A stretch of 54,459 bases of DNA, from NCBI GenBank assembly GCA_046484545.1, contig JAWOIR010000100.1:1-54459 (forward strand), in the 5' to 3' direction. How positions within the stretch are numbered: position 1 is the first letter of the stretch; each line of letters starts with the position of its first letter. The DNA is from Anaerolineales bacterium. Its GTDB lineage: Bacteria > Chloroflexota > Anaerolineae > Anaerolineales > Villigracilaceae. Positions 1 through 54,459 of this stretch are shown one piece after another. The notes below the pieces were generated by a model, which saw nothing but the letters and a program-made list of their open reading frames with translations, was not told where the DNA came from and made no database searches. The position numbers and the translations under genes are program-made.

Positions 1-288
1 GTTGGCATCCTCTGCCTGGAACCCCAGGAAGCGGTCATCCTCAAAATTGACGTAGTAGAATAGATCTTCACCAAAACGATGTGCAAACTGCGCCAGCAGC
101 GTGGATTTACCTACCCGCCGCAGCCCAGAAATGACCACTGCGTGGGGTAAAGGTAAGGCACGCTCAATTTCACCTAATTGCTCCCGTTCTATACCGATCT
201 CGGCTTGCCAGAAAGCCTGCTGTTGTTCTAGCAACATTGCTTTGATCTGATCTTTTGAGAATCTAGATTTCCAATAGTTTTCATTCAT
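1..288 (-). CDS. AAA+ ATPase, AAA_14/DUF4143-type (N-terminal part; gene runs off the left window edge)
   Basis: Minus-strand ATG at 288-286. Translation MNENYWKSRFSKDQIKAMLLEQQQAFWQAEIGIEREQLGEIERALPLPHAVVISGLRRVGKSTLLAQFAHRFGEDLFYYVNFEDDRF has a Walker-A-like GLRRVGKST. Absent from the ORF track because it is open at the edge. Confidence 0.6.
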   Translation of the reverse strand, partial: MNENYWKSRFSKDQIKAMLLEQQQAFWQAEIGIEREQLGEIERALPLPHAVVISGLRRVGKSTLLAQFAHRFGEDLFYYVNFEDDRFLGFQAEDAN

Positions 289-299
289 AACGAAATAAT

Positions 300-340
300 A
301 CACCAATTAGCTTTCGTTGTCAATGAAAACTAATTGGTGT
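300..340. repeat. Perfect 11-bp inverted repeat ACACCAATTAG-N19-CTAATTGGTGT
   Basis: Read directly. It lies between the ATPase start (288) and ncRNA copy 1, so it could be an operator or hairpin. Function unknown. Confidence 0.5.
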
Positions 341-381
341 GTGCATGCCCATGATAGCAAAGGAGTACGTACAATGGGGGT

Positions 382-653
382 AACACAAAATAAAAGTGAG
401 ATCGCCCAGCGCGAACTGAGCGATCTCGGGCGTGGAAACCACGCCGGTCGCAGATCCCTTGCACCTTGACAGTTGTACCACCAGAGCAATTAAGCCCGGT
501 AGTAAGTGCAGCTACGTCCCAAAGGGACGCCGTCACGTGTAACGCCGCTGTCTTGGGGGATCTTATAACCTGCGGAGAGGGTAGGCCGCCACTCCACGGT
601 GGGTAAAAAACGACCAGCACCTGGCGCGCTGAACCGGTGCTGGTTTCGTTTTC
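382..653 (+). ncRNA. Structured ~270-nt RNA element, copy 1 (family unassigned; possibly decaying copy)
   Basis: 393-653 aligns end to end with 43871-44134, with about 23 differences in about 262 nt by hand count. Stem-loops are conserved with compensatory changes. Intrinsic terminator ACCAGCACC 613-621 / GGTGCTGGT 636-644 plus T-tract to 653. A -10-like TACAAT sits at 370-375, homologous to the TAAAAT of copies 2 and 3, but no good -35 is present. The penultimate hairpin is degenerate compared with copies 2 and 3. The 5' end is approximate. Confidence 0.65.
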
Positions 654-950
654 ATCATCTGGACGCGGATTTTCCAGTTTTTCCTTCACTCTGTCTATTG
701 ATAGCTTGCACAGTCGAATGTTCACTGTGCGCTGGCATTTATGAACGGTAGCCGAGTTTGATTCAGACTGTCTCACCGGTCAACACTGCGGCTTTCTGCA
801 GATTACAGGCTGGAGCACCTATCCCATAAGTATCGGGAATCCTTATGCAGAAGCAAAATGCCTACTTTTCCTAGAGCTGGCGTCTGGGGAAAAGTAACTT
901 GAGGGTAGGCAGATAGGACTGGTGAAAAGGGGTATGAAGCCTATGCACTC

Positions 951-994
951 GCATAATCTCAGGATTTTTGCTGATTATGATGTTGAGATTATGC
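951..994. repeat. 11-bp inverted repeat GCATAATCTCA-N22-TGAGATTATGC in an AT-rich non-coding stretch
   Basis: Read directly (951-961 / 984-994). It lies inside the roughly 650-nt region 690-1330, which has no convincing ORF. Confidence 0.5.
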
Positions 995-1331
995 TCATAT
1001 AAAATTCAACAATCTTGGTTCTTCTGTCATATCCTGATATAAACTCACCTAAGGGAGTGTACAGAGTGTAATTCAAGCTATTACGGCTGAAATACGAGCG
1101 GTATAACCAGGTAATTTTAATATTTCACAAGCAGCAAACGACCATGCGCGAGATAGCTCAGAGATAAAATTCTCAGAAAAATGGGTGTGGGGGATTTGTA
1201 CGAAAGAGCGGAAGTCTTCTATTCCGCTTTCCGGTGCAGTAAGAAAAATCGTTAACGAAACCTTTACAAATAATTAAATGCACCATAACTCACAATTGAT
1301 ATGATTATAATCAGGAGATCTGTGCCTGGAT

Positions 1332-1703
1332 ATGTTTCCTTACCTGTTTGCCTTGATGGTGATCATTGTGGGGGTTGTCTTCAAAATTTCCAGGTTCTAT
1401 GATTCCCGCCGCTCACGCAAGAATTGGCTTGGTACGGATGGGGTCGTATACATCTGCCGGGTTGGCACGAAACACGATTCCAATGGCGAGGAATTCTATG
1501 AGCCACGGATCCGGTGCCTGTATAAGGTAAAAGGGGTGGTTTATACCATCACCCTTGAAAACACAGATTCGTGGAATTCCACCCAATGGGAATGGGAAAA
1601 TGTTTTACGGTACTATCCAGGCGGGTTTACCTTGCCAGTATACTACGATCCTAATAATCCCAGGCATGCATTTGTAATGCCGCCAGAAACGAGTGTAACC
1701 TGA
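1332..1703 (+). CDS. DUF3592-like single-pass membrane protein
   Basis: 123-aa ORF with an N-terminal TM helix followed by a beta-rich domain ending in ...VYYDPNNPRHAFV, the usual DUF3592 signature. SD-like AGGAG lies upstream. Confidence 0.55.
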   Translation: MFPYLFALMVIIVGVVFKISRFYDSRRSRKNWLGTDGVVYICRVGTKHDSNGEEFYEPRIRCLYKVKGVVYTITLENTDSWNSTQWEWENVLRYYPGGFTLPVYYDPNNPRHAFVMPPETSVT

Positions 1704-1716
1704 TGAAGAGGTGATT

Positions 1717-2334
1717 ATGCCCAATGTGTTTGAAGCTCTATTTATCTTGGCCCTGGATGAAGATGAAGGGTATATCGTTGAATCGGCCCTTGAAAATTTG
1801 CAGACCGCTTTGGCCGGAGCTGTTCTGGCTGAACTAGCTTTGCAGGAACGGATCGAATTGAAAGATTACCGGGTGGTGGTTAGCAATCAGGCCTGCACCG
1901 AGCATCCGATTCTAGACAAAGCTTTAAACGATATTCTCAATGAGACCAGGCTGCGCAAACCCAGGTACTGGATCAACACTCTGGCCTATAAAAAGCTGCT
2001 GCAGGAAATTGGACACGATTTGGTAGAGCAAGGAGTTTTGTCCAGGCAGAAGAAGCGTTTGCGCTTGGCAGTGACTTCTGACGAAGAACAGGCTCCTGTC
2101 CCTTCGCTGAAGTACAGTCTCAAGAGCCATTTACGAGAAATCGTCCTGGCAGGCGGGCAGCCCGAATTGGCCAACCAGGTGCTGCTCGCTTTCTTATACC
2201 ATGCAGATTTACTCAGGCTGGTTTTTACAATTGGAGAACGCAAAATCGCCTCGAAAGAGATCAAGAAACTGCTTAAGAACGGCGGACTGAGTGAGACATT
2301 GAAGACAATCGTAGCGGTTGCATGTGGACGTTAA
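1717..2334 (+). CDS. GPP34 (GOLPH3/VPS74-like) family protein
   Basis: N-terminus ...FEALFILALDEDEGYIV... is typical of bacterial GPP34 (PF05719). ATG 1717 is preferred over GTG 1711 because GAGG lies 7 nt upstream. Confidence 0.65.
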   Translation: MPNVFEALFILALDEDEGYIVESALENLQTALAGAVLAELALQERIELKDYRVVVSNQACTEHPILDKALNDILNETRLRKPRYWINTLAYKKLLQEIGHDLVEQGVLSRQKKRLRLAVTSDEEQAPVPSLKYSLKSHLREIVLAGGQPELANQVLLAFLYHADLLRLVFTIGERKIASKEIKKLLKNGGLSETLKTIVAVACGR

Positions 2335-2408
2335 GGATTCGTAAACGAGGTTGCAAAGGCAGAACGACCAGTACAGGCTGTACGTAGAATATTAACGAGA
2401 ATGCCAAT

Positions 2409-3701
2409 ATGAAAACTAAGTTGTATCTTGCATTGGTCGCTGCTCTATGCTTAGCTCTTATTCTGTTCAGCCCGGCCCTGGCAAAAAAAAGCTATCAGGC
2501 TGAGCGTTTCGATGTGACCATCGCTGTTCAGCCGGATGGAACGCTGAATGTCACAGAAACGATTGTTTTTCGGTTCACGGGTGGTCCATTCACCTACGTC
2601 TTTCGCGAGCTGGTATTTAACGACCTTGATGAGATAGACAACTTACAGGCCAGCCTGGATGGCCAGGCGCTGGCGCAGCGCACCACAATGGGCATCCCCT
2701 TTGGCTTGGGTGCAGCAGCCTTGACCACTCTCCTGGGTGTAGTGGGGGTGATCGTGGCCGGGAGAAGTTTCCGCCGCGAAACAGCCATCTTTCAGAACAA
2801 TGTTTACCAGAGCCTATCTGCGCCGCCGCGCGCCATCCCCCCCGCCCTGGCTGCGAAATTGACCGGCAGCGGTGTTCCTTTCCTGGGAACCTTGTTCGAC
2901 CTGGCGCGGCGAGGTGTGCTGCGCATTGAAGAGGGTCCGAAGAAATGGGGCAGCCGCACGTTTGAGGTGATCCGCCAGCCAACCAGCGAGCGCCTGCAGC
3001 CCCACGAACAGGTCTTCCTGGATGCGCTCTTCCATAAAGCCAGGAACGAACGCGTGGCCTTGAGCGAGATTGCCTCTCTGGCTTACAACGGCCAATTCAG
3101 CCAGGCGTTGGATCAGGAGTTGACCACGGCGGGCTGGCGCGATGCCGAGCGTAGCAGCCGGCGCGGGCGCTTCCTGGTTGCATCCTTATTGGGATTGGTC
3201 TTGGGGCTTGCCGCAATGGGTGTGGGCTTTTTGATCGCCAACTTCTTATCTGAAACGCAGCCTGCGGTGTTGATTGTTGGGGCCATCTTGCTGGGTGTTG
3301 GCGTGGCAGCCTGTGGGGTTGGCATTCTGGGATTGATGGTTGCGGCGTTGATCTCTTCGCTTTCCGATGAAGGCGCCCAACAGGTCTCCGCCTGGAACAG
3401 TTTTGCCGGTTATTTGCGCAACATCACGCGCGGGCGTGAGCCGGAGGCTTCCCCGGATTTATTTGGACGCTACCTGCCCTACGCCGCCGGTATGGGTTTG
3501 GCGACCGAATGGGCGATATTTTTCCAAAAGCAAGCCAATGTCCCCATCCCCGAATGGTTGATGAGTTTGCAATCCGGCATGGAGGACAGCAGTTTTGTCG
3601 CCATCCTGGCCGCCATCTTGGCGGCCGATTCTTCCGTTTCGGCTGCCACCGGCGGCGATGGCGGCGGGGCATCTGGCGGCGGTTCTTCGGGAGCAGGCTA
3701 G
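2409..3701 (+). CDS. DUF2207-like membrane protein with Gly-rich C-terminus
   Basis: Signal/TM at the N-terminus. Motifs KSYQAERFDVTIAVQPDGTLNVTETIVFRF..., ...YLPYAAGMGLATEW... and the terminal GGDGGGASGGGSSGAG are DUF2207 hallmarks. The extracytoplasmic N-domain looks shorter than usual, so an internal deletion is possible. Confidence 0.6.
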   Translation: MKTKLYLALVAALCLALILFSPALAKKSYQAERFDVTIAVQPDGTLNVTETIVFRFTGGPFTYVFRELVFNDLDEIDNLQASLDGQALAQRTTMGIPFGLGAAALTTLLGVVGVIVAGRSFRRETAIFQNNVYQSLSAPPRAIPPALAAKLTGSGVPFLGTLFDLARRGVLRIEEGPKKWGSRTFEVIRQPTSERLQPHEQVFLDALFHKARNERVALSEIASLAYNGQFSQALDQELTTAGWRDAERSSRRGRFLVASLLGLVLGLAAMGVGFLIANFLSETQPAVLIVGAILLGVGVAACGVGILGLMVAALISSLSDEGAQQVSAWNSFAGYLRNITRGREPEASPDLFGRYLPYAAGMGLATEWAIFFQKQANVPIPEWLMSLQSGMEDSSFVAILAAILAADSSVSAATGGDGGGASGGGSSGAG

Positions 3702-3728
3702 AGGTGTCACGACAGCAAGGAGTCTCTT

Positions 3729-4409
3729 GTGACTTCGCCAGTAATTATTGACTTCCCTCTCAGGGGTGAATGGATTACCCCTAACACGCCCGGCACAAAA
3801 ATCCCAAGCCACGGGACCGATTTGCTTGGTCAGAGATATGCTTACGATTTTGTTGGAATAGATCCAAAATCGCGAAGCACTCGTTTCTACCGGCTTGGCC
3901 TGCTTCATTACCTTATTCTCGGTGTTCGTTTGCAGGATTGCTTTGGGTGGGGGCAACCCATCTTCTCTGCGACAGCCGGGACGGTTGTTCGGGCTGAGGA
4001 TGGCTGGACTGAGCGGGATCCCGTACACCTCGCCAGGGATTTAGCCATCCTTCTCAAGAATGCCTGGACTTTCAATTTACAGCAGACAGCGGATCTCCGA
4101 TCACTAATGGGTAACTTTATCATCATTGAAAGCTGCGATGGATATGCAGGCTATGCCCATGTCCAAACTGGCTCAATTAAAGTTTCTGTTGGAGACAAGG
4201 TTATTCCCGGTCAACATCTGGCTAATGTCGGTCATTCTGGCAATTCGACTGCGCCCCACTTACATTTCCAATTAATGGATCACCCAGATCCTTGGAAAGC
4301 GCAAGGTATTCTCTGTTGCTTTCGCGAGTATGAAATATTTCACCAAGGCGCCTGGCGCCTGGTGCAGAGTGGCATTCCCAAGGCAACAGACCGGATTCGA
4401 AAATCATGA
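3729..4409 (+). CDS. M23 family metallopeptidase
   Basis: The C-terminal motif GHSGNSTAPHLHFQL (HxH) is typical of M23/LytM peptidases. GTG start. Confidence 0.65.
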   Translation: MTSPVIIDFPLRGEWITPNTPGTKIPSHGTDLLGQRYAYDFVGIDPKSRSTRFYRLGLLHYLILGVRLQDCFGWGQPIFSATAGTVVRAEDGWTERDPVHLARDLAILLKNAWTFNLQQTADLRSLMGNFIIIESCDGYAGYAHVQTGSIKVSVGDKVIPGQHLANVGHSGNSTAPHLHFQLMDHPDPWKAQGILCCFREYEIFHQGAWRLVQSGIPKATDRIRKS

Positions 4410-4427
4410 GATAAGAAAGGAAAGAAT

Positions 4428-5144
4428 ATGGATACCCCAGATCAAAACCCTGAAAAACCACCCAAAGCCCGTCCGTCCAAGAAGATGAGTTCCCAGCCCC
4501 AAGTGATGCTTTCACTTCCAGAAAAATTGTTCATCCTGGCAATTGACGATGACCAGGGCGCCATTACTGCATCTGTAAAAAACAAGCTGTGCTATGGACT
4601 GGCCGGCGCAATCCTGTCCGAATTGGCGATCATGGGCAAAATCGTCACAGAAGAAGAACGTGTTCGTGTTGAAGATGCAACACCAACCGGCGACCCGCTT
4701 TGTGACGGAGCGCTTACCGTGATTGCGGCCAAGAAAAAGCCACATAAAATGGGACGTTTAGTCAACGACCTGGCAAAAGAACCCCTCTTCAAGCAAACGG
4801 CCGAACGGTTGGCAGAACGCAATATTATCACGATTGAGAAGAAAAAGTTCGCCTGGATTTCTCCATCGGTCATCTATCCACAGGTAAATGGCTCGACGAA
4901 ATATTGGTTGAAATCCAAACTGCGCGCCATTGTACTGGCGGGCGAAAAACCAGAGGCGCAAGATATTGCCCTGTTCAGCCTGCTTAAAGCATGCCAATTG
5001 CTGCCGCTGGTATTTACCCGCGATGAGCGCCAAGCTGCTCGCAAGCGAGTAGACGCTCTGGTACTGGGCGAGGCTTACGGCGAAGCATTGGCCAATTTGC
5101 TGTCAGATATTGATCGCGCATCCGGAGAAGCCACCGAAGACTAA
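4428..5144 (+). CDS. GPP34 (GOLPH3-like) family protein, second paralog
   Basis: Motif EKLFILAIDDDQGAI... and its overall length resemble 1717-2334. SD GGAAAG lies upstream. Confidence 0.65.
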   Translation: MDTPDQNPEKPPKARPSKKMSSQPQVMLSLPEKLFILAIDDDQGAITASVKNKLCYGLAGAILSELAIMGKIVTEEERVRVEDATPTGDPLCDGALTVIAAKKKPHKMGRLVNDLAKEPLFKQTAERLAERNIITIEKKKFAWISPSVIYPQVNGSTKYWLKSKLRAIVLAGEKPEAQDIALFSLLKACQLLPLVFTRDERQAARKRVDALVLGEAYGEALANLLSDIDRASGEATED

Positions 5145-5169
5145 AGCTATATCGAATTACAGTAACGTG

Positions 5170-5649
5170 ATGCCAGAAAAATCGATCTACCATCGCATGA
5201 AAGCCCTGAATGCCCGCATGGCGGCCAATTACAAGCGCGGCTTTGGCCCGACGCGCATCGTGCTGCTGACCTCGACCGGGCGAAAATCTGGTCTGCCGCG
5301 TGTAACCCCGCTGCAGTTCGAAAAAATAGATGGTGACTACTACATTGCCTCGGCGCGCGGGCAGGCAGCGGACTGGTTCAAGAATATCCAGGCTAATCCA
5401 AATGTCCATGTTCAAATTCGGGAGCGGGAGTTCGATGTCGTTGCGGAGCCGGTCACCGATCCAATCCGTATCGCCGATTTCATCGAGCTGCGCCTGAAAC
5501 ACCACTCGGTCATGATCCGCCTCATCATGACCCTGTTCGATGGCCTGCCGTTGCGCTTCACCCGCGCTGACCTTAGAAAATTCTGCCAGGAAAAAGCAAT
5601 GGCGATCCTGCGTCCGATCAGAGAGCAAGTTTCCAATCAAAGGATGTAG
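5170..5649 (+). CDS. Nitroreductase-family deazaflavin(F420)-dependent oxidoreductase (DUF385)
   Basis: ...LLTSTGRKSGLPRVTPLQFEKIDGDYYIASARGQAADWFKNIQANPNV... is the classical DUF385 core. The internal ATG at 5170 is chosen because the longer ORF (5110) overlaps the previous gene. Confidence 0.7.
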   Translation: MPEKSIYHRMKALNARMAANYKRGFGPTRIVLLTSTGRKSGLPRVTPLQFEKIDGDYYIASARGQAADWFKNIQANPNVHVQIREREFDVVAEPVTDPIRIADFIELRLKHHSVMIRLIMTLFDGLPLRFTRADLRKFCQEKAMAILRPIREQVSNQRM

Positions 5650-5651
5650 AA

Positions 5652-6257
5652 ATGGCTGGTACGAATTCAAATTTCGCAGTTTTCTTTAGTGGCGTTTTCC
5701 TGCTGGCAGTTGCTTACGTGGTGTTCCGAGTGATTGTTCGCCGTGATTATCGTCTGCACGGACGTCTGACGGGCTGGTCTTCGACCCTCCAATTGCTTGC
5801 CTTTGCTGGGCTGATGGCTTTTCCATACTTATTCAACCCACCCGAGTGGGCCTTGTCCTGGATGCTAGCAGGGCCAACCTCTTTTCCACAACAAATATTG
5901 GGATTGGTCATCATTCTATTGGGATTCCTTTTCGCATTTGGCACGATGGGATGGTTTGGAATGCGACGGGCATTCGGCGTTGAAACGAAAGGTTTGATAA
6001 GGACTGGCCCTTATCGGTTTACAAGAAATCCCCAAATCTTGGGAGGGTACCTTTTGGTCATCGGGGTTGCAGTGCAATGGCCTTCCTGGTTCGCGATCGT
6101 TTGGATTGTGCTTTACGGGGTGATTGGTCACTGGATGATCCTGACTGAAGAGGAGCATTTACGGACCTCTCTTGGGGAGGAGTATGTACGTTATTGTCAA
6201 CAAGTTCCAAGGTATTTGTTTTGGGAATTCAATAAAAGGCTCGGCGCAGTGAAGTGA
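5652..6257 (+). CDS. Isoprenylcysteine carboxyl methyltransferase (ICMT/PEMT)-family membrane methyltransferase
   Basis: Multi-TM protein with LIRTGPYRFTRNPQILGGYL...EEEHLRTSLGEEYVRYCQQVPRY, the ICMT/PEMT signature. Confidence 0.7.
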   Translation: MAGTNSNFAVFFSGVFLLAVAYVVFRVIVRRDYRLHGRLTGWSSTLQLLAFAGLMAFPYLFNPPEWALSWMLAGPTSFPQQILGLVIILLGFLFAFGTMGWFGMRRAFGVETKGLIRTGPYRFTRNPQILGGYLLVIGVAVQWPSWFAIVWIVLYGVIGHWMILTEEEHLRTSLGEEYVRYCQQVPRYLFWEFNKRLGAVK

Positions 6258-6317
6258 TTAAATTTTCGATGGCCTGAAGCTCTAGGTTCCTGACTTTCGA
6301 TTAAGGAAAGGTTCAAT

Positions 6318-6647
6318 ATGAATAAAGTCTTGAACATCCCTCATCGTACAAGCCATGGCATGTGCCCGGTCAATGGCATCCGCGACCTGGTGCAGTGGCG
6401 CTCGGGTCGGGATTGGTCAAACGAGTTCTTATGGGGATTGGGCCAGGGCGGAGGCTTTGCTTACCTGCGCTTCAACGCCGCCGATCCGCCGCGCCAGGTG
6501 TATACGGGCATCTCCACCCCACGCCTGACCCCGCTACTGCCGTTTCTCGGAATAGCATTGATCGGACATTCCGCACCTTACGCTGTTCTCTCCGCGCTGT
6601 TCATTATTCTGCACACCTGGCATGGAATCCAAAACCTTACACTTTGA
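6318..6647 (+). pseudogene. Chimeric ORF: BtrH_N-like N-terminal fragment fused to the C-terminal tail of a 42585-43031-type membrane protein
   Basis: Residues 1-65 (HGMCPVNGIRDLVQW...EFLWGLGQGGGFAYL) look like the first part of BtrH_N/DUF4872 proteins. Residues about 67-107 (PRLTPLLPFLGIALIGHSAPYAVLSALFIILHTWHGIQNL) parallel the last 40 aa of the 42585-43031 protein. Confidence 0.5.
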
Positions 6648-6676
6648 TCGTCATTTTTTCGAAAGGAATAAGCAAA

Positions 6677-7498
6677 ATGACGAAGATTGAAATCCTTCAA
6701 AAATATCGAATTACCAACCTTTTCGCAGCCTTCATCGTCATCGCCTTGACAGGCCTATTGAATTACTTTGTAGCGCGCCCCTATCAATTGACCCTCGGCG
6801 CAACCAAAGACGAAGTCCAGCGTTCCATGCCGGGCGATGAACTGGTCTCTTCTCCCCACTTCCTGGCAACCCGGGCCATTACTATTCAAGGCACGCCTGA
6901 AGAAATTTGGCCCTGGTTGCTGCAAATGGGGCACAACTGTGCCGGTTTCTATGGGTACGATATTTTGGAAAACATCGGCAGCGAACACGGCTTGCGCAGC
7001 GCCGAAAAAATTATCCCGGAATTCCAAAATTTCCAGCAGGGAGACGAAGTCCCAATCAGCCTGATTATCAGCCACGTTTTCTACGCCATTGAACCCAACC
7101 AGTACCTGGTTTGGACAAGCGGAAACGATGATTCGCCTGCCGTACTGGCCTGGGCTTTGTACCCCCTCGATGATAGCCAGACCCGCCTGGTCAGCCGGAT
7201 TCAATGGCGTTATCACCTTACCGACCCCGGTTCTGTTGTGATGGCGCTTTTCGTTGATCTAGCCGACCATATCGCGGTGCGCAAAATCTTGCAGGGCGTC
7301 AAGGGCCGAGTCGAGGGCCAGGTCGAGCCGGTGTGGGTCGCCGATGTGGAGTTTGTCGTCTTTGTGGCGGCTTTTGGCGTCTTTGTAGCAGCGCTCATCG
7401 CCCTGCTTGCGCGTCCCCTCACCTGGGCGAGATGGCTGGCTGCTTTCGGCGCGGGAATCGGCTGGTTGGTTGTCTGGTACGCGCCGATATGGTTTTGA
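6677..7498 (+). CDS. SRPBCC-like protein with N- and C-terminal TM segments
   Basis: ATG at 6677 inside the longer ORF 6362-7498, whose upstream part is a different-looking Arg/Pro-rich read-through. The motif ...GTPEEIWPWLLQMG...VSRIQWRY... is typical of SRPBCC/START-fold proteins. Confidence 0.55.
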   Translation: MTKIEILQKYRITNLFAAFIVIALTGLLNYFVARPYQLTLGATKDEVQRSMPGDELVSSPHFLATRAITIQGTPEEIWPWLLQMGHNCAGFYGYDILENIGSEHGLRSAEKIIPEFQNFQQGDEVPISLIISHVFYAIEPNQYLVWTSGNDDSPAVLAWALYPLDDSQTRLVSRIQWRYHLTDPGSVVMALFVDLADHIAVRKILQGVKGRVEGQVEPVWVADVEFVVFVAAFGVFVAALIALLARPLTWARWLAAFGAGIGWLVVWYAPIWF

Positions 7499-7500
7499 GT

Positions 7501-8157
7501 ATGAGAGGCCAATTTTCCACTACAGTCTTGCTTTTCGGATTGCCCTTCCTGCTCCTGCCGGTCATGGTCGGGATTTTCACTATATTTGCCCGTTGGCTGG
7601 GCGCGGAAGCAGGCTACCTGCTCGGCTTCGGCTTGTACTGGCTGTTCTGGTGCCTGCTCGTCCCGCGCGCGCTGCTGGGCGAAGCGGAATTTGCCGCCAT
7701 CTTGCATGACCGCGCTCCCCTGTTCAGCCGGGCAAACTGGCTCGCTGCGCTGCTCTGGCTGGTTGTAACCCTGGTTGCCGTTTTCATGTACGCCGGGGAA
7801 TTCATCCGCGCCCCGCTGGCACTGATCCTGCTCGCCGTGCCGCTGGCAACCGTTAACGGCTGCTGTGAAGAGATTCTCTGGCGCGGGCTGTATGTGCGCG
7901 CCTTCCCTGGCAACCCCTGGCTTGGAGTGATTGTCCCGGCAATCGGTTTCGCCCTGTGGCATTTTGTCCCGCAAACAATTTTCCCGGCAGAGAACCAGCT
8001 CGGTTTTGTGCTTTCCACACTCTTTCTCGGCCTGGTTTATGGCTTTATCGCCTACCGAACAGGTTCCGCAAAATGGACGGCCATCTCGCACAGCCTGAGC
8101 GGTATCCTGGCCTTGAGCGGTTACCTTGCGCCTAGCCTGCTGGCGTTGATTGAATGA
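7501..8157 (+). CDS. CPBP family intramembrane glutamic endopeptidase (CAAX protease-like)
   Basis: Motifs EEILWRG and FALWHF in a multi-TM protein. The start could be 7489 (ATG overlapping the preceding stop) or 7501. Confidence 0.7.
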   Translation: MRGQFSTTVLLFGLPFLLLPVMVGIFTIFARWLGAEAGYLLGFGLYWLFWCLLVPRALLGEAEFAAILHDRAPLFSRANWLAALLWLVVTLVAVFMYAGEFIRAPLALILLAVPLATVNGCCEEILWRGLYVRAFPGNPWLGVIVPAIGFALWHFVPQTIFPAENQLGFVLSTLFLGLVYGFIAYRTGSAKWTAISHSLSGILALSGYLAPSLLALIE

Positions 8158-8191
8158 GTATAAAATATGGTTTATGAAAGGTAAAAACATG

Positions 8192-9262
8192 ACCGACAAA
8201 ACCAGAAAACTTCAATCCCTGCTCGACGCCCAGGTTGGCAAAGGCGGCCTGAATAACATCGTCGCGGCGGTGCAGTCTTATGATAAAAGCCTGGATTTCG
8301 TCGGCGCAGCTGGCATCGCCGATCCGAATTTGGGCGCAGCGATGACGCCCGAAACGCCGTACTTCATCGCTAGCATCACCAAGATGTACACCGCCGCCAT
8401 CATCCTGCAACTGCACGCGGAAAACCGCCTCGACCTCGAAGCGCCGGTCTTGAACTATTTACCAGCCGACATGCTGGACAGAATTCACGTCTACAAAAGC
8501 ACAGATTACAGCCGCCAAATCAAAGTGTACCAATTGGTCAACCAGACTTCCGGCCTGGCCGATTTCGAAGCGGACAAACCGCGCGGTGGGAAAAGCGTCC
8601 TCGCTGAATTGATGGCCGGTCACGACCGTCCCATAGACACCGCCGAAGCACTCAAGATCACCCGCAACCTGTCCCCGCACTTCGCTCCGGGGACGTCCGG
8701 CAGGGCCTATTACTCCAATCTCAACTACCGCCTGCTTGGCGAAATCATCGAAGCCATTACCGAAAAACCGATGGCTCTCAATTTCGAGGCGAGTATCTGC
8801 GCGCCGCTTGGTTTGCAGCACACTTACCTGTTCGCCTGGCAGTCGCCGCGCGCCGGCCAAACCCCGGCAACAATTTACTTGAAGAACCGCCCGGCCAATG
8901 TCCCCAGGTATTTGTCCTCCAACATCTCCGATGGCGGCCTGGTCTCCACGGCTTCTGAGTGCATGATTTTCCTGCGCGCCATTTTCGAGGGGCGGCTGTT
9001 CGACAAATCATTGCTGGAACGAATGACGCAATGGAATTCAATCTTCTTCCCCCTGCGCTACGGCTATGGGCTGATGTACTTCCATCTGCCGCGCTATTTT
9101 TGGATTACCCCGCTCCCCGAATTCGTCGGCCACTCCGGCTCGACCGGGTCGTTTGCCTTCGCCTGCCCCTCGCGTTCGCTCTATCTCACCGGGACCCTCA
9201 ACGTGATTACCCCTGCCAGGCCATTTTTCTTCATGATGGCTCTGGTTCGCGCGCTAAGTTGA
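8192..9262 (+). CDS. Serine hydrolase, beta-lactamase/PBP4-like fold
   Basis: The SxxK (SITK), YxN (YSN) and HSG motifs occur in the expected order. The start is uncertain (8150, 8177 or 8192); 8192 has GAAAGG 8 nt upstream. Confidence 0.7.
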   Translation, partial: TDKTRKLQSLLDAQVGKGGLNNIVAAVQSYDKSLDFVGAAGIADPNLGAAMTPETPYFIASITKMYTAAIILQLHAENRLDLEAPVLNYLPADMLDRIHVYKSTDYSRQIKVYQLVNQTSGLADFEADKPRGGKSVLAELMAGHDRPIDTAEALKITRNLSPHFAPGTSGRAYYSNLNYRLLGEIIEAITEKPMALNFEASICAPLGLQHTYLFAWQSPRAGQTPATIYLKNRPANVPRYLSSNISDGGLVSTASECMIFLRAIFEGRLFDKSLLERMTQWNSIFFPLRYGYGLMYFHLPRYFWITPLPEFVGHSGSTGSFAFACPSRSLYLTGTLNVITPARPFFFMMALVRALS

Positions 9263-9277
9263 AATAGGAGGAGGCTG

Positions 9278-9955
9278 ATGTCCAAACTTGTTGTTTTTCT
9301 TTCTCTGGCATGCCTGGTTCTGACCGCCCTGTGGGTGGGCCTGCTGATTGCTGACATGGCCTCCGCCGGGCCGCTGGAAACCTTCGAGCAGGTGGCTGCC
9401 CATGCTTCCCGTCTGCATGGGCTGTTTTATGCCACCTACCTGAACGCCGCGCTGCTGACACTGGCCGCCGTCGCCTTCTTTGCCGCGCTGTATGCCTGGC
9501 TCAAACCCACTGCGCCGGATTGGACGGTTGTTGGGCTGGTTTTTGTCCCCATTTACGGTGTGTTAAACCTGGCGGCCTATCTCTCGCAGGTGACACTCGT
9601 CCCTGCCCTGGTGACGCTGCGCCTCGACCCGCGCTATGCCGACGCAGCCGATATGCTGCTGCGCCTGACGCTGCAAGCCTGGCCTGCTTCAGCGGTGGCC
9701 TTTTTCAACGGCCTGGCTTACGCCGTCTTGGGTATTCCTTCCATCCTGTTTGGCTTGCTCTTGTGGAAGTATCCCGGCGCGCAGCGCTGGGGAGGCCGGC
9801 TGCTGGCGCTCAACGGCGCTGCCTGCATCCTGGGTGCGATTGGCTCATTGAGCGGCAGCGCCCTGCTCACCCAGGGCGTGATGGCTGGTGGGTTGCTGTT
9901 CCTGGCGGCCATGTTCCCGTTCGCCTGGGGCTTCTGGAAGGTAGGGGATTCATGA
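9278..9955 (+). CDS. Multi-pass membrane protein (distantly DUF4386-like)
   Basis: 225 aa with about 6 predicted TM segments. Its C-terminal tail GGLLFLAAMFPFAWGFWK is shared with 13271-13687. Confidence 0.55.
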   Translation: MSKLVVFLSLACLVLTALWVGLLIADMASAGPLETFEQVAAHASRLHGLFYATYLNAALLTLAAVAFFAALYAWLKPTAPDWTVVGLVFVPIYGVLNLAAYLSQVTLVPALVTLRLDPRYADAADMLLRLTLQAWPASAVAFFNGLAYAVLGIPSILFGLLLWKYPGAQRWGGRLLALNGAACILGAIGSLSGSALLTQGVMAGGLLFLAAMFPFAWGFWKVGDS

Positions 9956-11157
9956 AAATCATCCTGCCCACCATCGGCACGCGCGGCGATGTGCAGCCCT
10001 ACATCGCCTTGGCGCTCGGGCTGCTCAAAGCCGGGCATAGCGTCACACTTGCCACGCATCCCTGCATGCGCGGGCTGGTCGAATCCTATGGGGTGGATTT
10101 CGCCCCCATCGGCCCGGATATTGACATTGGCGATGAGGCGGCCCGAATCCGCGCCAACGCCCCGCATTGGATGGTGGGCTTTAAACGGGTGATGGATTTC
10201 TCCTTTGCCATGCTCGAACAGGCTCACCCCGGTCTGTTGGAACGTTGCCGCGGCGCAGACATGGTCATCGTCTCGCACTCCGCCGCCGGGCGCATGGAAG
10301 CCGACAAACTCGGCCTCCCAACCGTCAGCGTGACGCTGTTCCCACAGGCCATTCCAGTCAAAGATCCCAAAGACTCCTTCATCAAGCGCGCGATCATGAA
10401 GTTCGCTGGCGCCGGGATGGGATTGATGATGACCAGGCCGTTGGAACAGATCCGTAAACGGGTCGGGCTGCCGGCGATGGGGTCGACAGGGATCACTTCA
10501 TCTACAATGAACCTGATCCCCCTCAGCCCGTTGATCTTCCCTCTCAACCCCCTCTGGGAACCGCGCCACCGCATGACCGGCTATTGGTTTTCACCTTCGC
10601 CGCAAAGCTGGATGCCACCCGATGATCTCGTGGCTTTCCTGGCAGCCGGCGCGCCGCCTTTTGTGGTCAGCCTGGGGGCAATGGCCCTGAGTGGCAAGGA
10701 TGCCCTCGAGGCCGCGCAGATTACCCTGGCAGCAGTGCAGCAAGCCGGTGTACGCGCCATCATCCAGGGCTGGGATGACCCGATGAAGCAGTTGACTGTT
10801 CCCCCAAAAATATTCCACGCCGGTTCCATCCCGCACGATTGGCTGCTGGGGCGGTCCAGTGGACTTATCCATCACGGCGGATTTGGAACTACCGCGGCAG
10901 GCTTCCGCGCCGGAATCCCCATGCTGGTCATCCCGCATATTATTGACCAGTTTATCTGGGGCGGCAAGGTAGCGCAATTGGGCGTCGGGCCGCAGCCCAT
11001 CTCGCGCCCCAAATTAAAGGCTGAAAACATGGCCACTGCCCTGCGCGCGATGCAGTCTCCCGCAATGCGCCACAAAGCCGCTGAACTGGGCGCAGCTATC
11101 CGCGCCGAGCCGGATGGAGTGACGGAAGCGGTGCGTTTGATTGAAGGATTGGTGTAG
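9952..11157 (+). CDS. GT1-family glycosyltransferase (MGT / sterol-glucosyltransferase-like)
   Basis: MKIILPTIGTRGDVQPYIALALGL... at the N-terminus and the nucleotide-sugar motif HHGGFGTTAAGFRAGIPMLVIPHIIDQ. The ATG at 9952 overlaps the preceding stop (ATGA). Confidence 0.75.
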   Translation: MKIILPTIGTRGDVQPYIALALGLLKAGHSVTLATHPCMRGLVESYGVDFAPIGPDIDIGDEAARIRANAPHWMVGFKRVMDFSFAMLEQAHPGLLERCRGADMVIVSHSAAGRMEADKLGLPTVSVTLFPQAIPVKDPKDSFIKRAIMKFAGAGMGLMMTRPLEQIRKRVGLPAMGSTGITSSTMNLIPLSPLIFPLNPLWEPRHRMTGYWFSPSPQSWMPPDDLVAFLAAGAPPFVVSLGAMALSGKDALEAAQITLAAVQQAGVRAIIQGWDDPMKQLTVPPKIFHAGSIPHDWLLGRSSGLIHHGGFGTTAAGFRAGIPMLVIPHIIDQFIWGGKVAQLGVGPQPISRPKLKAENMATALRAMQSPAMRHKAAELGAAIRAEPDGVTEAVRLIEGLV

Positions 11158-11159
11158 CC

Positions 11160-11630
11160 ATGTTCATGAAAAAATCACTATACGCGGGCGGTCGCCCAAG
11201 CCCGCTCGCTAAAGCGCTGAACACCTTTTGGGCTAAACCGCACGCCTGGGGAATTGCCCCCAACTATTTGGTCACGCTGGAAATCGTTGGCAGGAAATCG
11301 GGCAAAGTCATTGCCTTTCCGTTGGTGATGTTGGCACGTGGCGAGGAACGCTATTTTGTATCCATGTTGGGCGAGCAGTCCAACTGGGTGCGAAACCTAC
11401 GAGCAGCGGGTAGTAGGGCCACCCTGCGACACGGCCGCGTCGAACAGGTGTTATTGGAAGATGTTCCTATCGAAAAGCGTGCGCCTTTGCTCAAAGCCTA
11501 TCTTCAAATCGCGCCGGGCGCCAGGTCGCATGTCTCGGTAGATAAAGATGCACCGCTGGAGGAATTCGAGAAGGCTGCCGCGGCTTATCTAGTGTTTAAA
11601 GTCAATCCAAACAAGGAATCAAATTTGTGA
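11160..11630 (+). CDS. DUF385 / deazaflavin-dependent nitroreductase-family protein, second paralog
   Basis: The motif ...VGRKSGKVIAFPLVML...YFVSMLGEQSNWVRNLRAAG... parallels 5170-5649. Confidence 0.65.
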   Translation: MFMKKSLYAGGRPSPLAKALNTFWAKPHAWGIAPNYLVTLEIVGRKSGKVIAFPLVMLARGEERYFVSMLGEQSNWVRNLRAAGSRATLRHGRVEQVLLEDVPIEKRAPLLKAYLQIAPGARSHVSVDKDAPLEEFEKAAAAYLVFKVNPNKESNL

Positions 11631-11824
11631 AACTACATCCACAGGCCACCAAAGGACATTTACTGATTGGCATCGCTCTCATTCTGCTCTCGCTGGGTAG
11701 TTTATTTACCAGCCTCATCCTGGTTACCAAAATCCTGCCCTTCCTGATTTTCTTTTTTGGGGTTTGGGGCGGCATTGAAACCGGGCGCTACCTGGAAGCC
11801 TGGATGAGCAAACAGCATGCGTAA
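11627..11824 (+). CDS. Small two-TM membrane protein (hypothetical)
   Basis: 65-aa ORF with a GTG start, overlapping both neighbours by a few nt (operon-style packing). No recognisable motif. Confidence 0.35.
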   Translation: MKLHPQATKGHLLIGIALILLSLGSLFTSLILVTKILPFLIFFFGVWGGIETGRYLEAWMSKQHA

Positions 11825-13271
11825 ATCTGCAGCCATCATCGGCGCGGGTATGGCCGGACTGACAACAGCCGCCTACCTGGCGCGTGCCGGGTTGAAAGTG
11901 GATGTGTATGAGCAGCACACTCTGCCCGGCGGCTATATCTCCTCCTTCGTGCGTGAGGGATTCACCTTCCCTGCCGGGCCGACCTCCATCACATCCAATG
12001 GGATTGTCTTCCCGATTCTCAAGGAACTGGGGCTGGCCGAAAAGCGCAAATTCCTGCATGTCGGTCACCAGATGAGTTGGGGCGAACACGATGTCCCCCT
12101 GCGCAACGCCCGCCAGGTGCGGGACGAGCTCTCGCAACACTTCCCCGGCCAGCGTGAAACCTTGCAGCGCTACTTCCGCTGGGTCGAAATCGGTGGGGGC
12201 GGTTTCCGCCAGCTGGTTGAGAGCGGGATGATGTTCGGGCGCGGCATCTTCCTGTCCCTGCTGAAAGTCTTTGGACGGCATCCCGGTTTTGCCTGGGCGG
12301 CTTTCAAGACGCGCGGACAGACCAACCGCAGCCTGCACCAGCGATATTTCCGCGACTCCGCCCTGCGCCACATGCTCGATGAACTGGCCTACCCGGTCAT
12401 GCCCGCCCAAAACACCCTCGGTATGTGGATTTCGTACTTCGACGACACCTGGGCCCCGGCGGGCGGAATGCAAGCTTTCGCCAACACCCTCGTCCGCTTC
12501 ATCCGCGAACATGGCGGCGAAGTTCACTTGGGGACACCGGTGAAGCGCATCCGGGTGGAAAATGGCCGGGCAACCGGTATCACGCTGGGAGATGGGACGA
12601 CGCTCGACTCGGACTGGGTCATTTCCGCTGCCGATTTGCGGCACACCTGTCTCAATCTTATTGGAAGCCAACATCTTCCCGCCGCCACCCTCGCCAAACT
12701 GGAGCGGGCGCGCCCCTCCGAGCCGGTCTTTGCTGTTTTCATCGGTTTGCGCGGCAGTCCCGAACTGGAGCGCGCCTTCCAGCGTTTTCACGAGCCGCAC
12801 GTTATCTTCTCCTGTGCCGATGGGAGAACTATCCAGGTTGTCTGGCTGAATAAGGATGACCCCTCGATTGCCCCAAAGGGCAAACACAGCCTGTTCGTCG
12901 GCTGGCTGGATAATTACGAGGATTGGGAATCACTCAAGGGCGATGACGCCGCCTACCAGGCCCGCAAAGCCGCCGTCTCCGGGGAACTCATCACCCGAGC
13001 GGAGGAATTCCTGCCTGGACTGCGTGCCCATATCGAGGTGATAGATGCCGCCTCCCCGCTGACCTACGAGCGCTACACCTCCAACTGGCAGGGTGCCACC
13101 ACCGGCTGGAACTGGAATCCCGCATCCGCGCCGCGCTTCAATTTTACCAAAGACCTGCCCATCAAGAACTTCTATCCGGTTGGGCATTACACCTTCAACC
13201 CCGGCGGCGTCCCAACCGCAATGATCACCGCCTGGTACATCGCGCGGGAAATACTCAAAGAGAATAAATAA
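11817..13271 (+). CDS. NAD(P)/FAD-dependent oxidoreductase, phytoene desaturase (CrtI)-like
   Basis: N-terminal dinucleotide fold AAIIGAGMAGLTTAAYLARAGLKVDVYEQHTLPGG; length 484 aa. Confidence 0.7.
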   Translation: MRKSAAIIGAGMAGLTTAAYLARAGLKVDVYEQHTLPGGYISSFVREGFTFPAGPTSITSNGIVFPILKELGLAEKRKFLHVGHQMSWGEHDVPLRNARQVRDELSQHFPGQRETLQRYFRWVEIGGGGFRQLVESGMMFGRGIFLSLLKVFGRHPGFAWAAFKTRGQTNRSLHQRYFRDSALRHMLDELAYPVMPAQNTLGMWISYFDDTWAPAGGMQAFANTLVRFIREHGGEVHLGTPVKRIRVENGRATGITLGDGTTLDSDWVISAADLRHTCLNLIGSQHLPAATLAKLERARPSEPVFAVFIGLRGSPELERAFQRFHEPHVIFSCADGRTIQVVWLNKDDPSIAPKGKHSLFVGWLDNYEDWESLKGDDAAYQARKAAVSGELITRAEEFLPGLRAHIEVIDAASPLTYERYTSNWQGATTGWNWNPASAPRFNFTKDLPIKNFYPVGHYTFNPGGVPTAMITAWYIAREILKENK

Positions 13272-13687
13272 TGAAACGCCCCTTCCCCCTCTGGATTTTG
13301 TTCCTCTGGCTGATTTTCCTGGCCTTTGGCAGTTTATATGGCGGCATCGCCATGCTGCTCGACCCATCCGGGGCATTGCTCGGCTTGGATACCATCCTGT
13401 CACTCCTCCCAGTGCCGGATTCCATCCTGCCGGGTCTATTCCTGCTCTTGGTGATGGGGCTGGCCCCGTTCGTCCTGGCTTTTGGCCTGTTTGCCTGCCC
13501 GAACTGGCCCTGGGCCGACGCGCTCGCCCGCCGGAGCGGCCATTACTGGCCCTGGGTGGGGACGCTGGCCCTAGGAATCGTCCTGCTCACCTGGCTGGCG
13601 GTGCAGGCCGTGATGATTGGCGGAATCCTCTTTCTGGCGGCTATGTTTCCGCTCGCCTGGGGCTTTTGGAGGGCAGATCAGCTATGA
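13271..13687 (+). CDS. Membrane protein (hypothetical), shares C-terminal tail with 9278-9955
   Basis: 138 aa with 4 TM segments. The tail GGILFLAAMFPLAWGFWR is homologous at DNA level to 9861-9950. Confidence 0.5.
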   Translation: MKRPFPLWILFLWLIFLAFGSLYGGIAMLLDPSGALLGLDTILSLLPVPDSILPGLFLLLVMGLAPFVLAFGLFACPNWPWADALARRSGHYWPWVGTLALGIVLLTWLAVQAVMIGGILFLAAMFPLAWGFWRADQL

Positions 13688-13753
13688 AAATTTCCATAAT
13701 GCGCCGCAAAGCCGCCTACCTGGGCGCAGCTATCCGCTAAGGAATTATTTGCT

Positions 13754-14197
13754 ATGGACGATACCCCAAGATGGATCCCCATTCTTTTCGGCAGCGTGAT
13801 GATGATGATGGGCACACTCATCATAGGAGCGCTCTTTGGAGTTGTTCCAGTGGATGAAGGCGGGCAATTCCTGGCTCCGCCCCTGATCATCTTATCGCTT
13901 GGTCTTGGTTTGGCATTGGGTGGTTTCTTGCTCTGGTTGCCTTCCCAGATTCCGCTCCGGCTGCGAACCTTCCTGGTTTTAATGGTTATGGTATTTATGT
14001 TGGTGGTATGCAACTGGACAGCTTTTGCACCGAACGTCGTTTATCACTCGTCCACTTCCATTGGCCCCTTGGAATTTAGTGGGGAGGCAGCAATCGGAGG
14101 ACGAATTGTTTTTGGCATTGCGGCATTAATTGTGAATTCGATATTTCTCTCGACCATAATCGCCTGGCTTCGAGAGATTTTCCGTTCACTACGATAA
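13754..14197 (+). CDS. Membrane protein (hypothetical)
   Basis: 147-aa hydrophobic ORF with about 4 TM segments. No motif recognised. Confidence 0.45.
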   Translation: MDDTPRWIPILFGSVMMMMGTLIIGALFGVVPVDEGGQFLAPPLIILSLGLGLALGGFLLWLPSQIPLRLRTFLVLMVMVFMLVVCNWTAFAPNVVYHSSTSIGPLEFSGEAAIGGRIVFGIAALIVNSIFLSTIIAWLREIFRSLR

Positions 14198-14285
14198 TTC
14201 AGAAGATTAATGAAAGATAAAACAATCAGGATAAGGAAGCCTCCTAGAAATGTTACCGCTCTCTGGTACAGCGCCCAGGTTGCCC

Positions 14286-15317
14286 TTACATTTGGCTCGC
14301 CGCCGTATACATCCCCTGGCGATACTCTCTTGGCGTGACCCCCATCCACTTCTTAAAAGCTTTGCGAAAGACGCTCGGCTCCGAGAAGCCCAGCAGGTAG
14401 GTGATTTGCTCGACGGAATAGTTTTCGTGAAGATATTTTCGGGCCAGCCGCTGGCGGATATCGCGCAGGAGGTCGCTGAAGACCACGCCTTCAGCTTCCA
14501 GCCGCTTTTGCAGGGTACGCACGCTGACGGACATCTCGCGGGCGACCTTCTCGATGGAGAGCGACTCGTCATCCAGCCGCGCCAGGATGATTTTGGTCAC
14601 GGTCTTGGTGGTGGCGTCGTTCCGCTCCATCTGGGCCAGGAAATCCTGGGCGTATTTCTCGAAATGCTCCAGCAAAGCCGGGTTCGCCATGCGTACCGGC
14701 AGGCTGCCCATGCGCATATCGAGGGTCATCGAATTGTCTTTTTTAGCGAAGTGTACCGGACAGTTGAAGATGCGCTCGTATTCGGCGCGCGATTTGGGTT
14801 CAGGATAGATGAAGGTCACTTTGAGCGGGTTGAGCGGCAAACCGGAGAGGGTCCGCGCCAGACGCACACTGCTCGAAAAGGTGGAGTCGAAACAATGCCG
14901 CGACATCTGCGGCGCATGCGGCGGCGTGAAATAGACCACGCGCACTTTGCCCAGGCCCAACTCCATACGGGCAGTAATCATATTGCCTATAATGCGCTGG
15001 TAACGTCCCGATTTCTCGAAGGCCTCGCCGAGCGTCTTGCAGTTCATCATCAGGTAGCCCAGGATGGACCAACTACCGGGTTGCGCAAACTCGCCCATGT
15101 GCAGGCCAAAATACGGGTCGTTCACGTACTCTGCCGCCCCATCCTGGATGTGCAGGTAAGTCTCGATCGGGAGGTATGCGTCCGGCGAGCGCACTGTCTC
15201 CGGTTCGATATGCAGCGAGCGCAGGAAGGCGTCAATATCTACCTTGAGCGAGTCGAGGTACAGGAACATTTGTAACAGGACGGTGGCTGAGACGGTGATG
15301 GGTTCGGGTGCGATCAT
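14286..15317 (-). CDS. AraC-family transcriptional regulator (Arabinose_bd-type N-domain)
   Basis: C-terminal double HTH ...YSVEQITYLLGFSEPSVFRKAFKKWMGVTPREYRQ. The start is set at MIAPEP (15317) to give a typical length of about 343 aa. It is divergent from the 15445 array. Confidence 0.75.
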   Translation of the reverse strand: MIAPEPITVSATVLLQMFLYLDSLKVDIDAFLRSLHIEPETVRSPDAYLPIETYLHIQDGAAEYVNDPYFGLHMGEFAQPGSWSILGYLMMNCKTLGEAFEKSGRYQRIIGNMITARMELGLGKVRVVYFTPPHAPQMSRHCFDSTFSSSVRLARTLSGLPLNPLKVTFIYPEPKSRAEYERIFNCPVHFAKKDNSMTLDMRMGSLPVRMANPALLEHFEKYAQDFLAQMERNDATTKTVTKIILARLDDESLSIEKVAREMSVSVRTLQKRLEAEGVVFSDLLRDIRQRLARKYLHENYSVEQITYLLGFSEPSVFRKAFKKWMGVTPREYRQGMYTAASQM

Positions 15318-15444
15318 GCGGTAATGATACCTGATTTTGCGCCAACGGTCACGTTTATTGCAGGAAAGGTCATAGGCAATTTTACCCGGCTCGTCTATGA
15401 TTAGACTGACGATATTTTGACTGTGTTTAACGAAGGAGAATGGT

Positions 15445-16158
15445 ATGTCGAATGCACAATCCATCCCCACTGCCGAACCGCGCTGGAAAGACCTCTACCG
15501 CATCGGCGGTATTTCCAGCCTCTTGCTTGCAGGGTTGGTCGCCTTTGCAGTCATCGCCTACTTCATCTGGCCTTATACCCCCGGCTTCGCATCTACAGAA
15601 GACATTTTCGTAGCCTTGCATACCGACAGGCTGGGTGCGCTCTTTTCTCTAGATGTGATGATGCTGGTCACGGCGCCGGTTGACATATTACTTTTCACTG
15701 CCTTGTACGTTGCGCTCAAGCGGGTTAACGAGTCCTATGCGCTAATGGCTCTTGTTTTGGGGTTGATGGCAATAGCGCTGCTCATTCCCACAAAACCCCT
15801 CGCTGAACTGGTCTTTCTCAGCGAACAATACGCCGCGGCTACAACTGAAACAGCAAGAAGCCAGTATCTGGCAGCCGGTGAGGCGTTGCTTACCCTGGCT
15901 GGCGGGACCGCCTGGATAAATTTCAGCCTGTTCAGTAATATTTCCTTTCTGCTCAGTTCCCTGCTCATGTTACGAAGTAAGAATTTTGGTAAAGCAACTG
16001 CTTACATCGGAATCGTTAACTCCATATTTGCCCTGGGTATCATTATCCCGGTATTTGTGATAGCGGCAATCTGTGGGCTTGGAGCCACGGTAGTTGGAAC
16101 GATATGGTTTGTTTTGCTGGCGCGGGGTTTCTTCCGCCTGGCGAAGGAGATAGGATGA
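15445..16158 (+). CDS. DUF4386-like membrane protein, paralog A1
   Basis: 237 aa, multi-TM. It shares ...LYRIGG..., ...TDRLGAL.SLDV..., ...YAAAT.E....YLAAGEALL... with 21309, 25981, 26794 and 27971. Confidence 0.6.
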   Translation: MSNAQSIPTAEPRWKDLYRIGGISSLLLAGLVAFAVIAYFIWPYTPGFASTEDIFVALHTDRLGALFSLDVMMLVTAPVDILLFTALYVALKRVNESYALMALVLGLMAIALLIPTKPLAELVFLSEQYAAATTETARSQYLAAGEALLTLAGGTAWINFSLFSNISFLLSSLLMLRSKNFGKATAYIGIVNSIFALGIIIPVFVIAAICGLGATVVGTIWFVLLARGFFRLAKEIG

Positions 16159-16616
16159 ATCGAATAACAAAAACCATTGTATCCACCATCAGCATCATTC
16201 TGGCAATTGCCGGTCTTGCGCATGGCATCCCGGAGATATTACAAGGAAACACGCCCACCGAAGGGCTGATTATCCAGGCGATCGGGCCAGATAATCGGAT
16301 GTGGCATTATGGCACGGAGGAAGCCTTTAGCTTGCTGCCCACCTATCTCTCGACCGGCCTGGCTGCCATCGCAATCAGCCTGGCGCTGATTGTCTGGTCA
16401 CTGGGCTTCGTGCACACCAAACGCGGCGCAACGGCGCTTGGACTGCTCTTTATCGGCCTGTCCATCGCCATCACCGGCTACCTCCCCGGTCAGAGCGACC
16501 CGGAAGTTATCCTCAACATCTGCTGGGCGTTTATCTTCATCGGCGGGCTGGGATTGTTCCTGGTCACTTTCGTCGCCGGGTTTGCACACGACATCGAGCA
16601 GACTGTTGCCGGATGA
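16155..16616 (+). CDS. Membrane protein family B ('HG..E.LQG' family), paralog B1
   Basis: IAGLAHGIPEILQGNTP...LSTGLAAIAISLALIVWS... is homologous to 22038-22640 and to the C-terminal half of 24320-25477. ATGA overlap with the upstream gene. Confidence 0.55.
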   Translation: MNRITKTIVSTISIILAIAGLAHGIPEILQGNTPTEGLIIQAIGPDNRMWHYGTEEAFSLLPTYLSTGLAAIAISLALIVWSLGFVHTKRGATALGLLFIGLSIAITGYLPGQSDPEVILNICWAFIFIGGLGLFLVTFVAGFAHDIEQTVAG

Positions 16617-16653
16617 GACGCCAGACAGCGCCTGGGTAATCCTGAAGAGATGC

Positions 16654-17337
16654 ATGATGAACATAAACGTCAAACAAAATCACCCCAAAATTTCACGGCG
16701 ACGTTTCCTACAGATCGGCTGCCTTTCGACAGCTGCGGTGGGCCTGACCCTCTGCGGCATTACGGCAGCAGCGCCTGAGCCGCCGCCGGTTGTCCTTTCA
16801 CCTACTGCCTTTGGAGACAAACAAACGAATTATCGTGTTCTGGTCGCTTATGCTACCTATGCGGGATCAACCCAAGAAGTCGCCATCGAGATTGGCAAGG
16901 TCTTGGGAGAACGGGGTTTCGTGGTAGATGTGATCCCGGTTGTCGAAAATCCGCCGGTGGACGATTACCACTTTGTGCTCATTGGCAGCGCGGTCCACGG
17001 GAGTCGTTGGCTATCCGAGGCCATTGACTTTGTCGAGAGCAATCAGACGGTTCTCAATCGCGCGCCGGTGGCATTCTTCAGCGTCTGCCTGAGCGGCCTG
17101 GCCAAAGACGAAACCGCACTGGCAGCGGCGCGCGACACCATCTTCGGCCCATTGCGCGCCTTCGTCACGCCTGTGGCCGAGGTGCTGTTCGCTGGTAGAG
17201 TCGACTCACGCGGCGTGGCGTTGGGGCTACCCCGTTGGCTTGCGCGCTTCTTCCCCACGCTGGACTTTCGCAATTGGGACAAAATTCGTGGTTGGGCGAA
17301 GATACTCTCTATCCAAGAAGAGGAAAAATTAAATTGA
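16654..17337 (+). CDS. Flavodoxin-domain protein with Tat-type signal (RRRFLQIG)
   Basis: Internal ATG of ORF 16390-17337. Twin-arginine motif followed by YRVLVAYATYAGSTQEVAIEIGKVL...FVLIGSAVH, which indicates a flavodoxin_5/HemG-like fold. Confidence 0.6.
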   Translation: MMNINVKQNHPKISRRRFLQIGCLSTAAVGLTLCGITAAAPEPPPVVLSPTAFGDKQTNYRVLVAYATYAGSTQEVAIEIGKVLGERGFVVDVIPVVENPPVDDYHFVLIGSAVHGSRWLSEAIDFVESNQTVLNRAPVAFFSVCLSGLAKDETALAAARDTIFGPLRAFVTPVAEVLFAGRVDSRGVALGLPRWLARFFPTLDFRNWDKIRGWAKILSIQEEEKLN

Positions 17338-17380
17338 GAGTCAGGAGTCAAAACTCAAGCGGTCAAGTGAGGGGATCACA

Positions 17381-18181
17381 ATGACACATTCAACTGCAAA
17401 GTCCGGGCATTTCCGCATCGGCTTACCCTACAACTCGACGGGCCAGGGGGCGCGCCCGCTGGTCATCTTTCCGGGGTTGACTTTTGAGAATAAGCCGCAA
17501 TTCGGGATGCTGTTTATGTACAAGTTCTTGGAAAGCGACTATACGCTCTACGGCGTGCTCCGCAAGCCAGGGATGCCGCAGGGTTATACGCTGGGCGACA
17601 TGGCGGACGACTACGCCGTGATGATACGGGAGGAATTCGGTGGGCCGGTGGATGTGCTGGGCATCTCGACCGGCGGGTCTATAGCTTTACAATTTGCCGC
17701 CGACCATCCCGACCTGGTGCATCGTGTGGTCATCCATTCCAGCGCACACACATTGAACGAGACAGCAAAACAGTTGCAATTGGAAGTGGCCCAGCTGGCG
17801 CAGCAAGGGCGGTGGATGCAAGCCTGGGCTGTGTTGGTGGGTACAATTTACCCACAGACAGGTCTGGGAAAATGGCTCGCGCAACCGCTTGTCTGGCTCA
17901 GCGCGGGGCTGCTATCTTTGAACGCACCCAATAACCCCACCGATTTAGTCGTCACCGTCGAGGCCGAAGACAAGTTTGCCTTCAAAAATCGCCTGGCGGA
18001 GATCGTTGCGCCCACACTGGTGACCGGTGGCATGAACGACTTTTTCTACAGCCCCGCGTTGTTCCGCGAGACGGCGGATGGCATCCCCAACGCCAAACTC
18101 TGTCTTTACGAGAAAATAGGCCATCCGGCTGGCGGCAAGCAGTTCCGCCGGGACGTTCTCGCGTTTTTACGAGACAAATAA
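17381..18181 (+). CDS. Alpha/beta hydrolase
   Basis: Nucleophile elbow GISTGGS, followed by Asp and His (GHPAGG) regions in the right order. Confidence 0.7.
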   Translation: MTHSTAKSGHFRIGLPYNSTGQGARPLVIFPGLTFENKPQFGMLFMYKFLESDYTLYGVLRKPGMPQGYTLGDMADDYAVMIREEFGGPVDVLGISTGGSIALQFAADHPDLVHRVVIHSSAHTLNETAKQLQLEVAQLAQQGRWMQAWAVLVGTIYPQTGLGKWLAQPLVWLSAGLLSLNAPNNPTDLVVTVEAEDKFAFKNRLAEIVAPTLVTGGMNDFFYSPALFRETADGIPNAKLCLYEKIGHPAGGKQFRRDVLAFLRDK

Positions 18182-18202
18182 TATAATGAGGTGTGTAGCA
18201 TT

Positions 18203-18817
18203 ATGGCAAAAAAGCTAGACAACTTGTATCGGGTACAGAAAAAAGACATTCACCGGGCCGCTATCGTGTTGACCGACGCTTTCCAACACGACCCGGTATG
18301 GAACGCGGTTTTTGACGACGCCACGCCGGCGCAAAGAGCGTATGCCTTCGAGACGCCCGTCCGCTATAACCTGAAATACGGCGAGGTCTATGCGCCCTCT
18401 GAAGCTCTGGAAGGCGTCGCCGCCTGGGCGCCGGGTATGCTAGCCGATATGACCTTTTGGCGCATTCTGCACAGCGGGGCGTTTTGGTCGGGGATGAAAA
18501 TCGGCGCACGAATCGCCAGAAAAATGCAGCCCATCTTCAGGCCTATTGAAACGGACCGCAGAGAGAACATGAGCGGAAAATCTTACATCTATTTCCAAAT
18601 CATTGGCGTGGCTTCGGCCTTTCAGGGGCAAGGATTTGCCGGTAAACTGCTGCGCGCCCTCATTGAAAAAAGTGAGCAGACCGGCGTTTCGCTCTATCTG
18701 GAAACGGAAACCGAAAGCAATGTCAGCATGTACGAATATTTCGGGTTTACCGTTATCAAAAAGATCGTGCTTCCTATCATTAACCTTCCCATGTGGGAAA
18801 TGACGCGAGGAGGGTAA
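18203..18817 (+). CDS. GNAT family N-acetyltransferase
   Basis: Acetyl-CoA motif QGQGFAGKLLRALIE. ATG at 18203. Confidence 0.65.
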   Translation: MAKKLDNLYRVQKKDIHRAAIVLTDAFQHDPVWNAVFDDATPAQRAYAFETPVRYNLKYGEVYAPSEALEGVAAWAPGMLADMTFWRILHSGAFWSGMKIGARIARKMQPIFRPIETDRRENMSGKSYIYFQIIGVASAFQGQGFAGKLLRALIEKSEQTGVSLYLETETESNVSMYEYFGFTVIKKIVLPIINLPMWEMTRGG

Positions 18818-18820
18818 GAA

Positions 18821-19591
18821 ATGAACGAGACTTACGAACTCATCACTGTGAACGCCGACAGTTTAGACAAGCAGGGCTTTTTCTGCTACATGAGCAAGCG
18901 CAAAGCGCCCGGTTACACTCAGAAGCGCGAGTGGCTGGCGGCGCGCTTTGCTGAGGGGCTAAAGCTGCACATGGTTCACGAAATCGGCGGGCGCACCGTA
19001 GGCTTCATCGAATACATTCCCAGTGAGTATGCCTGGCGGGCGGTTCACGCCCCTGGTTACCTGGTCATCCACTGTTTATGGGTGGTGGGTAAAGGCAAAG
19101 GGAAGGGCTATGGACCGCGGTTGCTTCAGATATGCCAAGATGACGCGCGCACCCAGGGAAAACATGGTGTGGTAATGGTCGCCAGCGACGGCGTGTGGCT
19201 GGCAAAGAAGGACATCTTCCTGAAGAACGGCTTTGTGGAGGTCGCGCAGGCGCCGCCCTCCTTTAGCCTGCTGGTGCAGCGTTTTGACAATGCTCCGCTG
19301 CCGGCCTTTCCCGCAGATTGGGAAGCTCGCCAGGCCCGTTTCGGCGCAGGACTGACGGTCATCCGCACGCCGCAGTGTCCTTATGTCGAGGATGCCACGA
19401 CGATTGCCCTGGAATTGGCAGCGGAAAAAGGCATCCCTTCCCAGGTTGTGACCTTCCAGTCGGCGCAAGCGCTGCAGGAGAACTCGCCCAGTCCCTATGG
19501 CGTTTTTGGCATCGTCTTGGATGGCCGGCTCCTGGCCTACCATTACATCCAGCGCAAGGATTTCGATAAACTTGCGCCGCACGTACCGTAG
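18821..19591 (+). CDS. GNAT acetyltransferase with YoaP-like C-terminal domain
   Basis: The GKGKGKGYGPRLL motif and a C-terminal ...SPYGVFGIVLDGRLLAYHYI... resemble the YoaP-like domain. Confidence 0.55.
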   Translation: MNETYELITVNADSLDKQGFFCYMSKRKAPGYTQKREWLAARFAEGLKLHMVHEIGGRTVGFIEYIPSEYAWRAVHAPGYLVIHCLWVVGKGKGKGYGPRLLQICQDDARTQGKHGVVMVASDGVWLAKKDIFLKNGFVEVAQAPPSFSLLVQRFDNAPLPAFPADWEARQARFGAGLTVIRTPQCPYVEDATTIALELAAEKGIPSQVVTFQSAQALQENSPSPYGVFGIVLDGRLLAYHYIQRKDFDKLAPHVP

Positions 19592-19619
19592 CTTTGACTG
19601 TGTAAAGAGGAATTGACGG

Positions 19620-20087
19620 ATGCTTGCTCGGATTTCCACCACATTTGATTGTACGGCTGAACACCTCTGGGATGAAATCAGCCGCCCGGCTTCGCTGCGC
19701 TTTGTGGCCGCGCCGCTGCTGCATTTCGAGCCGCTGGTTCCCGGCGAACTCGACGGTGAATGGGTTGTGGGTAAAACCTATGCCTTGCGGCTGTCCCTGT
19801 TCGGTTTCCTGCCTGCTGGTGAACATCGCATCACGCTTGCCAGCATAGACCGGGAGGCCAACCTGATCGAGAGTAAGGAAAGCGGCGCGCTCTCGCCGGT
19901 CTGGAATCACACCATCCGGTTTCACCCGCTGGAGAATGGCAAACTGCACTATACCGATGAAATCGAAATCCAGGCCGGGCTGCTAACCGGGTTTATATGG
20001 GCCTTTGCCCACCTGTTTTATCGTCACCGCCAGCGGCGCTGGAAAGCGCTTTTATACAAAAAAACACAAAATCAGAATTGGACATAA
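19620..20087 (+). CDS. SRPBCC-like ligand-binding protein (hypothetical)
   Basis: 155 aa. The pattern ...AEHLWDEISRPASL... plus a C-terminal amphipathic helix is compatible with the START/SRPBCC fold. Weak call. Confidence 0.4.
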   Translation: MLARISTTFDCTAEHLWDEISRPASLRFVAAPLLHFEPLVPGELDGEWVVGKTYALRLSLFGFLPAGEHRITLASIDREANLIESKESGALSPVWNHTIRFHPLENGKLHYTDEIEIQAGLLTGFIWAFAHLFYRHRQRRWKALLYKKTQNQNWT

Positions 20088-20106
20088 AACGCCAGGAAAT
20101 AAAACA

Positions 20107-20574
20107 ATGAAAAAACTCATTGAAATCCTGCTACCCGCCAAAATTGACAACACCTTTCGCGGCTGGAAACTGCCCTTCTACATTTTTGCGCTGTATACGG
20201 TGCTCAGCACGGTGCGCAGCTTCATCCACCTGCTCTCCCCGGATGGCGGTGCAGGCTCCATTGCCGGGATGGATCTTTCGGTGGCGGGTGCGGATGGCAT
20301 CATCTTTGCCTTTGCCCTGTGGGGCAGCTCGCAGTTGCTGATGGCCATTATCCAGCTGCTGGTGGTGGTGCGCTACCGGTCGCTGATTCCGTTCATGTGG
20401 TTGATGCTGATCGTGGAAGTGCTGCTGCGTGAACTGGTCGGCGCAATGAAACCGGTGACTTTTGTCCACACCCCGCCCGGTGCGCTTGGCAACCAACTCT
20501 TCCTGCCGCTGGCTGCGTTGATGTTGGGCCTGTCGTTGTGGAGCGCCTACCGCCAAACAAGCGAGGCCCAATGA
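20107..20574 (+). CDS. Membrane protein (hypothetical)
   Basis: Internal ATG of ORF 20005-20574. 4 TM segments. Confidence 0.45.
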   Translation: MKKLIEILLPAKIDNTFRGWKLPFYIFALYTVLSTVRSFIHLLSPDGGAGSIAGMDLSVAGADGIIFAFALWGSSQLLMAIIQLLVVVRYRSLIPFMWLMLIVEVLLRELVGAMKPVTFVHTPPGALGNQLFLPLAALMLGLSLWSAYRQTSEAQ

Positions 20575-20626
20575 AAAAACGCCCATTTTTGAGAATATTT
20601 TTGGAAAAGGGAAATAAGGTATCTGA

Positions 20627-21247
20627 ATGTCAGACGCGTCTATCGTACTTCTCATTGTCTTTGTTATGCTGTATCTTGCATTCTTGTTCTGGTATGGTGG
20701 CAGGAGCAATCCGCTGACCCCGGCGGAAGTGGAATCCTTGCTGGTCGAGATCAAGCGTCAAGGCGGGAAACAGTCGCAGGAAGGCGAGCCCCCCCTTTTT
20801 CAGCAATTTCGCGATCTGGCAAAAAGCGACGATGGGCGTGAATTCTACATGGTCAACCTGATGAAGTTCCGCCAAAAAGCACTTTACCCGGCCGAAAGCC
20901 CTTTCAATGATGACCCAATGGCGGCCAATGCCCGTTACAGTCAGGCAATCATCCCGCTGCTGCTCAAACACGGCGGCCACCCCGTTTTTCTCGGCCAGGT
21001 TCAAGGACTTTTCCTCCACCCCGGTTCGGCCGATGATTGGGATCAGGTCGGTATGGTGCGCTATCGCAGCCGCCGGGATATGCTCAAAATGGCCGTCGAG
21101 ATTGCCGGCCTGGGCGTTGACATTCACAAATGGGCTGCGCTGGAAAAAACGCAGGTTTTCCCGGTAAAGCCCCTGCTGCACCTGGCTTTTATCCGGGTGA
21201 TCGTTGCGGCTCTTTTGCTTGTACCTGTCATTATCGCCCTGAATTAA
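20627..21247 (+). CDS. Hypothetical protein with N- and C-terminal TM anchors
   Basis: 206-aa ORF with no overlapping better frame. No motif recognised. Confidence 0.45.
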   Translation: MSDASIVLLIVFVMLYLAFLFWYGGRSNPLTPAEVESLLVEIKRQGGKQSQEGEPPLFQQFRDLAKSDDGREFYMVNLMKFRQKALYPAESPFNDDPMAANARYSQAIIPLLLKHGGHPVFLGQVQGLFLHPGSADDWDQVGMVRYRSRRDMLKMAVEIAGLGVDIHKWAALEKTQVFPVKPLLHLAFIRVIVAALLLVPVIIALN

Positions 21248-21308
21248 ATGATGGGTACAACACTGCGCAGATATTTCGACACCTTACCGCCAAGCGAAGG
21301 CAGGCCAA

Positions 21309-22034
21309 ATGAAATCCACAACAATCCGTGAAACATCCTGGAAATCTCTCTACCAGACCGGCGCAATCGCCGCCTTGACTGCCGCCCTCCTCTTTCGGCG
21401 CAACATTGGCGCTGAGGTGTCGCTGTTTACCGGCATTGAGGCGCTTCCAACCAACGCGGCGGATTGGTTCAGCCTGCTGCAGACCAACCCGTTCGTGGGG
21501 CTGTCCTTTCTGGCTGTGTTCGACCTGACGAATTACTTCCTGGTGGGAATCGTGTTTCTAGCCCTGGCGGCGCGGCTGTGGCTGGTGAACAAAAGCCTGA
21601 CGGCCTTGGCCCTCACCGGCGGATTGGTGGGCGTCACAATCAACCTTTCCTCAAACATCTCGCTGACCATGTTCTCGCTCAGCCAACGCTACGCCGCGGC
21701 GACCTCCGCCGCGCAAAAAACCGACCTGCTGTCCGCCGGGCAGTCCATTCTGGCGGGCAATGACCCGCTGGCGGCCATCCCCAGCACCGGCGCGCTGGTC
21801 GGTTTGTTGTTGGTTGCCCTTGCGGGACTGCTGTTTTCGGTTCTGCTGCTGCCCTCCCATCGCGCAACGGCCATTCTCGGCTTGCTTGCCAGCGGCTGCG
21901 ACCTGGTTTATTGCCTGGTTTTTCCCTTGACAGCCGTTGCGCCGGTTTACCTGCTGCTGGCCGCTGCCGGGCTGTTCTGGATGCTCTGGCATTTTCTGGT
22001 TGCCTGGGTTTTGTGGAAATATTCGAAGGAGTAG
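21309..22034 (+). CDS. DUF4386-like membrane protein, paralog A2
   Basis: Shares ...SQRYAAATSAAQKTDLLSAGQSIL... and TM topology with A1 and A3-A5. Confidence 0.55.
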   Translation: MKSTTIRETSWKSLYQTGAIAALTAALLFRRNIGAEVSLFTGIEALPTNAADWFSLLQTNPFVGLSFLAVFDLTNYFLVGIVFLALAARLWLVNKSLTALALTGGLVGVTINLSSNISLTMFSLSQRYAAATSAAQKTDLLSAGQSILAGNDPLAAIPSTGALVGLLLVALAGLLFSVLLLPSHRATAILGLLASGCDLVYCLVFPLTAVAPVYLLLAAAGLFWMLWHFLVAWVLWKYSKE

Positions 22035-22037
22035 AGG

Positions 22038-22640
22038 ATGCGCAAAGCAACCAAAACTGTTGCTAGCTGGTTGGGCGTTGTCGCCGGTATTGCCGGTTTT
22101 GAACACGGCTATTTTGAGTTCTTACAGGGCAACTCCTCCACGCCAGGTTTGGCTTTCCCCTCGTGGGGACCGCCTTGTGTTCCCGAGGAAATCTGGCACA
22201 ATTGCGAACCGGCGATGAGTATTATTCCCAATTTTTTAATCACCGGTATCCTGGCCATGCTGCTCAGCCTGGCGCTGATGGTGTGGGCCGGCTGGTTTGT
22301 GCAGCGCAGGCACGGTGGATGGATCCAGATAGCGCTCTCGGTCTTGCTGCTGCTCTTTGGCGGCGGCTTCTTCCCGCCCATCATCGCTTTCGTCGGCGGC
22401 CTGGCGGGGACGCAGATTAACCGCCCCTTGTCGGGCCGGGCCGGCACGCTCACCCGGTTTGCTGCCAAACTGTGGCCCTGGTCGCTGGTAATTTTCGTCG
22501 TCTGGACGCTGGGACAGTTCCCCGTTGGTCATTTCTTCAACGATATTTTACAAAGCATCATGTACGTCAGCCTGCTGGTCATTTTGACCTCGCTGCCACT
22601 GGCTGTTTATACCGCCTACGCTCATGATGCGACCCAGTGA
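22038..22640 (+). CDS. Membrane protein family B, paralog B2
   Basis: IAGFEHGYFEFLQGNSSTPG...WGPPC...WHNCEPAMSIIPNFLITGILAM... closely parallels the C-terminal half of 24320-25477. Confidence 0.55.
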   Translation: MRKATKTVASWLGVVAGIAGFEHGYFEFLQGNSSTPGLAFPSWGPPCVPEEIWHNCEPAMSIIPNFLITGILAMLLSLALMVWAGWFVQRRHGGWIQIALSVLLLLFGGGFFPPIIAFVGGLAGTQINRPLSGRAGTLTRFAAKLWPWSLVIFVVWTLGQFPVGHFFNDILQSIMYVSLLVILTSLPLAVYTAYAHDATQ

Positions 22641-22653
22641 GAGGAGTATCTCC

Positions 22654-23022
22654 ATGGAAACGCTAGCGAAGTTTACCCTTCCCGGGATTTTATTTGCGCT
22701 GACCCTGGTTTTTGGCTTCTGGTTGAGCCATGCCGGGAAGCCCTACAGTGGCTTGCTGTTCAACATCCATAAATTGATTGCGCTGGGTTGCGTTGTGATC
22801 TTGGGCATCCAATTCTCGAAAACCCTTCACGCTCTTGACTGGCAACTGGTTGTATTGCTGGCTGTTTTAGCCCTGTGCGTGGTCGCCCTGTTCGCCAGTG
22901 GGGCCTTGATGAGCGCAGAAAAACTGGATTACGGCCTGATGCTGACCATTCATTGCATCGCTTCGATGGTGTTGACGGCTAGTTTGGGGCTAATTCTCCT
23001 GCTCGTAAAGTCATCTGCATGA
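22654..23022 (+). CDS. Small 4-TM membrane protein (hypothetical)
   Basis: ATG 22654 preceded by GAGAGG. The stop overlaps the next start (23019). Confidence 0.45.
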   Translation: METLAKFTLPGILFALTLVFGFWLSHAGKPYSGLLFNIHKLIALGCVVILGIQFSKTLHALDWQLVVLLAVLALCVVALFASGALMSAEKLDYGLMLTIHCIASMVLTASLGLILLLVKSSA

Positions 23023-24323
23023 AAATTATCTGCTTCCCGCATTTTTACTATCTCTCTGAAGTCTCGCGCCTGGTTGAGATGGGGCTGGCCCTGCGCCGGT
23101 TGGGGCAGGAAGTCGTCTTCTTCAGTCATGGCGGGAATTACGAGTACGTCGCTCAAGAGGCGGGCTTCGAGGTCGTGGCCGTCACACCGGAAATGTCGCC
23201 TCAACGCGCTGCCGAGTACATGGCCTTCAATCGCGGTGAGAAAGGCAACCCATTCCGGGATAGTTTCTTTACTGATGACGAACTGCAAGCCTATGTCCCT
23301 GCCGAAGCCGACGCCTTCCGCCAGGCACGCGCCGATGCCGTGCTGATTGGCTGGAACCTGCCTTCGTATCTCTCCGCGCCGCTGGTGGGTATTCCCATCC
23401 TGGTTCAACAGCCCGGCCCGTTCATTGCGCCTTTTTTCGACCGCAAGATGGGCGTCTTCCAGCCCTCGCTGTTCGGCGCAGCGCGCCGCCTGCCCTTGAA
23501 CTGGCTGGTCAACTGGTGGTTGTCGCGGGCAAAAATCTGGCTGGCTCCCTTCAACCGCGCAGCGGAATCGCTGGGGCTACCGCAATGGAAGAGCACGCTA
23601 GACCTGATGGCCGGCGACCTGACCCTGGTGATGGACGCGCCCGAAATTCTGGGCATCCCGCCCGATGAATTGCACACCTACCGTCCCAGACACCCGCAAT
23701 GCTTTCATCGCCCGCCCGTCTACCGCTACGGCGGCCCGTGTTTCGCCCGCCTGCCGGGGGATGTCCCCGAAGCCGTTCGCACCCATTTCGACACCCCGCA
23801 CCTCAAGCTATACTGCGCCATGGGTGTCTCGGGTTCGCCGCGGGTGTTGGGGGAAGTTATCGAGATTGCCAACAACCTGGAGATTCAATCCGTCATTACC
23901 ACCACCACCGTCCTGCCGGGGTTGGGTGGCAGCGAGGCAGGGCGGGTCCTGCTCACACCGCATGTTCCGGCCCATCTTGTCAACCCGCTGGCCGATATCG
24001 CCATCACGCACGGCGGGGCCGGGACGGTGCAAACGGCCATTCATTCCGGGACGCCGCTGGTCGGCATTCCCATGCACCTGGAACAGACCGGCAATCTCTC
24101 GCTGGTTACGCGTCAGAATGCGGGCCTGATGCTCTCGAAATGGGACCTCAACCGGCGTTCGCTGGGCCGCGCCCTGGAACGCCTGCTGCGCGACACCGGC
24201 CTGCGCCAGAATATGCTGCGCCTGAAAGCCATCCAAGACCAGGTGGACGGCCCGGCCGTTGCCGCCCGGGAAATTGTGTGCTTTCTCGGCGCATCCAACC
24301 CGAACATGGAGCAGGCCCAATGA
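23019..24323 (+). CDS. GT1-family glycosyltransferase (MGT-like), second copy
   Basis: Donor-binding motif ITHGGAGTVQTAIHSGTPLVGIPMHLEQ; 434 aa. Confidence 0.7.
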   Translation: MKIICFPHFYYLSEVSRLVEMGLALRRLGQEVVFFSHGGNYEYVAQEAGFEVVAVTPEMSPQRAAEYMAFNRGEKGNPFRDSFFTDDELQAYVPAEADAFRQARADAVLIGWNLPSYLSAPLVGIPILVQQPGPFIAPFFDRKMGVFQPSLFGAARRLPLNWLVNWWLSRAKIWLAPFNRAAESLGLPQWKSTLDLMAGDLTLVMDAPEILGIPPDELHTYRPRHPQCFHRPPVYRYGGPCFARLPGDVPEAVRTHFDTPHLKLYCAMGVSGSPRVLGEVIEIANNLEIQSVITTTTVLPGLGGSEAGRVLLTPHVPAHLVNPLADIAITHGGAGTVQTAIHSGTPLVGIPMHLEQTGNLSLVTRQNAGLMLSKWDLNRRSLGRALERLLRDTGLRQNMLRLKAIQDQVDGPAVAAREIVCFLGASNPNMEQAQ

Positions 24324-25477
24324 TCCATTTTCCGACAATTTGGTGGTTGTTCCCGGCTACTTCCATGCTGCTGCTTGTGCTTTCTCTGTTTCTGACCCGC
24401 TCCGGCATCCGTGAAAAGGCGCTTCTGCAGAAGGTTTTTGTGGCTCTTGGCGCATTGCTAGGCTTCGTTGCCCTGGCGCTGCCCTTTTTCGAACAGCCTG
24501 TTTTTTATGTTCCCATCATCAATTACGGGCTGGGTATCCCGTTGGCCGTGATTGGGCTGGTGGGGCGCATCTACCCAATGGTTTACCTGCAAAGGCAAGG
24601 CACGACCACGGCCATGGACAGCGTGGCGAAACTGGTGGACAGCGGCCCGTATGCCTGGGTGCGACACCCGCAATACACGGCCGGGCTGGTCATGCTGCTG
24701 GGCTGGTTTCTGGCCTGGGGGGCGTGGTATGCGCTAGGCTGGCTGCCCCTCATCGCCGGAATGATTTATGCGCAAGCGCGGATTGAGGAAAAGTACATTT
24801 TGGAAAGGCTGTTTGGAGAAGCGTATGCCGCGTACCGGGAACAGGTCGGAATGCTGCTGCCGCGCCTGGCTGAAAAAGACGCAGTGTGCATTACGACGGG
24901 TTTCCTCGGCAGCTACGCCGGACTGATTGCCATGCAGCACGGCATTTTCGAGATTTTACAAGGCAGCCATGCCCCACCCGGCTTGTTGTTCAATGCCATT
25001 GGTCCACCCTGCCAGGCAGATGCGGTCTGGCATGCCTGCTTTCCGGCTCTGACGTTGATTCCCAACCTGCTTGTCACCGGGGTGGCCGCCGTGTTGGCCG
25101 GTTTGGCGATTGCTGTCTGGGCGCTCGCCTTTATCGGGCGCAGGCGCGGCGGGCTTGGTTTGGGGGCGTTGGCCTTGCTGGCGCTGTTGGTCGGCGGCGG
25201 GTTTGTGCCGGTCTTTATCGGGCTGGTGGCGGCCGTAGCCGGCAGCCTGGGACGCTCTCCCGCGCGGCTGCCCCGCCTGGCATTCCTGGCCGCGCTCTGG
25301 CCCTGGCCGCTGGTTTTGCTGGCGCTCTGGCTGCCGGGCAGTTGGCTTCTGGGGCATTTCTTCGGCCCGGCCATGCTTTCGGTTGGCGGACTGCTGTTTC
25401 TCGTTTTCGATATTGGCCTGCCGGTGCTGGGCGCGGCTTCTGCAATCGCAAGAAACTTTAGGGAGGTGTGCGCATGA
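24320..25477 (+). CDS. Fusion protein: ICMT/PEMT-like methyltransferase (N) + family B membrane domain (C)
   Basis: The N-half VDSGPYAWVRHPQYTAGLVML...ARIEEKYILERLFGEAYAAYREQV is the ICMT signature. The C-half MQHGIFEILQGSHAPPG...IGPPC...WHACFPALTLIPNLLVTGVAA is family B. The ATG at 24320 overlaps the GT stop (ATGA). The rest of ORF 23699-25477 is read-through in the GT gene. Confidence 0.65.
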   Translation: MIHFPTIWWLFPATSMLLLVLSLFLTRSGIREKALLQKVFVALGALLGFVALALPFFEQPVFYVPIINYGLGIPLAVIGLVGRIYPMVYLQRQGTTTAMDSVAKLVDSGPYAWVRHPQYTAGLVMLLGWFLAWGAWYALGWLPLIAGMIYAQARIEEKYILERLFGEAYAAYREQVGMLLPRLAEKDAVCITTGFLGSYAGLIAMQHGIFEILQGSHAPPGLLFNAIGPPCQADAVWHACFPALTLIPNLLVTGVAAVLAGLAIAVWALAFIGRRRGGLGLGALALLALLVGGGFVPVFIGLVAAVAGSLGRSPARLPRLAFLAALWPWPLVLLALWLPGSWLLGHFFGPAMLSVGGLLFLVFDIGLPVLGAASAIARNFREVCA

Positions 25478-25857
25478 CGGTTTTATTAGGCATTTTGTTC
25501 ATCCTGCACGCGCTGGTTCACCTGCTCTATGCCGGGCAAGCGGCGCGCTGGTTTGAACTGCGCCCCGACCTGACTTGGCCGGATGGGGCCTGGGCTTCCT
25601 CCCGGCTTCTTGGCGACGAAACCATCCGCAGTCTGGCGGCTGTTTTTCTGGCGCTGACCGCCCTTGCCTTTTTTGTAGGAGCGCTGGGGCTGTTCCTGGG
25701 GCAGGGTTGGGGGCGCGCGGCGGGTGTGGGCGCGGCAGTTTTGTCCACTGCCGTCTACCTGGTCTTTTGGAACGGCAAATTTCAAGACCTGCCCGACCAG
25801 GGCGGGGTAGGGCTGCTGATCAGCCTGGGGATTTTGGTCGCAGTTTTGATGGTTTGA
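25474..25857 (+). CDS. Small 4-TM membrane protein (hypothetical)
   Basis: ATG 25474 lies 8 nt after GGGAGG and overlaps the upstream stop (ATGA). Confidence 0.45.
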   Translation: MTVLLGILFILHALVHLLYAGQAARWFELRPDLTWPDGAWASSRLLGDETIRSLAAVFLALTALAFFVGALGLFLGQGWGRAAGVGAAVLSTAVYLVFWNGKFQDLPDQGGVGLLISLGILVAVLMV

Positions 25858-25980
25858 AACCAAATAAACCACCTGGTAGTTTCGTTAACAAGTGAAAACA
25901 TCTTGCAAGGAGTTGTTAATGAGCCATAGGCTCACCGTCGCCGAATGAAAATCAATAACCTATTTTCAAGGGAGAAAATC

Positions 25981-26700
25981 ATGTCGACCCCAAATATTGA
26001 GGCCCCAACCTTTGATCTGCGCTATAAAACGCTCTACCGTCTTGGCGGCATTGCCAGCATACTGATCGCCGTTTTAATCGTCTTTGCCATCGGTGCTTAT
26101 TTTATCTGGCCGTACACAGGCAATACCACTACGATTGAGACCATCTTCAGCCTCCTGCAAACCGATCGCCTGGGCGCGCTCATCTCGCTCGATGTTTCGA
26201 TGCTGGTGATTGGCCCGATCAGTATGCTTTTGTACCTGGCTTTATATACAGCCTTGCGACAAGTGGACGAATCGGTGGCGCTGGTGGCCCTGGCGCTGAA
26301 CCTTCTGGGGGTAGGCTTGATCATCATCTGCCGCCCGCTGGTTGAACTGGTGATGCTCAGCGACCAATATGCCGCAGCAACTGACGCTGCCGAAAAAATG
26401 CGCCTCCTGGCCGCCGGGGAAGTGCTACGCGCCCAGTTGGATGGCACTGCTTGGGCAATGCAAACGGCTTTCCTCATGACAGCCGGGCTGCTCAATAGCT
26501 CTCTGATGCTGCGAACCCGTTTCTTCAGCAAAGCGACTGCCTGGCTCGGCATTGTCATCAGCGCCATCGGGCTGGGATTTTTCCTGCCCGCTGTTGGCCT
26601 GCTTTTCATATTCATAAATACCATCGGCAGTGTTCCCTGGTGTCTCCTCATGGCGCACTATTTGTTCAAAATTGCCCGGGCGGTCTCAAAGCCTGCGTAA
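25981..26700 (+). CDS. DUF4386-like membrane protein, paralog A3
   Basis: Roughly half of the residues are identical to A1 by eye (…LYRLGGIASIL…YFIWPYT…TDRLGALISLDV…SDQYAAATDAAEK…LAAGEVL). An alternative start at 25945 overlaps a 9-codon uORF. Confidence 0.6.
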   Translation: MSTPNIEAPTFDLRYKTLYRLGGIASILIAVLIVFAIGAYFIWPYTGNTTTIETIFSLLQTDRLGALISLDVSMLVIGPISMLLYLALYTALRQVDESVALVALALNLLGVGLIIICRPLVELVMLSDQYAAATDAAEKMRLLAAGEVLRAQLDGTAWAMQTAFLMTAGLLNSSLMLRTRFFSKATAWLGIVISAIGLGFFLPAVGLLFIFINTIGSVPWCLLMAHYLFKIARAVSKPA

Positions 26701-26793
26701 AGCGTCATATTTTGTGCAGCAAAGGTCATAGCCGCTGGCTGGCCTGGAGGGTATGATGAGACTGACGAAGTATCGCTTGAGAAAGGAATTGTC

Positions 26794-27501
26794 ATGACTG
26801 GAAACAATATTAAAGGCCTGTATCGTATCGGCGGGGTTTCCGCGCTGATACAACTGGCCGCTATTTTGGCTTCAATTGTGACCGCGGTTTTGCTTGGCCC
26901 GCGGCCTACCAGCGCTGCCGAATTCTTCACCATCCAGCAGGAAAATCCACTGGCTGCCCTGCTGCGGGGCGACTTGGTGCTGATGTTTTTCCTGCTCGGC
27001 GCGTACCTGGGCACGTTCCCGGCGCTATGGTGGAACCTGCGCCACGTCAGCCCCATCGCGGCGACTTTTGCCACGCTGTTCACCGGCATTGGGGTGATTC
27101 TTAGCTTTTCCGGCGAATCAACCTTTGCCCTGCTGCACCTGGGCGACCTGTACCACGCCGCAACTAGTGAGGCGCAACGCGCCCAATTCCTGGCGGCAGG
27201 TGAAGCAGTTTTAGCGGCGGGTTGGTGGTACAGTTCCGGTTCCTACATGACCGGGATTCTCCTGCAGGGCGGCGGGGTCATCATCTCGCTGGTCATGCTA
27301 CGCAGCCGCGATTTCAGCAAGGTGACTGCCATCAGCGGGCTGCTCGGTAACGCTCTGGACCTGGTGCAGCACCTCCTGCATCCGTTTGCGCCATCCCTCG
27401 CTGCGCCTATCCAAATGTCCATGGGCATTTTCTACTTCGCCTGGTTCCCCATGCTAGCGCGGGATTTTTTCAAACTGGCGAAAGGAAGTAGTAGTCAATG
27501 A
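26794..27501 (+). CDS. DUF4386-like membrane protein, paralog A4
   Basis: ...LYRIGGVSALI...LGDLYHAATSEAQRAQFLAAGEAVL... Confidence 0.55.
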   Translation: MTGNNIKGLYRIGGVSALIQLAAILASIVTAVLLGPRPTSAAEFFTIQQENPLAALLRGDLVLMFFLLGAYLGTFPALWWNLRHVSPIAATFATLFTGIGVILSFSGESTFALLHLGDLYHAATSEAQRAQFLAAGEAVLAAGWWYSSGSYMTGILLQGGGVIISLVMLRSRDFSKVTAISGLLGNALDLVQHLLHPFAPSLAAPIQMSMGIFYFAWFPMLARDFFKLAKGSSSQ

Positions 27502-27971
27502 ATACACTCGTAATCTATGGCTCAGTTTTTGGCAACACCGAAAAAATCGCCCAATCCATCGCGGCGGCGCTTGGAACACAGGCCATCCCCGTCAGTCAGG
27601 CAGATGGCGGTCAACTGCGCGGTCTCGACCTGCTGGTAGTTGGCTCGCCCACGCGCGGATTCCGCCCGACGGAGAGTATCAGCAAGATGCTCAACAGGCT
27701 GCCGAAAAATCACCTGGCTGGCGTGCGCGTGGCCGCCTTCGACACGCGCATCGTGCTGGAAACGATTGACTCCAAAGCCCTGCGTTTTATAGTGGACAAG
27801 GGCGGTTACGCCGCCGGCACGATTGCCAAAGCGCTTGAAAAGAAGGGCGGTCAACTGGCCGCGCCGGGCGAGGGCTTCTACGTTACCGGCGAGCAGGGGC
27901 CGCTTAAAGATGGCGAACTCGACCGCGCCGCGGACTGGGCGGGCAGGTTGACGAAAAAGGAAGGCGAATAA
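27498..27971 (+). CDS. Flavodoxin
   Basis: MNTLVIYGSVFGNTEKIAQSIAAAL...LLVVGSPT is the classic short-chain flavodoxin N-terminus. 4-nt overlap with the upstream gene. Confidence 0.7.
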   Translation: MNTLVIYGSVFGNTEKIAQSIAAALGTQAIPVSQADGGQLRGLDLLVVGSPTRGFRPTESISKMLNRLPKNHLAGVRVAAFDTRIVLETIDSKALRFIVDKGGYAAGTIAKALEKKGGQLAAPGEGFYVTGEQGPLKDGELDRAADWAGRLTKKEGE

Positions 27972-28711
27972 TGATTGAAAAGACAGATATTCAAAAGTCT
28001 GATGCAAACTGGAAAAGCATCTACCGGCTTGGCGCGGCTGCCGCGCTGCTCTCGGTCTTGTTCGCCGTGCTGGAAATCCTAATTACGTTTCTCCCCGGCG
28101 GCGAGCGCGTTTCTCCTGAACTGCTCACCGTTCTGCTCTGGTTCGAGCGCTTGCAGGCCAACCCGCTGCTCGAATTGCGAAACCTGGGCCTGATCAACAT
28201 TTTCCTGACCACTTTCGGGCTGCTGCTCTCTTTTGCACTGTTTGCCGCGCATCGCAAGGTCAATCCCGGCTGGGCAGGGTTGTCGCTGGTCATTTCTGCC
28301 ATTGGCGGGGCGGTTTTCTTCGCCACCAACCGCTGTTTTTCCATGCTGGCTCTCAGCAATCGCTACGCTGACGCCACCGATGAGGCCCAACGCGCCGCCC
28401 TGGTCGCTGCGGGCGAAGCCATGCTGGCCGTCGGAGAGAGCCATACGCCTGGCACTTTCCTGGCTTTTTCCCTGAGCCTGATTGCCAGTTTGCTGATGGC
28501 CTGGGTAATGCTGCGCGGAGAGGTATTCAGCCGGGCTGCCGCTTATGTGGGGATGGTGGCGTTTGGCTTCCTGCTGGTCTTTGAAATCCTATCTGATTTC
28601 GTCCCGGCCCTGTTCGAGGCCGCCATGATTTTCGCCATGATTGGCGGGATTGCCAGCCTGGTCTGGTACAGCATGGTCGCCCGGCGATTGTTCCAACTGG
28701 CGAAGGAATAG
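27971..28711 (+). CDS. DUF4386-like membrane protein, paralog A5
   Basis: ...WKSIYRLGAAAALL...LSNRYADATDEAQRAALVAAGEAML... Confidence 0.55.
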   Translation: MIEKTDIQKSDANWKSIYRLGAAAALLSVLFAVLEILITFLPGGERVSPELLTVLLWFERLQANPLLELRNLGLINIFLTTFGLLLSFALFAAHRKVNPGWAGLSLVISAIGGAVFFATNRCFSMLALSNRYADATDEAQRAALVAAGEAMLAVGESHTPGTFLAFSLSLIASLLMAWVMLRGEVFSRAAAYVGMVAFGFLLVFEILSDFVPALFEAAMIFAMIGGIASLVWYSMVARRLFQLAKE

Positions 28712-28721
28712 GTCCCAACCC

Positions 28722-29531
28722 ATGAACCCGCCGCATACTTTCCAATCCCGCCGTCTTTCTCCGGCTTTTATCCTTTCCCTGGTTATTGCCGGGTTGACGA
28801 CTGGGCTCTCGTTGGCCGGGCTGCTCTTTCCGATGTCAATGTACCCGACCAATGACATACGTCAATCTTTTATCGCCAATGATGCGGTCAACCTGGTGAT
28901 TGGCCTGCCCGTGTTATTGGGCACCCTGTGGCTCGCCCGCCGCGGGCAATTACCCGGGTTGCTGGGGCTGCCCGGCGCGCTGTTCTATGTGACCTATAAC
29001 GCCATTGCTTATGCGGCCGCCATGCCGCTCACCTGGCCTTTTTTCATCCACCTGGGGTTGGCGATTCTCAGCGCGGTTGCAATCTTCTTACTGATCTCCA
29101 GCCTGGACGGGGCGATGGTGCAGGCGCGGCTGCAAGGCCGTGTGGAGGAACGGTTTGGCGCGGGCGTCTTGATGGGATTCGGCGCCCTGTTCTTCCTGCG
29201 TGCGGTGGGCGAGTTCTTCGATGGCGCGGCCGGCATGGCTGAATTTGGCGTCCTGGTCGCTGACGGGTTGACCACACCCTTCTGGATTCTCGGCGGCCTG
29301 TACCTGTGGCGCAAACAACCGCTTGGTTATGTTAGCGCGGCGGGACTGCTCTTCCAGGCCAGCATGTTATTCGTCGGCCTGCTCACTTTTTTCATCTTGC
29401 AGCCATTCGTGGCGGGCGTCCCCTTTTCGTTGGTGGATTTCGTTGTCATCCTGGCGATGGGATTGGTTGTTTTCGCTCCGTTTGGGCTGTTTTTGCGAGG
29501 ATTGATTTCGTCGGTTGACCACATAGACTGA
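28722..29531 (+). CDS. Membrane protein family C ('LWLARRG' family), paralog C1
   Basis: Internal ATG of ORF 28641-29531. It shares ...LGTLWLARRGQL..., ...LYLWRKQPLGY... and TM topology with 32855-33715 and 33712-34536. Confidence 0.55.
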   Translation: MNPPHTFQSRRLSPAFILSLVIAGLTTGLSLAGLLFPMSMYPTNDIRQSFIANDAVNLVIGLPVLLGTLWLARRGQLPGLLGLPGALFYVTYNAIAYAAAMPLTWPFFIHLGLAILSAVAIFLLISSLDGAMVQARLQGRVEERFGAGVLMGFGALFFLRAVGEFFDGAAGMAEFGVLVADGLTTPFWILGGLYLWRKQPLGYVSAAGLLFQASMLFVGLLTFFILQPFVAGVPFSLVDFVVILAMGLVVFAPFGLFLRGLISSVDHID

Positions 29532-29603
29532 CTTACCGGGAGAATGCGTTCGCACGAAACCCTTTGCTTGTATCAATAATCATTCTGAATTAAATATTTA
29601 CTA

Positions 29604-29632
29604 TTGACTAAAAAGTCAGTCGTTGGTAGAAT
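29604..29632 (+). promoter_or_regulatory. Sigma70-type promoter TTGACT-17-TAGAAT for the TetR gene
   Basis: TTGACT 29604-29609, 17-nt spacer, TAGAAT 29627-29632. It lies about 45 nt upstream of ATG 29679 and overlaps operator-like palindromes. Confidence 0.6.
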
Positions 29633-29661
29633 CCACCTATCAATGACTGACTTTTTAGTCA
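29605..29661. promoter_or_regulatory. Two TetR-type operator palindromes TGACT-N4-AGTCA
   Basis: TGACTAAAAAGTCA 29605-29618 and TGACTTTTTAGTCA 29648-29661. Together they form a 17-nt inverted repeat (TGACTAAAAAGTCAGTC / GACTGACTTTTTAGTCA). Confidence 0.6.
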
Positions 29662-29678
29662 TTAGAAAGGAAAATCAG

Positions 29679-30305
29679 ATGCCACGCACCAAAATCCAGA
29701 CCGAACAAATCCGCGCCGAGAGCCGGGCCAAGATCATTGCCACTGCACGCCGCCTGTTTGCCGAGCGGGGCTTCGATGGCTGTAATGTCTCGCAGATTGC
29801 CAAACAGGCCGGGATGAGTCAGGGCAACCTCTACTGGCACTTCCCCTCCAAAAAAGCCATTTTCCAGGCCGTGCTGGTGGAGGGCTTCCAGGCAATTGGC
29901 GCGACGATGGCCGAGGCCGCCACCAGCGCAGGCAGCGGGTTGGAAAAGTTCGACCGCTTCCTGGGGGCTTTCCTGGCGCTAACCAGGGAGCCGGGTGGGG
30001 ATGAATTCGTGATGATCATGCTCACCTTTCTCGGCCAGGGCGGGACGGGGAAATTCGCCGAGTTCGGCATCTCCACCGAGCAGATTGGTTCGGGTTATCA
30101 CCAGGCCTTGAACGCTATCTTCGCCCAGGGGCAGGCGGATGGCAGTTTCCTCTTGGGGATTGACCCCAACCTGCTGACCACCTTTTTCTTTTCCTTCATC
30201 AATGGGCTGATGTTGATGTATCCACGCGAATGGCGGGACATTCCCGATGATGTCATTCGCGAAGCGCTGTTACGCCTTTTGGGCGGAAAGCAAGGTGAAC
30301 AATGA
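29679..30305 (+). CDS. TetR/AcrR family transcriptional regulator
   Basis: HTH ...RRLFAERGFDGCNVSQIAKQAGMSQGNLYWHFPSKKAIF... Confidence 0.8.
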   Translation: MPRTKIQTEQIRAESRAKIIATARRLFAERGFDGCNVSQIAKQAGMSQGNLYWHFPSKKAIFQAVLVEGFQAIGATMAEAATSAGSGLEKFDRFLGAFLALTREPGGDEFVMIMLTFLGQGGTGKFAEFGISTEQIGSGYHQALNAIFAQGQADGSFLLGIDPNLLTTFFFSFINGLMLMYPREWRDIPDDVIREALLRLLGGKQGEQ

Positions 30306-31078
30306 AAAAAGTGATTGCGCTGGTTGCCAGCGCCCGTAAAAAAGGCACCGATTACGTCATCCGCCAATTCCTGAGCAAGCTGGTAACCTTCGGGAATGTC
30401 GAAACCGAAATCATCACATTGAGTGAGTATCGGGTGGAGACCTGCCGGGGCTGCCAGGTCTGTTTTTTAAGGGGCGAAGAATTTTGCCCCCTGGAAGACG
30501 ACCGGGATGTCTTGCTCCAGAAGTTGAATGCCGCCGACGGGGTGATTTTTGCCACGCCCAATTACGCTTTCCAGGTGGCGGCGCCGTTGAAAATTTTGCT
30601 GGAGCGGCTGGGATATGCCCTGCATCGCCCGCAGTTCTTCGGCAAAACCTTTACCAGCATTGTGATGCAAGGCATTTATGGCGGTCAGGAAATCGTCAAA
30701 TACCTGGATTTTGTTGGCGGCGGTCTGGGCTTTAATACAGTGAAGGGTGTTTGTATTACCGCCCTGCAGCCGATGACCGACGCCGAAAAACAAAAGATAG
30801 ATATCGTGCTGACGCGCAAGGCCAAGCAGTTCTACACCCGATTGACCCGCCCAGCCTTCCCAATCCCGTCCCCGTTTCGGTTGATGGCTTTTCGCATGGG
30901 GCGTACCAGCATCAGCCTGGAACTGACCGACCGCGACCGCGACTATCGCTATTACAGCGAAAAAGGCTGGTTCGAGTCGGATTATTACTACCCGGTGCGG
31001 CTGGGGCTTTGGTTCAAACTGGTTGGCAGGCTGTTCGACAGCATGGCGCGATTATCCAGCCAAAACAGGCACAACTGA
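30302..31078 (+). CDS. Flavodoxin-like-fold NAD(P)H-dependent FMN reductase / iron-sulfur flavoprotein-like
   Basis: MKKVIALVASARKKGT...CRGCQVCF...ADGVIFATPNY... 4-nt overlap with the TetR stop. Confidence 0.6.
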   Translation: MKKVIALVASARKKGTDYVIRQFLSKLVTFGNVETEIITLSEYRVETCRGCQVCFLRGEEFCPLEDDRDVLLQKLNAADGVIFATPNYAFQVAAPLKILLERLGYALHRPQFFGKTFTSIVMQGIYGGQEIVKYLDFVGGGLGFNTVKGVCITALQPMTDAEKQKIDIVLTRKAKQFYTRLTRPAFPIPSPFRLMAFRMGRTSISLELTDRDRDYRYYSEKGWFESDYYYPVRLGLWFKLVGRLFDSMARLSSQNRHN

Positions 31079-31096
31079 AGTTGGGTTGATTTGTGA

Positions 31097-31321
31097 AAAG
31101 TAAGTGACACGAACACAATTCTCATCAGTATCAATGGCATGGGCGATTTAGCCGCTGGAATTTATGGACGAGCAAATGGCATTAAGACCACCATTTTTGA
31201 AGCCCATTCACTCCCTGGCAGACAATGCACCAGTTGGACGCGCACAGGCTATGTATTTGACGCCTGCATCCATAGTTTGAATGGCTTCAAGCCCCATCCT
31301 GATTCGCCGGTTGGAGCTTGA
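31097..31321 (+). pseudogene. N-terminal fragment of a CrtI-like FAD oxidoreductase (degenerate GxGxxG)
   Basis: In-frame translation TILISINGMGDLAAGIYGRANGIKTTIFEAHSLPGRQCTSWTRTGYVFDACIHSLNG resembles the first 60 aa of enzymes like 11817-13271, but the dinucleotide motif is decayed and the frame stops at 31321. Confidence 0.5.
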
Positions 31322-31429
31322 ATCGACCTGGATGCTCATTACAATTCTGCTGGCCTATGCGTTTAGTTTTTACTTGTTGATGGTCTGGCGGTTCAGGAAA
31401 GCAGAAATGTAGGCCGCTGGCATGCGAAC

Positions 31430-32239
31430 TCATCCTCCGCTTTCATGCAAGCCGATGAATTCCGCCAAGACTCGGTTGAACTCCGCCGGGATGTCCATGT
31501 TGGCGCAGTGACCGGCGGCGGGGATAATCGCCAAGCGCGCATTCGGCTCACGATTCTGCCAATCTTGGGCATTGCTCAGCAGGATTGGCAGGTCGTGTTC
31601 GCCGATTACAATCAGCAGGGGTTGGGAGAGCGTCCGGGGGAATTTGTCCAGGATTTTGCCCATACCAGACATGACCGGCAGCGAGCGGCGCGTGAATTTT
31701 TGCATGGCGCGGTAGAAAACCTCCCGCTCGGCCTCGACCACGTTGGTATTCTCGACCACGTAACGCCGGAAACCGTCCATATTGAATATCATCAGGAAAA
31801 AGGCTTTGACGATTTCGCGGTTTTGGGCTTTGGTGATGGCCGAGTTATTCCCAAAAATGCTGTAGCCGCCGGTGACGGTGATGCTTTTGACCCGCTGCGG
31901 GAAGCGGTACGCTACCGCCTGTGCGATCAGTGAACCCAACGAGACCCCAACCAGGTGGGCCTGAGCGTGGCCTTCGGCTGCAAGGATTTCTGCAATCAGG
32001 TCAACGGTTTTTTCGATGGTGACGCTGCCGCCCTTGACCTGTGATTTGCCGTGTCCCAGCATATCCACGCAGATAACGTGGTAGTCCCTGGCGAAAACAT
32101 CCACCTGGTGATGGAAGCAGGTGTGGTCGCTATAGGCCGGGTGAATGAAGACAATCGCGTCGTTGGATGGGTCGCCCTGGGTGTAATAGTACAGGCTGTA
32201 GGTTTGTTTTTGCAATAGTCGTTCTTGCAGGTGGGTCAT
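31430..32239 (-). CDS. Alpha/beta hydrolase
   Basis: ...VFIHPAYSDH..., nucleophile elbow GVSLGS and a C-terminal His region (AGHCANM). 4-nt overlap with padR. Confidence 0.7.
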   Translation of the reverse strand: MTHLQERLLQKQTYSLYYYTQGDPSNDAIVFIHPAYSDHTCFHHQVDVFARDYHVICVDMLGHGKSQVKGGSVTIEKTVDLIAEILAAEGHAQAHLVGVSLGSLIAQAVAYRFPQRVKSITVTGGYSIFGNNSAITKAQNREIVKAFFLMIFNMDGFRRYVVENTNVVEAEREVFYRAMQKFTRRSLPVMSGMGKILDKFPRTLSQPLLIVIGEHDLPILLSNAQDWQNREPNARLAIIPAAGHCANMDIPAEFNRVLAEFIGLHESGG

Positions 32240-32775
32240 GATATGTCCTTTTTGAGGGTTTCGAGCAGGTTTTGGTACCAGGCGATGTTGAAGGTGTAGA
32301 AAGCGCGGCCATAATCCAGTGTGAACATCTGGAAGCGGCGCACATCCTCCAGTCTGGATGGCATGTCAATATTCACAGATTGTTGGTAGATGATATCCAA
32401 CGCGCCCAAAGTTTGGCGCAGTTTTTCCAGATGCGCTTCCAGTACGCGGATGCGTTCGGCAGCAGAAGTAAAGCCCATAAAGTACAGGCGGGTCAATCCC
32501 GGGTCTTTGACTTTCTCGGCTTCAATGTCAGAGTTGAGCCAGTCGTGGAAGGCTTCCCGTCCCGAAGGTGTCAGGTGAAAGATCTTTTTGTTGCGCCCGT
32601 TTTCGACCTTTTCCAGCCCGGAAATCAATCCTTTTTCGAGCAGCCTGCCAATCGCAGCGTTGATGCTGCCGAAACTGGCGCTATAGAACAACGAGACGCC
32701 TCGCTCGAGCGCCTTGTTGATTTCGTACACCGTCATCGCTCGCAGGGCGAGCAGTCCCAGAATCACAAATTCCAT
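32236..32775 (-). CDS. PadR family transcriptional regulator (with C-terminal Vir_act_alpha_C-like domain)
   Basis: MEFVILGLLALRAMTVYEINKALERG...GRNKKIFHLTPSGREAF... Confidence 0.75.
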   Translation of the reverse strand: MEFVILGLLALRAMTVYEINKALERGVSLFYSASFGSINAAIGRLLEKGLISGLEKVENGRNKKIFHLTPSGREAFHDWLNSDIEAEKVKDPGLTRLYFMGFTSAAERIRVLEAHLEKLRQTLGALDIIYQQSVNIDMPSRLEDVRRFQMFTLDYGRAFYTFNIAWYQNLLETLKKDIS

Positions 32776-32786
32776 TAGATTATCCT

Positions 32787-32818
32787 TTAGTTATATATCT
32801 AATAGTAATATAAAACTA
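32787..32818. promoter_or_regulatory. Two adjacent N8-spaced 4-bp palindromes (TTAG-N8-CTAA, TAGT-N8-ACTA) upstream of padR
   Basis: Read directly at 32787-32802 and 32803-32818. The geometry recalls PadR ATGT-N8-ACAT operators, but the region is very AT-rich and the half-sites are short. Confidence 0.25.
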
Positions 32819-32854
32819 AAAGACCGTCAAGTGGAATTTTCGTTGTTGGTAGGT

Positions 32855-33715
32855 CTATTCGGCGATATTTCGAAATAGCAGCGTGGTGAAGGCAATTGCT
32901 GACAGGGCAATCCCTGTAAAGATCACCGATTCAACCGCGCCAACATCTACCCCTGCCAAAGCCATGCCGATGATCATCGCAATCAGGGCTACGCCCATCA
33001 TCATGGCTTTGACCAGCAATACCGAGGTCAGCGTATAGCCCCAGGGTTGCTTTTTCCATAGCAAAACTGCCGTGACGATGCTGGCCGGGACGATGATGCC
33101 CAGGTCGAGGGCCTGAATGACCAGGGTGGTGTAGGCCTCCAGCCCGGGCGGGGGCGTTCCAGCCAACAGCGGTGGGACGATTCGCCCGAGCCAGGCCAGG
33201 CTCAGGAAAGCGGCAATGAACAACAGGAAGACGGCAATCCCCCGGCGCGGCATCCCGCCCGAAACGCTGCGAGTCACCCGTTCGGTGTCCATGCCCGAAA
33301 GGGCCAGGATGAAGGCGAACAGGCTGAGTGAGAACAGCCCCACATAAACCAGGAAAAACTCGTTGTAGGCCGAAAGGAAGGAATACGAAGCGTAGGTGTA
33401 GAGCATGTACCCCAGGCCGCCGGCTAGCAGCAGTTCGCCGCGCAGCGAACCTTTGCGCGCCAGGAGCAGTCCCGCGAACAAGAGCGGGAGGCCGACCAGC
33501 AAAGTGGCGGCATCCTGCCCGATGGCCTGGGCCGCGTAGGAGACGGTATCGTGGCGGTACAGACCGCGCCCGAACAGTTCGAACGTTTCTCCGCGCAGGG
33601 TGATGATTTCGGAGGGGCTGCCCGGCCTTTGCCAGAAGAGGCCCGTTCCGGCGGCCAGCAATGCCAAAACCAGGATGGGGTAAGTTAGTTTGATGACAAT
33701 CGCGCTTGTTTTCAT
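32855..33715 (-). CDS. Membrane protein family C, paralog C2
   Basis: ...LLLARKGSLRG..., ...LLWKKQPWGY...; 286 aa, multi-TM. Confidence 0.55.
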   Translation of the reverse strand: MKTSAIVIKLTYPILVLALLAAGTGLFWQRPGSPSEIITLRGETFELFGRGLYRHDTVSYAAQAIGQDAATLLVGLPLLFAGLLLARKGSLRGELLLAGGLGYMLYTYASYSFLSAYNEFFLVYVGLFSLSLFAFILALSGMDTERVTRSVSGGMPRRGIAVFLLFIAAFLSLAWLGRIVPPLLAGTPPPGLEAYTTLVIQALDLGIIVPASIVTAVLLWKKQPWGYTLTSVLLVKAMMMGVALIAMIIGMALAGVDVGAVESVIFTGIALSAIAFTTLLFRNIAE

Positions 33716-34536
33716 TTTGCAATCTCCGTTTTGCCGCTCCGTTTTGCGAAAGCCGTGAAGTAATTCCAGGTGAAGAAACAGACGCCCAGGTAGATGAACG
33801 TAAAGGCAACGGTCGGGATTGGTTCCTGAAGCCGTCCGGCGAACCAGTCCATGTAATCAGCGACGAGGAAACTGGTCATCAGCGTAATGGCTTTGATGAG
33901 GAAAATCCCGGTCAGGGCCGCGCCCCAAGCCTGTCGCCGCCAGAGCCAGACCCCGGTCAGGATGGAGAGCGGGGCGACCAGGGCCAGATCCAGCACCATG
34001 AAAGGAGTCCCGCCGGAGAGCGTATCGCCGGGGATGCGTCCCAAAATAATGGGCAGTTCGATGGCGTACAGCACCAGCCCGGTGAATACCAGGAAGCCGG
34101 AAGTGACGCGGCGCAGGGGCATCGCGCGGGTGGCTTCAGCCAGTTGGCCGACATCCAGCCGGGCCAGCAGCAAGAGGATAACCATGCAACTCAAGCCAAA
34201 AATCGCCACATAAGCCAGAAAGAAGACGGTGTACAGGCGGTCAAAAGCGTAGTTGGCATAGGCGTAACCGAGATAAACGACCAGGGCAATCCAGGCCATG
34301 CGGGCGACCAGGCTGCCGCGCCGCGCCAGCCAGATGCACAGTCCCAACAGGGGGATGCTAAGCAGCGAAACGACATCCGCGGTGATGGTTCCGGTGGCAT
34401 ACGTTGGGTCGACGATGCCGTCGTAGAAACCAGGGATGAACACCCCGGCCCCCGCGGCGGCCATCGTCAGCAGGCCAATCAAGATGGTGAAAACTTCTTC
34501 CAGGCGGGTGGGCTGGGAAGCGGCATCATTTTTCAT
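33712..34536 (-). CDS. Membrane protein family C, paralog C3
   Basis: ...CIWLARRGSL..., ...VWLWRRQAWG... 4-nt overlap with C2. Confidence 0.55.
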   Translation of the reverse strand: MKNDAASQPTRLEEVFTILIGLLTMAAAGAGVFIPGFYDGIVDPTYATGTITADVVSLLSIPLLGLCIWLARRGSLVARMAWIALVVYLGYAYANYAFDRLYTVFFLAYVAIFGLSCMVILLLLARLDVGQLAEATRAMPLRRVTSGFLVFTGLVLYAIELPIILGRIPGDTLSGGTPFMVLDLALVAPLSILTGVWLWRRQAWGAALTGIFLIKAITLMTSFLVADYMDWFAGRLQEPIPTVAFTFIYLGVCFFTWNYFTAFAKRSGKTEIAK

Positions 34537-34566
34537 GGGGCATCCTCCTTGTTATCAGTGTGTGTT

Positions 34567-34586
34567 TAGTGAACAATGTTTACTTA
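34567..34586. promoter_or_regulatory. Imperfect copy of the TetR operator (TAGTGAACAATGTTTACTTA) upstream of C3
   Basis: Lies between the TetR stop (34601) and the C3 start (34536). It matches the perfect palindrome at 35219-35239 except for 1 deletion and 1 substitution. Confidence 0.5.
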
Positions 34587-34600
34587 CGGACAAAAAAATA

Positions 34601-35209
34601 TTATTTCTTGACAAAGACGGCCTTGACCATCTCCAGGACCTCCAAGCTGATGGCCTCGAACTCGTCCTGGCATTTGTTCATCATCGTCAATTTGAGCATT
34701 GAAATGCCATGCACGGCGAACCACGAGAGCAGCGCCAGATGAATGGGAGTGTAGCCCTGCGGCAGTTCGAATTCGTCGGCGGCCACCGCCGCCTCGACAA
34801 AACGCAGCAATTCGACAAAGTTGGGGTGCTGCTTAAACTCATCCAAACTGGCGGGGCCAGTTTCGGTGGTGCTCATAATCAGCTGATAATATTCTGGGTA
34901 CTGGCTGGCAAAGCGGATATAACTGCGTCCTGAATGCACGAACAGGTCGGCCAGGGATGTCATCCCGGCGGGCGGCGGTTCCGGCTCGAAGGCGGCCATC
35001 ATCTGCCAGGCCTCCTGGCGCAGGGCCTCGACGATGGCTTCCTTGCTGTCGAAATACTTGTACAGCGCGGCGGGGGAGTAGTCCGCTTTTTCGGCCAGGG
35101 CGCGCATCGAAATGCCGCCCAGTCCCTCGGTCAGCAGAATGCTGCGGGCGGTGTCGAGGATTTTCTGGCGGGTCAGGTCGTGGCGTCGGTCGCGTGGGGA
35201 GGTTTTCAT
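34601..35209 (-). CDS. TetR/AcrR family transcriptional regulator
   Basis: ...RQKILDTARSILLTEGLGGISMRALAEKADYSPAALYKYFDSKEAI... The start is set at MKTSPRD (35209). Confidence 0.8.
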   Translation of the reverse strand: MKTSPRDRRHDLTRQKILDTARSILLTEGLGGISMRALAEKADYSPAALYKYFDSKEAIVEALRQEAWQMMAAFEPEPPPAGMTSLADLFVHSGRSYIRFASQYPEYYQLIMSTTETGPASLDEFKQHPNFVELLRFVEAAVAADEFELPQGYTPIHLALLSWFAVHGISMLKLTMMNKCQDEFEAISLEVLEMVKAVFVKK

Positions 35210-35218
35210 ACGAAAAAG

Positions 35219-35239
35219 TAAGTGAACAATGTTCACTTA
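35219..35239. promoter_or_regulatory. Perfect 10-1-10 palindrome TAAGTGAACA-A-TGTTCACTTA (autoregulatory TetR operator candidate)
   Basis: Read directly, 10 nt upstream of the TetR start codon. Confidence 0.6.
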
Positions 35240-35269
35240 TTTTACGATGTTTTTGCGAGTTGTCAAGAG

Positions 35270-35483
35270 ATTTATGACATCACTTTGAAGACATTTTTTC
35301 GGCGCGTTTCTTGATCCCCAGCAGGCACTTGCACATCATTGGTAGGTCGCCAAACTCGATCAGTAGGTTGAACAGGGCGGCAGGCGAGTTCGAGCAGTAC
35401 TTCATGCGGACCCGCGTCACCAGGCGGGTACGGTATTCTCCTGCAGGATAGAGACCCCAGAACCAGTTGGTGTCGTCCTCGTC
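35270..35483 (-). pseudogene. C-terminal remnant of an SRPBCC-type gene (like 6677-7498)
   Basis: The minus-strand translation ...DEDDTNWFWGLYPAGEYRTRLVTRVRMKYCSNSPAALFNLLIEFGDLPMMCKCLLGIKKRAEKMSSK* parallels ...TRLVSRIQWRYHLTDPGSVVMALFVDLADHIAVRKILQGVKGRVE of 6677-7498. There is no N-terminal part. Confidence 0.45.
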
Positions 35484-35503
35484 AAGTCACGTATAATTAT
35501 TAC

Positions 35504-38188
35504 ATGCCCGCGCTGATTCTCGCCACCAAACTCTACCTTCCGCCGCCCCGACCGGGCCTGGTCTCACGCCCTCACTTGGTTGCGCACCTGAACGAAGGCC
35601 TGGCATTGGGCCACAAACTGTCACTCATCTCTGCTTCGGCGGGCTTTGGCAAAACGACCCTTCTCAGCGAATGGATTTCCCTATTCAACCATTTGCACCC
35701 CCGCGTTGCCTGGCTTTCTCTCGACGAAACCGACAGCGATCCTCTCCGCTTCCTGGGCTACCTGATCGCGGCTTTGCAAACCGTTCAGCCTGAATTGGGT
35801 CAACCTGTGCAGGCCGCCCTGCAAACACCCCAGCCGCCGTCTTCCGAAAGCCTGCTGACGGACCTGCTCAACGAAATCGCCATATACCCCGAACGCTTGG
35901 CGCTTGTCCTTGACGACTACCACACCCTCGATTCGCCGGAAATCGACGCCAACCTGGCTTTCGTGCTTGACCATCTGCCGCCGCAACTGCATCTCGTTAT
36001 CGCCAGCCGCGAGGACCCCAATTTGCCCCTGTCCCGCCTGCGCGCCCGCGATCTGCTCACCGAGCTACGCGCCCCCGATCTGCGTTTCACTCCTGCCGAG
36101 GCCGCCGACTTTCTCAACCGCGTGATGGGATTGGATCTCTCCGCGAAGGATGTGACCGCACTCGAAGCCCGCACCGAAGGCTGGATTGCCGGGTTGCAAC
36201 TGGCAGCGCTTTCCATGCAGAGACAAAAAGATACGGCCGCCTTCATCCAGTCCTTCACCGGCAGTCACCATTTCGTGTTGGATTACCTGCTGGAAGAAGT
36301 CCTCCAACGGCAACCGCAAAAAGTCCAGGCTTTCCTGCTGCACACTTCAATTTTGAGACGACTCACCGGCTCACTGTGTGAGGCAACATTAGACCTTTCG
36401 CCCGGCGCCGGGCAAGCCACCCTGGAACAGCTTGAGCGTGCCAACTTGTTTCTCGTTCCGCTCGACAACGAACGGCGCTGGTATCGCTACCACCACCTGT
36501 TTGGTGACCTGCTTCGTCAGCGGCTCGCAAACCCTCCAGAGTTCCCCACTTTCCATTTGCGCGCCAGCCAGTGGTACGAGGAAAACGGCGACCTGGCCGA
36601 GGCCTTCCAGCATGCCCATGCCGCCGGGGATTTTGAGCGCGCCGCGCGCCTGTCCGAACTTGCCTGGCCGGGCATGGAGGCGACCTTCCAATCGGTAGCC
36701 TGGCTCGGTTGGGTGAAAAAACTCCCCGATACGGCGATTCTCTCGCGTCCCTTGATATGCTGCCAACTTGGCCGCGCATTTTCAGACGCCGGTCAGCCAG
36801 AAATCAGTGAAGCCCATCTAAAAAACGCCGAACGCGCCCTGGCCGCAGCGCCCAACCAGGCCGTTTTTACGCCCTTGCCGGGGGATATTGCCCTGACCCG
36901 TGCCTATAACGCCCAGGTGCGCGGGGACATCGCGGGAACGATTTACCATGCCGAACAAGCCGTGCGGCTTATCCCGGTCGAGGATGTTTTGCGCCGCGCC
37001 CAGGCCGTCATCATGCTCGAATTCACCCATTGGGCCAGCGGCGACCTGGAAGCCTCCCTGCGCGCCATCCAAACCTGGATGGACGATATGCGAAAATTGG
37101 GCAACCCGGTCTTTGAAGTTGCCAGCGCCTTTGCCAAAGCCGATTTGCTGGTAGCGTTGGGACGGTTGCGCGAAGCCATAACGACTTATCAGCAGGCGCT
37201 GCAACGCACCGCTGAAAGCGGTCCCGAAGCCGAACAAATCACCGCGCATCACCATTTGGGCCTGGCCCTGATTGATCACGAACTGGGACAGGATGAATCT
37301 GCCGCCCGGTCCCTACAAACTGCCGCCGAACTCGGCCAGCACACCCCCCTGGTGGATTGGCCGCACCGCTGGAGATTGGCCCAGGCCTGCTTAAAAGAAT
37401 CCGCTGGAGAGTGGGATGACGCCCTGGAACTGCTCGATGACGCCCGGCGGGTTTACGTCAAAAACCCGGTCCCGATTACTCGCCCGGTCGAGGCCAGGCA
37501 GGCGCGGGTCTACATCAAACAGGGACGGCTGGACAAAGCCGAGGCCTGGGCGCGGGAGCGGGGCCTTTCTCTGGATGATGAAGCCGCCTACCTGGCCGAG
37601 TACGAACTGCTTACCCTGGCCCGCCTGCGGCTGGATCATCCGCGGGCCCTCGATTTGCTGGAACGTCTGCTGGCCCTGGCGGAATCGCAGAACCGGATGG
37701 GCAGCGTCCTTGAAATCCTGCTGACCCAGGCGCTTGCGTACCGGGCACAGGGCAACCACCCCCAGACTCTGACTGCCCTGGGACGCGCCCTAACCCTGGC
37801 CGCACCACAAGGCTACCTGAGGACTTTTATAGACGAAGGCGAACAAATGCGATTGTTGATTGTAGATTTTCGATTGAAGATTGCGAACAGCACTCACCCT
37901 TTGTTTGGATATGTCAACAAACTCCTGGAGACTTTCCTGCCGGCGGCAGAAGTCATTGCCCAATCTAATATCGTAAATCTAAAATCTGAAATTTTCGAGC
38001 CTTTGACCGAGCGTGAGATGGAAGTGTTGCGCCTCGTTGCCCAGGGGCTTTCCAACACCGAAATCAGCCAGTGGCTCTATCTGGCACTCAGCACCGTCAA
38101 GGGCCATAACCGGCGCATTTTTGACAAACTGCAAGCCCGAAACCGTACCGAAGCCGTCGCCCGCGCCCGCGAGTTGGGCTTGCTCTAA
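35504..38188 (+). CDS. MalT/LuxR-type STAND transcriptional regulator (ATPase + TPR-like + LuxR HTH)
   Basis: N-terminus MPALILATKLYLPPPRPGLVSRPHL, P-loop SASAGFGKTTLL, and C-terminal LTEREMEVLRLVAQGLSNTEISQWLYLALSTVKGHNRRIFDKL. TATAAT at 35492-35497 ends only 6 nt before the ATG, so the mRNA may be leaderless. Confidence 0.8.
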   Translation: MPALILATKLYLPPPRPGLVSRPHLVAHLNEGLALGHKLSLISASAGFGKTTLLSEWISLFNHLHPRVAWLSLDETDSDPLRFLGYLIAALQTVQPELGQPVQAALQTPQPPSSESLLTDLLNEIAIYPERLALVLDDYHTLDSPEIDANLAFVLDHLPPQLHLVIASREDPNLPLSRLRARDLLTELRAPDLRFTPAEAADFLNRVMGLDLSAKDVTALEARTEGWIAGLQLAALSMQRQKDTAAFIQSFTGSHHFVLDYLLEEVLQRQPQKVQAFLLHTSILRRLTGSLCEATLDLSPGAGQATLEQLERANLFLVPLDNERRWYRYHHLFGDLLRQRLANPPEFPTFHLRASQWYEENGDLAEAFQHAHAAGDFERAARLSELAWPGMEATFQSVAWLGWVKKLPDTAILSRPLICCQLGRAFSDAGQPEISEAHLKNAERALAAAPNQAVFTPLPGDIALTRAYNAQVRGDIAGTIYHAEQAVRLIPVEDVLRRAQAVIMLEFTHWASGDLEASLRAIQTWMDDMRKLGNPVFEVASAFAKADLLVALGRLREAITTYQQALQRTAESGPEAEQITAHHHLGLALIDHELGQDESAARSLQTAAELGQHTPLVDWPHRWRLAQACLKESAGEWDDALELLDDARRVYVKNPVPITRPVEARQARVYIKQGRLDKAEAWARERGLSLDDEAAYLAEYELLTLARLRLDHPRALDLLERLLALAESQNRMGSVLEILLTQALAYRAQGNHPQTLTALGRALTLAAPQGYLRTFIDEGEQMRLLIVDFRLKIANSTHPLFGYVNKLLETFLPAAEVIAQSNIVNLKSEIFEPLTEREMEVLRLVAQGLSNTEISQWLYLALSTVKGHNRRIFDKLQARNRTEAVARARELGLL

Positions 38189-38259
38189 TCCCCAAACAGT
38201 ACTCTTGATCAATACTTAAGTCGCTACTGGTAATACCGCTTTACCGGTATAGTTGGCGC

Positions 38260-38514
38260 ATGTCAAGCAACCAGAATCAGCGCATGACCCAACTACCCGC
38301 CAGCCCCCGCTACTACGAAATCCGCCTGGAAGGCCGCCTGCCCGAACGCTGGAGCAGTTGGTTCGATGGCCTGTCCATCTCCTGGCAGGCTGGCGAGACC
38401 CTGCTCCGCGGCCCCATGGCTGACCAGGCGGCGCTCTATGGCCTGCTCAAAAAAGTGCGCGATACGGGCTTGATTTTGGTCGCAGTCAATCAAATTTGTA
38501 CAAAACAGGAGTAA
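38260..38514 (+). CDS. Small hypothetical protein
   Basis: 84-aa ORF between the LuxR-type regulator and the first MDR gene. No motif recognised. Confidence 0.4.
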   Translation: MSSNQNQRMTQLPASPRYYEIRLEGRLPERWSSWFDGLSISWQAGETLLRGPMADQAALYGLLKKVRDTGLILVAVNQICTKQE

Positions 38515-38519
38515 CCCTC

Positions 38520-39473
38520 ATGAAATCAATCGTTCTCAATGCCTACGGTTCGCCCGCTGGCCTCAGCCTTAAAGAAATTGCCGAGCCAACGATCAAAGAA
38601 AACGAAGTGCTGGTGCGTGTTCACGCTGCCTCCCTCAATGCGGGCGACGTTTTTTCGCTGCGCGGCAGTCCGTGGCTTGTCCGCTTGAGCGTGGGTTTTC
38701 CCAGGCCCAAGGATTACATCCTTGGCTGGGACATGGCCGGGGTGGTCGAGGCGGTGGGCGCTCAGGTGACGCAGTTCAAACCTGGTGAAGATGTGTTTGC
38801 CTCGTGCAGCGGCTCACTGGCCGAATACGTCAGCGTGGACGAGGACAAACTGGCGCTCAAGCCCGCCAATCTCACCTTTGAGCAGGCCGCGGCAGTGCCG
38901 ACCGCCGCTATCACCGCCCTGATAGGCCTGCGGGACGCCGGTAAATTACGAGCAGGCCAAAAGGTGCTGATCAACGGTGCTTCGGGCGGCGTGGGCACGT
39001 TTGCCGTGCAGATTGCCAAAGCCCTCGGCGGCGAAGTGACCGGCGTGTGCAGTACGCGGAATGTGGAGCTGGTGCGCTCCTTGGGTGCCGATCACGTGAT
39101 TGACTACGTCCACGAAGATTTCACCGCCAACGGCCAGCGCTACGACCTGATCCTAGATAACGTCGCCAGCCGCTCATTTGCCGACCTGCGCCGCGCACTG
39201 ACCCCACAGGGCAAAATCATCCCGAATAGCGGGCATGGCGGCATGAGCTATGTCTTCAAAGCCTATTTGCTCTCGCTGATCATGCGCCAGCACGGCGGGA
39301 TGTACCTGGCCTTGCCGAGCGGAAAAGACCTGCTGGTTTTGAAGGAGTTGATCGAGACAGGAAAGCTCAAACCGGTGATTGACATAACCTTCCCGCTCAG
39401 CGAAACCCCCGCCGCCTTCCGCTACCTGGAAAAGGAACACGCCCGCGGCAAAGTGGTCATCACGATTGCATAA
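38520..39473 (+). CDS. MDR-superfamily NAD(P)-dependent oxidoreductase (quinone oxidoreductase-like), paralog 1
   Basis: ...VLVRVHAASLNAGD..., the cofactor motif VLINGASGGVGTFAVQIAK and ...ARGKVVITIA at the end. ATG 38520 follows CAGGAG. Confidence 0.75.
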   Translation: MKSIVLNAYGSPAGLSLKEIAEPTIKENEVLVRVHAASLNAGDVFSLRGSPWLVRLSVGFPRPKDYILGWDMAGVVEAVGAQVTQFKPGEDVFASCSGSLAEYVSVDEDKLALKPANLTFEQAAAVPTAAITALIGLRDAGKLRAGQKVLINGASGGVGTFAVQIAKALGGEVTGVCSTRNVELVRSLGADHVIDYVHEDFTANGQRYDLILDNVASRSFADLRRALTPQGKIIPNSGHGGMSYVFKAYLLSLIMRQHGGMYLALPSGKDLLVLKELIETGKLKPVIDITFPLSETPAAFRYLEKEHARGKVVITIA

Positions 39474-39676
39474 TGAGACAGCGATGGAAACGAAAAAATA
39501 TTCTTTCTGTGAGCTGGATCGTCGTGATGATGATTTATTTCCTGGTGGCTGGCTTTTTCATCCTGTTAAACCTGGTTGGCCTGCCCACTTACCCCTCGCT
39601 CTACGATAAATTCCTGCTGGTGGTCAGTATGGTGTTCAACGGGGTGACCATCGGGTATGCCGGGAACTGGATTTAG
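39473..39676 (+). CDS. Small two-TM membrane protein (hypothetical)
   Basis: 67-aa ORF whose start overlaps the MDR stop. It is followed by a strong terminator. Confidence 0.35.
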   Translation: MRQRWKRKNILSVSWIVVMMIYFLVAGFFILLNLVGLPTYPSLYDKFLLVVSMVFNGVTIGYAGNWI

Positions 39677-39702
39677 CCAGGCTGGTTTGTACGGTCATAA
39701 CC

Positions 39703-39736
39703 AACACGGCCATCCAAATGCGGCCGTGTTTTTTTG
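39703..39736 (+). terminator. Intrinsic terminator
   Basis: AACACGGCC (39703-39711) / GGCCGTGTT (39722-39730) followed by a T-run to 39736. Confidence 0.75.
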
Positions 39737-39781
39737 TATTTTTGGTTTAAAGATTGCTTCCCATAATAATGTACGCTGGAC

Positions 39782-39810
39782 TTGACTTAATGTAAAAAAT
39801 ATATTACTAT
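39782..39810 (+). promoter_or_regulatory. Sigma70-type promoter TTGACT-17-TACTAT
   Basis: TTGACT 39782-39787, 17-nt spacer, TACTAT 39805-39810, in a very AT-rich intergenic region. TACTATA is repeated at 39805 and 39826. Confidence 0.45.
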
Positions 39811-39863
39811 ATGTAAAGTATAAAATACTATAAGTAATTTATAACATACACCAGGAGAGTAAA

Positions 39864-40316
39864 ATGTCAAACCGTAAAAATGCCATCACCGTATCTTTGA
39901 TCAGCACCCTGCTGATTTTGGGGTATTACCTGATCAATATATTCCTGATGTACCAGAAGGGAGGTCTGAATTCAGAAGAAGTCTTTCGACTTTGGGCGAT
40001 TGTCGTCATTGCATCGATTGTTCTGAATATCGCTGGCAACATTCTCACCAATATTGTGCTCAATATTGTCCATGCCATCAAGACAAATTCGAAAGAAGAA
40101 GTGCGTTTACTCGAAGATGAGCGCGACAGGCTGATCGAGTTGAAGGGCGCCAGGGTTTCTTATATCGTGAGTTCGATTGGTGTTCTTCTTGCCATGCTTA
40201 GCTTTGTGCTTGGCCAACCTGCCCTGGTGATGTTCAGTTTGATCATTTTCTTTGCCCTGATTGCGGAAATCATTGGGGACCTCTCGCAGTTCTACTTTGA
40301 TCAAAAGGGGGCTTAA
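39864..40316 (+). CDS. 4-TM membrane protein (DUF2178-like partner of small XRE regulators)
   Basis: 150 aa, visibly AT-richer than neighbouring genes. It sits immediately upstream of a 74-aa XRE HTH gene, a commonly seen pair. Confidence 0.5.
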
Positions 40317-40318
40317 AT

Positions 40319-40543
40319 ATGGAAAAGCGCCAAGTCCGCAACAATATCCGTAAATTGCGCTTTTACCACGGCGAAATGACCCAGGAGCAACTGGCCGAAA
40401 AAGCCGGTGTCACGCGCCAGACCATCATCGCGATTGAAGGCGGCAAGTACGCCCCCTCGCTCGAACTGGCCTTCAAAATTGCCCTGGCTTTCGGCGTGCC
40501 AATCGGTGAAGTCTTTTCTTACGAAATTGAGGACGAACAATGA
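40319..40543 (+). CDS. XRE (Cro/CI) family HTH transcriptional regulator
   Basis: ...[57 protein letters not shown]... Confidence 0.8.
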
Positions 40544-41556
40544 AAGCAATTCTCTATACCCAATACGGCCCGCCCGAAGTGCTGCGCCTGATAGACCTCC
40601 CCAAACCGAACCCGCACCCGAACGAGGTGTTGGTCAAAGTCCACGCCACTACCGTTACGATTGGCGATACCATCATGCGCAGCTTGAACATCCCTGTTCC
40701 GGGTTGGCAGAAAATCATGGCGCGGCTGTACCTGGGCTGGAATAAGCCCAAACGCCCCATCCTGGGGATGGAATTGTCCGGGGAGGTCGAAGCGATTGGC
40801 CGAAACGTGACCCGTTTCCAGCCCGGCGATGCGGTCTTTGCATCCACCTTTGCCGTCAATTTCGGCGGCTATGCCGAATTCAAGTGCCTGCCCGAAAAAG
40901 GGGTGCTGGCGCTCAAACCGAACAATCTCACGTTCGGGGAGGCCGCCGCTGCTCCGGGCGCAGGGATGACGGCCCTGGCCTGCCTGAAAAAGGGCAAAAT
41001 CCAGCCGGGGCAGAAGGTGCTGGTTTATGGCGCATCCGGCGCGGTCGGGACGAACGCCGTCCAACTCACCAGCCGCCATTTCGGCGCGGATGTAACCGGG
41101 GTGTGCAGCACAGCCAATCTTGAACTGGTCCAATCGCTGGGGGCGGGTCAGATCATTGATTACACCCGCCAGGATTTCAGCCAAAACGGCCCAATCTACG
41201 ATGTCGTCTTTGACGCAGTGGGCAAACTCCCCCCAACTCTGGGCAAAAAAGCCCTCAAGCCGGGCGGCGTCTACATCAACGTCCATGTCGATTCAGATGG
41301 CGGTAACTCACTCGCCAACCTGATTTTGCTCAAAGAAATCATCGAGGCAGGCCATCTCAAACCGGCCATCGACCGGGTCTATCCCTTCGATCAGATTGTC
41401 GAGGCCCATCGCTATGTCGAACAGGGCCATAAAAAGGGGAATGTGGCCATCATAGTGGCTGACCACCCTGCCTCTTCTCGATCTCCCCATGTGGGAGTTG
41501 GTGAGAAAATCGGCGCTCGCGCCGAGAGCATAAAACCTAGAAAGGTTACACCATGA
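40540..41556 (+). CDS. MDR-superfamily NAD(P)-dependent oxidoreductase, paralog 2 (C-terminally extended)
   Basis: ...[14 protein letters not shown]..., [17 protein letters not shown], ...[11 protein letters not shown], then about 28 extra residues up to an ATGA overlap with the next gene. The ATG overlaps the XRE stop (ATGA). Confidence 0.75.
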
Positions 41557-42548
41557 AAGCTATCACCTTTATCAAATACGGTTCCCCCGATGTCCTGCAA
41601 CTGAAGGATATCCCTAAGCCTACCCCCAAAGAGAACGAAATCCTGGTGCGGGTGCGCGCCACGCCGGTCAACTACGGTGACCTGACGGCGCGGGATTTCG
41701 CCCACAGCCAGTTCAACATGCCCGCCCTGCTCTACCTGCCGGCGCGCCTGGCTTTCGGCTGGAGCAAGCCCAAAATCCAGGTTCTCGGCAGCGAACTGGC
41801 CGGAGACGTGGAGCTGGTTGGCAGCCGCGTGACCCAGTTCAAGCCCGGCGATGCGATTTTTGCTTACTTGGGCATGAATATGGGCGCAAATGCCGAATAT
41901 GTCTGCATCCCTGAAAGCGGCACTGTATCGCTGAAGCCTGCCAACTTAACCTACGAAGAAGCTGCCGTCCTGCCTTATGGCGCGGTAATGGCTGCCAGCC
42001 TGCTGCAAAAGGCCAATCTCAAACCGGGGCAAAAAATCCTTGTCAACGGTGCTTCCGGCGGCATCGGCGCGATGGCCGTCCAGCTTGCCAAACATCACTA
42101 TAGCGTAAATGTAACTGGTGTTTGCGGCACGGCGCGCCTGGAGTATGTCAAGGCTCTCGGTGCTGATAAAGTCATTGATTACACCCAACATGATTTCACC
42201 CAGAACGGCGAGACATACGATGTGATTTTCGACATCCTGGGGCGCAGTTCCTTTGTGCACTGCAAGAACTCGTTAAAACCGGATGGGATCCTGCTTTTTG
42301 CCAGCTTCAAAGGCCGCGCAATTCTAGATATGCTCTGGTCCGCGCCATTCAGCCGCAAAAAGGTCATCTGCGCCATGGCCGAAGAAAAAACTGCGAGCCT
42401 GCTGCTGGTTAAAGAACTGACCGAAGCCGGGAAAATCAAAGCGATCATCGATAAATGTTTCCCGCTTGAACAAACTGCTGAAGCGCACCGGTATATTGAA
42501 ACCGGGGGCCGGCAGGGCAATGTCGTTCTGGTCCTAGCAAAGGCATGA
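41553..42548 (+). CDS. MDR-superfamily NAD(P)-dependent oxidoreductase, paralog 3
   Basis: ...ILVRVRATPVNYGD..., ILVNGASGGIGAMAVQLAK, ...GRQGNVVLVLAKA. Confidence 0.75.
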   Translation: MKAITFIKYGSPDVLQLKDIPKPTPKENEILVRVRATPVNYGDLTARDFAHSQFNMPALLYLPARLAFGWSKPKIQVLGSELAGDVELVGSRVTQFKPGDAIFAYLGMNMGANAEYVCIPESGTVSLKPANLTYEEAAVLPYGAVMAASLLQKANLKPGQKILVNGASGGIGAMAVQLAKHHYSVNVTGVCGTARLEYVKALGADKVIDYTQHDFTQNGETYDVIFDILGRSSFVHCKNSLKPDGILLFASFKGRAILDMLWSAPFSRKKVICAMAEEKTASLLLVKELTEAGKIKAIIDKCFPLEQTAEAHRYIETGGRQGNVVLVLAKA

Positions 42549-42584
42549 ATGCCATGCTGCAAGCGTTATCACCCGTTGAAATCG

Positions 42585-43031
42585 CTAAAGGTTTTGGATG
42601 CCGTGCCAGGTATGGAAGAAGATGAACACTGCCGAGATCAATCCATACGGCCAGGCATTGCAAACCATGGCGATTCCCAAGAAAGGGATGAAGGGCGTTA
42701 GGCGCGGGGCCAGCAGCCCGGCCGCGCTTTGGCTCCAGGCTGAGGCAGGCGTTAACAGCAGCGGCAGCCAAGAGGCGAAGTAGATCAGTGTGCCCAATCC
42801 ATAAACTACCAGCCCAGTTTTGTTCCAGGTGCCTTTGAATTTCAATGGAAGAAACAGCGGTAGGGCAAAGACCAGGATACGGGTTATGTTTTCTGCCATG
42901 AGCAGCCATTGGGGGGAGTGTGCATCCGAGATGACCGCCTCCAGGTTCAGGTGCGAGCCGAGCGCCAAGTTCCAGACCAGCAGCGGCAGGAGCAGCAAAA
43001 AACCGTTAAGAAGGCGTAGCTCCAATTTCAT
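42585..43031 (-). CDS. 4-TM membrane protein (hypothetical); tail homologous to 6520-6647
   Basis: 148 aa. The C-terminus is PRLTPFIPFLGIAMVCNAWPYGLISAVFIFFHTWHGIQNL. Confidence 0.5.
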   Translation of the reverse strand: MKLELRLLNGFLLLLPLLVWNLALGSHLNLEAVISDAHSPQWLLMAENITRILVFALPLFLPLKFKGTWNKTGLVVYGLGTLIYFASWLPLLLTPASAWSQSAAGLLAPRLTPFIPFLGIAMVCNAWPYGLISAVFIFFHTWHGIQNL

Positions 43032-43212
43032 TTCGTTTTATCCAAGATTGCCAGGGTTTCCTGAACCAGTTATTGCAGCTCATCAAAGAATAAACTGTTC
43101 CAGTGAGCTGGTCCCGCCCGGGGCGGGCGGCTTTTCAAGAGGATAAAACCCCGCCAGGATGAACCGGACAAGCAGATAATCAAAATAGCCGGCTTCTACT
43201 TACGCAGACCAT

Positions 43213-43353
43213 TCATCTGGCTGGCCTCGACTTAAGCCGTACCTCGCGGATTATACCCCACGCTGCCCAGCCTAGGGCAATCAGCAGCAGGACGCCTGTG
43301 CTCAGCGGGATTTTCGCCAGCAGGGGAATGCGCAAGGTCGGCTTGAAATCCAT
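43213..43353 (-). CDS. Possible 46-aa single-TM peptide
   Basis: MDFKPTLRIPLLAKIPLSTGVLLLIALGWAAWGIIREVRLKSRPAR, preceded by AAAGGAAGG 6 nt upstream. Below the ORF-track cutoff and supported only by the SD and hydrophobic core. Confidence 0.3.
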   Translation of the reverse strand: MDFKPTLRIPLLAKIPLSTGVLLLIALGWAAWGIIREVRLKSRPAR

Positions 43354-43498
43354 CTCTGGCCTTCCTTTGGGATGTCAAATTGCTAGGCTAGGTGTGCGGA
43401 CGCAGGCGCTTTATGGAAGAAGTGTTAGCCTACTCATTGAATGACAAGTTGATTGCTGAAGTACTCGACATGACGGCTCAACGTTTACCATCTACGAG

Positions 43499-43855
43499 GT
43501 GAACGCAACGAAATCATTACACACATTGTCATTGCTGAATCTTCACGATAACTGGGAATGGGCTGTTCGCGAAGAGAGCAAGAAGCTGGTGAGGACTATG
43601 ATCCAGGAAGTAGGGTGCGATGTGGGATCAAAACGCATAGTGTGGGTGAAGGTCAATCCGGACTACGAAATTCTTTTCAGGCTGATGGATGGACTGCAAT
43701 CCGACGCTGGACTACGCTACTGGATCCGAGAACATGGAGCAGAAGTGGACATTGTTGACATAAGGGAAGATATGGCGCAGATAGCGACAGAAGTCAAAAT
43801 CTTACACCCGATGGCCCACAATTTCTTGACAGAGACTGTGGAGCAAGTAAAATAG
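43499..43855 (+). CDS. Hypothetical 118-aa protein; 3' end carries the promoter of ncRNA copy 2
   Basis: ORF with a GTG start and no motif recognised. Its last roughly 45 nt are homologous to the non-coding sequence upstream of ncRNA copy 3. Confidence 0.4.
   Translation: MNATKSLHTLSLLNLHDNWEWAVREESKKLVRTMIQEVGCDVGSKRIVWVKVNPDYEILFRLMDGLQSDAGLRYWIREHGAEVDIVDIREDMAQIATEVKILHPMAHNFLTETVEQVK
43826..43853 (+). promoter_or_regulatory. Sigma70-type promoter TTGACA-16-TAAAAT of ncRNA copy 2
   Basis: TTGACA 43826-43831 and TAAAAT 43848-43853. The same hexamers with the same spacing recur at 50611-50638 before copy 3. Confidence 0.65.
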
Positions 43856-43859
43856 GAAT

Positions 43860-44135
43860 ACTGTACTTCAAAAGTGAGATTGCCCAGCGTGAACTGAGCG
43901 ATCTCGGGCGTGGAAACCACGCCGGTCGCAGATCCCTTGCACCTTGAAAGTCGTATCACCAGAACGATTAAGTCCGGTAGTAAGTGCAGTTATGTCCCAA
44001 AGGGACGCCGTCACGTGTGACGCCGCTGCCTATGGGGGATCTTATAACCTGCGGAGAGGGTGGGGTCCCTCTCCACGGTGGGTAAAAAAATCAACCAGCA
44101 CCTGGCGCGCTGAACCGGTGCTGGTTTCGTTTTCA
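43860..44135 (+). ncRNA. Structured ~270-nt RNA element, copy 2 (best-preserved; family unassigned, OMEGA/HEARO-like architecture is a hypothesis)
   Basis: Helices: 43876-43887/43894-43905; 43907-43913/43917-43923; long-range 43930-43936/44036-44042; 43949-43954/43964-43969; 43994-43998/44002-44006; 44053-44060/44067-44074. Terminator 44093-44102/44117-44126 plus T-tract. Compensatory changes occur relative to copies 1 and 3. A U.G pair in P1 is only viable on the + strand. Confidence 0.75.
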
Positions 44136-44140
44136 TTCAT

Positions 44141-44740
44141 CTGCTGATCGAGACGGAAGAAGTGAGCGACCCGCGCTATGCAGCCAACCCGGTCAACCGC
44201 TGTTATTTTTGCAAGGACGAGCTCTTCGATCATCTGGACGAGATCTCAAGCAAAGGGAATTATCGCTGGGTTTGCTACAGTGAAAATATCGATGACCAGT
44301 CCGACCACCGTCGCGGGGGGGTCGCCGCACGAGAGCACCGTGTGAGAGCTCCTTTGAAAGAAGCCGGGTTGACCAAAGACGATATCCGCACGCTGGCCCA
44401 ACACTACGGCTTACCTGTTTGGGATAAGCCGGCCATGGCCTGCCTGGCATCCCGTTTTCCATACGGCACGCAGATTTCGCTTGAGAAACTGGCACAGGTG
44501 GAGGCCGCCGAAGATTTCTTGTGGGGATTGAGCTTCCGCCAGTTCCGCGTGCGCCACCATGGGGACATGGCGCGCATCGAGGTAGAGCCGGAGCATATGC
44601 TCGAGCTGCTGAAGCGGGCCAGCGAAGTTTATGCCCGCTTTCGCCAGATCGGTTTCACCTTCGTTGCCATGGACCTGGCGGGCTACCGGCGGGGCAGCTT
44701 GAATGAAGGCCAGGCCTTGATCCAGATCGCTGTCCAGTAG
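44141..44740 (+). pseudogene. larE: 5'-truncated larE (ATP-dependent sacrificial sulfur transferase), missing the N-terminal PP-loop region
   Basis: ...SDPRYAANPVNRCYFCKDELF...PAMACLASRFPYG... are LarE hallmarks, including the sacrificial Cys motif. Similarity starts abruptly just after the ncRNA terminator, so about 85-90 N-terminal residues are absent. Confidence 0.7.
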
Positions 44741-44783
44741 TCCAGATTGGGGTAGGAGGCAGGCGCACATCCTGAAGCGCAGC

Positions 44784-45236
44784 ATGAAAATTCTGTATTT
44801 CGATTGTTTCGCCGGCATCGCCGGAGACATGATCTTAGGAGCATTGATTGACCTGGGCGTGGATCTCCGCCAGCTCGAAAAAGAGCTTGCCAAACTACCT
44901 CTGGTAGGTTACCGATTGGATGTCCAGAGTGTGAAGAAGCAGGCCATCCGAGCAATTAAATTAAAAGTGCTGCTGCAGGATGAGGCCGGCGAACGCCCGG
45001 CGGATGCCGAGTTCGAGGAAATCGATCCGGGGAGCGAAGCGCCAGACCCTGCTTCCCACAGCCATCACCCAACCGTGGATCAAGAACAGGGACACGAAAC
45101 TCCTGCAGTGGGTTACCCTGCCCGCAGCTTGGGCGAGATCCTGGATCTGATCGACTCCAGCGATTTGTCCTCCAGCACGCGCTCCCTCGCCAGGGCGATC
45201 TTCACTCGACTGGGGGAGGCGGAAGCCGTCGTGCAC
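44784..45236 (+). pseudogene. larC: 3'-truncated larC (nickel-pincer cofactor Ni insertion protein), first ~150 codons only
   Basis: MKILYFDCFAGIAGDMILGALIDLGVDL...ARAIFTRLGEAEAVVH is the LarC N-terminus. Similarity ends at about 45236, where an antisense cyclase fragment begins. Confidence 0.7.
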
Positions 45237-45536
45237 AACCCATGCGGACCTTCAGCGGTCTGATTCTGTCGGACCAGGGTTCAGCCGCGATGGCCTGCTG
45301 CCCATCCAAAGCTGCAGCGATCCCTTCGGAGGGCGATTCGAACACGGCATGGAATCCGTCTCCGGTGGTTTTTACGACCCGACCGTGATGCTGCTCGATC
45401 ACCGCACGCACCAGCGCATCATGCCGGGCGGAGGCCTGGCGCATCTCAACCGGGTCGTTCTCCCAGAGTGGGTGCTGTTTTCCAGATCGGTGAAGAGGAA
45501 GGTGAGAACACCTTTAGGGGTTATGGAGTGGGTCAT
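45236..45536 (-). pseudogene. Frameshifted N-terminal fragment of a class III cyclase (paralog of the 46779-49541 N-terminus)
   Basis: The minus-strand reading MTHSITPKGVLTFLFTDLENST then shifts frame through a 1-nt loss in a C-run near 45470. It continues as EMRQASARHDALVRAVIEQHHGRVVKTTGDGFHAVFESPSEGIAAALDGQQAIAAEPW...PLKVRMG and then breaks off. Its ATG overlaps the upstream stop (ATGA at 45533-45536). Confidence 0.7.
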
Positions 45537-46762
45537 GGACCGGTTCTTTCATTGCAACTTGTTAAAAACCAGGTTTCCATTTGCCCTTTGCCCTTCACAT
45601 CAATAGTCCCGCGATGCTCTAGGGCAAATTCATCCTTGAGGATTTCGTATGTATCCTTACTTATTTGAATTTTCCCCGGTACGCCGTGGGATTCCATCCG
45701 GCTGGCTGTGTTGACGGTGTCCCCATAAATGTCATATTGAAATTTTTTATTGCCAATAATCCCGGCAGTCAGGGGGCCGGAGTTAATCCCGATCCGGAAT
45801 TTAAGAGGCCGCCCCTCTTTTTCCAGTTGTCCGCAATACGCCAGCATGTCCAGCGCCAGATGGGCGAGCGCCTGGGCATGGTCCAGGCGTGGGGTTGGCA
45901 CACCCGAGGCAACCATATAGTTATCACCGATCGTGCGGATTTTTTCGACGCCGTATTTCTCGACCAGAGTGTCAAAATGCGAGTAAATCCGGTTGAGCAA
46001 CTCGATCATTTCAATTGGGCGGAGCTGATTGGAGAGTGGAGTAAACCCAACAATATCGGCAAACAGGGCGCTGGCATTTTCGAAACCATCTGCAATCGTA
46101 CCTGGGTTTTTCTTCAATCTGGCTGCGATCGGCTTTGGTAAAACATTGTACAGTAACTGGTCGGCCAAGTCCTGGGCAGATTCGAGTTCTCGTACCAGGT
46201 ACAGAATCAAGAACATGGCCAGGAATGAGTTCCACAGGGCGTTGAAAAACCCGTTGACAAGGCTATATGCGGCAGGCAGGGCTATGGGTGCATTGGCCGC
46301 GATCTGTTCCTCGAAGGCCAATACTAGTGTGAACCCAACCACGTTAACGCCTGCCCAGAAGATGGAGGTGCGTCGGCTGAGGATTAGGGCTGCCGACATC
46401 GCTGCTATCAACCCGGCACCCATAATCACCCCTGAATTGATGATTCCTCCCAAGCTAGTCTGCAATCCATAAATATAGAGGAAAAGAATCCCGAGTCCAA
46501 CGTTGAAAAAGACGATGAAGTTCCGTGTCCTAAACAGATATGCACCGGAAACCAAGGTGTGTAAGTTAAAAGCCAGGTTGATCCAGCCCGCCGCCCACAA
46601 CTGTAGATAGAACAAGGCGAGTGTCCATATGAAAGTTATAGGGATGATGACCAGATAGGCAATCGTGATGGTCGTTTTCCGGATGCGTAGACTTTCCGAG
46701 TCTTCGGGGAGGGTCACAGAATCCTCAACCCAGGCAACAAAATTCTTCCACCTATTTCGCAT
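45533..46762 (-). CDS. Membrane-anchored class III adenylate/guanylate cyclase (6 TM + CHD)
   Basis: ...ASALFADIVGFTPLS...KIRTIGDNYMVASGVP...KFRIGINSGPLTAGIIG..KFQYDIYGDTVNTASRMESHG... Confidence 0.8.
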   Translation of the reverse strand: MRNRWKNFVAWVEDSVTLPEDSESLRIRKTTITIAYLVIIPITFIWTLALFYLQLWAAGWINLAFNLHTLVSGAYLFRTRNFIVFFNVGLGILFLYIYGLQTSLGGIINSGVIMGAGLIAAMSAALILSRRTSIFWAGVNVVGFTLVLAFEEQIAANAPIALPAAYSLVNGFFNALWNSFLAMFLILYLVRELESAQDLADQLLYNVLPKPIAARLKKNPGTIADGFENASALFADIVGFTPLSNQLRPIEMIELLNRIYSHFDTLVEKYGVEKIRTIGDNYMVASGVPTPRLDHAQALAHLALDMLAYCGQLEKEGRPLKFRIGINSGPLTAGIIGNKKFQYDIYGDTVNTASRMESHGVPGKIQISKDTYEILKDEFALEHRGTIDVKGKGQMETWFLTSCNERTGP

Positions 46763-46778
46763 TAAAATTTCTCCAACG

Positions 46779-49541
46779 TTATTTGCTCAAGGCGAGTGCT
46801 ACGGCCTCGTCCATACTCATCTCCGAGCCTTCCGCCATTACCCGATCTCGCTCAACCTCCCCCATCGCGCCTGCCAACTGCTTCATGGCCTGCTCCATTT
46901 CAAAGATTTCAAGCGGATCAGTGCTGGGGGTGTTCAATTCCTCACGTGTGGCTTTAGCTCTACCGAGCAAGCGGGCGGCATGCTTGTTATTCCCGCTGGC
47001 AATCGCCGTGATAGCGAAACACTCTAGCTGGTGGGCAACTGCAGGCAAGCTTCCTTCTTCCTGCCATCCCTTAATAGTCTCCCGGTAAAGCTGGCGCGCT
47101 TCCTGGAACTTTCCGGTCCGGCGATAGAGATGGGCCAGGTCGCTCTTCGAGTGAAGGACGTTCCTCTGGTCATTGATCGCTCGAAAGTCATCGATGGCTT
47201 TCAAAAAGTAATCCTTTGCAGTCTCTGGTTCGCCTTGAAGGGCGGCCATCCTGGCCTGGATTTGCAGCACATTTGCATTGATTCGCGGGTTGTTGAATTC
47301 CCCGGCGATTTCGATCACTCTTTGAAAGTGCGGGAAGGCTTTCGCAAATTCACCCTGGTAGGCATAAAGAAAAAACTTTACCAGATTGAGCCAGCCTTCC
47401 GAAATCTCGAATCTATGCTGCTCACTGATCTCCAGGGCGCGATCCACTTCCTGTTCCCAATCGGGTGATATCTCATACTGGTTCACGATGAGGACGTTGA
47501 TCCTCCAGGCGATGCCATGTGTCATGCGTTCGAGATCGCCATACTCACGAGCAAGTGCAATTCCTTCATCGATTGTAGCCACGGATTTGAGATTTTCACC
47601 AAACAAGGAGTGAATGATTCCCAGGCCAAGATAGGCTTTGATTAAATCTTCAATCAGGTCTTCACCTGGCTGGGATTCTGTTAAGTTGCGCGTTTTATCG
47701 ATAGACGTTTCCAGCCAATTGCGGGCTTCGCTGGGATGGATCCAATGCGCCCAATGGTACAGCAGTGCGCTGCTGATGCGCAGAGCCAATTCTGGACGGT
47801 CATCAAAAGTCCAGGTTAGCACAGCCCGCAGGTTATCCATTTCTAACAGGATACGTTTAACCCAGGACACCATAGTATCTCGGACTAAGTGGTATTCGGA
47901 TTCCTGGGCAAATTTCACGAAATAATCTGCGTGCCGGTCGCGCAGGATTTCGCCTTCATTGGCCTCAAACAACTTGTCTTGTGCGAACTGGCGGATGCTT
48001 TCTAACATTCCATAACGCGCCTCACCGCTGGGGGGATATGCCACGGTGATGAGCGATTTATTAATGAGCTGCTCCAACTGATCAAAGACATCGAACGTAT
48101 CCAGCGGGTTAAAACCGGTAACCGTTTGAGCGGCTTCAAGATCCCAGCCGCCGGAGAACACACTTAAGCGGCGGAGCAGAATTTGCTCTTTCTGATCGAG
48201 CAGTTGCCAACTCCAGTCAATCAGGGCTTGCAGGGTTTGCTGGCGCGGCAAGGCGGTGCGGCGGCCGCCGGTTAGCAGGCGAAAACGGTCATTGAGATGT
48301 TCATTAATCTGCTCGATGGTGAGCATGCGCAGCCGGGCTGCAGCCAGTTCGAGCGCCAGCGGGATCCCGTCCAACCGCCGCACGACCTCGGCGATGGTGG
48401 CGCCATTTCCTTCCGTGAGGGCAAAATCGGGGCGAACTGCCCGGGCGCGTTCGAGAAAGAGCTGCACCCCTTCTGATCCGGCGATTTCTTCAAGAGTCTG
48501 TTTCTCTTTCGGCAGGCTGAGCGGCGGAACTTGGATCGCGGTCTCACCCTCGATGAAGAGCGCCTCGCGTCCGGTGATCAGCATAGTGAGTTTCGGACAG
48601 TGTTCCAGCAATTGCTCGGTGAATTCCGCGCTGGCTTGCACAATATGCTCGACATTGTCGAGCAGCAGTAACAATTCCCTACGCCGCAGGTAACCCGCCA
48701 GAGTATCGAAGATTTTTCGGCCCGGCTGCTCCTGCAGATTCAGGCTGGCAGCGACACGTTCGGGAATCAAGGCGGGATCGGTGAGGGGTGCAAGTTCCAC
48801 CAGCCAGACGCCGTCAGGGTAGTCTTCAATGACTTCTTCGGCCACCTGCAGCATCAGGCGGGTTTTGCCCGTCCCGCCGGGACCGAGCAGGGTGAGCAGC
48901 GGCGTGTTCTTGAGCAGGCGTTTGACCTCCCCCAGTTCTTTTTCGCGCCCGATGAAGGTGGAAAGCTGGCGGTGCAGGTTATGTTTGAACGTCGCCAGCG
49001 ATTTCAATGCCGGAAATTCCGCGGCCAGATCGGGGTGACAGAGCTGGTGAATTTGAACGATCGCCGAAATCCCCTTCAGTCGGTGTTCGCCCAATTCGAG
49101 CAAGGAGCAGTTTTCTGGCAGCGACCGCTTGACGAGCGTGGCTGTTGTATCCGAGAGCAGAACTTGGCCGCCATGACCCAACCCCATGACTCGGGCTGCC
49201 AGGTTAACTTCAGCGCCGAAGTAATCGCCCTCACGTTCCTGGCTCTCCCCCGTGTGCAGCCCGATGCGTACCTTGAGCGGGCCGGTTGTTTCCGGCCAGG
49301 GTTCGGCGCCGATCACCAGCTGTCCGGCCAGCGCAGCCGCCACGCCGTCTGCGGGCGACTCAAACACCGCATGGAACCCATCCCCGGTGGTTTTCACCAC
49401 CCATCCACGGTGTTGTTCGATAATCGCGCGAAGTAGGGCATCATGCCGGGCAGACGCCTGGCGCATCTCGACCGGGTAATTCTCCCAGAGAGGAGTGCTA
49501 TTTTCGAGATCCGTGAACAGGAAGGTGAGAGGACCGGTCAT
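46779..49541 (-). CDS. Class III cyclase domain fused to NB-ARC/AAA STAND ATPase and TPR repeats (920 aa; no LuxR HTH)
   Basis: N-terminus LTFLFTDLENST...KTTGDGFHAVF...RIGLHTGE...GAEVNLAARV, P-loop LLGPGGTGKTRL, and a long helical TPR-like C-terminal half. Confidence 0.8.
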   Translation of the reverse strand: MTGPLTFLFTDLENSTPLWENYPVEMRQASARHDALLRAIIEQHRGWVVKTTGDGFHAVFESPADGVAAALAGQLVIGAEPWPETTGPLKVRIGLHTGESQEREGDYFGAEVNLAARVMGLGHGGQVLLSDTTATLVKRSLPENCSLLELGEHRLKGISAIVQIHQLCHPDLAAEFPALKSLATFKHNLHRQLSTFIGREKELGEVKRLLKNTPLLTLLGPGGTGKTRLMLQVAEEVIEDYPDGVWLVELAPLTDPALIPERVAASLNLQEQPGRKIFDTLAGYLRRRELLLLLDNVEHIVQASAEFTEQLLEHCPKLTMLITGREALFIEGETAIQVPPLSLPKEKQTLEEIAGSEGVQLFLERARAVRPDFALTEGNGATIAEVVRRLDGIPLALELAAARLRMLTIEQINEHLNDRFRLLTGGRRTALPRQQTLQALIDWSWQLLDQKEQILLRRLSVFSGGWDLEAAQTVTGFNPLDTFDVFDQLEQLINKSLITVAYPPSGEARYGMLESIRQFAQDKLFEANEGEILRDRHADYFVKFAQESEYHLVRDTMVSWVKRILLEMDNLRAVLTWTFDDRPELALRISSALLYHWAHWIHPSEARNWLETSIDKTRNLTESQPGEDLIEDLIKAYLGLGIIHSLFGENLKSVATIDEGIALAREYGDLERMTHGIAWRINVLIVNQYEISPDWEQEVDRALEISEQHRFEISEGWLNLVKFFLYAYQGEFAKAFPHFQRVIEIAGEFNNPRINANVLQIQARMAALQGEPETAKDYFLKAIDDFRAINDQRNVLHSKSDLAHLYRRTGKFQEARQLYRETIKGWQEEGSLPAVAHQLECFAITAIASGNNKHAARLLGRAKATREELNTPSTDPLEIFEMEQAMKQLAGAMGEVERDRVMAEGSEMSMDEAVALALSK

Positions 49542-49622
49542 AGCTCACTACTCTCCAAGGCAGTACTCAAATGGAACTCACCCCCACCAGCTCGTCATCC
49601 AAACAACCTCCGCAAGTGAGTC

Positions 49623-50069
49623 TCAATCGGGGTGACCTTCCAGCAGATGTTTCAGCCGTTGAAGCTGGGTTTCATAGGTAGTGGTATATTGGGGGATCAT
49701 GATGGCCTGCAGTATCTTCAGCAATCCTTTCGGCTCGAATGTCGTTCGCTCCTCCAGCCGTGTTCCCGCGACTGTTGACGCTAATCGATATTGTCCGGAG
49801 AACCTCACGATCGAGCTTTCACCAGTCCAATGGATAGCTTCCGGCGCTTCGAAACCTGTGATCTCAAATTCGCCTCGCAGTTTCATCAGTCCCACTTTGG
49901 ATGCAAACGTGTATCGAGCGCCAACCCCGGGAGCAGTACCGGCAATCCGTGTGGTCTCTACCACGGGGACACACCAGTAGGGATCGTTCTGATTTTCTGC
50001 GACGAATGCAAAGACTTCTTCAATAGGGCAATTAATCGTGATCTCAGCGACCGTCTGAAACACGGGCAT
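49623..50069 (-). CDS. SRPBCC family protein (polyketide cyclase/dehydrase-like)
   Basis: MPVFQTVAEITINCPIEEVFAFVAENQNDPYW... with AAGGAG 5 nt upstream of ATG 50069. The longer ORF to 50180 lacks an SD. Confidence 0.65.
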   Translation of the reverse strand: MPVFQTVAEITINCPIEEVFAFVAENQNDPYWCVPVVETTRIAGTAPGVGARYTFASKVGLMKLRGEFEITGFEAPEAIHWTGESSIVRFSGQYRLASTVAGTRLEERTTFEPKGLLKILQAIMIPQYTTTYETQLQRLKHLLEGHPD

Positions 50070-50326
50070 TGCTCCTTTCTTGATTGCTAAGTGAAGAATC
50101 CGGATGAACCCGGAATCAGGCAGCGGTGCACGCATTGGTCCAAAGGGCTTCGATAGATCTGGGAGATAACCCAAAAACATTATACGGTAGTTATCGATAT
50201 ATCGGGTAGAAAAAGTTGAATTTTCCCGTTTGTCAATAACCGCTTCCGGTTTCGGAAGGGCAGCATTAGCCGGTCATAACTCAGGAGTTATGGGACCGCT
50301 GCCAGGCATTACGTGCCAGCCGGCGT

Positions 50327-50578
50327 GTGGTCCCCAAGACCGGTCAGAAGGCAGCCAGGGTGCACCTGCTGCAAGACGAGCGGGATGGTCCTGATCCGGA
50401 GACCGAGCGCAAGGAAATCCGCACCATGCTGCGTTTGATGCGAGATAACTATGAGCGCGGCATGTATGAAGGGGAAGAGTACCAGTACTGGCAGAAAGTC
50501 AACGGCTTGAAAGAGAAGATTGAGCTGCTCAACCGCATTCCCGAAGCGGCCATAGATTTGTCACCCGAACGAAACTAA
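50327..50578 (+). pseudogene. C-terminal fragment of a (large) serine recombinase
   Basis: ...ERKEIRTMLRLMRDNYERGMYEGEEYQYWQKVNGLKEKIELLNRIPEAAI... resembles the coiled-coil tail of recombinase-family proteins. No catalytic or zinc-ribbon domain lies upstream. Confidence 0.45.
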
Positions 50579-50610
50579 ATTTCACACCTTGCTGATGTCC
50601 CACAATTTGC

Positions 50611-50638
50611 TTGACAAGAGCAGGGGAGTAAGTAAAAT
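50611..50638 (+). promoter_or_regulatory. Sigma70-type promoter TTGACA-16-TAAAAT of ncRNA copy 3
   Basis: TTGACA 50611-50616 and TAAAAT 50633-50638. The upstream CCCACAATTT block is also shared with copy 2. Confidence 0.6.
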
Positions 50639-50644
50639 GAAGTT

Positions 50645-50815
50645 ACCATACGTTAAGTGAGATCGCCCAGCGGGAACTGAGCGATCTCTGTCGCAAGTCC
50701 TCCGTCTTGTTGATCCACTATCGCCAAGCGATTGAGGCCGGCGATAATGTTCAGCTTTCACTGCTAACGAGGATCTTCCGACCTGCGGAGAGGGTGGGTG
50801 CCCTCTCCGCTGTGG
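50645..50815 (+). ncRNA. Shortened variant (copy 3) of the structured RNA element; lacks the terminator
   Basis: P1 50659-50670/50677-50688 is identical in design. The long-range helix 50696-50702/50769-50776 is retained with a compensatory U-A pair. The 8-bp hairpin 50787-50794/50801-50808 is retained. The central domain is replaced by about 65 nt of unrelated sequence, and the 3' end runs into a TPR gene fragment. Confidence 0.5.
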
Positions 50816-51466
50816 AAAATTTCACAAATGAGGCCTTAGCCCTCTTTCGAAAGCAGGAGAACCGGCGCGGCATTGCGCAGACAATAGATCTGCTGGGCAT
50901 CGTGAGCTACCAGCTCGGCGAGGTCGTTCAGGGTGCAGATTATCTTGAACAAGCCGTTCCCATCTTGCGCGAGCTGGATGACCGCCAGGGTTTTGTGAAC
51001 ACGCTACGAATTTGACGGTGTGGGCACTCACAGATATCGAGTTTGAGGCGAGATCAATTATCTGCAATTGACGAAACTGAGCGACGAGGCGCTCCAGATC
51101 GCACACAGTTTTCATTGGTATCAAGGGGAGGTACTCGCCCTGATGCAGGGAGCCATCAGTCTGGAGAAAGTGGGCGGCTACGGGCAAGCCTTGGAGCGGC
51201 TAGCCCAAGCCCAATCCCTGGCAGAAGAGAGCCCCAATCGCGAATCATTCGCCCGCCTCCATCTGATTTTTGGTCAAATCTTCAGTGGGCTGATCGCTTT
51301 AACCGAAGCGAAAAAGCATTTCGAAACCGGGCTGACTTACCTGCAAGAACTCGGCTCCGGGCTTCTCATCCTTGCTACAAAGGTGCACCTGGCTGAGATG
51401 GGCTTTATACCCGGCCGTTTGTGGTTCACAGGAAAAATACGTTATATACATTGCTGGCGAACATGA
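50816..51466 (+). pseudogene. TPR-repeat protein fragments (two frames, interrupted)
   Basis: ORFs 50707-51015 and 51068-51466 encode TPR-like helices (…EALALFRKQENRRGIAQTIDLLGIVSYQLGE…; …GYGQALERLAQAQSLAEES…) with no N-terminal domain and a stop/frame break near 51015-51068. Confidence 0.5.
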
Positions 51467-51488
51467 TCCAGTCCGACTTCGTGGACAT

Positions 51489-51752
51489 TCACTTGAGGAC
51501 CATCCGTCCGATGTTAGTGTTTACATAGTTCATTTGCCCACCTGCAAGATCGGAATGCCCGTTCATCGGTTCTATTTCAACATGGGTAACATGTTTGGAA
51601 ATCAATTTGCTCAGTGTTTTTGGGGCCAACAGTTGATCAACACTGCCGAAAAGAGTGTGTTTAGGTTCTAGGTTCATAGTCTTTTCCCTTCCAGCCTGGT
51701 TTTGAACGACTGTCAACAGAGCGGGCCATGTGAGCTTAATATTTCTATTCAC
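51489..51752 (-). pseudogene. Partial tandem duplicate of the methyltransferase-3'/kinase-5' junction
   Basis: ...NIKLTWPALLTVVQ...MNLEPKHTLFGSVDQLLAPKTLSKLISK... repeats the end of 52830-53687 and the start of 51761-52846. The DNA at 51645-51750 is nearly identical to 52825-52925. Confidence 0.65.
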
Positions 51753-51760
51753 AAAATGGT

Positions 51761-52846
51761 TTATGAGGCGTTGATCCAGCGTACCCCATCACGAACCTGC
51801 TTGTTGCACGCTTTCACACGCATTTCGGCATAGTGTTTGAAGCCCGGATCTTCTGTACGATCTATAAAATAAGCCACATAACAAGTGATCCACAAGACCT
51901 CGACCAAGATTCCCAAGTCAATCATTGCCTGCCATTCTGTATCCTGAAACTGTTTGTCCAAATATCCTTCCAAACGTTGGCGGTAGTACGCCTGTGCCTG
52001 TGCCTGTTCCGCAGGATCCAAACTAAAATTAAGGACGATCCGGGCTAGGTCAATGGTCATCAAGGATCGCATCGCCAGTTGCCAGTCAACGATAACGGCC
52101 TGATTGGGGTCCTTGTAGGCAAGATTGTTTTTGTAGGCATCCCCTTGCAGCAATGTATGAGGGTAGCAATTCAATGCGTCCAACAACGGTTGCGGATTAT
52201 CGATAAGGCTCTGCATGTGTGACATCATATCTGGTTCCAACAGTTCTTTCAACGCCTCCCAGCCACCTATACACCCACCGGGAAGCCAGCCCCAATGATC
52301 GTTATTATGTTGGCGTGCAAAATTGGGAGATGACAATTGGAACAAAATGCGCGGACTATCCAACCCGAGACGGGAATCATACAGGTGTGGATCATCCCAG
52401 AATTCGGCATGAAGTTTGGCCAGGGCATCGAGAAAGGTGGGCAACAACTCCTGTATTCGTTCTTCTGATGAATCCAATAGAAAATGCCCTGAAAGATCCT
52501 GCATCAGGATCGCCCAAATATCGTTCTCGTGGGCACAGGCGAGTATCTTGTGTTCCAGATGCGGGCGCACCTGATCAAGTAAACCATACTGCCAAAGCGT
52601 TACTGACCGGCATAAGTGGTCATCCGTGGCGAACATTTCCCAATCTGACTTGATCGACATCGTTTTAAGAACCAGCCTTTCGGCATTCGTGTCCACAAAA
52701 GTGAACTCACTGCCGGCATTTCCCCAAACGGAGGGGGCGGAGTAGTTCACCTGGGCCATTGGTTTGGAGAGCAGTTGACTCAATGTTTCGGCAGCCAGCA
52801 TTTGATCAATGCTATCGAAGAGAGTGTGTTTAGGTTCTAGGTTCAT
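51761..52846 (-). CDS. APH/ChoK-family phosphotransferase (kinase-like fold)
   Basis: The Brenner-type catalytic motif LLQGDAYKNNL followed by VIVDWQLA (the HxDxxxxN ... D pattern with Q in place of H); 361 aa. Confidence 0.65.
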   Translation of the reverse strand: MNLEPKHTLFDSIDQMLAAETLSQLLSKPMAQVNYSAPSVWGNAGSEFTFVDTNAERLVLKTMSIKSDWEMFATDDHLCRSVTLWQYGLLDQVRPHLEHKILACAHENDIWAILMQDLSGHFLLDSSEERIQELLPTFLDALAKLHAEFWDDPHLYDSRLGLDSPRILFQLSSPNFARQHNNDHWGWLPGGCIGGWEALKELLEPDMMSHMQSLIDNPQPLLDALNCYPHTLLQGDAYKNNLAYKDPNQAVIVDWQLAMRSLMTIDLARIVLNFSLDPAEQAQAQAYYRQRLEGYLDKQFQDTEWQAMIDLGILVEVLWITCYVAYFIDRTEDPGFKHYAEMRVKACNKQVRDGVRWINAS

Positions 52847-53687
52847 AGTCTTTTCCTTTCCGGCCGGGTTTTTGAACGACTGTTAACAGAGCGGGCCATG
52901 TGAGCTTAATATTTCCATCCACGCGGCGGTCATCTATCTCTGAAAGGATGTATTCAAGAATTTGTTGCTGTATTGCAGGCGACTGATGTCCGATGACCAT
53001 TTTTGAGCGGACTGATATTTTTTCCAAAATATCCAATATTTGTCCTGCAGAGGTTGTTTGCCATAGGATGGGAAGTCGTTTAAAGTGTGGTGTATCAAAA
53101 CCTGATTGTCTTATAACACTCTCACAAATTTGTTCATCTGCGAAGCGCATTCGTTTCCATATTTCTGGAAGAGCAAAAACCTCTATTGCAAATCGTGTAA
53201 CCGCATCGTTCGTTATTCGAAAAAGTTCATTACCATTCTCTCCATCAAACCACAATGTGAAAGCAAAACGTCCGCCAGGCTTCAAAATGCGGAAAACTTC
53301 ATCCACTGCAACCTGGGCCTTCTCCACGTGAGACAGTCCGAATGCACAAGTCACGGCACCGAACGAGCAATGCTCATACGGGAGTTGTGTGGCGTCGGCA
53401 ACCTTGAAAAGATTACCGGGATACGTCTTTCTGGCCACCTCGATCATCGGCTCTGCAAAATCAATCCCTTCGCTGGCGGCCCCCCGTAGGGAGGCCGCCG
53501 CGACCAGATGTCCCGTTCCACACGCGACATCCAAGTGCTTTTTCCCCTCTATCTTCCCCAGACTATCGAGAATATCTCCAATCGCTTGTTTGGATATCGA
53601 ACCAAATACCGAATCGTAAATCTCAGCACGCTGTGACCAGGCTTCGTGTTCGATCTCGTGCAAGGATTTATCTGAGGTCATTGACAC
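52830..53687 (-). CDS. Class I SAM-dependent methyltransferase
   Basis: Motif I HLDVACGTGHL and post-I ...GIDFAEPMI... 17-nt overlap with the kinase start. Confidence 0.75.
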   Translation of the reverse strand: MSMTSDKSLHEIEHEAWSQRAEIYDSVFGSISKQAIGDILDSLGKIEGKKHLDVACGTGHLVAAASLRGAASEGIDFAEPMIEVARKTYPGNLFKVADATQLPYEHCSFGAVTCAFGLSHVEKAQVAVDEVFRILKPGGRFAFTLWFDGENGNELFRITNDAVTRFAIEVFALPEIWKRMRFADEQICESVIRQSGFDTPHFKRLPILWQTTSAGQILDILEKISVRSKMVIGHQSPAIQQQILEYILSEIDDRRVDGNIKLTWPALLTVVQKPGRKGKDYEPRT

Positions 53688-54459
53688 TCGGTTTGATGTT
53701 TTGGTTGAGTCGAAACAGGTTGGTTGGGTCGTATTTGTTTTTCAATGCAACGAGTCGTTCGTAGTGTGATCCGTAGGCATCTTTCACGAGCTTCTCACCT
53801 TCTTCGCCAAAGCCGGCAAAGTTCACATACAAGCCACCGGGCGAATAGGGTTCCATCTCTGCCAGAAACTTGCGTGCATAAGCCAGAACAGTGTCAGTTT
53901 CTGCTGGGTCATCCCAAACGCAATCCACACTTAGCAGGCAAGCCGCATCGCGCCCCATGAACGCCGTGGCATCATTTTCCACCCCTTGCATGGCACCGCT
54001 ATACGGCCACAGCACAACCAATATGAATGGCGAAGGCGGCTTGAGGGCGCGCTGTCTAACAGCGTTCAACGTTTCGTCATTCAGCTGTTTCAGCAGACGT
54101 GACTTGAAGTAATACAGGCGCTGACCTTTGGGGAAGAACGGATCGAACGCCTGCTGGGCTGCGGCCCACGGAACCGGTCCGCTCAGATCGACCATTGGCT
54201 TGCTCAGCTCACGAAGAGGCTGGATCATTCTCATGCCTTCTTCCACCGGTCCGCAATGGATTCCGACAAATGCCACGAAGCGTTTGAGGTGCAGTTCTTT
54301 CGGAAAATCAGGGATAGGTGGCACTGTCCAAAAAAGGGCGTTGCATGAGAACTCTTCTGGCGCGGTCTTCATAAAGTCACGCCATTTAGGCAGCAATTCG
54401 TCTGCCTCTTCGGCGGGGTACCACGGCGCGCACAGCGTGACCATAGGCCCCACCTCGTG
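53668..54459 (-). CDS. FAD-linked oxidase, BBE (berberine-bridge-enzyme-like) C-terminal part; gene continues beyond the right edge
   Basis: The C-terminal ...AYGSHYERLVALKNKYDPTNLFRLNQNIKPS is the BBE-domain signature. The frame stays open to position 54459, and the FAD_binding_4 domain must lie outside the window. Confidence 0.7.
   Translation of the reverse strand, partial: HEVGPMVTLCAPWYPAEEADELLPKWRDFMKTAPEEFSCNALFWTVPPIPDFPKELHLKRFVAFVGIHCGPVEEGMRMIQPLRELSKPMVDLSGPVPWAAAQQAFDPFFPKGQRLYYFKSRLLKQLNDETLNAVRQRALKPPSPFILVVLWPYSGAMQGVENDATAFMGRDAACLLSVDCVWDDPAETDTVLAYARKFLAEMEPYSPGGLYVNFAGFGEEGEKLVKDAYGSHYERLVALKNKYDPTNLFRLNQNIKPSVNDLR

Follow-up and report, generated by a model that had tools for sequence, protein, structure and literature searches.

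Repeat copies and recombinase remnants in the window

The 54,459-nt stretch of Anaerolineales DNA analyzed here (the window) contains three copies of a repeat, each of which follows the remains of a recombinase gene (Table 1). A repeat search within the window aligned 392-559 with 43870-44037 (92% identity), 394-432 with 43872-43910 (95%) and 50655-50693 (92%), 554-610 with 44033-44089 (91%) and 50767-50823 (67%), and 605-655 with 44086-44136 (96%). The coordinates proposed in a first-pass annotation of this DNA (393-653, 43871-44134, and 50655-50815) were confirmed, far above chance: a 21-nt core pattern matches at the three copies only, where shuffles expect 0, and an HMM of 95 homologues detects these copies and no others in the window, with E values of 1e-33 to 6e-36. 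Sequence comparison also bore out that the flanks are unrelated past ...CATCTG. Copy 3, originally described as a shorter version, is instead a full-length module of another subtype (type II); it has no terminator downstream and no T run after the P1 hairpin on the - strand. All three copies have the form of a module joined to a far half-site, and no tRNA gene lies within the window.

Table 1. Features of the three repeat copies, in window coordinates
Feature	Position	Strand	Remarks
Copy 1 recombinase tail	360-377		only ~5 codons left
Copy 1, subtype I	393-653		P1 398-427; core 12-mer 574-585 (GGAGAGGGTAGG); far half 586-603
Copy 1 terminator	ends ~653		bidirectional
LSR C-terminal pseudogene fragment	43529-43855	+	aa 446-553 of 553; upstream of copy 2
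Promoter-like TTGACA-16-TAAAAT	43826-43853	+	within last ~12 recombinase codons
P1 hairpin (copy 2)	43876-43905	-	13-bp stem, then T run; intrinsic-terminator geometry
P1b, optional hairpin GGCGTGG/CCACGCC	43906-43923	-	in ~40% of homologues
Central domain	43924-44052	-	closed by P2; MFE fold
Helix P2	43924-43936 with 44036-44049	-	encloses branched region and P4
Hairpin P4	43957-43965 with 43972-43979	-	inside P2
Branched hairpin region	about 43997-44032	-	inside P2
GGAGAGGGTGGG	44053-44064		reverse complement of last 12 nt of tRNA-Ser; element-side half of recombination core
Far half of core, GTCCCTCTCCACGGTGGG	44065-44082		resembles tRNA T-arm with T-loop replaced
Terminator hairpin	44093-44134	both	bidirectional; just past junction
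LSR pseudogene fragments	50249-50557	+	aa 265-306 and 378-441; upstream of copy 3
Copy 3, subtype II	50611-50815		P1 50659-50688; core 12-mer 50787-50798; far half to 50815
Copy 3 promoter-like boxes	50611-50616 / 50633-50638		TTGACA / TAAAAT

The first-pass annotation found no open reading frame conserved across the copies. It missed the upstream side, where the ORFs at 43499-43855 and 50327-50578 overlap tblastn matches to one large serine recombinase (LSR). The fragment before copy 2 (match 43529-43852) is 48% identical to the intact 553-aa homologue from locus L024 (E 2.5e-25), and those before copy 3 are 55% and 64% identical (E 9e-10 and 5e-20). The intact protein carries the Pfam domains Resolvase, Recombinase, and Zn_ribbon_recom, and in homologues the repeat unit starts directly after the stop codon of the 553-aa LSR gene, such that a gene with Resolvase, Recombinase, and zinc-ribbon domains adjoins the unit, as sought for an attachment region. 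The adjoining gene encodes a serine recombinase and not the tyrosine-family integrase sought as a mark of a tRNA island. At least 165 homologous copies of four subtypes were collected, all from Chloroflexota/Anaerolineae or from unlabelled metagenome contigs. Among the matches listed, LSR sequence lies upstream in 93 of 143 evaluable copies; it is full length in 12, runs to the contig edge in 11, and is a C-terminal fragment in 70.

No known RNA family accounts for the repeat, as had been suspected. Rfam returned 0 hits at gathering thresholds over the whole window on both strands (HEARO RF02033, the IS605-orfB motifs, the group II intron, and retron-associated motifs included) and chance-level hits only at E <= 10, and two other subtypes gave tRNA and noise only at gathering and permissive thresholds. 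Full-text literature searches for RNAs associated with large serine recombinases and for such LSR elements in Anaerolineae brought up nothing relevant. Readings as an omega RNA, bridge RNA, retron, or DGR were rejected because the copies have no IscB, TnpB, DEDD, or RT gene beside them and do not differ specifically at adenines. A riboswitch or leader for a downstream gene was also rejected, as the flanks differ between copies and the sequence downstream of copy 2, which we take by recognition to be the C-terminal part of a larE-like gene (Pfam assigns it no family), lacks an N-terminus.

The recombination junction at tRNA-Ser

Among the matches listed, 45 of the 116 copies with the 3' motif have the same 12-mer, which runs on into a complete tRNA-Ser gene on the opposite strand. 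ARAGORN placed tRNA-Ser directly against the module on the opposite strand in 10 of 23 genome loci, and the anticodon of the target tRNA is CGA, once GGA. In these homologues an intact tRNA stands at the junction and its 3' end is supplied by the element, as is sought for a tRNA island. Sequences related to the far half of copy 2, which was compared directly with the tRNA-adjacent form GGAGAGGGTGGGATTCGAACCCACGGTGG, come after the 12-mer in about 60 homologues (among the matches listed). The core shows dyad symmetry, GGAGAGG(G) ... CC(C)TCTC(C). Within the far half, CCCTCTCC pairs with 44053-44060, and this is the 8-bp hairpin drawn earlier at 44053-44074; the pairing is present, but it straddles the recombination junction.

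The junction between element and target is sharp and polymorphic in the two near-identical strains of loci L034 and L036, which are 99.7% identical over 5,455 bp. Their match stops exactly after GGAGAGGGTGGG, past which one continues into tRNA-Ser and the chromosome and the other into unrelated genes. Genes found beyond the junction encode HTH_17, a Rep-like protein with a DnaA_N match (faint in L032), FtsK/SpoIIIE, ParA, and SSB, and are typical of mobile elements; a scan of viral contigs with the P1 pattern gave 0 matches and thus no sign of phage origin. Junctions that combine a non-module near flank with the far half-site were found in L051, L061, L063, L119, and L123, none of them sharing a contig, in the correct order, with its partner, and the matches listed include no complete element with the two junctions as its ends. 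Three contigs with the same intact LSR (L043-L045) all start 272 nt upstream of it; these contig breaks are ambiguous and could mean that the core lies inside the element and not at its edge. In L040, the far side of the core is unlike that of the other loci.

What had been described as a self-contained RNA gene of 270 nt is a composite of the LSR 3' flank, the tRNA-Ser 3' copy, and the far side of a junction with its bidirectional terminator. It is probable, though well short of certain, that the repeat is the recombinase-proximal end of Chloroflexota/Anaerolineae LSR elements that sit at tRNA-Ser and supply it with a 3' end, a structured trailer, and a terminator. The elements would encode the 553-aa LSR and use the 3' end of tRNA-Ser genes as their insertion site. 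In the direction of the LSR gene, their layout would be the stop codon, P1, the optional P1b, a domain of 100-150 nt closed by P2, the 12-nt tRNA-Ser copy, and the junction. The window copies are most likely relics of one end of such an element, since copies 2 and 3 follow LSR pseudogene fragments and no tRNA is present; they were most likely left behind when elements integrated one after another and were then deleted, and would be silent on the tRNA strand. A tRNA that is targeted repeatedly would account for co-oriented arrays of relics.

Fold, strand, and transcription signals of the module

Folding reproduced the first hairpin (43876-43905), the GGCGTGG/CCACGCC hairpin, and the long-range helix 43930-43936/44036-44042 of the first-pass annotation, and the conserved fold is nonrandom, with z of about -3 to -5. 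The proposed inner hairpin 43949-43954/43964-43969 is not conserved, all six + strand pairs being kept in only 7 of 28 close relatives. Consensus folding of a mixed alignment recovered only P1, so each subtype was analyzed separately and the structure was projected onto the alignment by hand. Over 95 sequences, 98.6% of P1 cells are paired; its arms are nearly invariant, while its 6-nt spacer varies freely. P1b has 95% of its cells paired and exchanges CG<->UA (19:15) and GC<->AU (19:11) at two pairs. The long-range helix is retained by differing sequences across the subtypes, with P2 duplexes of -13 to -18 kcal/mol for cognate strands and -6 to -14 kcal/mol for most cross-subtype combinations (the exception being II x I, -19.3). 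In P4, three majority G.U pairs alternate with A-U/G-C. Cells are paired in 83% of cases, compared with 34-41% when partners are slid, and the covariation score is 0.103 against 0.080, a level attained by 0 of 500 shuffles. The compensatory changes first cited for three helices fared unequally: family data uphold the one in the long-range helix, the inner hairpin is not kept, and the U.G pair in P1 of copy 2 is a private mutation.

That U.G pair had been offered as evidence that the + strand is the RNA, a choice that is probably wrong. One P1 pair is invariably U.G on the - strand and a C.A mismatch on the + strand (95/95), and folding energy, the fixed G.U pairs, and the terminator geometry of P1 all favor the - strand. 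As modeled by folding, the module is probably functional on the tRNA strand, which is the - strand of the window. In 95 of 99 sequences the tRNA strand gives the more stable fold, by a mean of 8.7 kcal/mol, with a mean z of -5.5 compared with -3.2 for the other strand, and consensus energies by subtype are 7-13 kcal/mol better. For the same set of helices, canonical pairs make up 83.0% on the tRNA strand and 72.6% on its complement, in a structure that was itself derived from the tRNA-strand fold. Sporadic helix changes show no strand bias (57 G.U versus 57 A.C), so the strand signal rests on a few fixed positions and on the tRNA-strand-derived structure. Pairing is not significantly better in modules adjacent to a tRNA (3.7% versus 4.8% noncanonical, p = 0.12).

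The near-invariance of P1 could also reflect coding, as part (..KSEIAQRELSDL..) of a gene for a 25-36-aa peptide translationally coupled to the recombinase, a highly improbable reading despite a suggestive start site. The recombinase stop codon shares bases with an ATG (ATGA), and GAGGAG, conserved at synonymous sites, lies 8 nt upstream; the ATG stands exactly 24 nt ahead of P1 in 74 of 100 distinct copies, and a gene caller annotated a 31-aa ORF in L040-L045. ORF lengths cluster at 25/26, 31, and 36 codons, so that P1b insertions keep the frame, although plain homology likewise predicts equal lengths. The codon-like third-position variation named in the first-pass annotation would appear as an excess at position 3, but substitutions in the P1 region of 148 copies number 68, 72, and 78 at codon positions 1, 2, and 3 and show no such excess. 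Residues at the two loop codons change radically (R/L/G/H and E/S/T), the C-terminal residues depend on the subtype, and the ORF is missing from copy 2 (ATA) and copy 3 (frameshift and early stop).

Nearly invariant P1 arms around a free spacer also resemble an operator, and it is conceivable, if very unlikely, that the inverted repeats act only as DNA, as binding sites for the recombinase or an accessory protein in an extended attachment site, with no RNA function on either strand. The unit coincides exactly with the recombination junction, and P2 has one of its strands no more than ~25 bp from the core, in the stretch that a recombinase half-site would be expected to occupy; in L024 and L063 the motif CTTATAA(G) also recurs on the far side as an inverted copy. 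Dyad symmetry between the module body and the far flank is not general: no extended palindrome surrounds the core in 54 of 58 cases (z < 3). Read as DNA, the helices that contain fixed G.U pairs form imperfect palindromes, and the insertion of hairpins of varying length at fixed points (P1b, its nested extension, and the P5 branches) is a habit of structured RNA. We also know of no large serine recombinase that needs accessory sites.

Transcription signals are present on both strands. The promoter that the first-pass annotation assigned to the repeat is real as a near-consensus site before copy 2 (11 of 12 matches), but it sits in the last LSR codons and copy 1 has no + strand match. Its bases are conserved across 66 homologues even at synonymous sites, which suggests, at the level of sequence, that a + strand transcript may also exist. 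The terminator was likewise confirmed, with terminator-like matches on both strands at 44093-44134, but it belongs to sequence beyond the recombination junction; the start of its stem (ACCAGCACC) recurs past the junction in L067 and L154, and other lineages have unrelated terminators there.

These signals are grounds for regarding the repeat as a free-standing + strand small RNA of ~200-270 nt, with a sigma-70 promoter in the recombinase tail, a far-side terminator, and its own function, perhaps outlasting the recombinase. We rate this as unlikely. The -35 and -10 boxes and two more blocks are conserved synonymously while the intervening codons vary at all three positions, and a promoter-like site is kept in 87 of 135 distinct upstream regions (among the matches listed); it is absent from the other 48, including those of the tRNA-adjacent copy L026 and of window copy 1, and only copy 2 was shown with both promoter and terminator. 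The unrelated + strand terminators past the junction in several lineages are explained equally well as recombinase mRNA ends, and the excess of modules over intact recombinases is partly an artefact, because the search used the P1 sequence. For 45 copies, such an RNA would continue antisense into the tRNA and not into a terminator. The + strand itself folds worse, as given above, with consensus structures that differ between subtypes and, in addition to the P1 mismatch, three mismatches in the ten pairs of P4.

Proposed role of the module and comparison with known systems

If the repeat is, as we favor, the recombinase-proximal end of an LSR element that sits at tRNA-Ser, integration would restore the last bases of the tRNA, and, since no terminator on the tRNA strand precedes P1, the module would form the 3' trailer of the tRNA transcript; trailer transcription is deduced here from gene order. 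P1 would stop this transcript ~20 nt short of the LSR stop codon and would shield the recombinase gene from tRNA-driven transcription. P1 of copy 1 was called as an intrinsic terminator on the - strand, with 13 pairs, a loop of 4, and the tail ACTTTTATTT; the family consensus tail is ACTTTT(T)AA, and P1 of copy 2, with 4 T and one A.C, was not called. At the non-module junctions of L051 and L123, a short hairpin with a T run directly follows the tRNA-Ser 3' end (ATCGCCCAG...C[C/T]GGGCGAT or GCCCAG...CTGGGC). It shares sequence with P1 and is read, from its sequence and position, as the native terminator of tRNA-Ser. As to the structured domain, we can only guess that it might affect how the trailer is processed or how stable it is, or might damp LSR expression once integrated. 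There is a slim chance that the module acts as an integration-state RNA, with transcription of its functional strand confined to the state in which integration has fused it to the tRNA-Ser promoter and with P2/P4/P5 acting in trans or in cis; it might, for example, repress or time recombinase expression and excision or partner the serine recombinase.

Genomic islands that integrate at tRNA genes (Islander, PMC4383910) likewise carry a copy of the tRNA 3' end and leave an intact tRNA at the junction, the copy being what restores the tRNA gene after insertion. They use a tyrosine recombinase, whereas the adjacent integrase here is a large serine recombinase, a pairing with tRNA-gene targeting that the Islander paper states to be unknown (PMC4383910). 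In addition, the part restored here is only ~12 nt, followed by 110-190 nt of conserved structure before the terminator. The attP/attB systems of the phiC31, Bxb1, and SPbeta type also place the recombinase gene beside the attachment site, with a dyad core and a sharp break in homology between occupied and unoccupied sites; the target here, in contrast, is the T-arm/acceptor region of a tRNA, mimicked by the far half-site, and a conserved folded module lies between gene and core, of which we know no instance in model large serine integrase systems.

Among structured RNAs, lambda sib lies across attP from int and works through RNase III on the int strand. The int/sib region resembles the present one in having a structured RNA by the attachment site and an integrase transcript whose 3' end differs between integrated and free states, but the structure with the best support here lies on the tRNA strand, opposite to the integrase gene. 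In Escherichia coli, 3'ETS-leuZ is likewise a defined RNA, which tRNA processing sets free from the stretch between the 3' end of a tRNA and an intrinsic terminator; the trailer proposed here would be supplied by a mobile element and is three to four times longer, highly structured, and without a known target. Serine recombinases recognize DNA by protein domains. The bridge RNA/seekRNA of IS110/IS1111 and the omega RNA (HEARO) of IscB/TnpB similarly form a structured noncoding segment beside a recombinase or nuclease gene at an element end, touching the target junction; here there is no Rfam match, no adjacent DEDD, IscB, or TnpB gene, and no variable guide-like loop was seen. One locus, L035, carries an incidental IS110 insertion.

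If correct, the reading of the repeat as an element end would define a large, previously undescribed family of integrative elements in which a serine recombinase targets a tRNA gene, and the far half-site that mimics the tRNA T-arm would offer a ready attP/attB pair for biochemistry. The module, with at least 165 copies in four subtypes and no Rfam entry, is a candidate new RNA motif, and its location predicts tRNA-trailer transcription in the integrated state only. Should the integration-state RNA prove real, it would be the first structured RNA tied to the LSR class and to tRNA-targeted serine integration. For annotators, "orphan structured RNAs" that recur in Chloroflexota genomes may be fossil element ends, and promoter-like boxes can occur within the tails of decayed genes.

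Module copies and the upstream recombinase

The three copies that the first-pass annotation had proposed as a + strand structured RNA of ~270 nt were recovered by a repeat search, by a 21-nt core pattern (three occurrences in the window and none in shuffled sequences), and by an HMM built from 95 homologues, which matched only these copies in the window. Copies 1 and 2 aligned in blocks of 92% (392-559 and 43870-44037), 91% (554-610 and 44033-44089), and 96% identity (605-655 and 44086-44136), and copy 3 was 92% identical across the first hairpin (P1) and 67% across the last. The Rfam comparison suggested in the same annotation, run on the whole window, gave no matches at gathering thresholds and only chance-level matches at E ≤ 10.

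A hairpin-core scan of 185,579 species genomes returned 31 loci, ~23 of them true homologues, all labelled Chloroflexota (Anaerolineales and "Chloroflexia" MAGs), and a metagenome scan for both hairpin arms with the loop left unconstrained returned at least 120 matches. Together with loci reached via proteins, there are at least 165 instances of the module, which sort into four subtypes. Copies 1 and 2 belong to subtype I; copy 3, previously described as a shorter copy, is a complete subtype II module.

ORF clustering identified, in many loci, a + strand ORF ending ~30 nt before the hairpin pattern. The full-length ORF, in homologous locus L024, encodes 553 aa with Resolvase, Recombinase, and Zn_ribbon_recom domains and is a large serine recombinase (LSR), with more than 100 intact relatives in public data (~50-100% identity). 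Among the 165 copies listed, 12 follow a full LSR, 11 an LSR running to the contig edge, and 70 a C-terminal fragment; no LSR sequence was detectable upstream of 50, and the upstream sequence was too short to judge in 22. Copy 1 retains only ~5 LSR codons. The block conserved upstream of the repeat, GTCCCACAAT..CTTGACA..GAGGAGTA..TAnAATGA, codes for the last LSR residues (...MSHNTLTxxEEYxx*), so that the -35 and -10 boxes proposed earlier fall within a coding tail.

Module copies and LSR fragments in the window
Feature	Position	Strand	Basis
Copy 1	393-653		repeat search, 21-nt pattern, HMM
Copy 2	43871-44134		repeat search, 21-nt pattern, HMM
Copy 3	50655-50815		repeat search, 21-nt pattern, HMM
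LSR fragment, aa 446-553	43529-43852	+	sequence match, before copy 2
LSR fragment, aa 265-441	50249-50557	+	sequence match, before copy 3

At five loci (L005, L026, L087, L101, and L122), a tyrosine recombinase gene (Phage_integrase and Phage_int_SAM_4) on the opposite strand takes the place of the serine recombinase ~30 nt upstream of P1. All five share the junction ...GCGCTTAGTCC|AATGA, which coincides with the serine recombinase stop codon; this spot seems to be the target of another site-specific element. At L035, an IS110-family transposase gene (6483-7990) lies between the recombinase tail and P1, which is partly duplicated at the junction.

The tRNA-Ser junction and a proposed integrative element

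Every complete module ends in GGAGAGGGTGGG. ARAGORN found an opposite-strand tRNA-Ser gene at 10 of the 23 genome loci (nine CGA and one GGA), and at these loci the same 12-mer is the tRNA-Ser 3' end. At least 45 copies overall run on into tRNA-Ser, and ~60 others among those listed run into a far half-site that resembles the tRNA T-arm but has another sequence in place of the T-loop (for example, TCCCCTACCCACGGTGGG; the window version is GTCCCTCTCCACGGTGGG), beyond which the terminators differ from lineage to lineage. Since the module ends in the 12-mer and the far half-site comes next, the 8-bp hairpin GGAGAGGG/CCCTCTCC assigned earlier to the folded RNA does form a pairing, but one between the module end and the far half-site.

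Several samples contain the fragment protein P0062, and the left flank is the same in each. At L036 the module is followed by tRNA-Ser and then chromosomal genes, whereas at L034 it is followed by the far half-site and unrelated genes, NACHT among them. Across 5,455 bp these loci are 99.7% identical, and the match ends exactly after GGAGAGGGTGGG. Past the junction, L032 and L040 encode HTH_17, a Rep-like protein with a DnaA_N match (faint in L032), FtsK/SpoIIIE, ParA, and SSB, a set typical for elements that integrate, replicate, or transfer. Immediately 5' of the intact LSR of L040 are genes for a MalT/GerE regulator and a Zn-dependent dehydrogenase that match those upstream of copy 2, and this similar cargo suggests that the right-hand part of an element, now decayed, lies at 35-44 kb of the window. 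The window itself carries, upstream of the copy 2 recombinase fragment, a MalT-TPR/GerE regulator gene and three paralogous Zn-dependent dehydrogenase genes (35504-42548).

The element would thus be ordered as far half-site, transfer/replication genes, cargo, LSR, and module, and would integrate at the tRNA-Ser 3' end. Later elements could insert in tandem between an older module and the tRNA, and repeated insertion would leave co-oriented relics of module plus far half-site like the three window copies. None of the loci collected yielded a complete element bounded at both ends. Contigs L043, L044, and L045 come from independent assemblies of one strain, and all three start at L040 position 9730, 272 nt upstream of the intact LSR gene; this ambiguous position may be the boundary of a variable or multicopy unit and does not fit a simple end of the element.

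At L008 and L012 (same MAG), module homology ends at CTGCGGA|, followed by a common unrelated sequence (ACGCTTTGTCAA...GGAACGAA.GTTTCGGCCCGTTTG); this break, a few bases from the main junction, may reflect another insertion or a different recombination partner. At L063 (986-1400 and 11692-12100) and L151, the core is flanked on its far side by an inverted module with a recombinase tail, and such head-to-head units would fit inversion between oppositely oriented attachment sites.

In its layout this is a genomic island that targets a tRNA gene, but the integrase is a serine recombinase, a combination described as unknown in the Islander paper (PMC4383910); later tycheposon work mentions large serine recombinases in a minority of elements. 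A literature search turned up no description of a structured module lying between an LSR gene and its attachment site. The window copies are decayed relics, and their own biological importance is therefore low; the module family merits follow-up.

Fold and strand of the module

The 95 distinct sequences were aligned without structural information, and a structure was projected onto them from the subtype I tRNA-strand fold (window minus strand). With the structure taken from that strand, 83.0% of cells were paired, compared with 34-41% when partners were slid; 141 cells were changed on both sides (60.5 in shuffles) and the covariation score was 0.103 (0.080 in shuffles), values reached by none of 500 shuffles. 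The long-range closing helix (P2) proposed earlier is upheld by this alignment and is retained despite different sequences in subtypes I/II, III, and IV, whereas the proposed inner hairpin is kept in only 7 of 28 subtype I sequences.

Both strands are more stable than shuffled sequences, the tRNA strand consistently more so. On that strand P1 contains a U.G pair in 95/95 sequences, a C.A mismatch on the other, and P4, a hairpin within the central domain, contains three majority G.U pairs alternating with A-U and G-C. The U.G in copy 2 P1 that had been taken to favor the + strand is a private change that weakens the hairpin on the family's preferred strand. Consensus structures of the + strand vary between subtypes. 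Sporadic helix deviations are strand neutral (57 versus 57), and tRNA-adjacent copies do not pair significantly better than other copies.

Folding of the module on its two strands
Measure	tRNA strand	LSR strand
More stable strand (of 99 sequences)	95	4
Mean MFE (kcal/mol)	-62.8	-54.0
Mean z-score (30 sequences)	-5.5	-3.2
Consensus energy per subtype	lower by 7-13 kcal/mol	
Copy 2 alone	-74.5 kcal/mol, z -4.2	-69.0 kcal/mol, z -3.2
Canonical cells, same helices	83.0%	72.6%

P1, read along the tRNA strand, forms a 13-bp hairpin with ACTTTT(T)AA after it; in copy 1 a scan called it a terminator. Junctions at L051 and L123 with a non-module near flank carry, 7-9 nt past the tRNA-Ser 3' end, a short hairpin (ATCGCCCAG...C[C/T]GGGCGAT or GCCCAG...CTGGGC) and a T run, which can be read as the tRNA's probable native terminator. 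Because this hairpin shares its sequence with P1, the module looks like a tRNA trailer and terminator into which 100-150 nt of structured sequence has been inserted. Wherever a module adjoins the tRNA, the tRNA transcript meets P1 before any other terminator, and from this gene order the module there would have to be transcribed as the tRNA 3' trailer. In copies 1 and 2, a minus-strand terminator immediately precedes the module in the direction of that strand, so these copies should be silent on the tRNA strand.

The main rival to this tRNA-strand trailer, which the strand preference favors, is a possible + strand transcript, either the LSR 3' UTR or a short RNA. It draws on a promoter-like TTGACA-16-TAAAAT in copy 2 (11/12 matches) and on the blocks ATGTCCCACAAT, TTGACA, GAGGAGTA, and AATGA, which are conserved at synonymous sites in 66 homologues, with variation at every position of the intervening codons, implying some nucleotide-level constraint. 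The blocks could be a promoter, or a ribosome-binding site and the start of a 25-36-aa ORF, whose ATG overlaps the LSR stop in 74 of 100 copies among those listed. That ORF is not treated as a gene because its substitutions (68:72:78) lack codon periodicity.

Other features of the window

Gene fragments adjoin the copy 2 terminator (44135-45263). The first matches no Pfam family and lacks its N terminus; from its NRCYFCK and ACLASRFPYG motifs, we take it to be a larE-like C-terminal part. The second matches the nickel-insertion protein LarC (PF01969) over profile positions 1-108 only. Positions 45202-45512 and 49261-49541 share a repeat of 233 nt plus 41 nt (76-85% identity), in which 45202-45444 (-) repeats the N terminus of a 920-aa cyclase/AAA/TPR ORF (46779-49541, -), making it another truncated paralogue.

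The 361-aa ORF at 51761-52846 has no Pfam match. Two adjacent minus-strand ORFs share, at their starts, a repeat of 124 nt plus 53 nt (51580-51752 and 52749-52922; 79-94% identity), implying tandem paralogues. Upstream of copy 1, a 10-bp inverted repeat, CACCAATTAG...CTAATTGGTG (295-341), overlaps a minus-strand promoter-like TTGACA-17-TATTAT (11/12) directed away from that copy.
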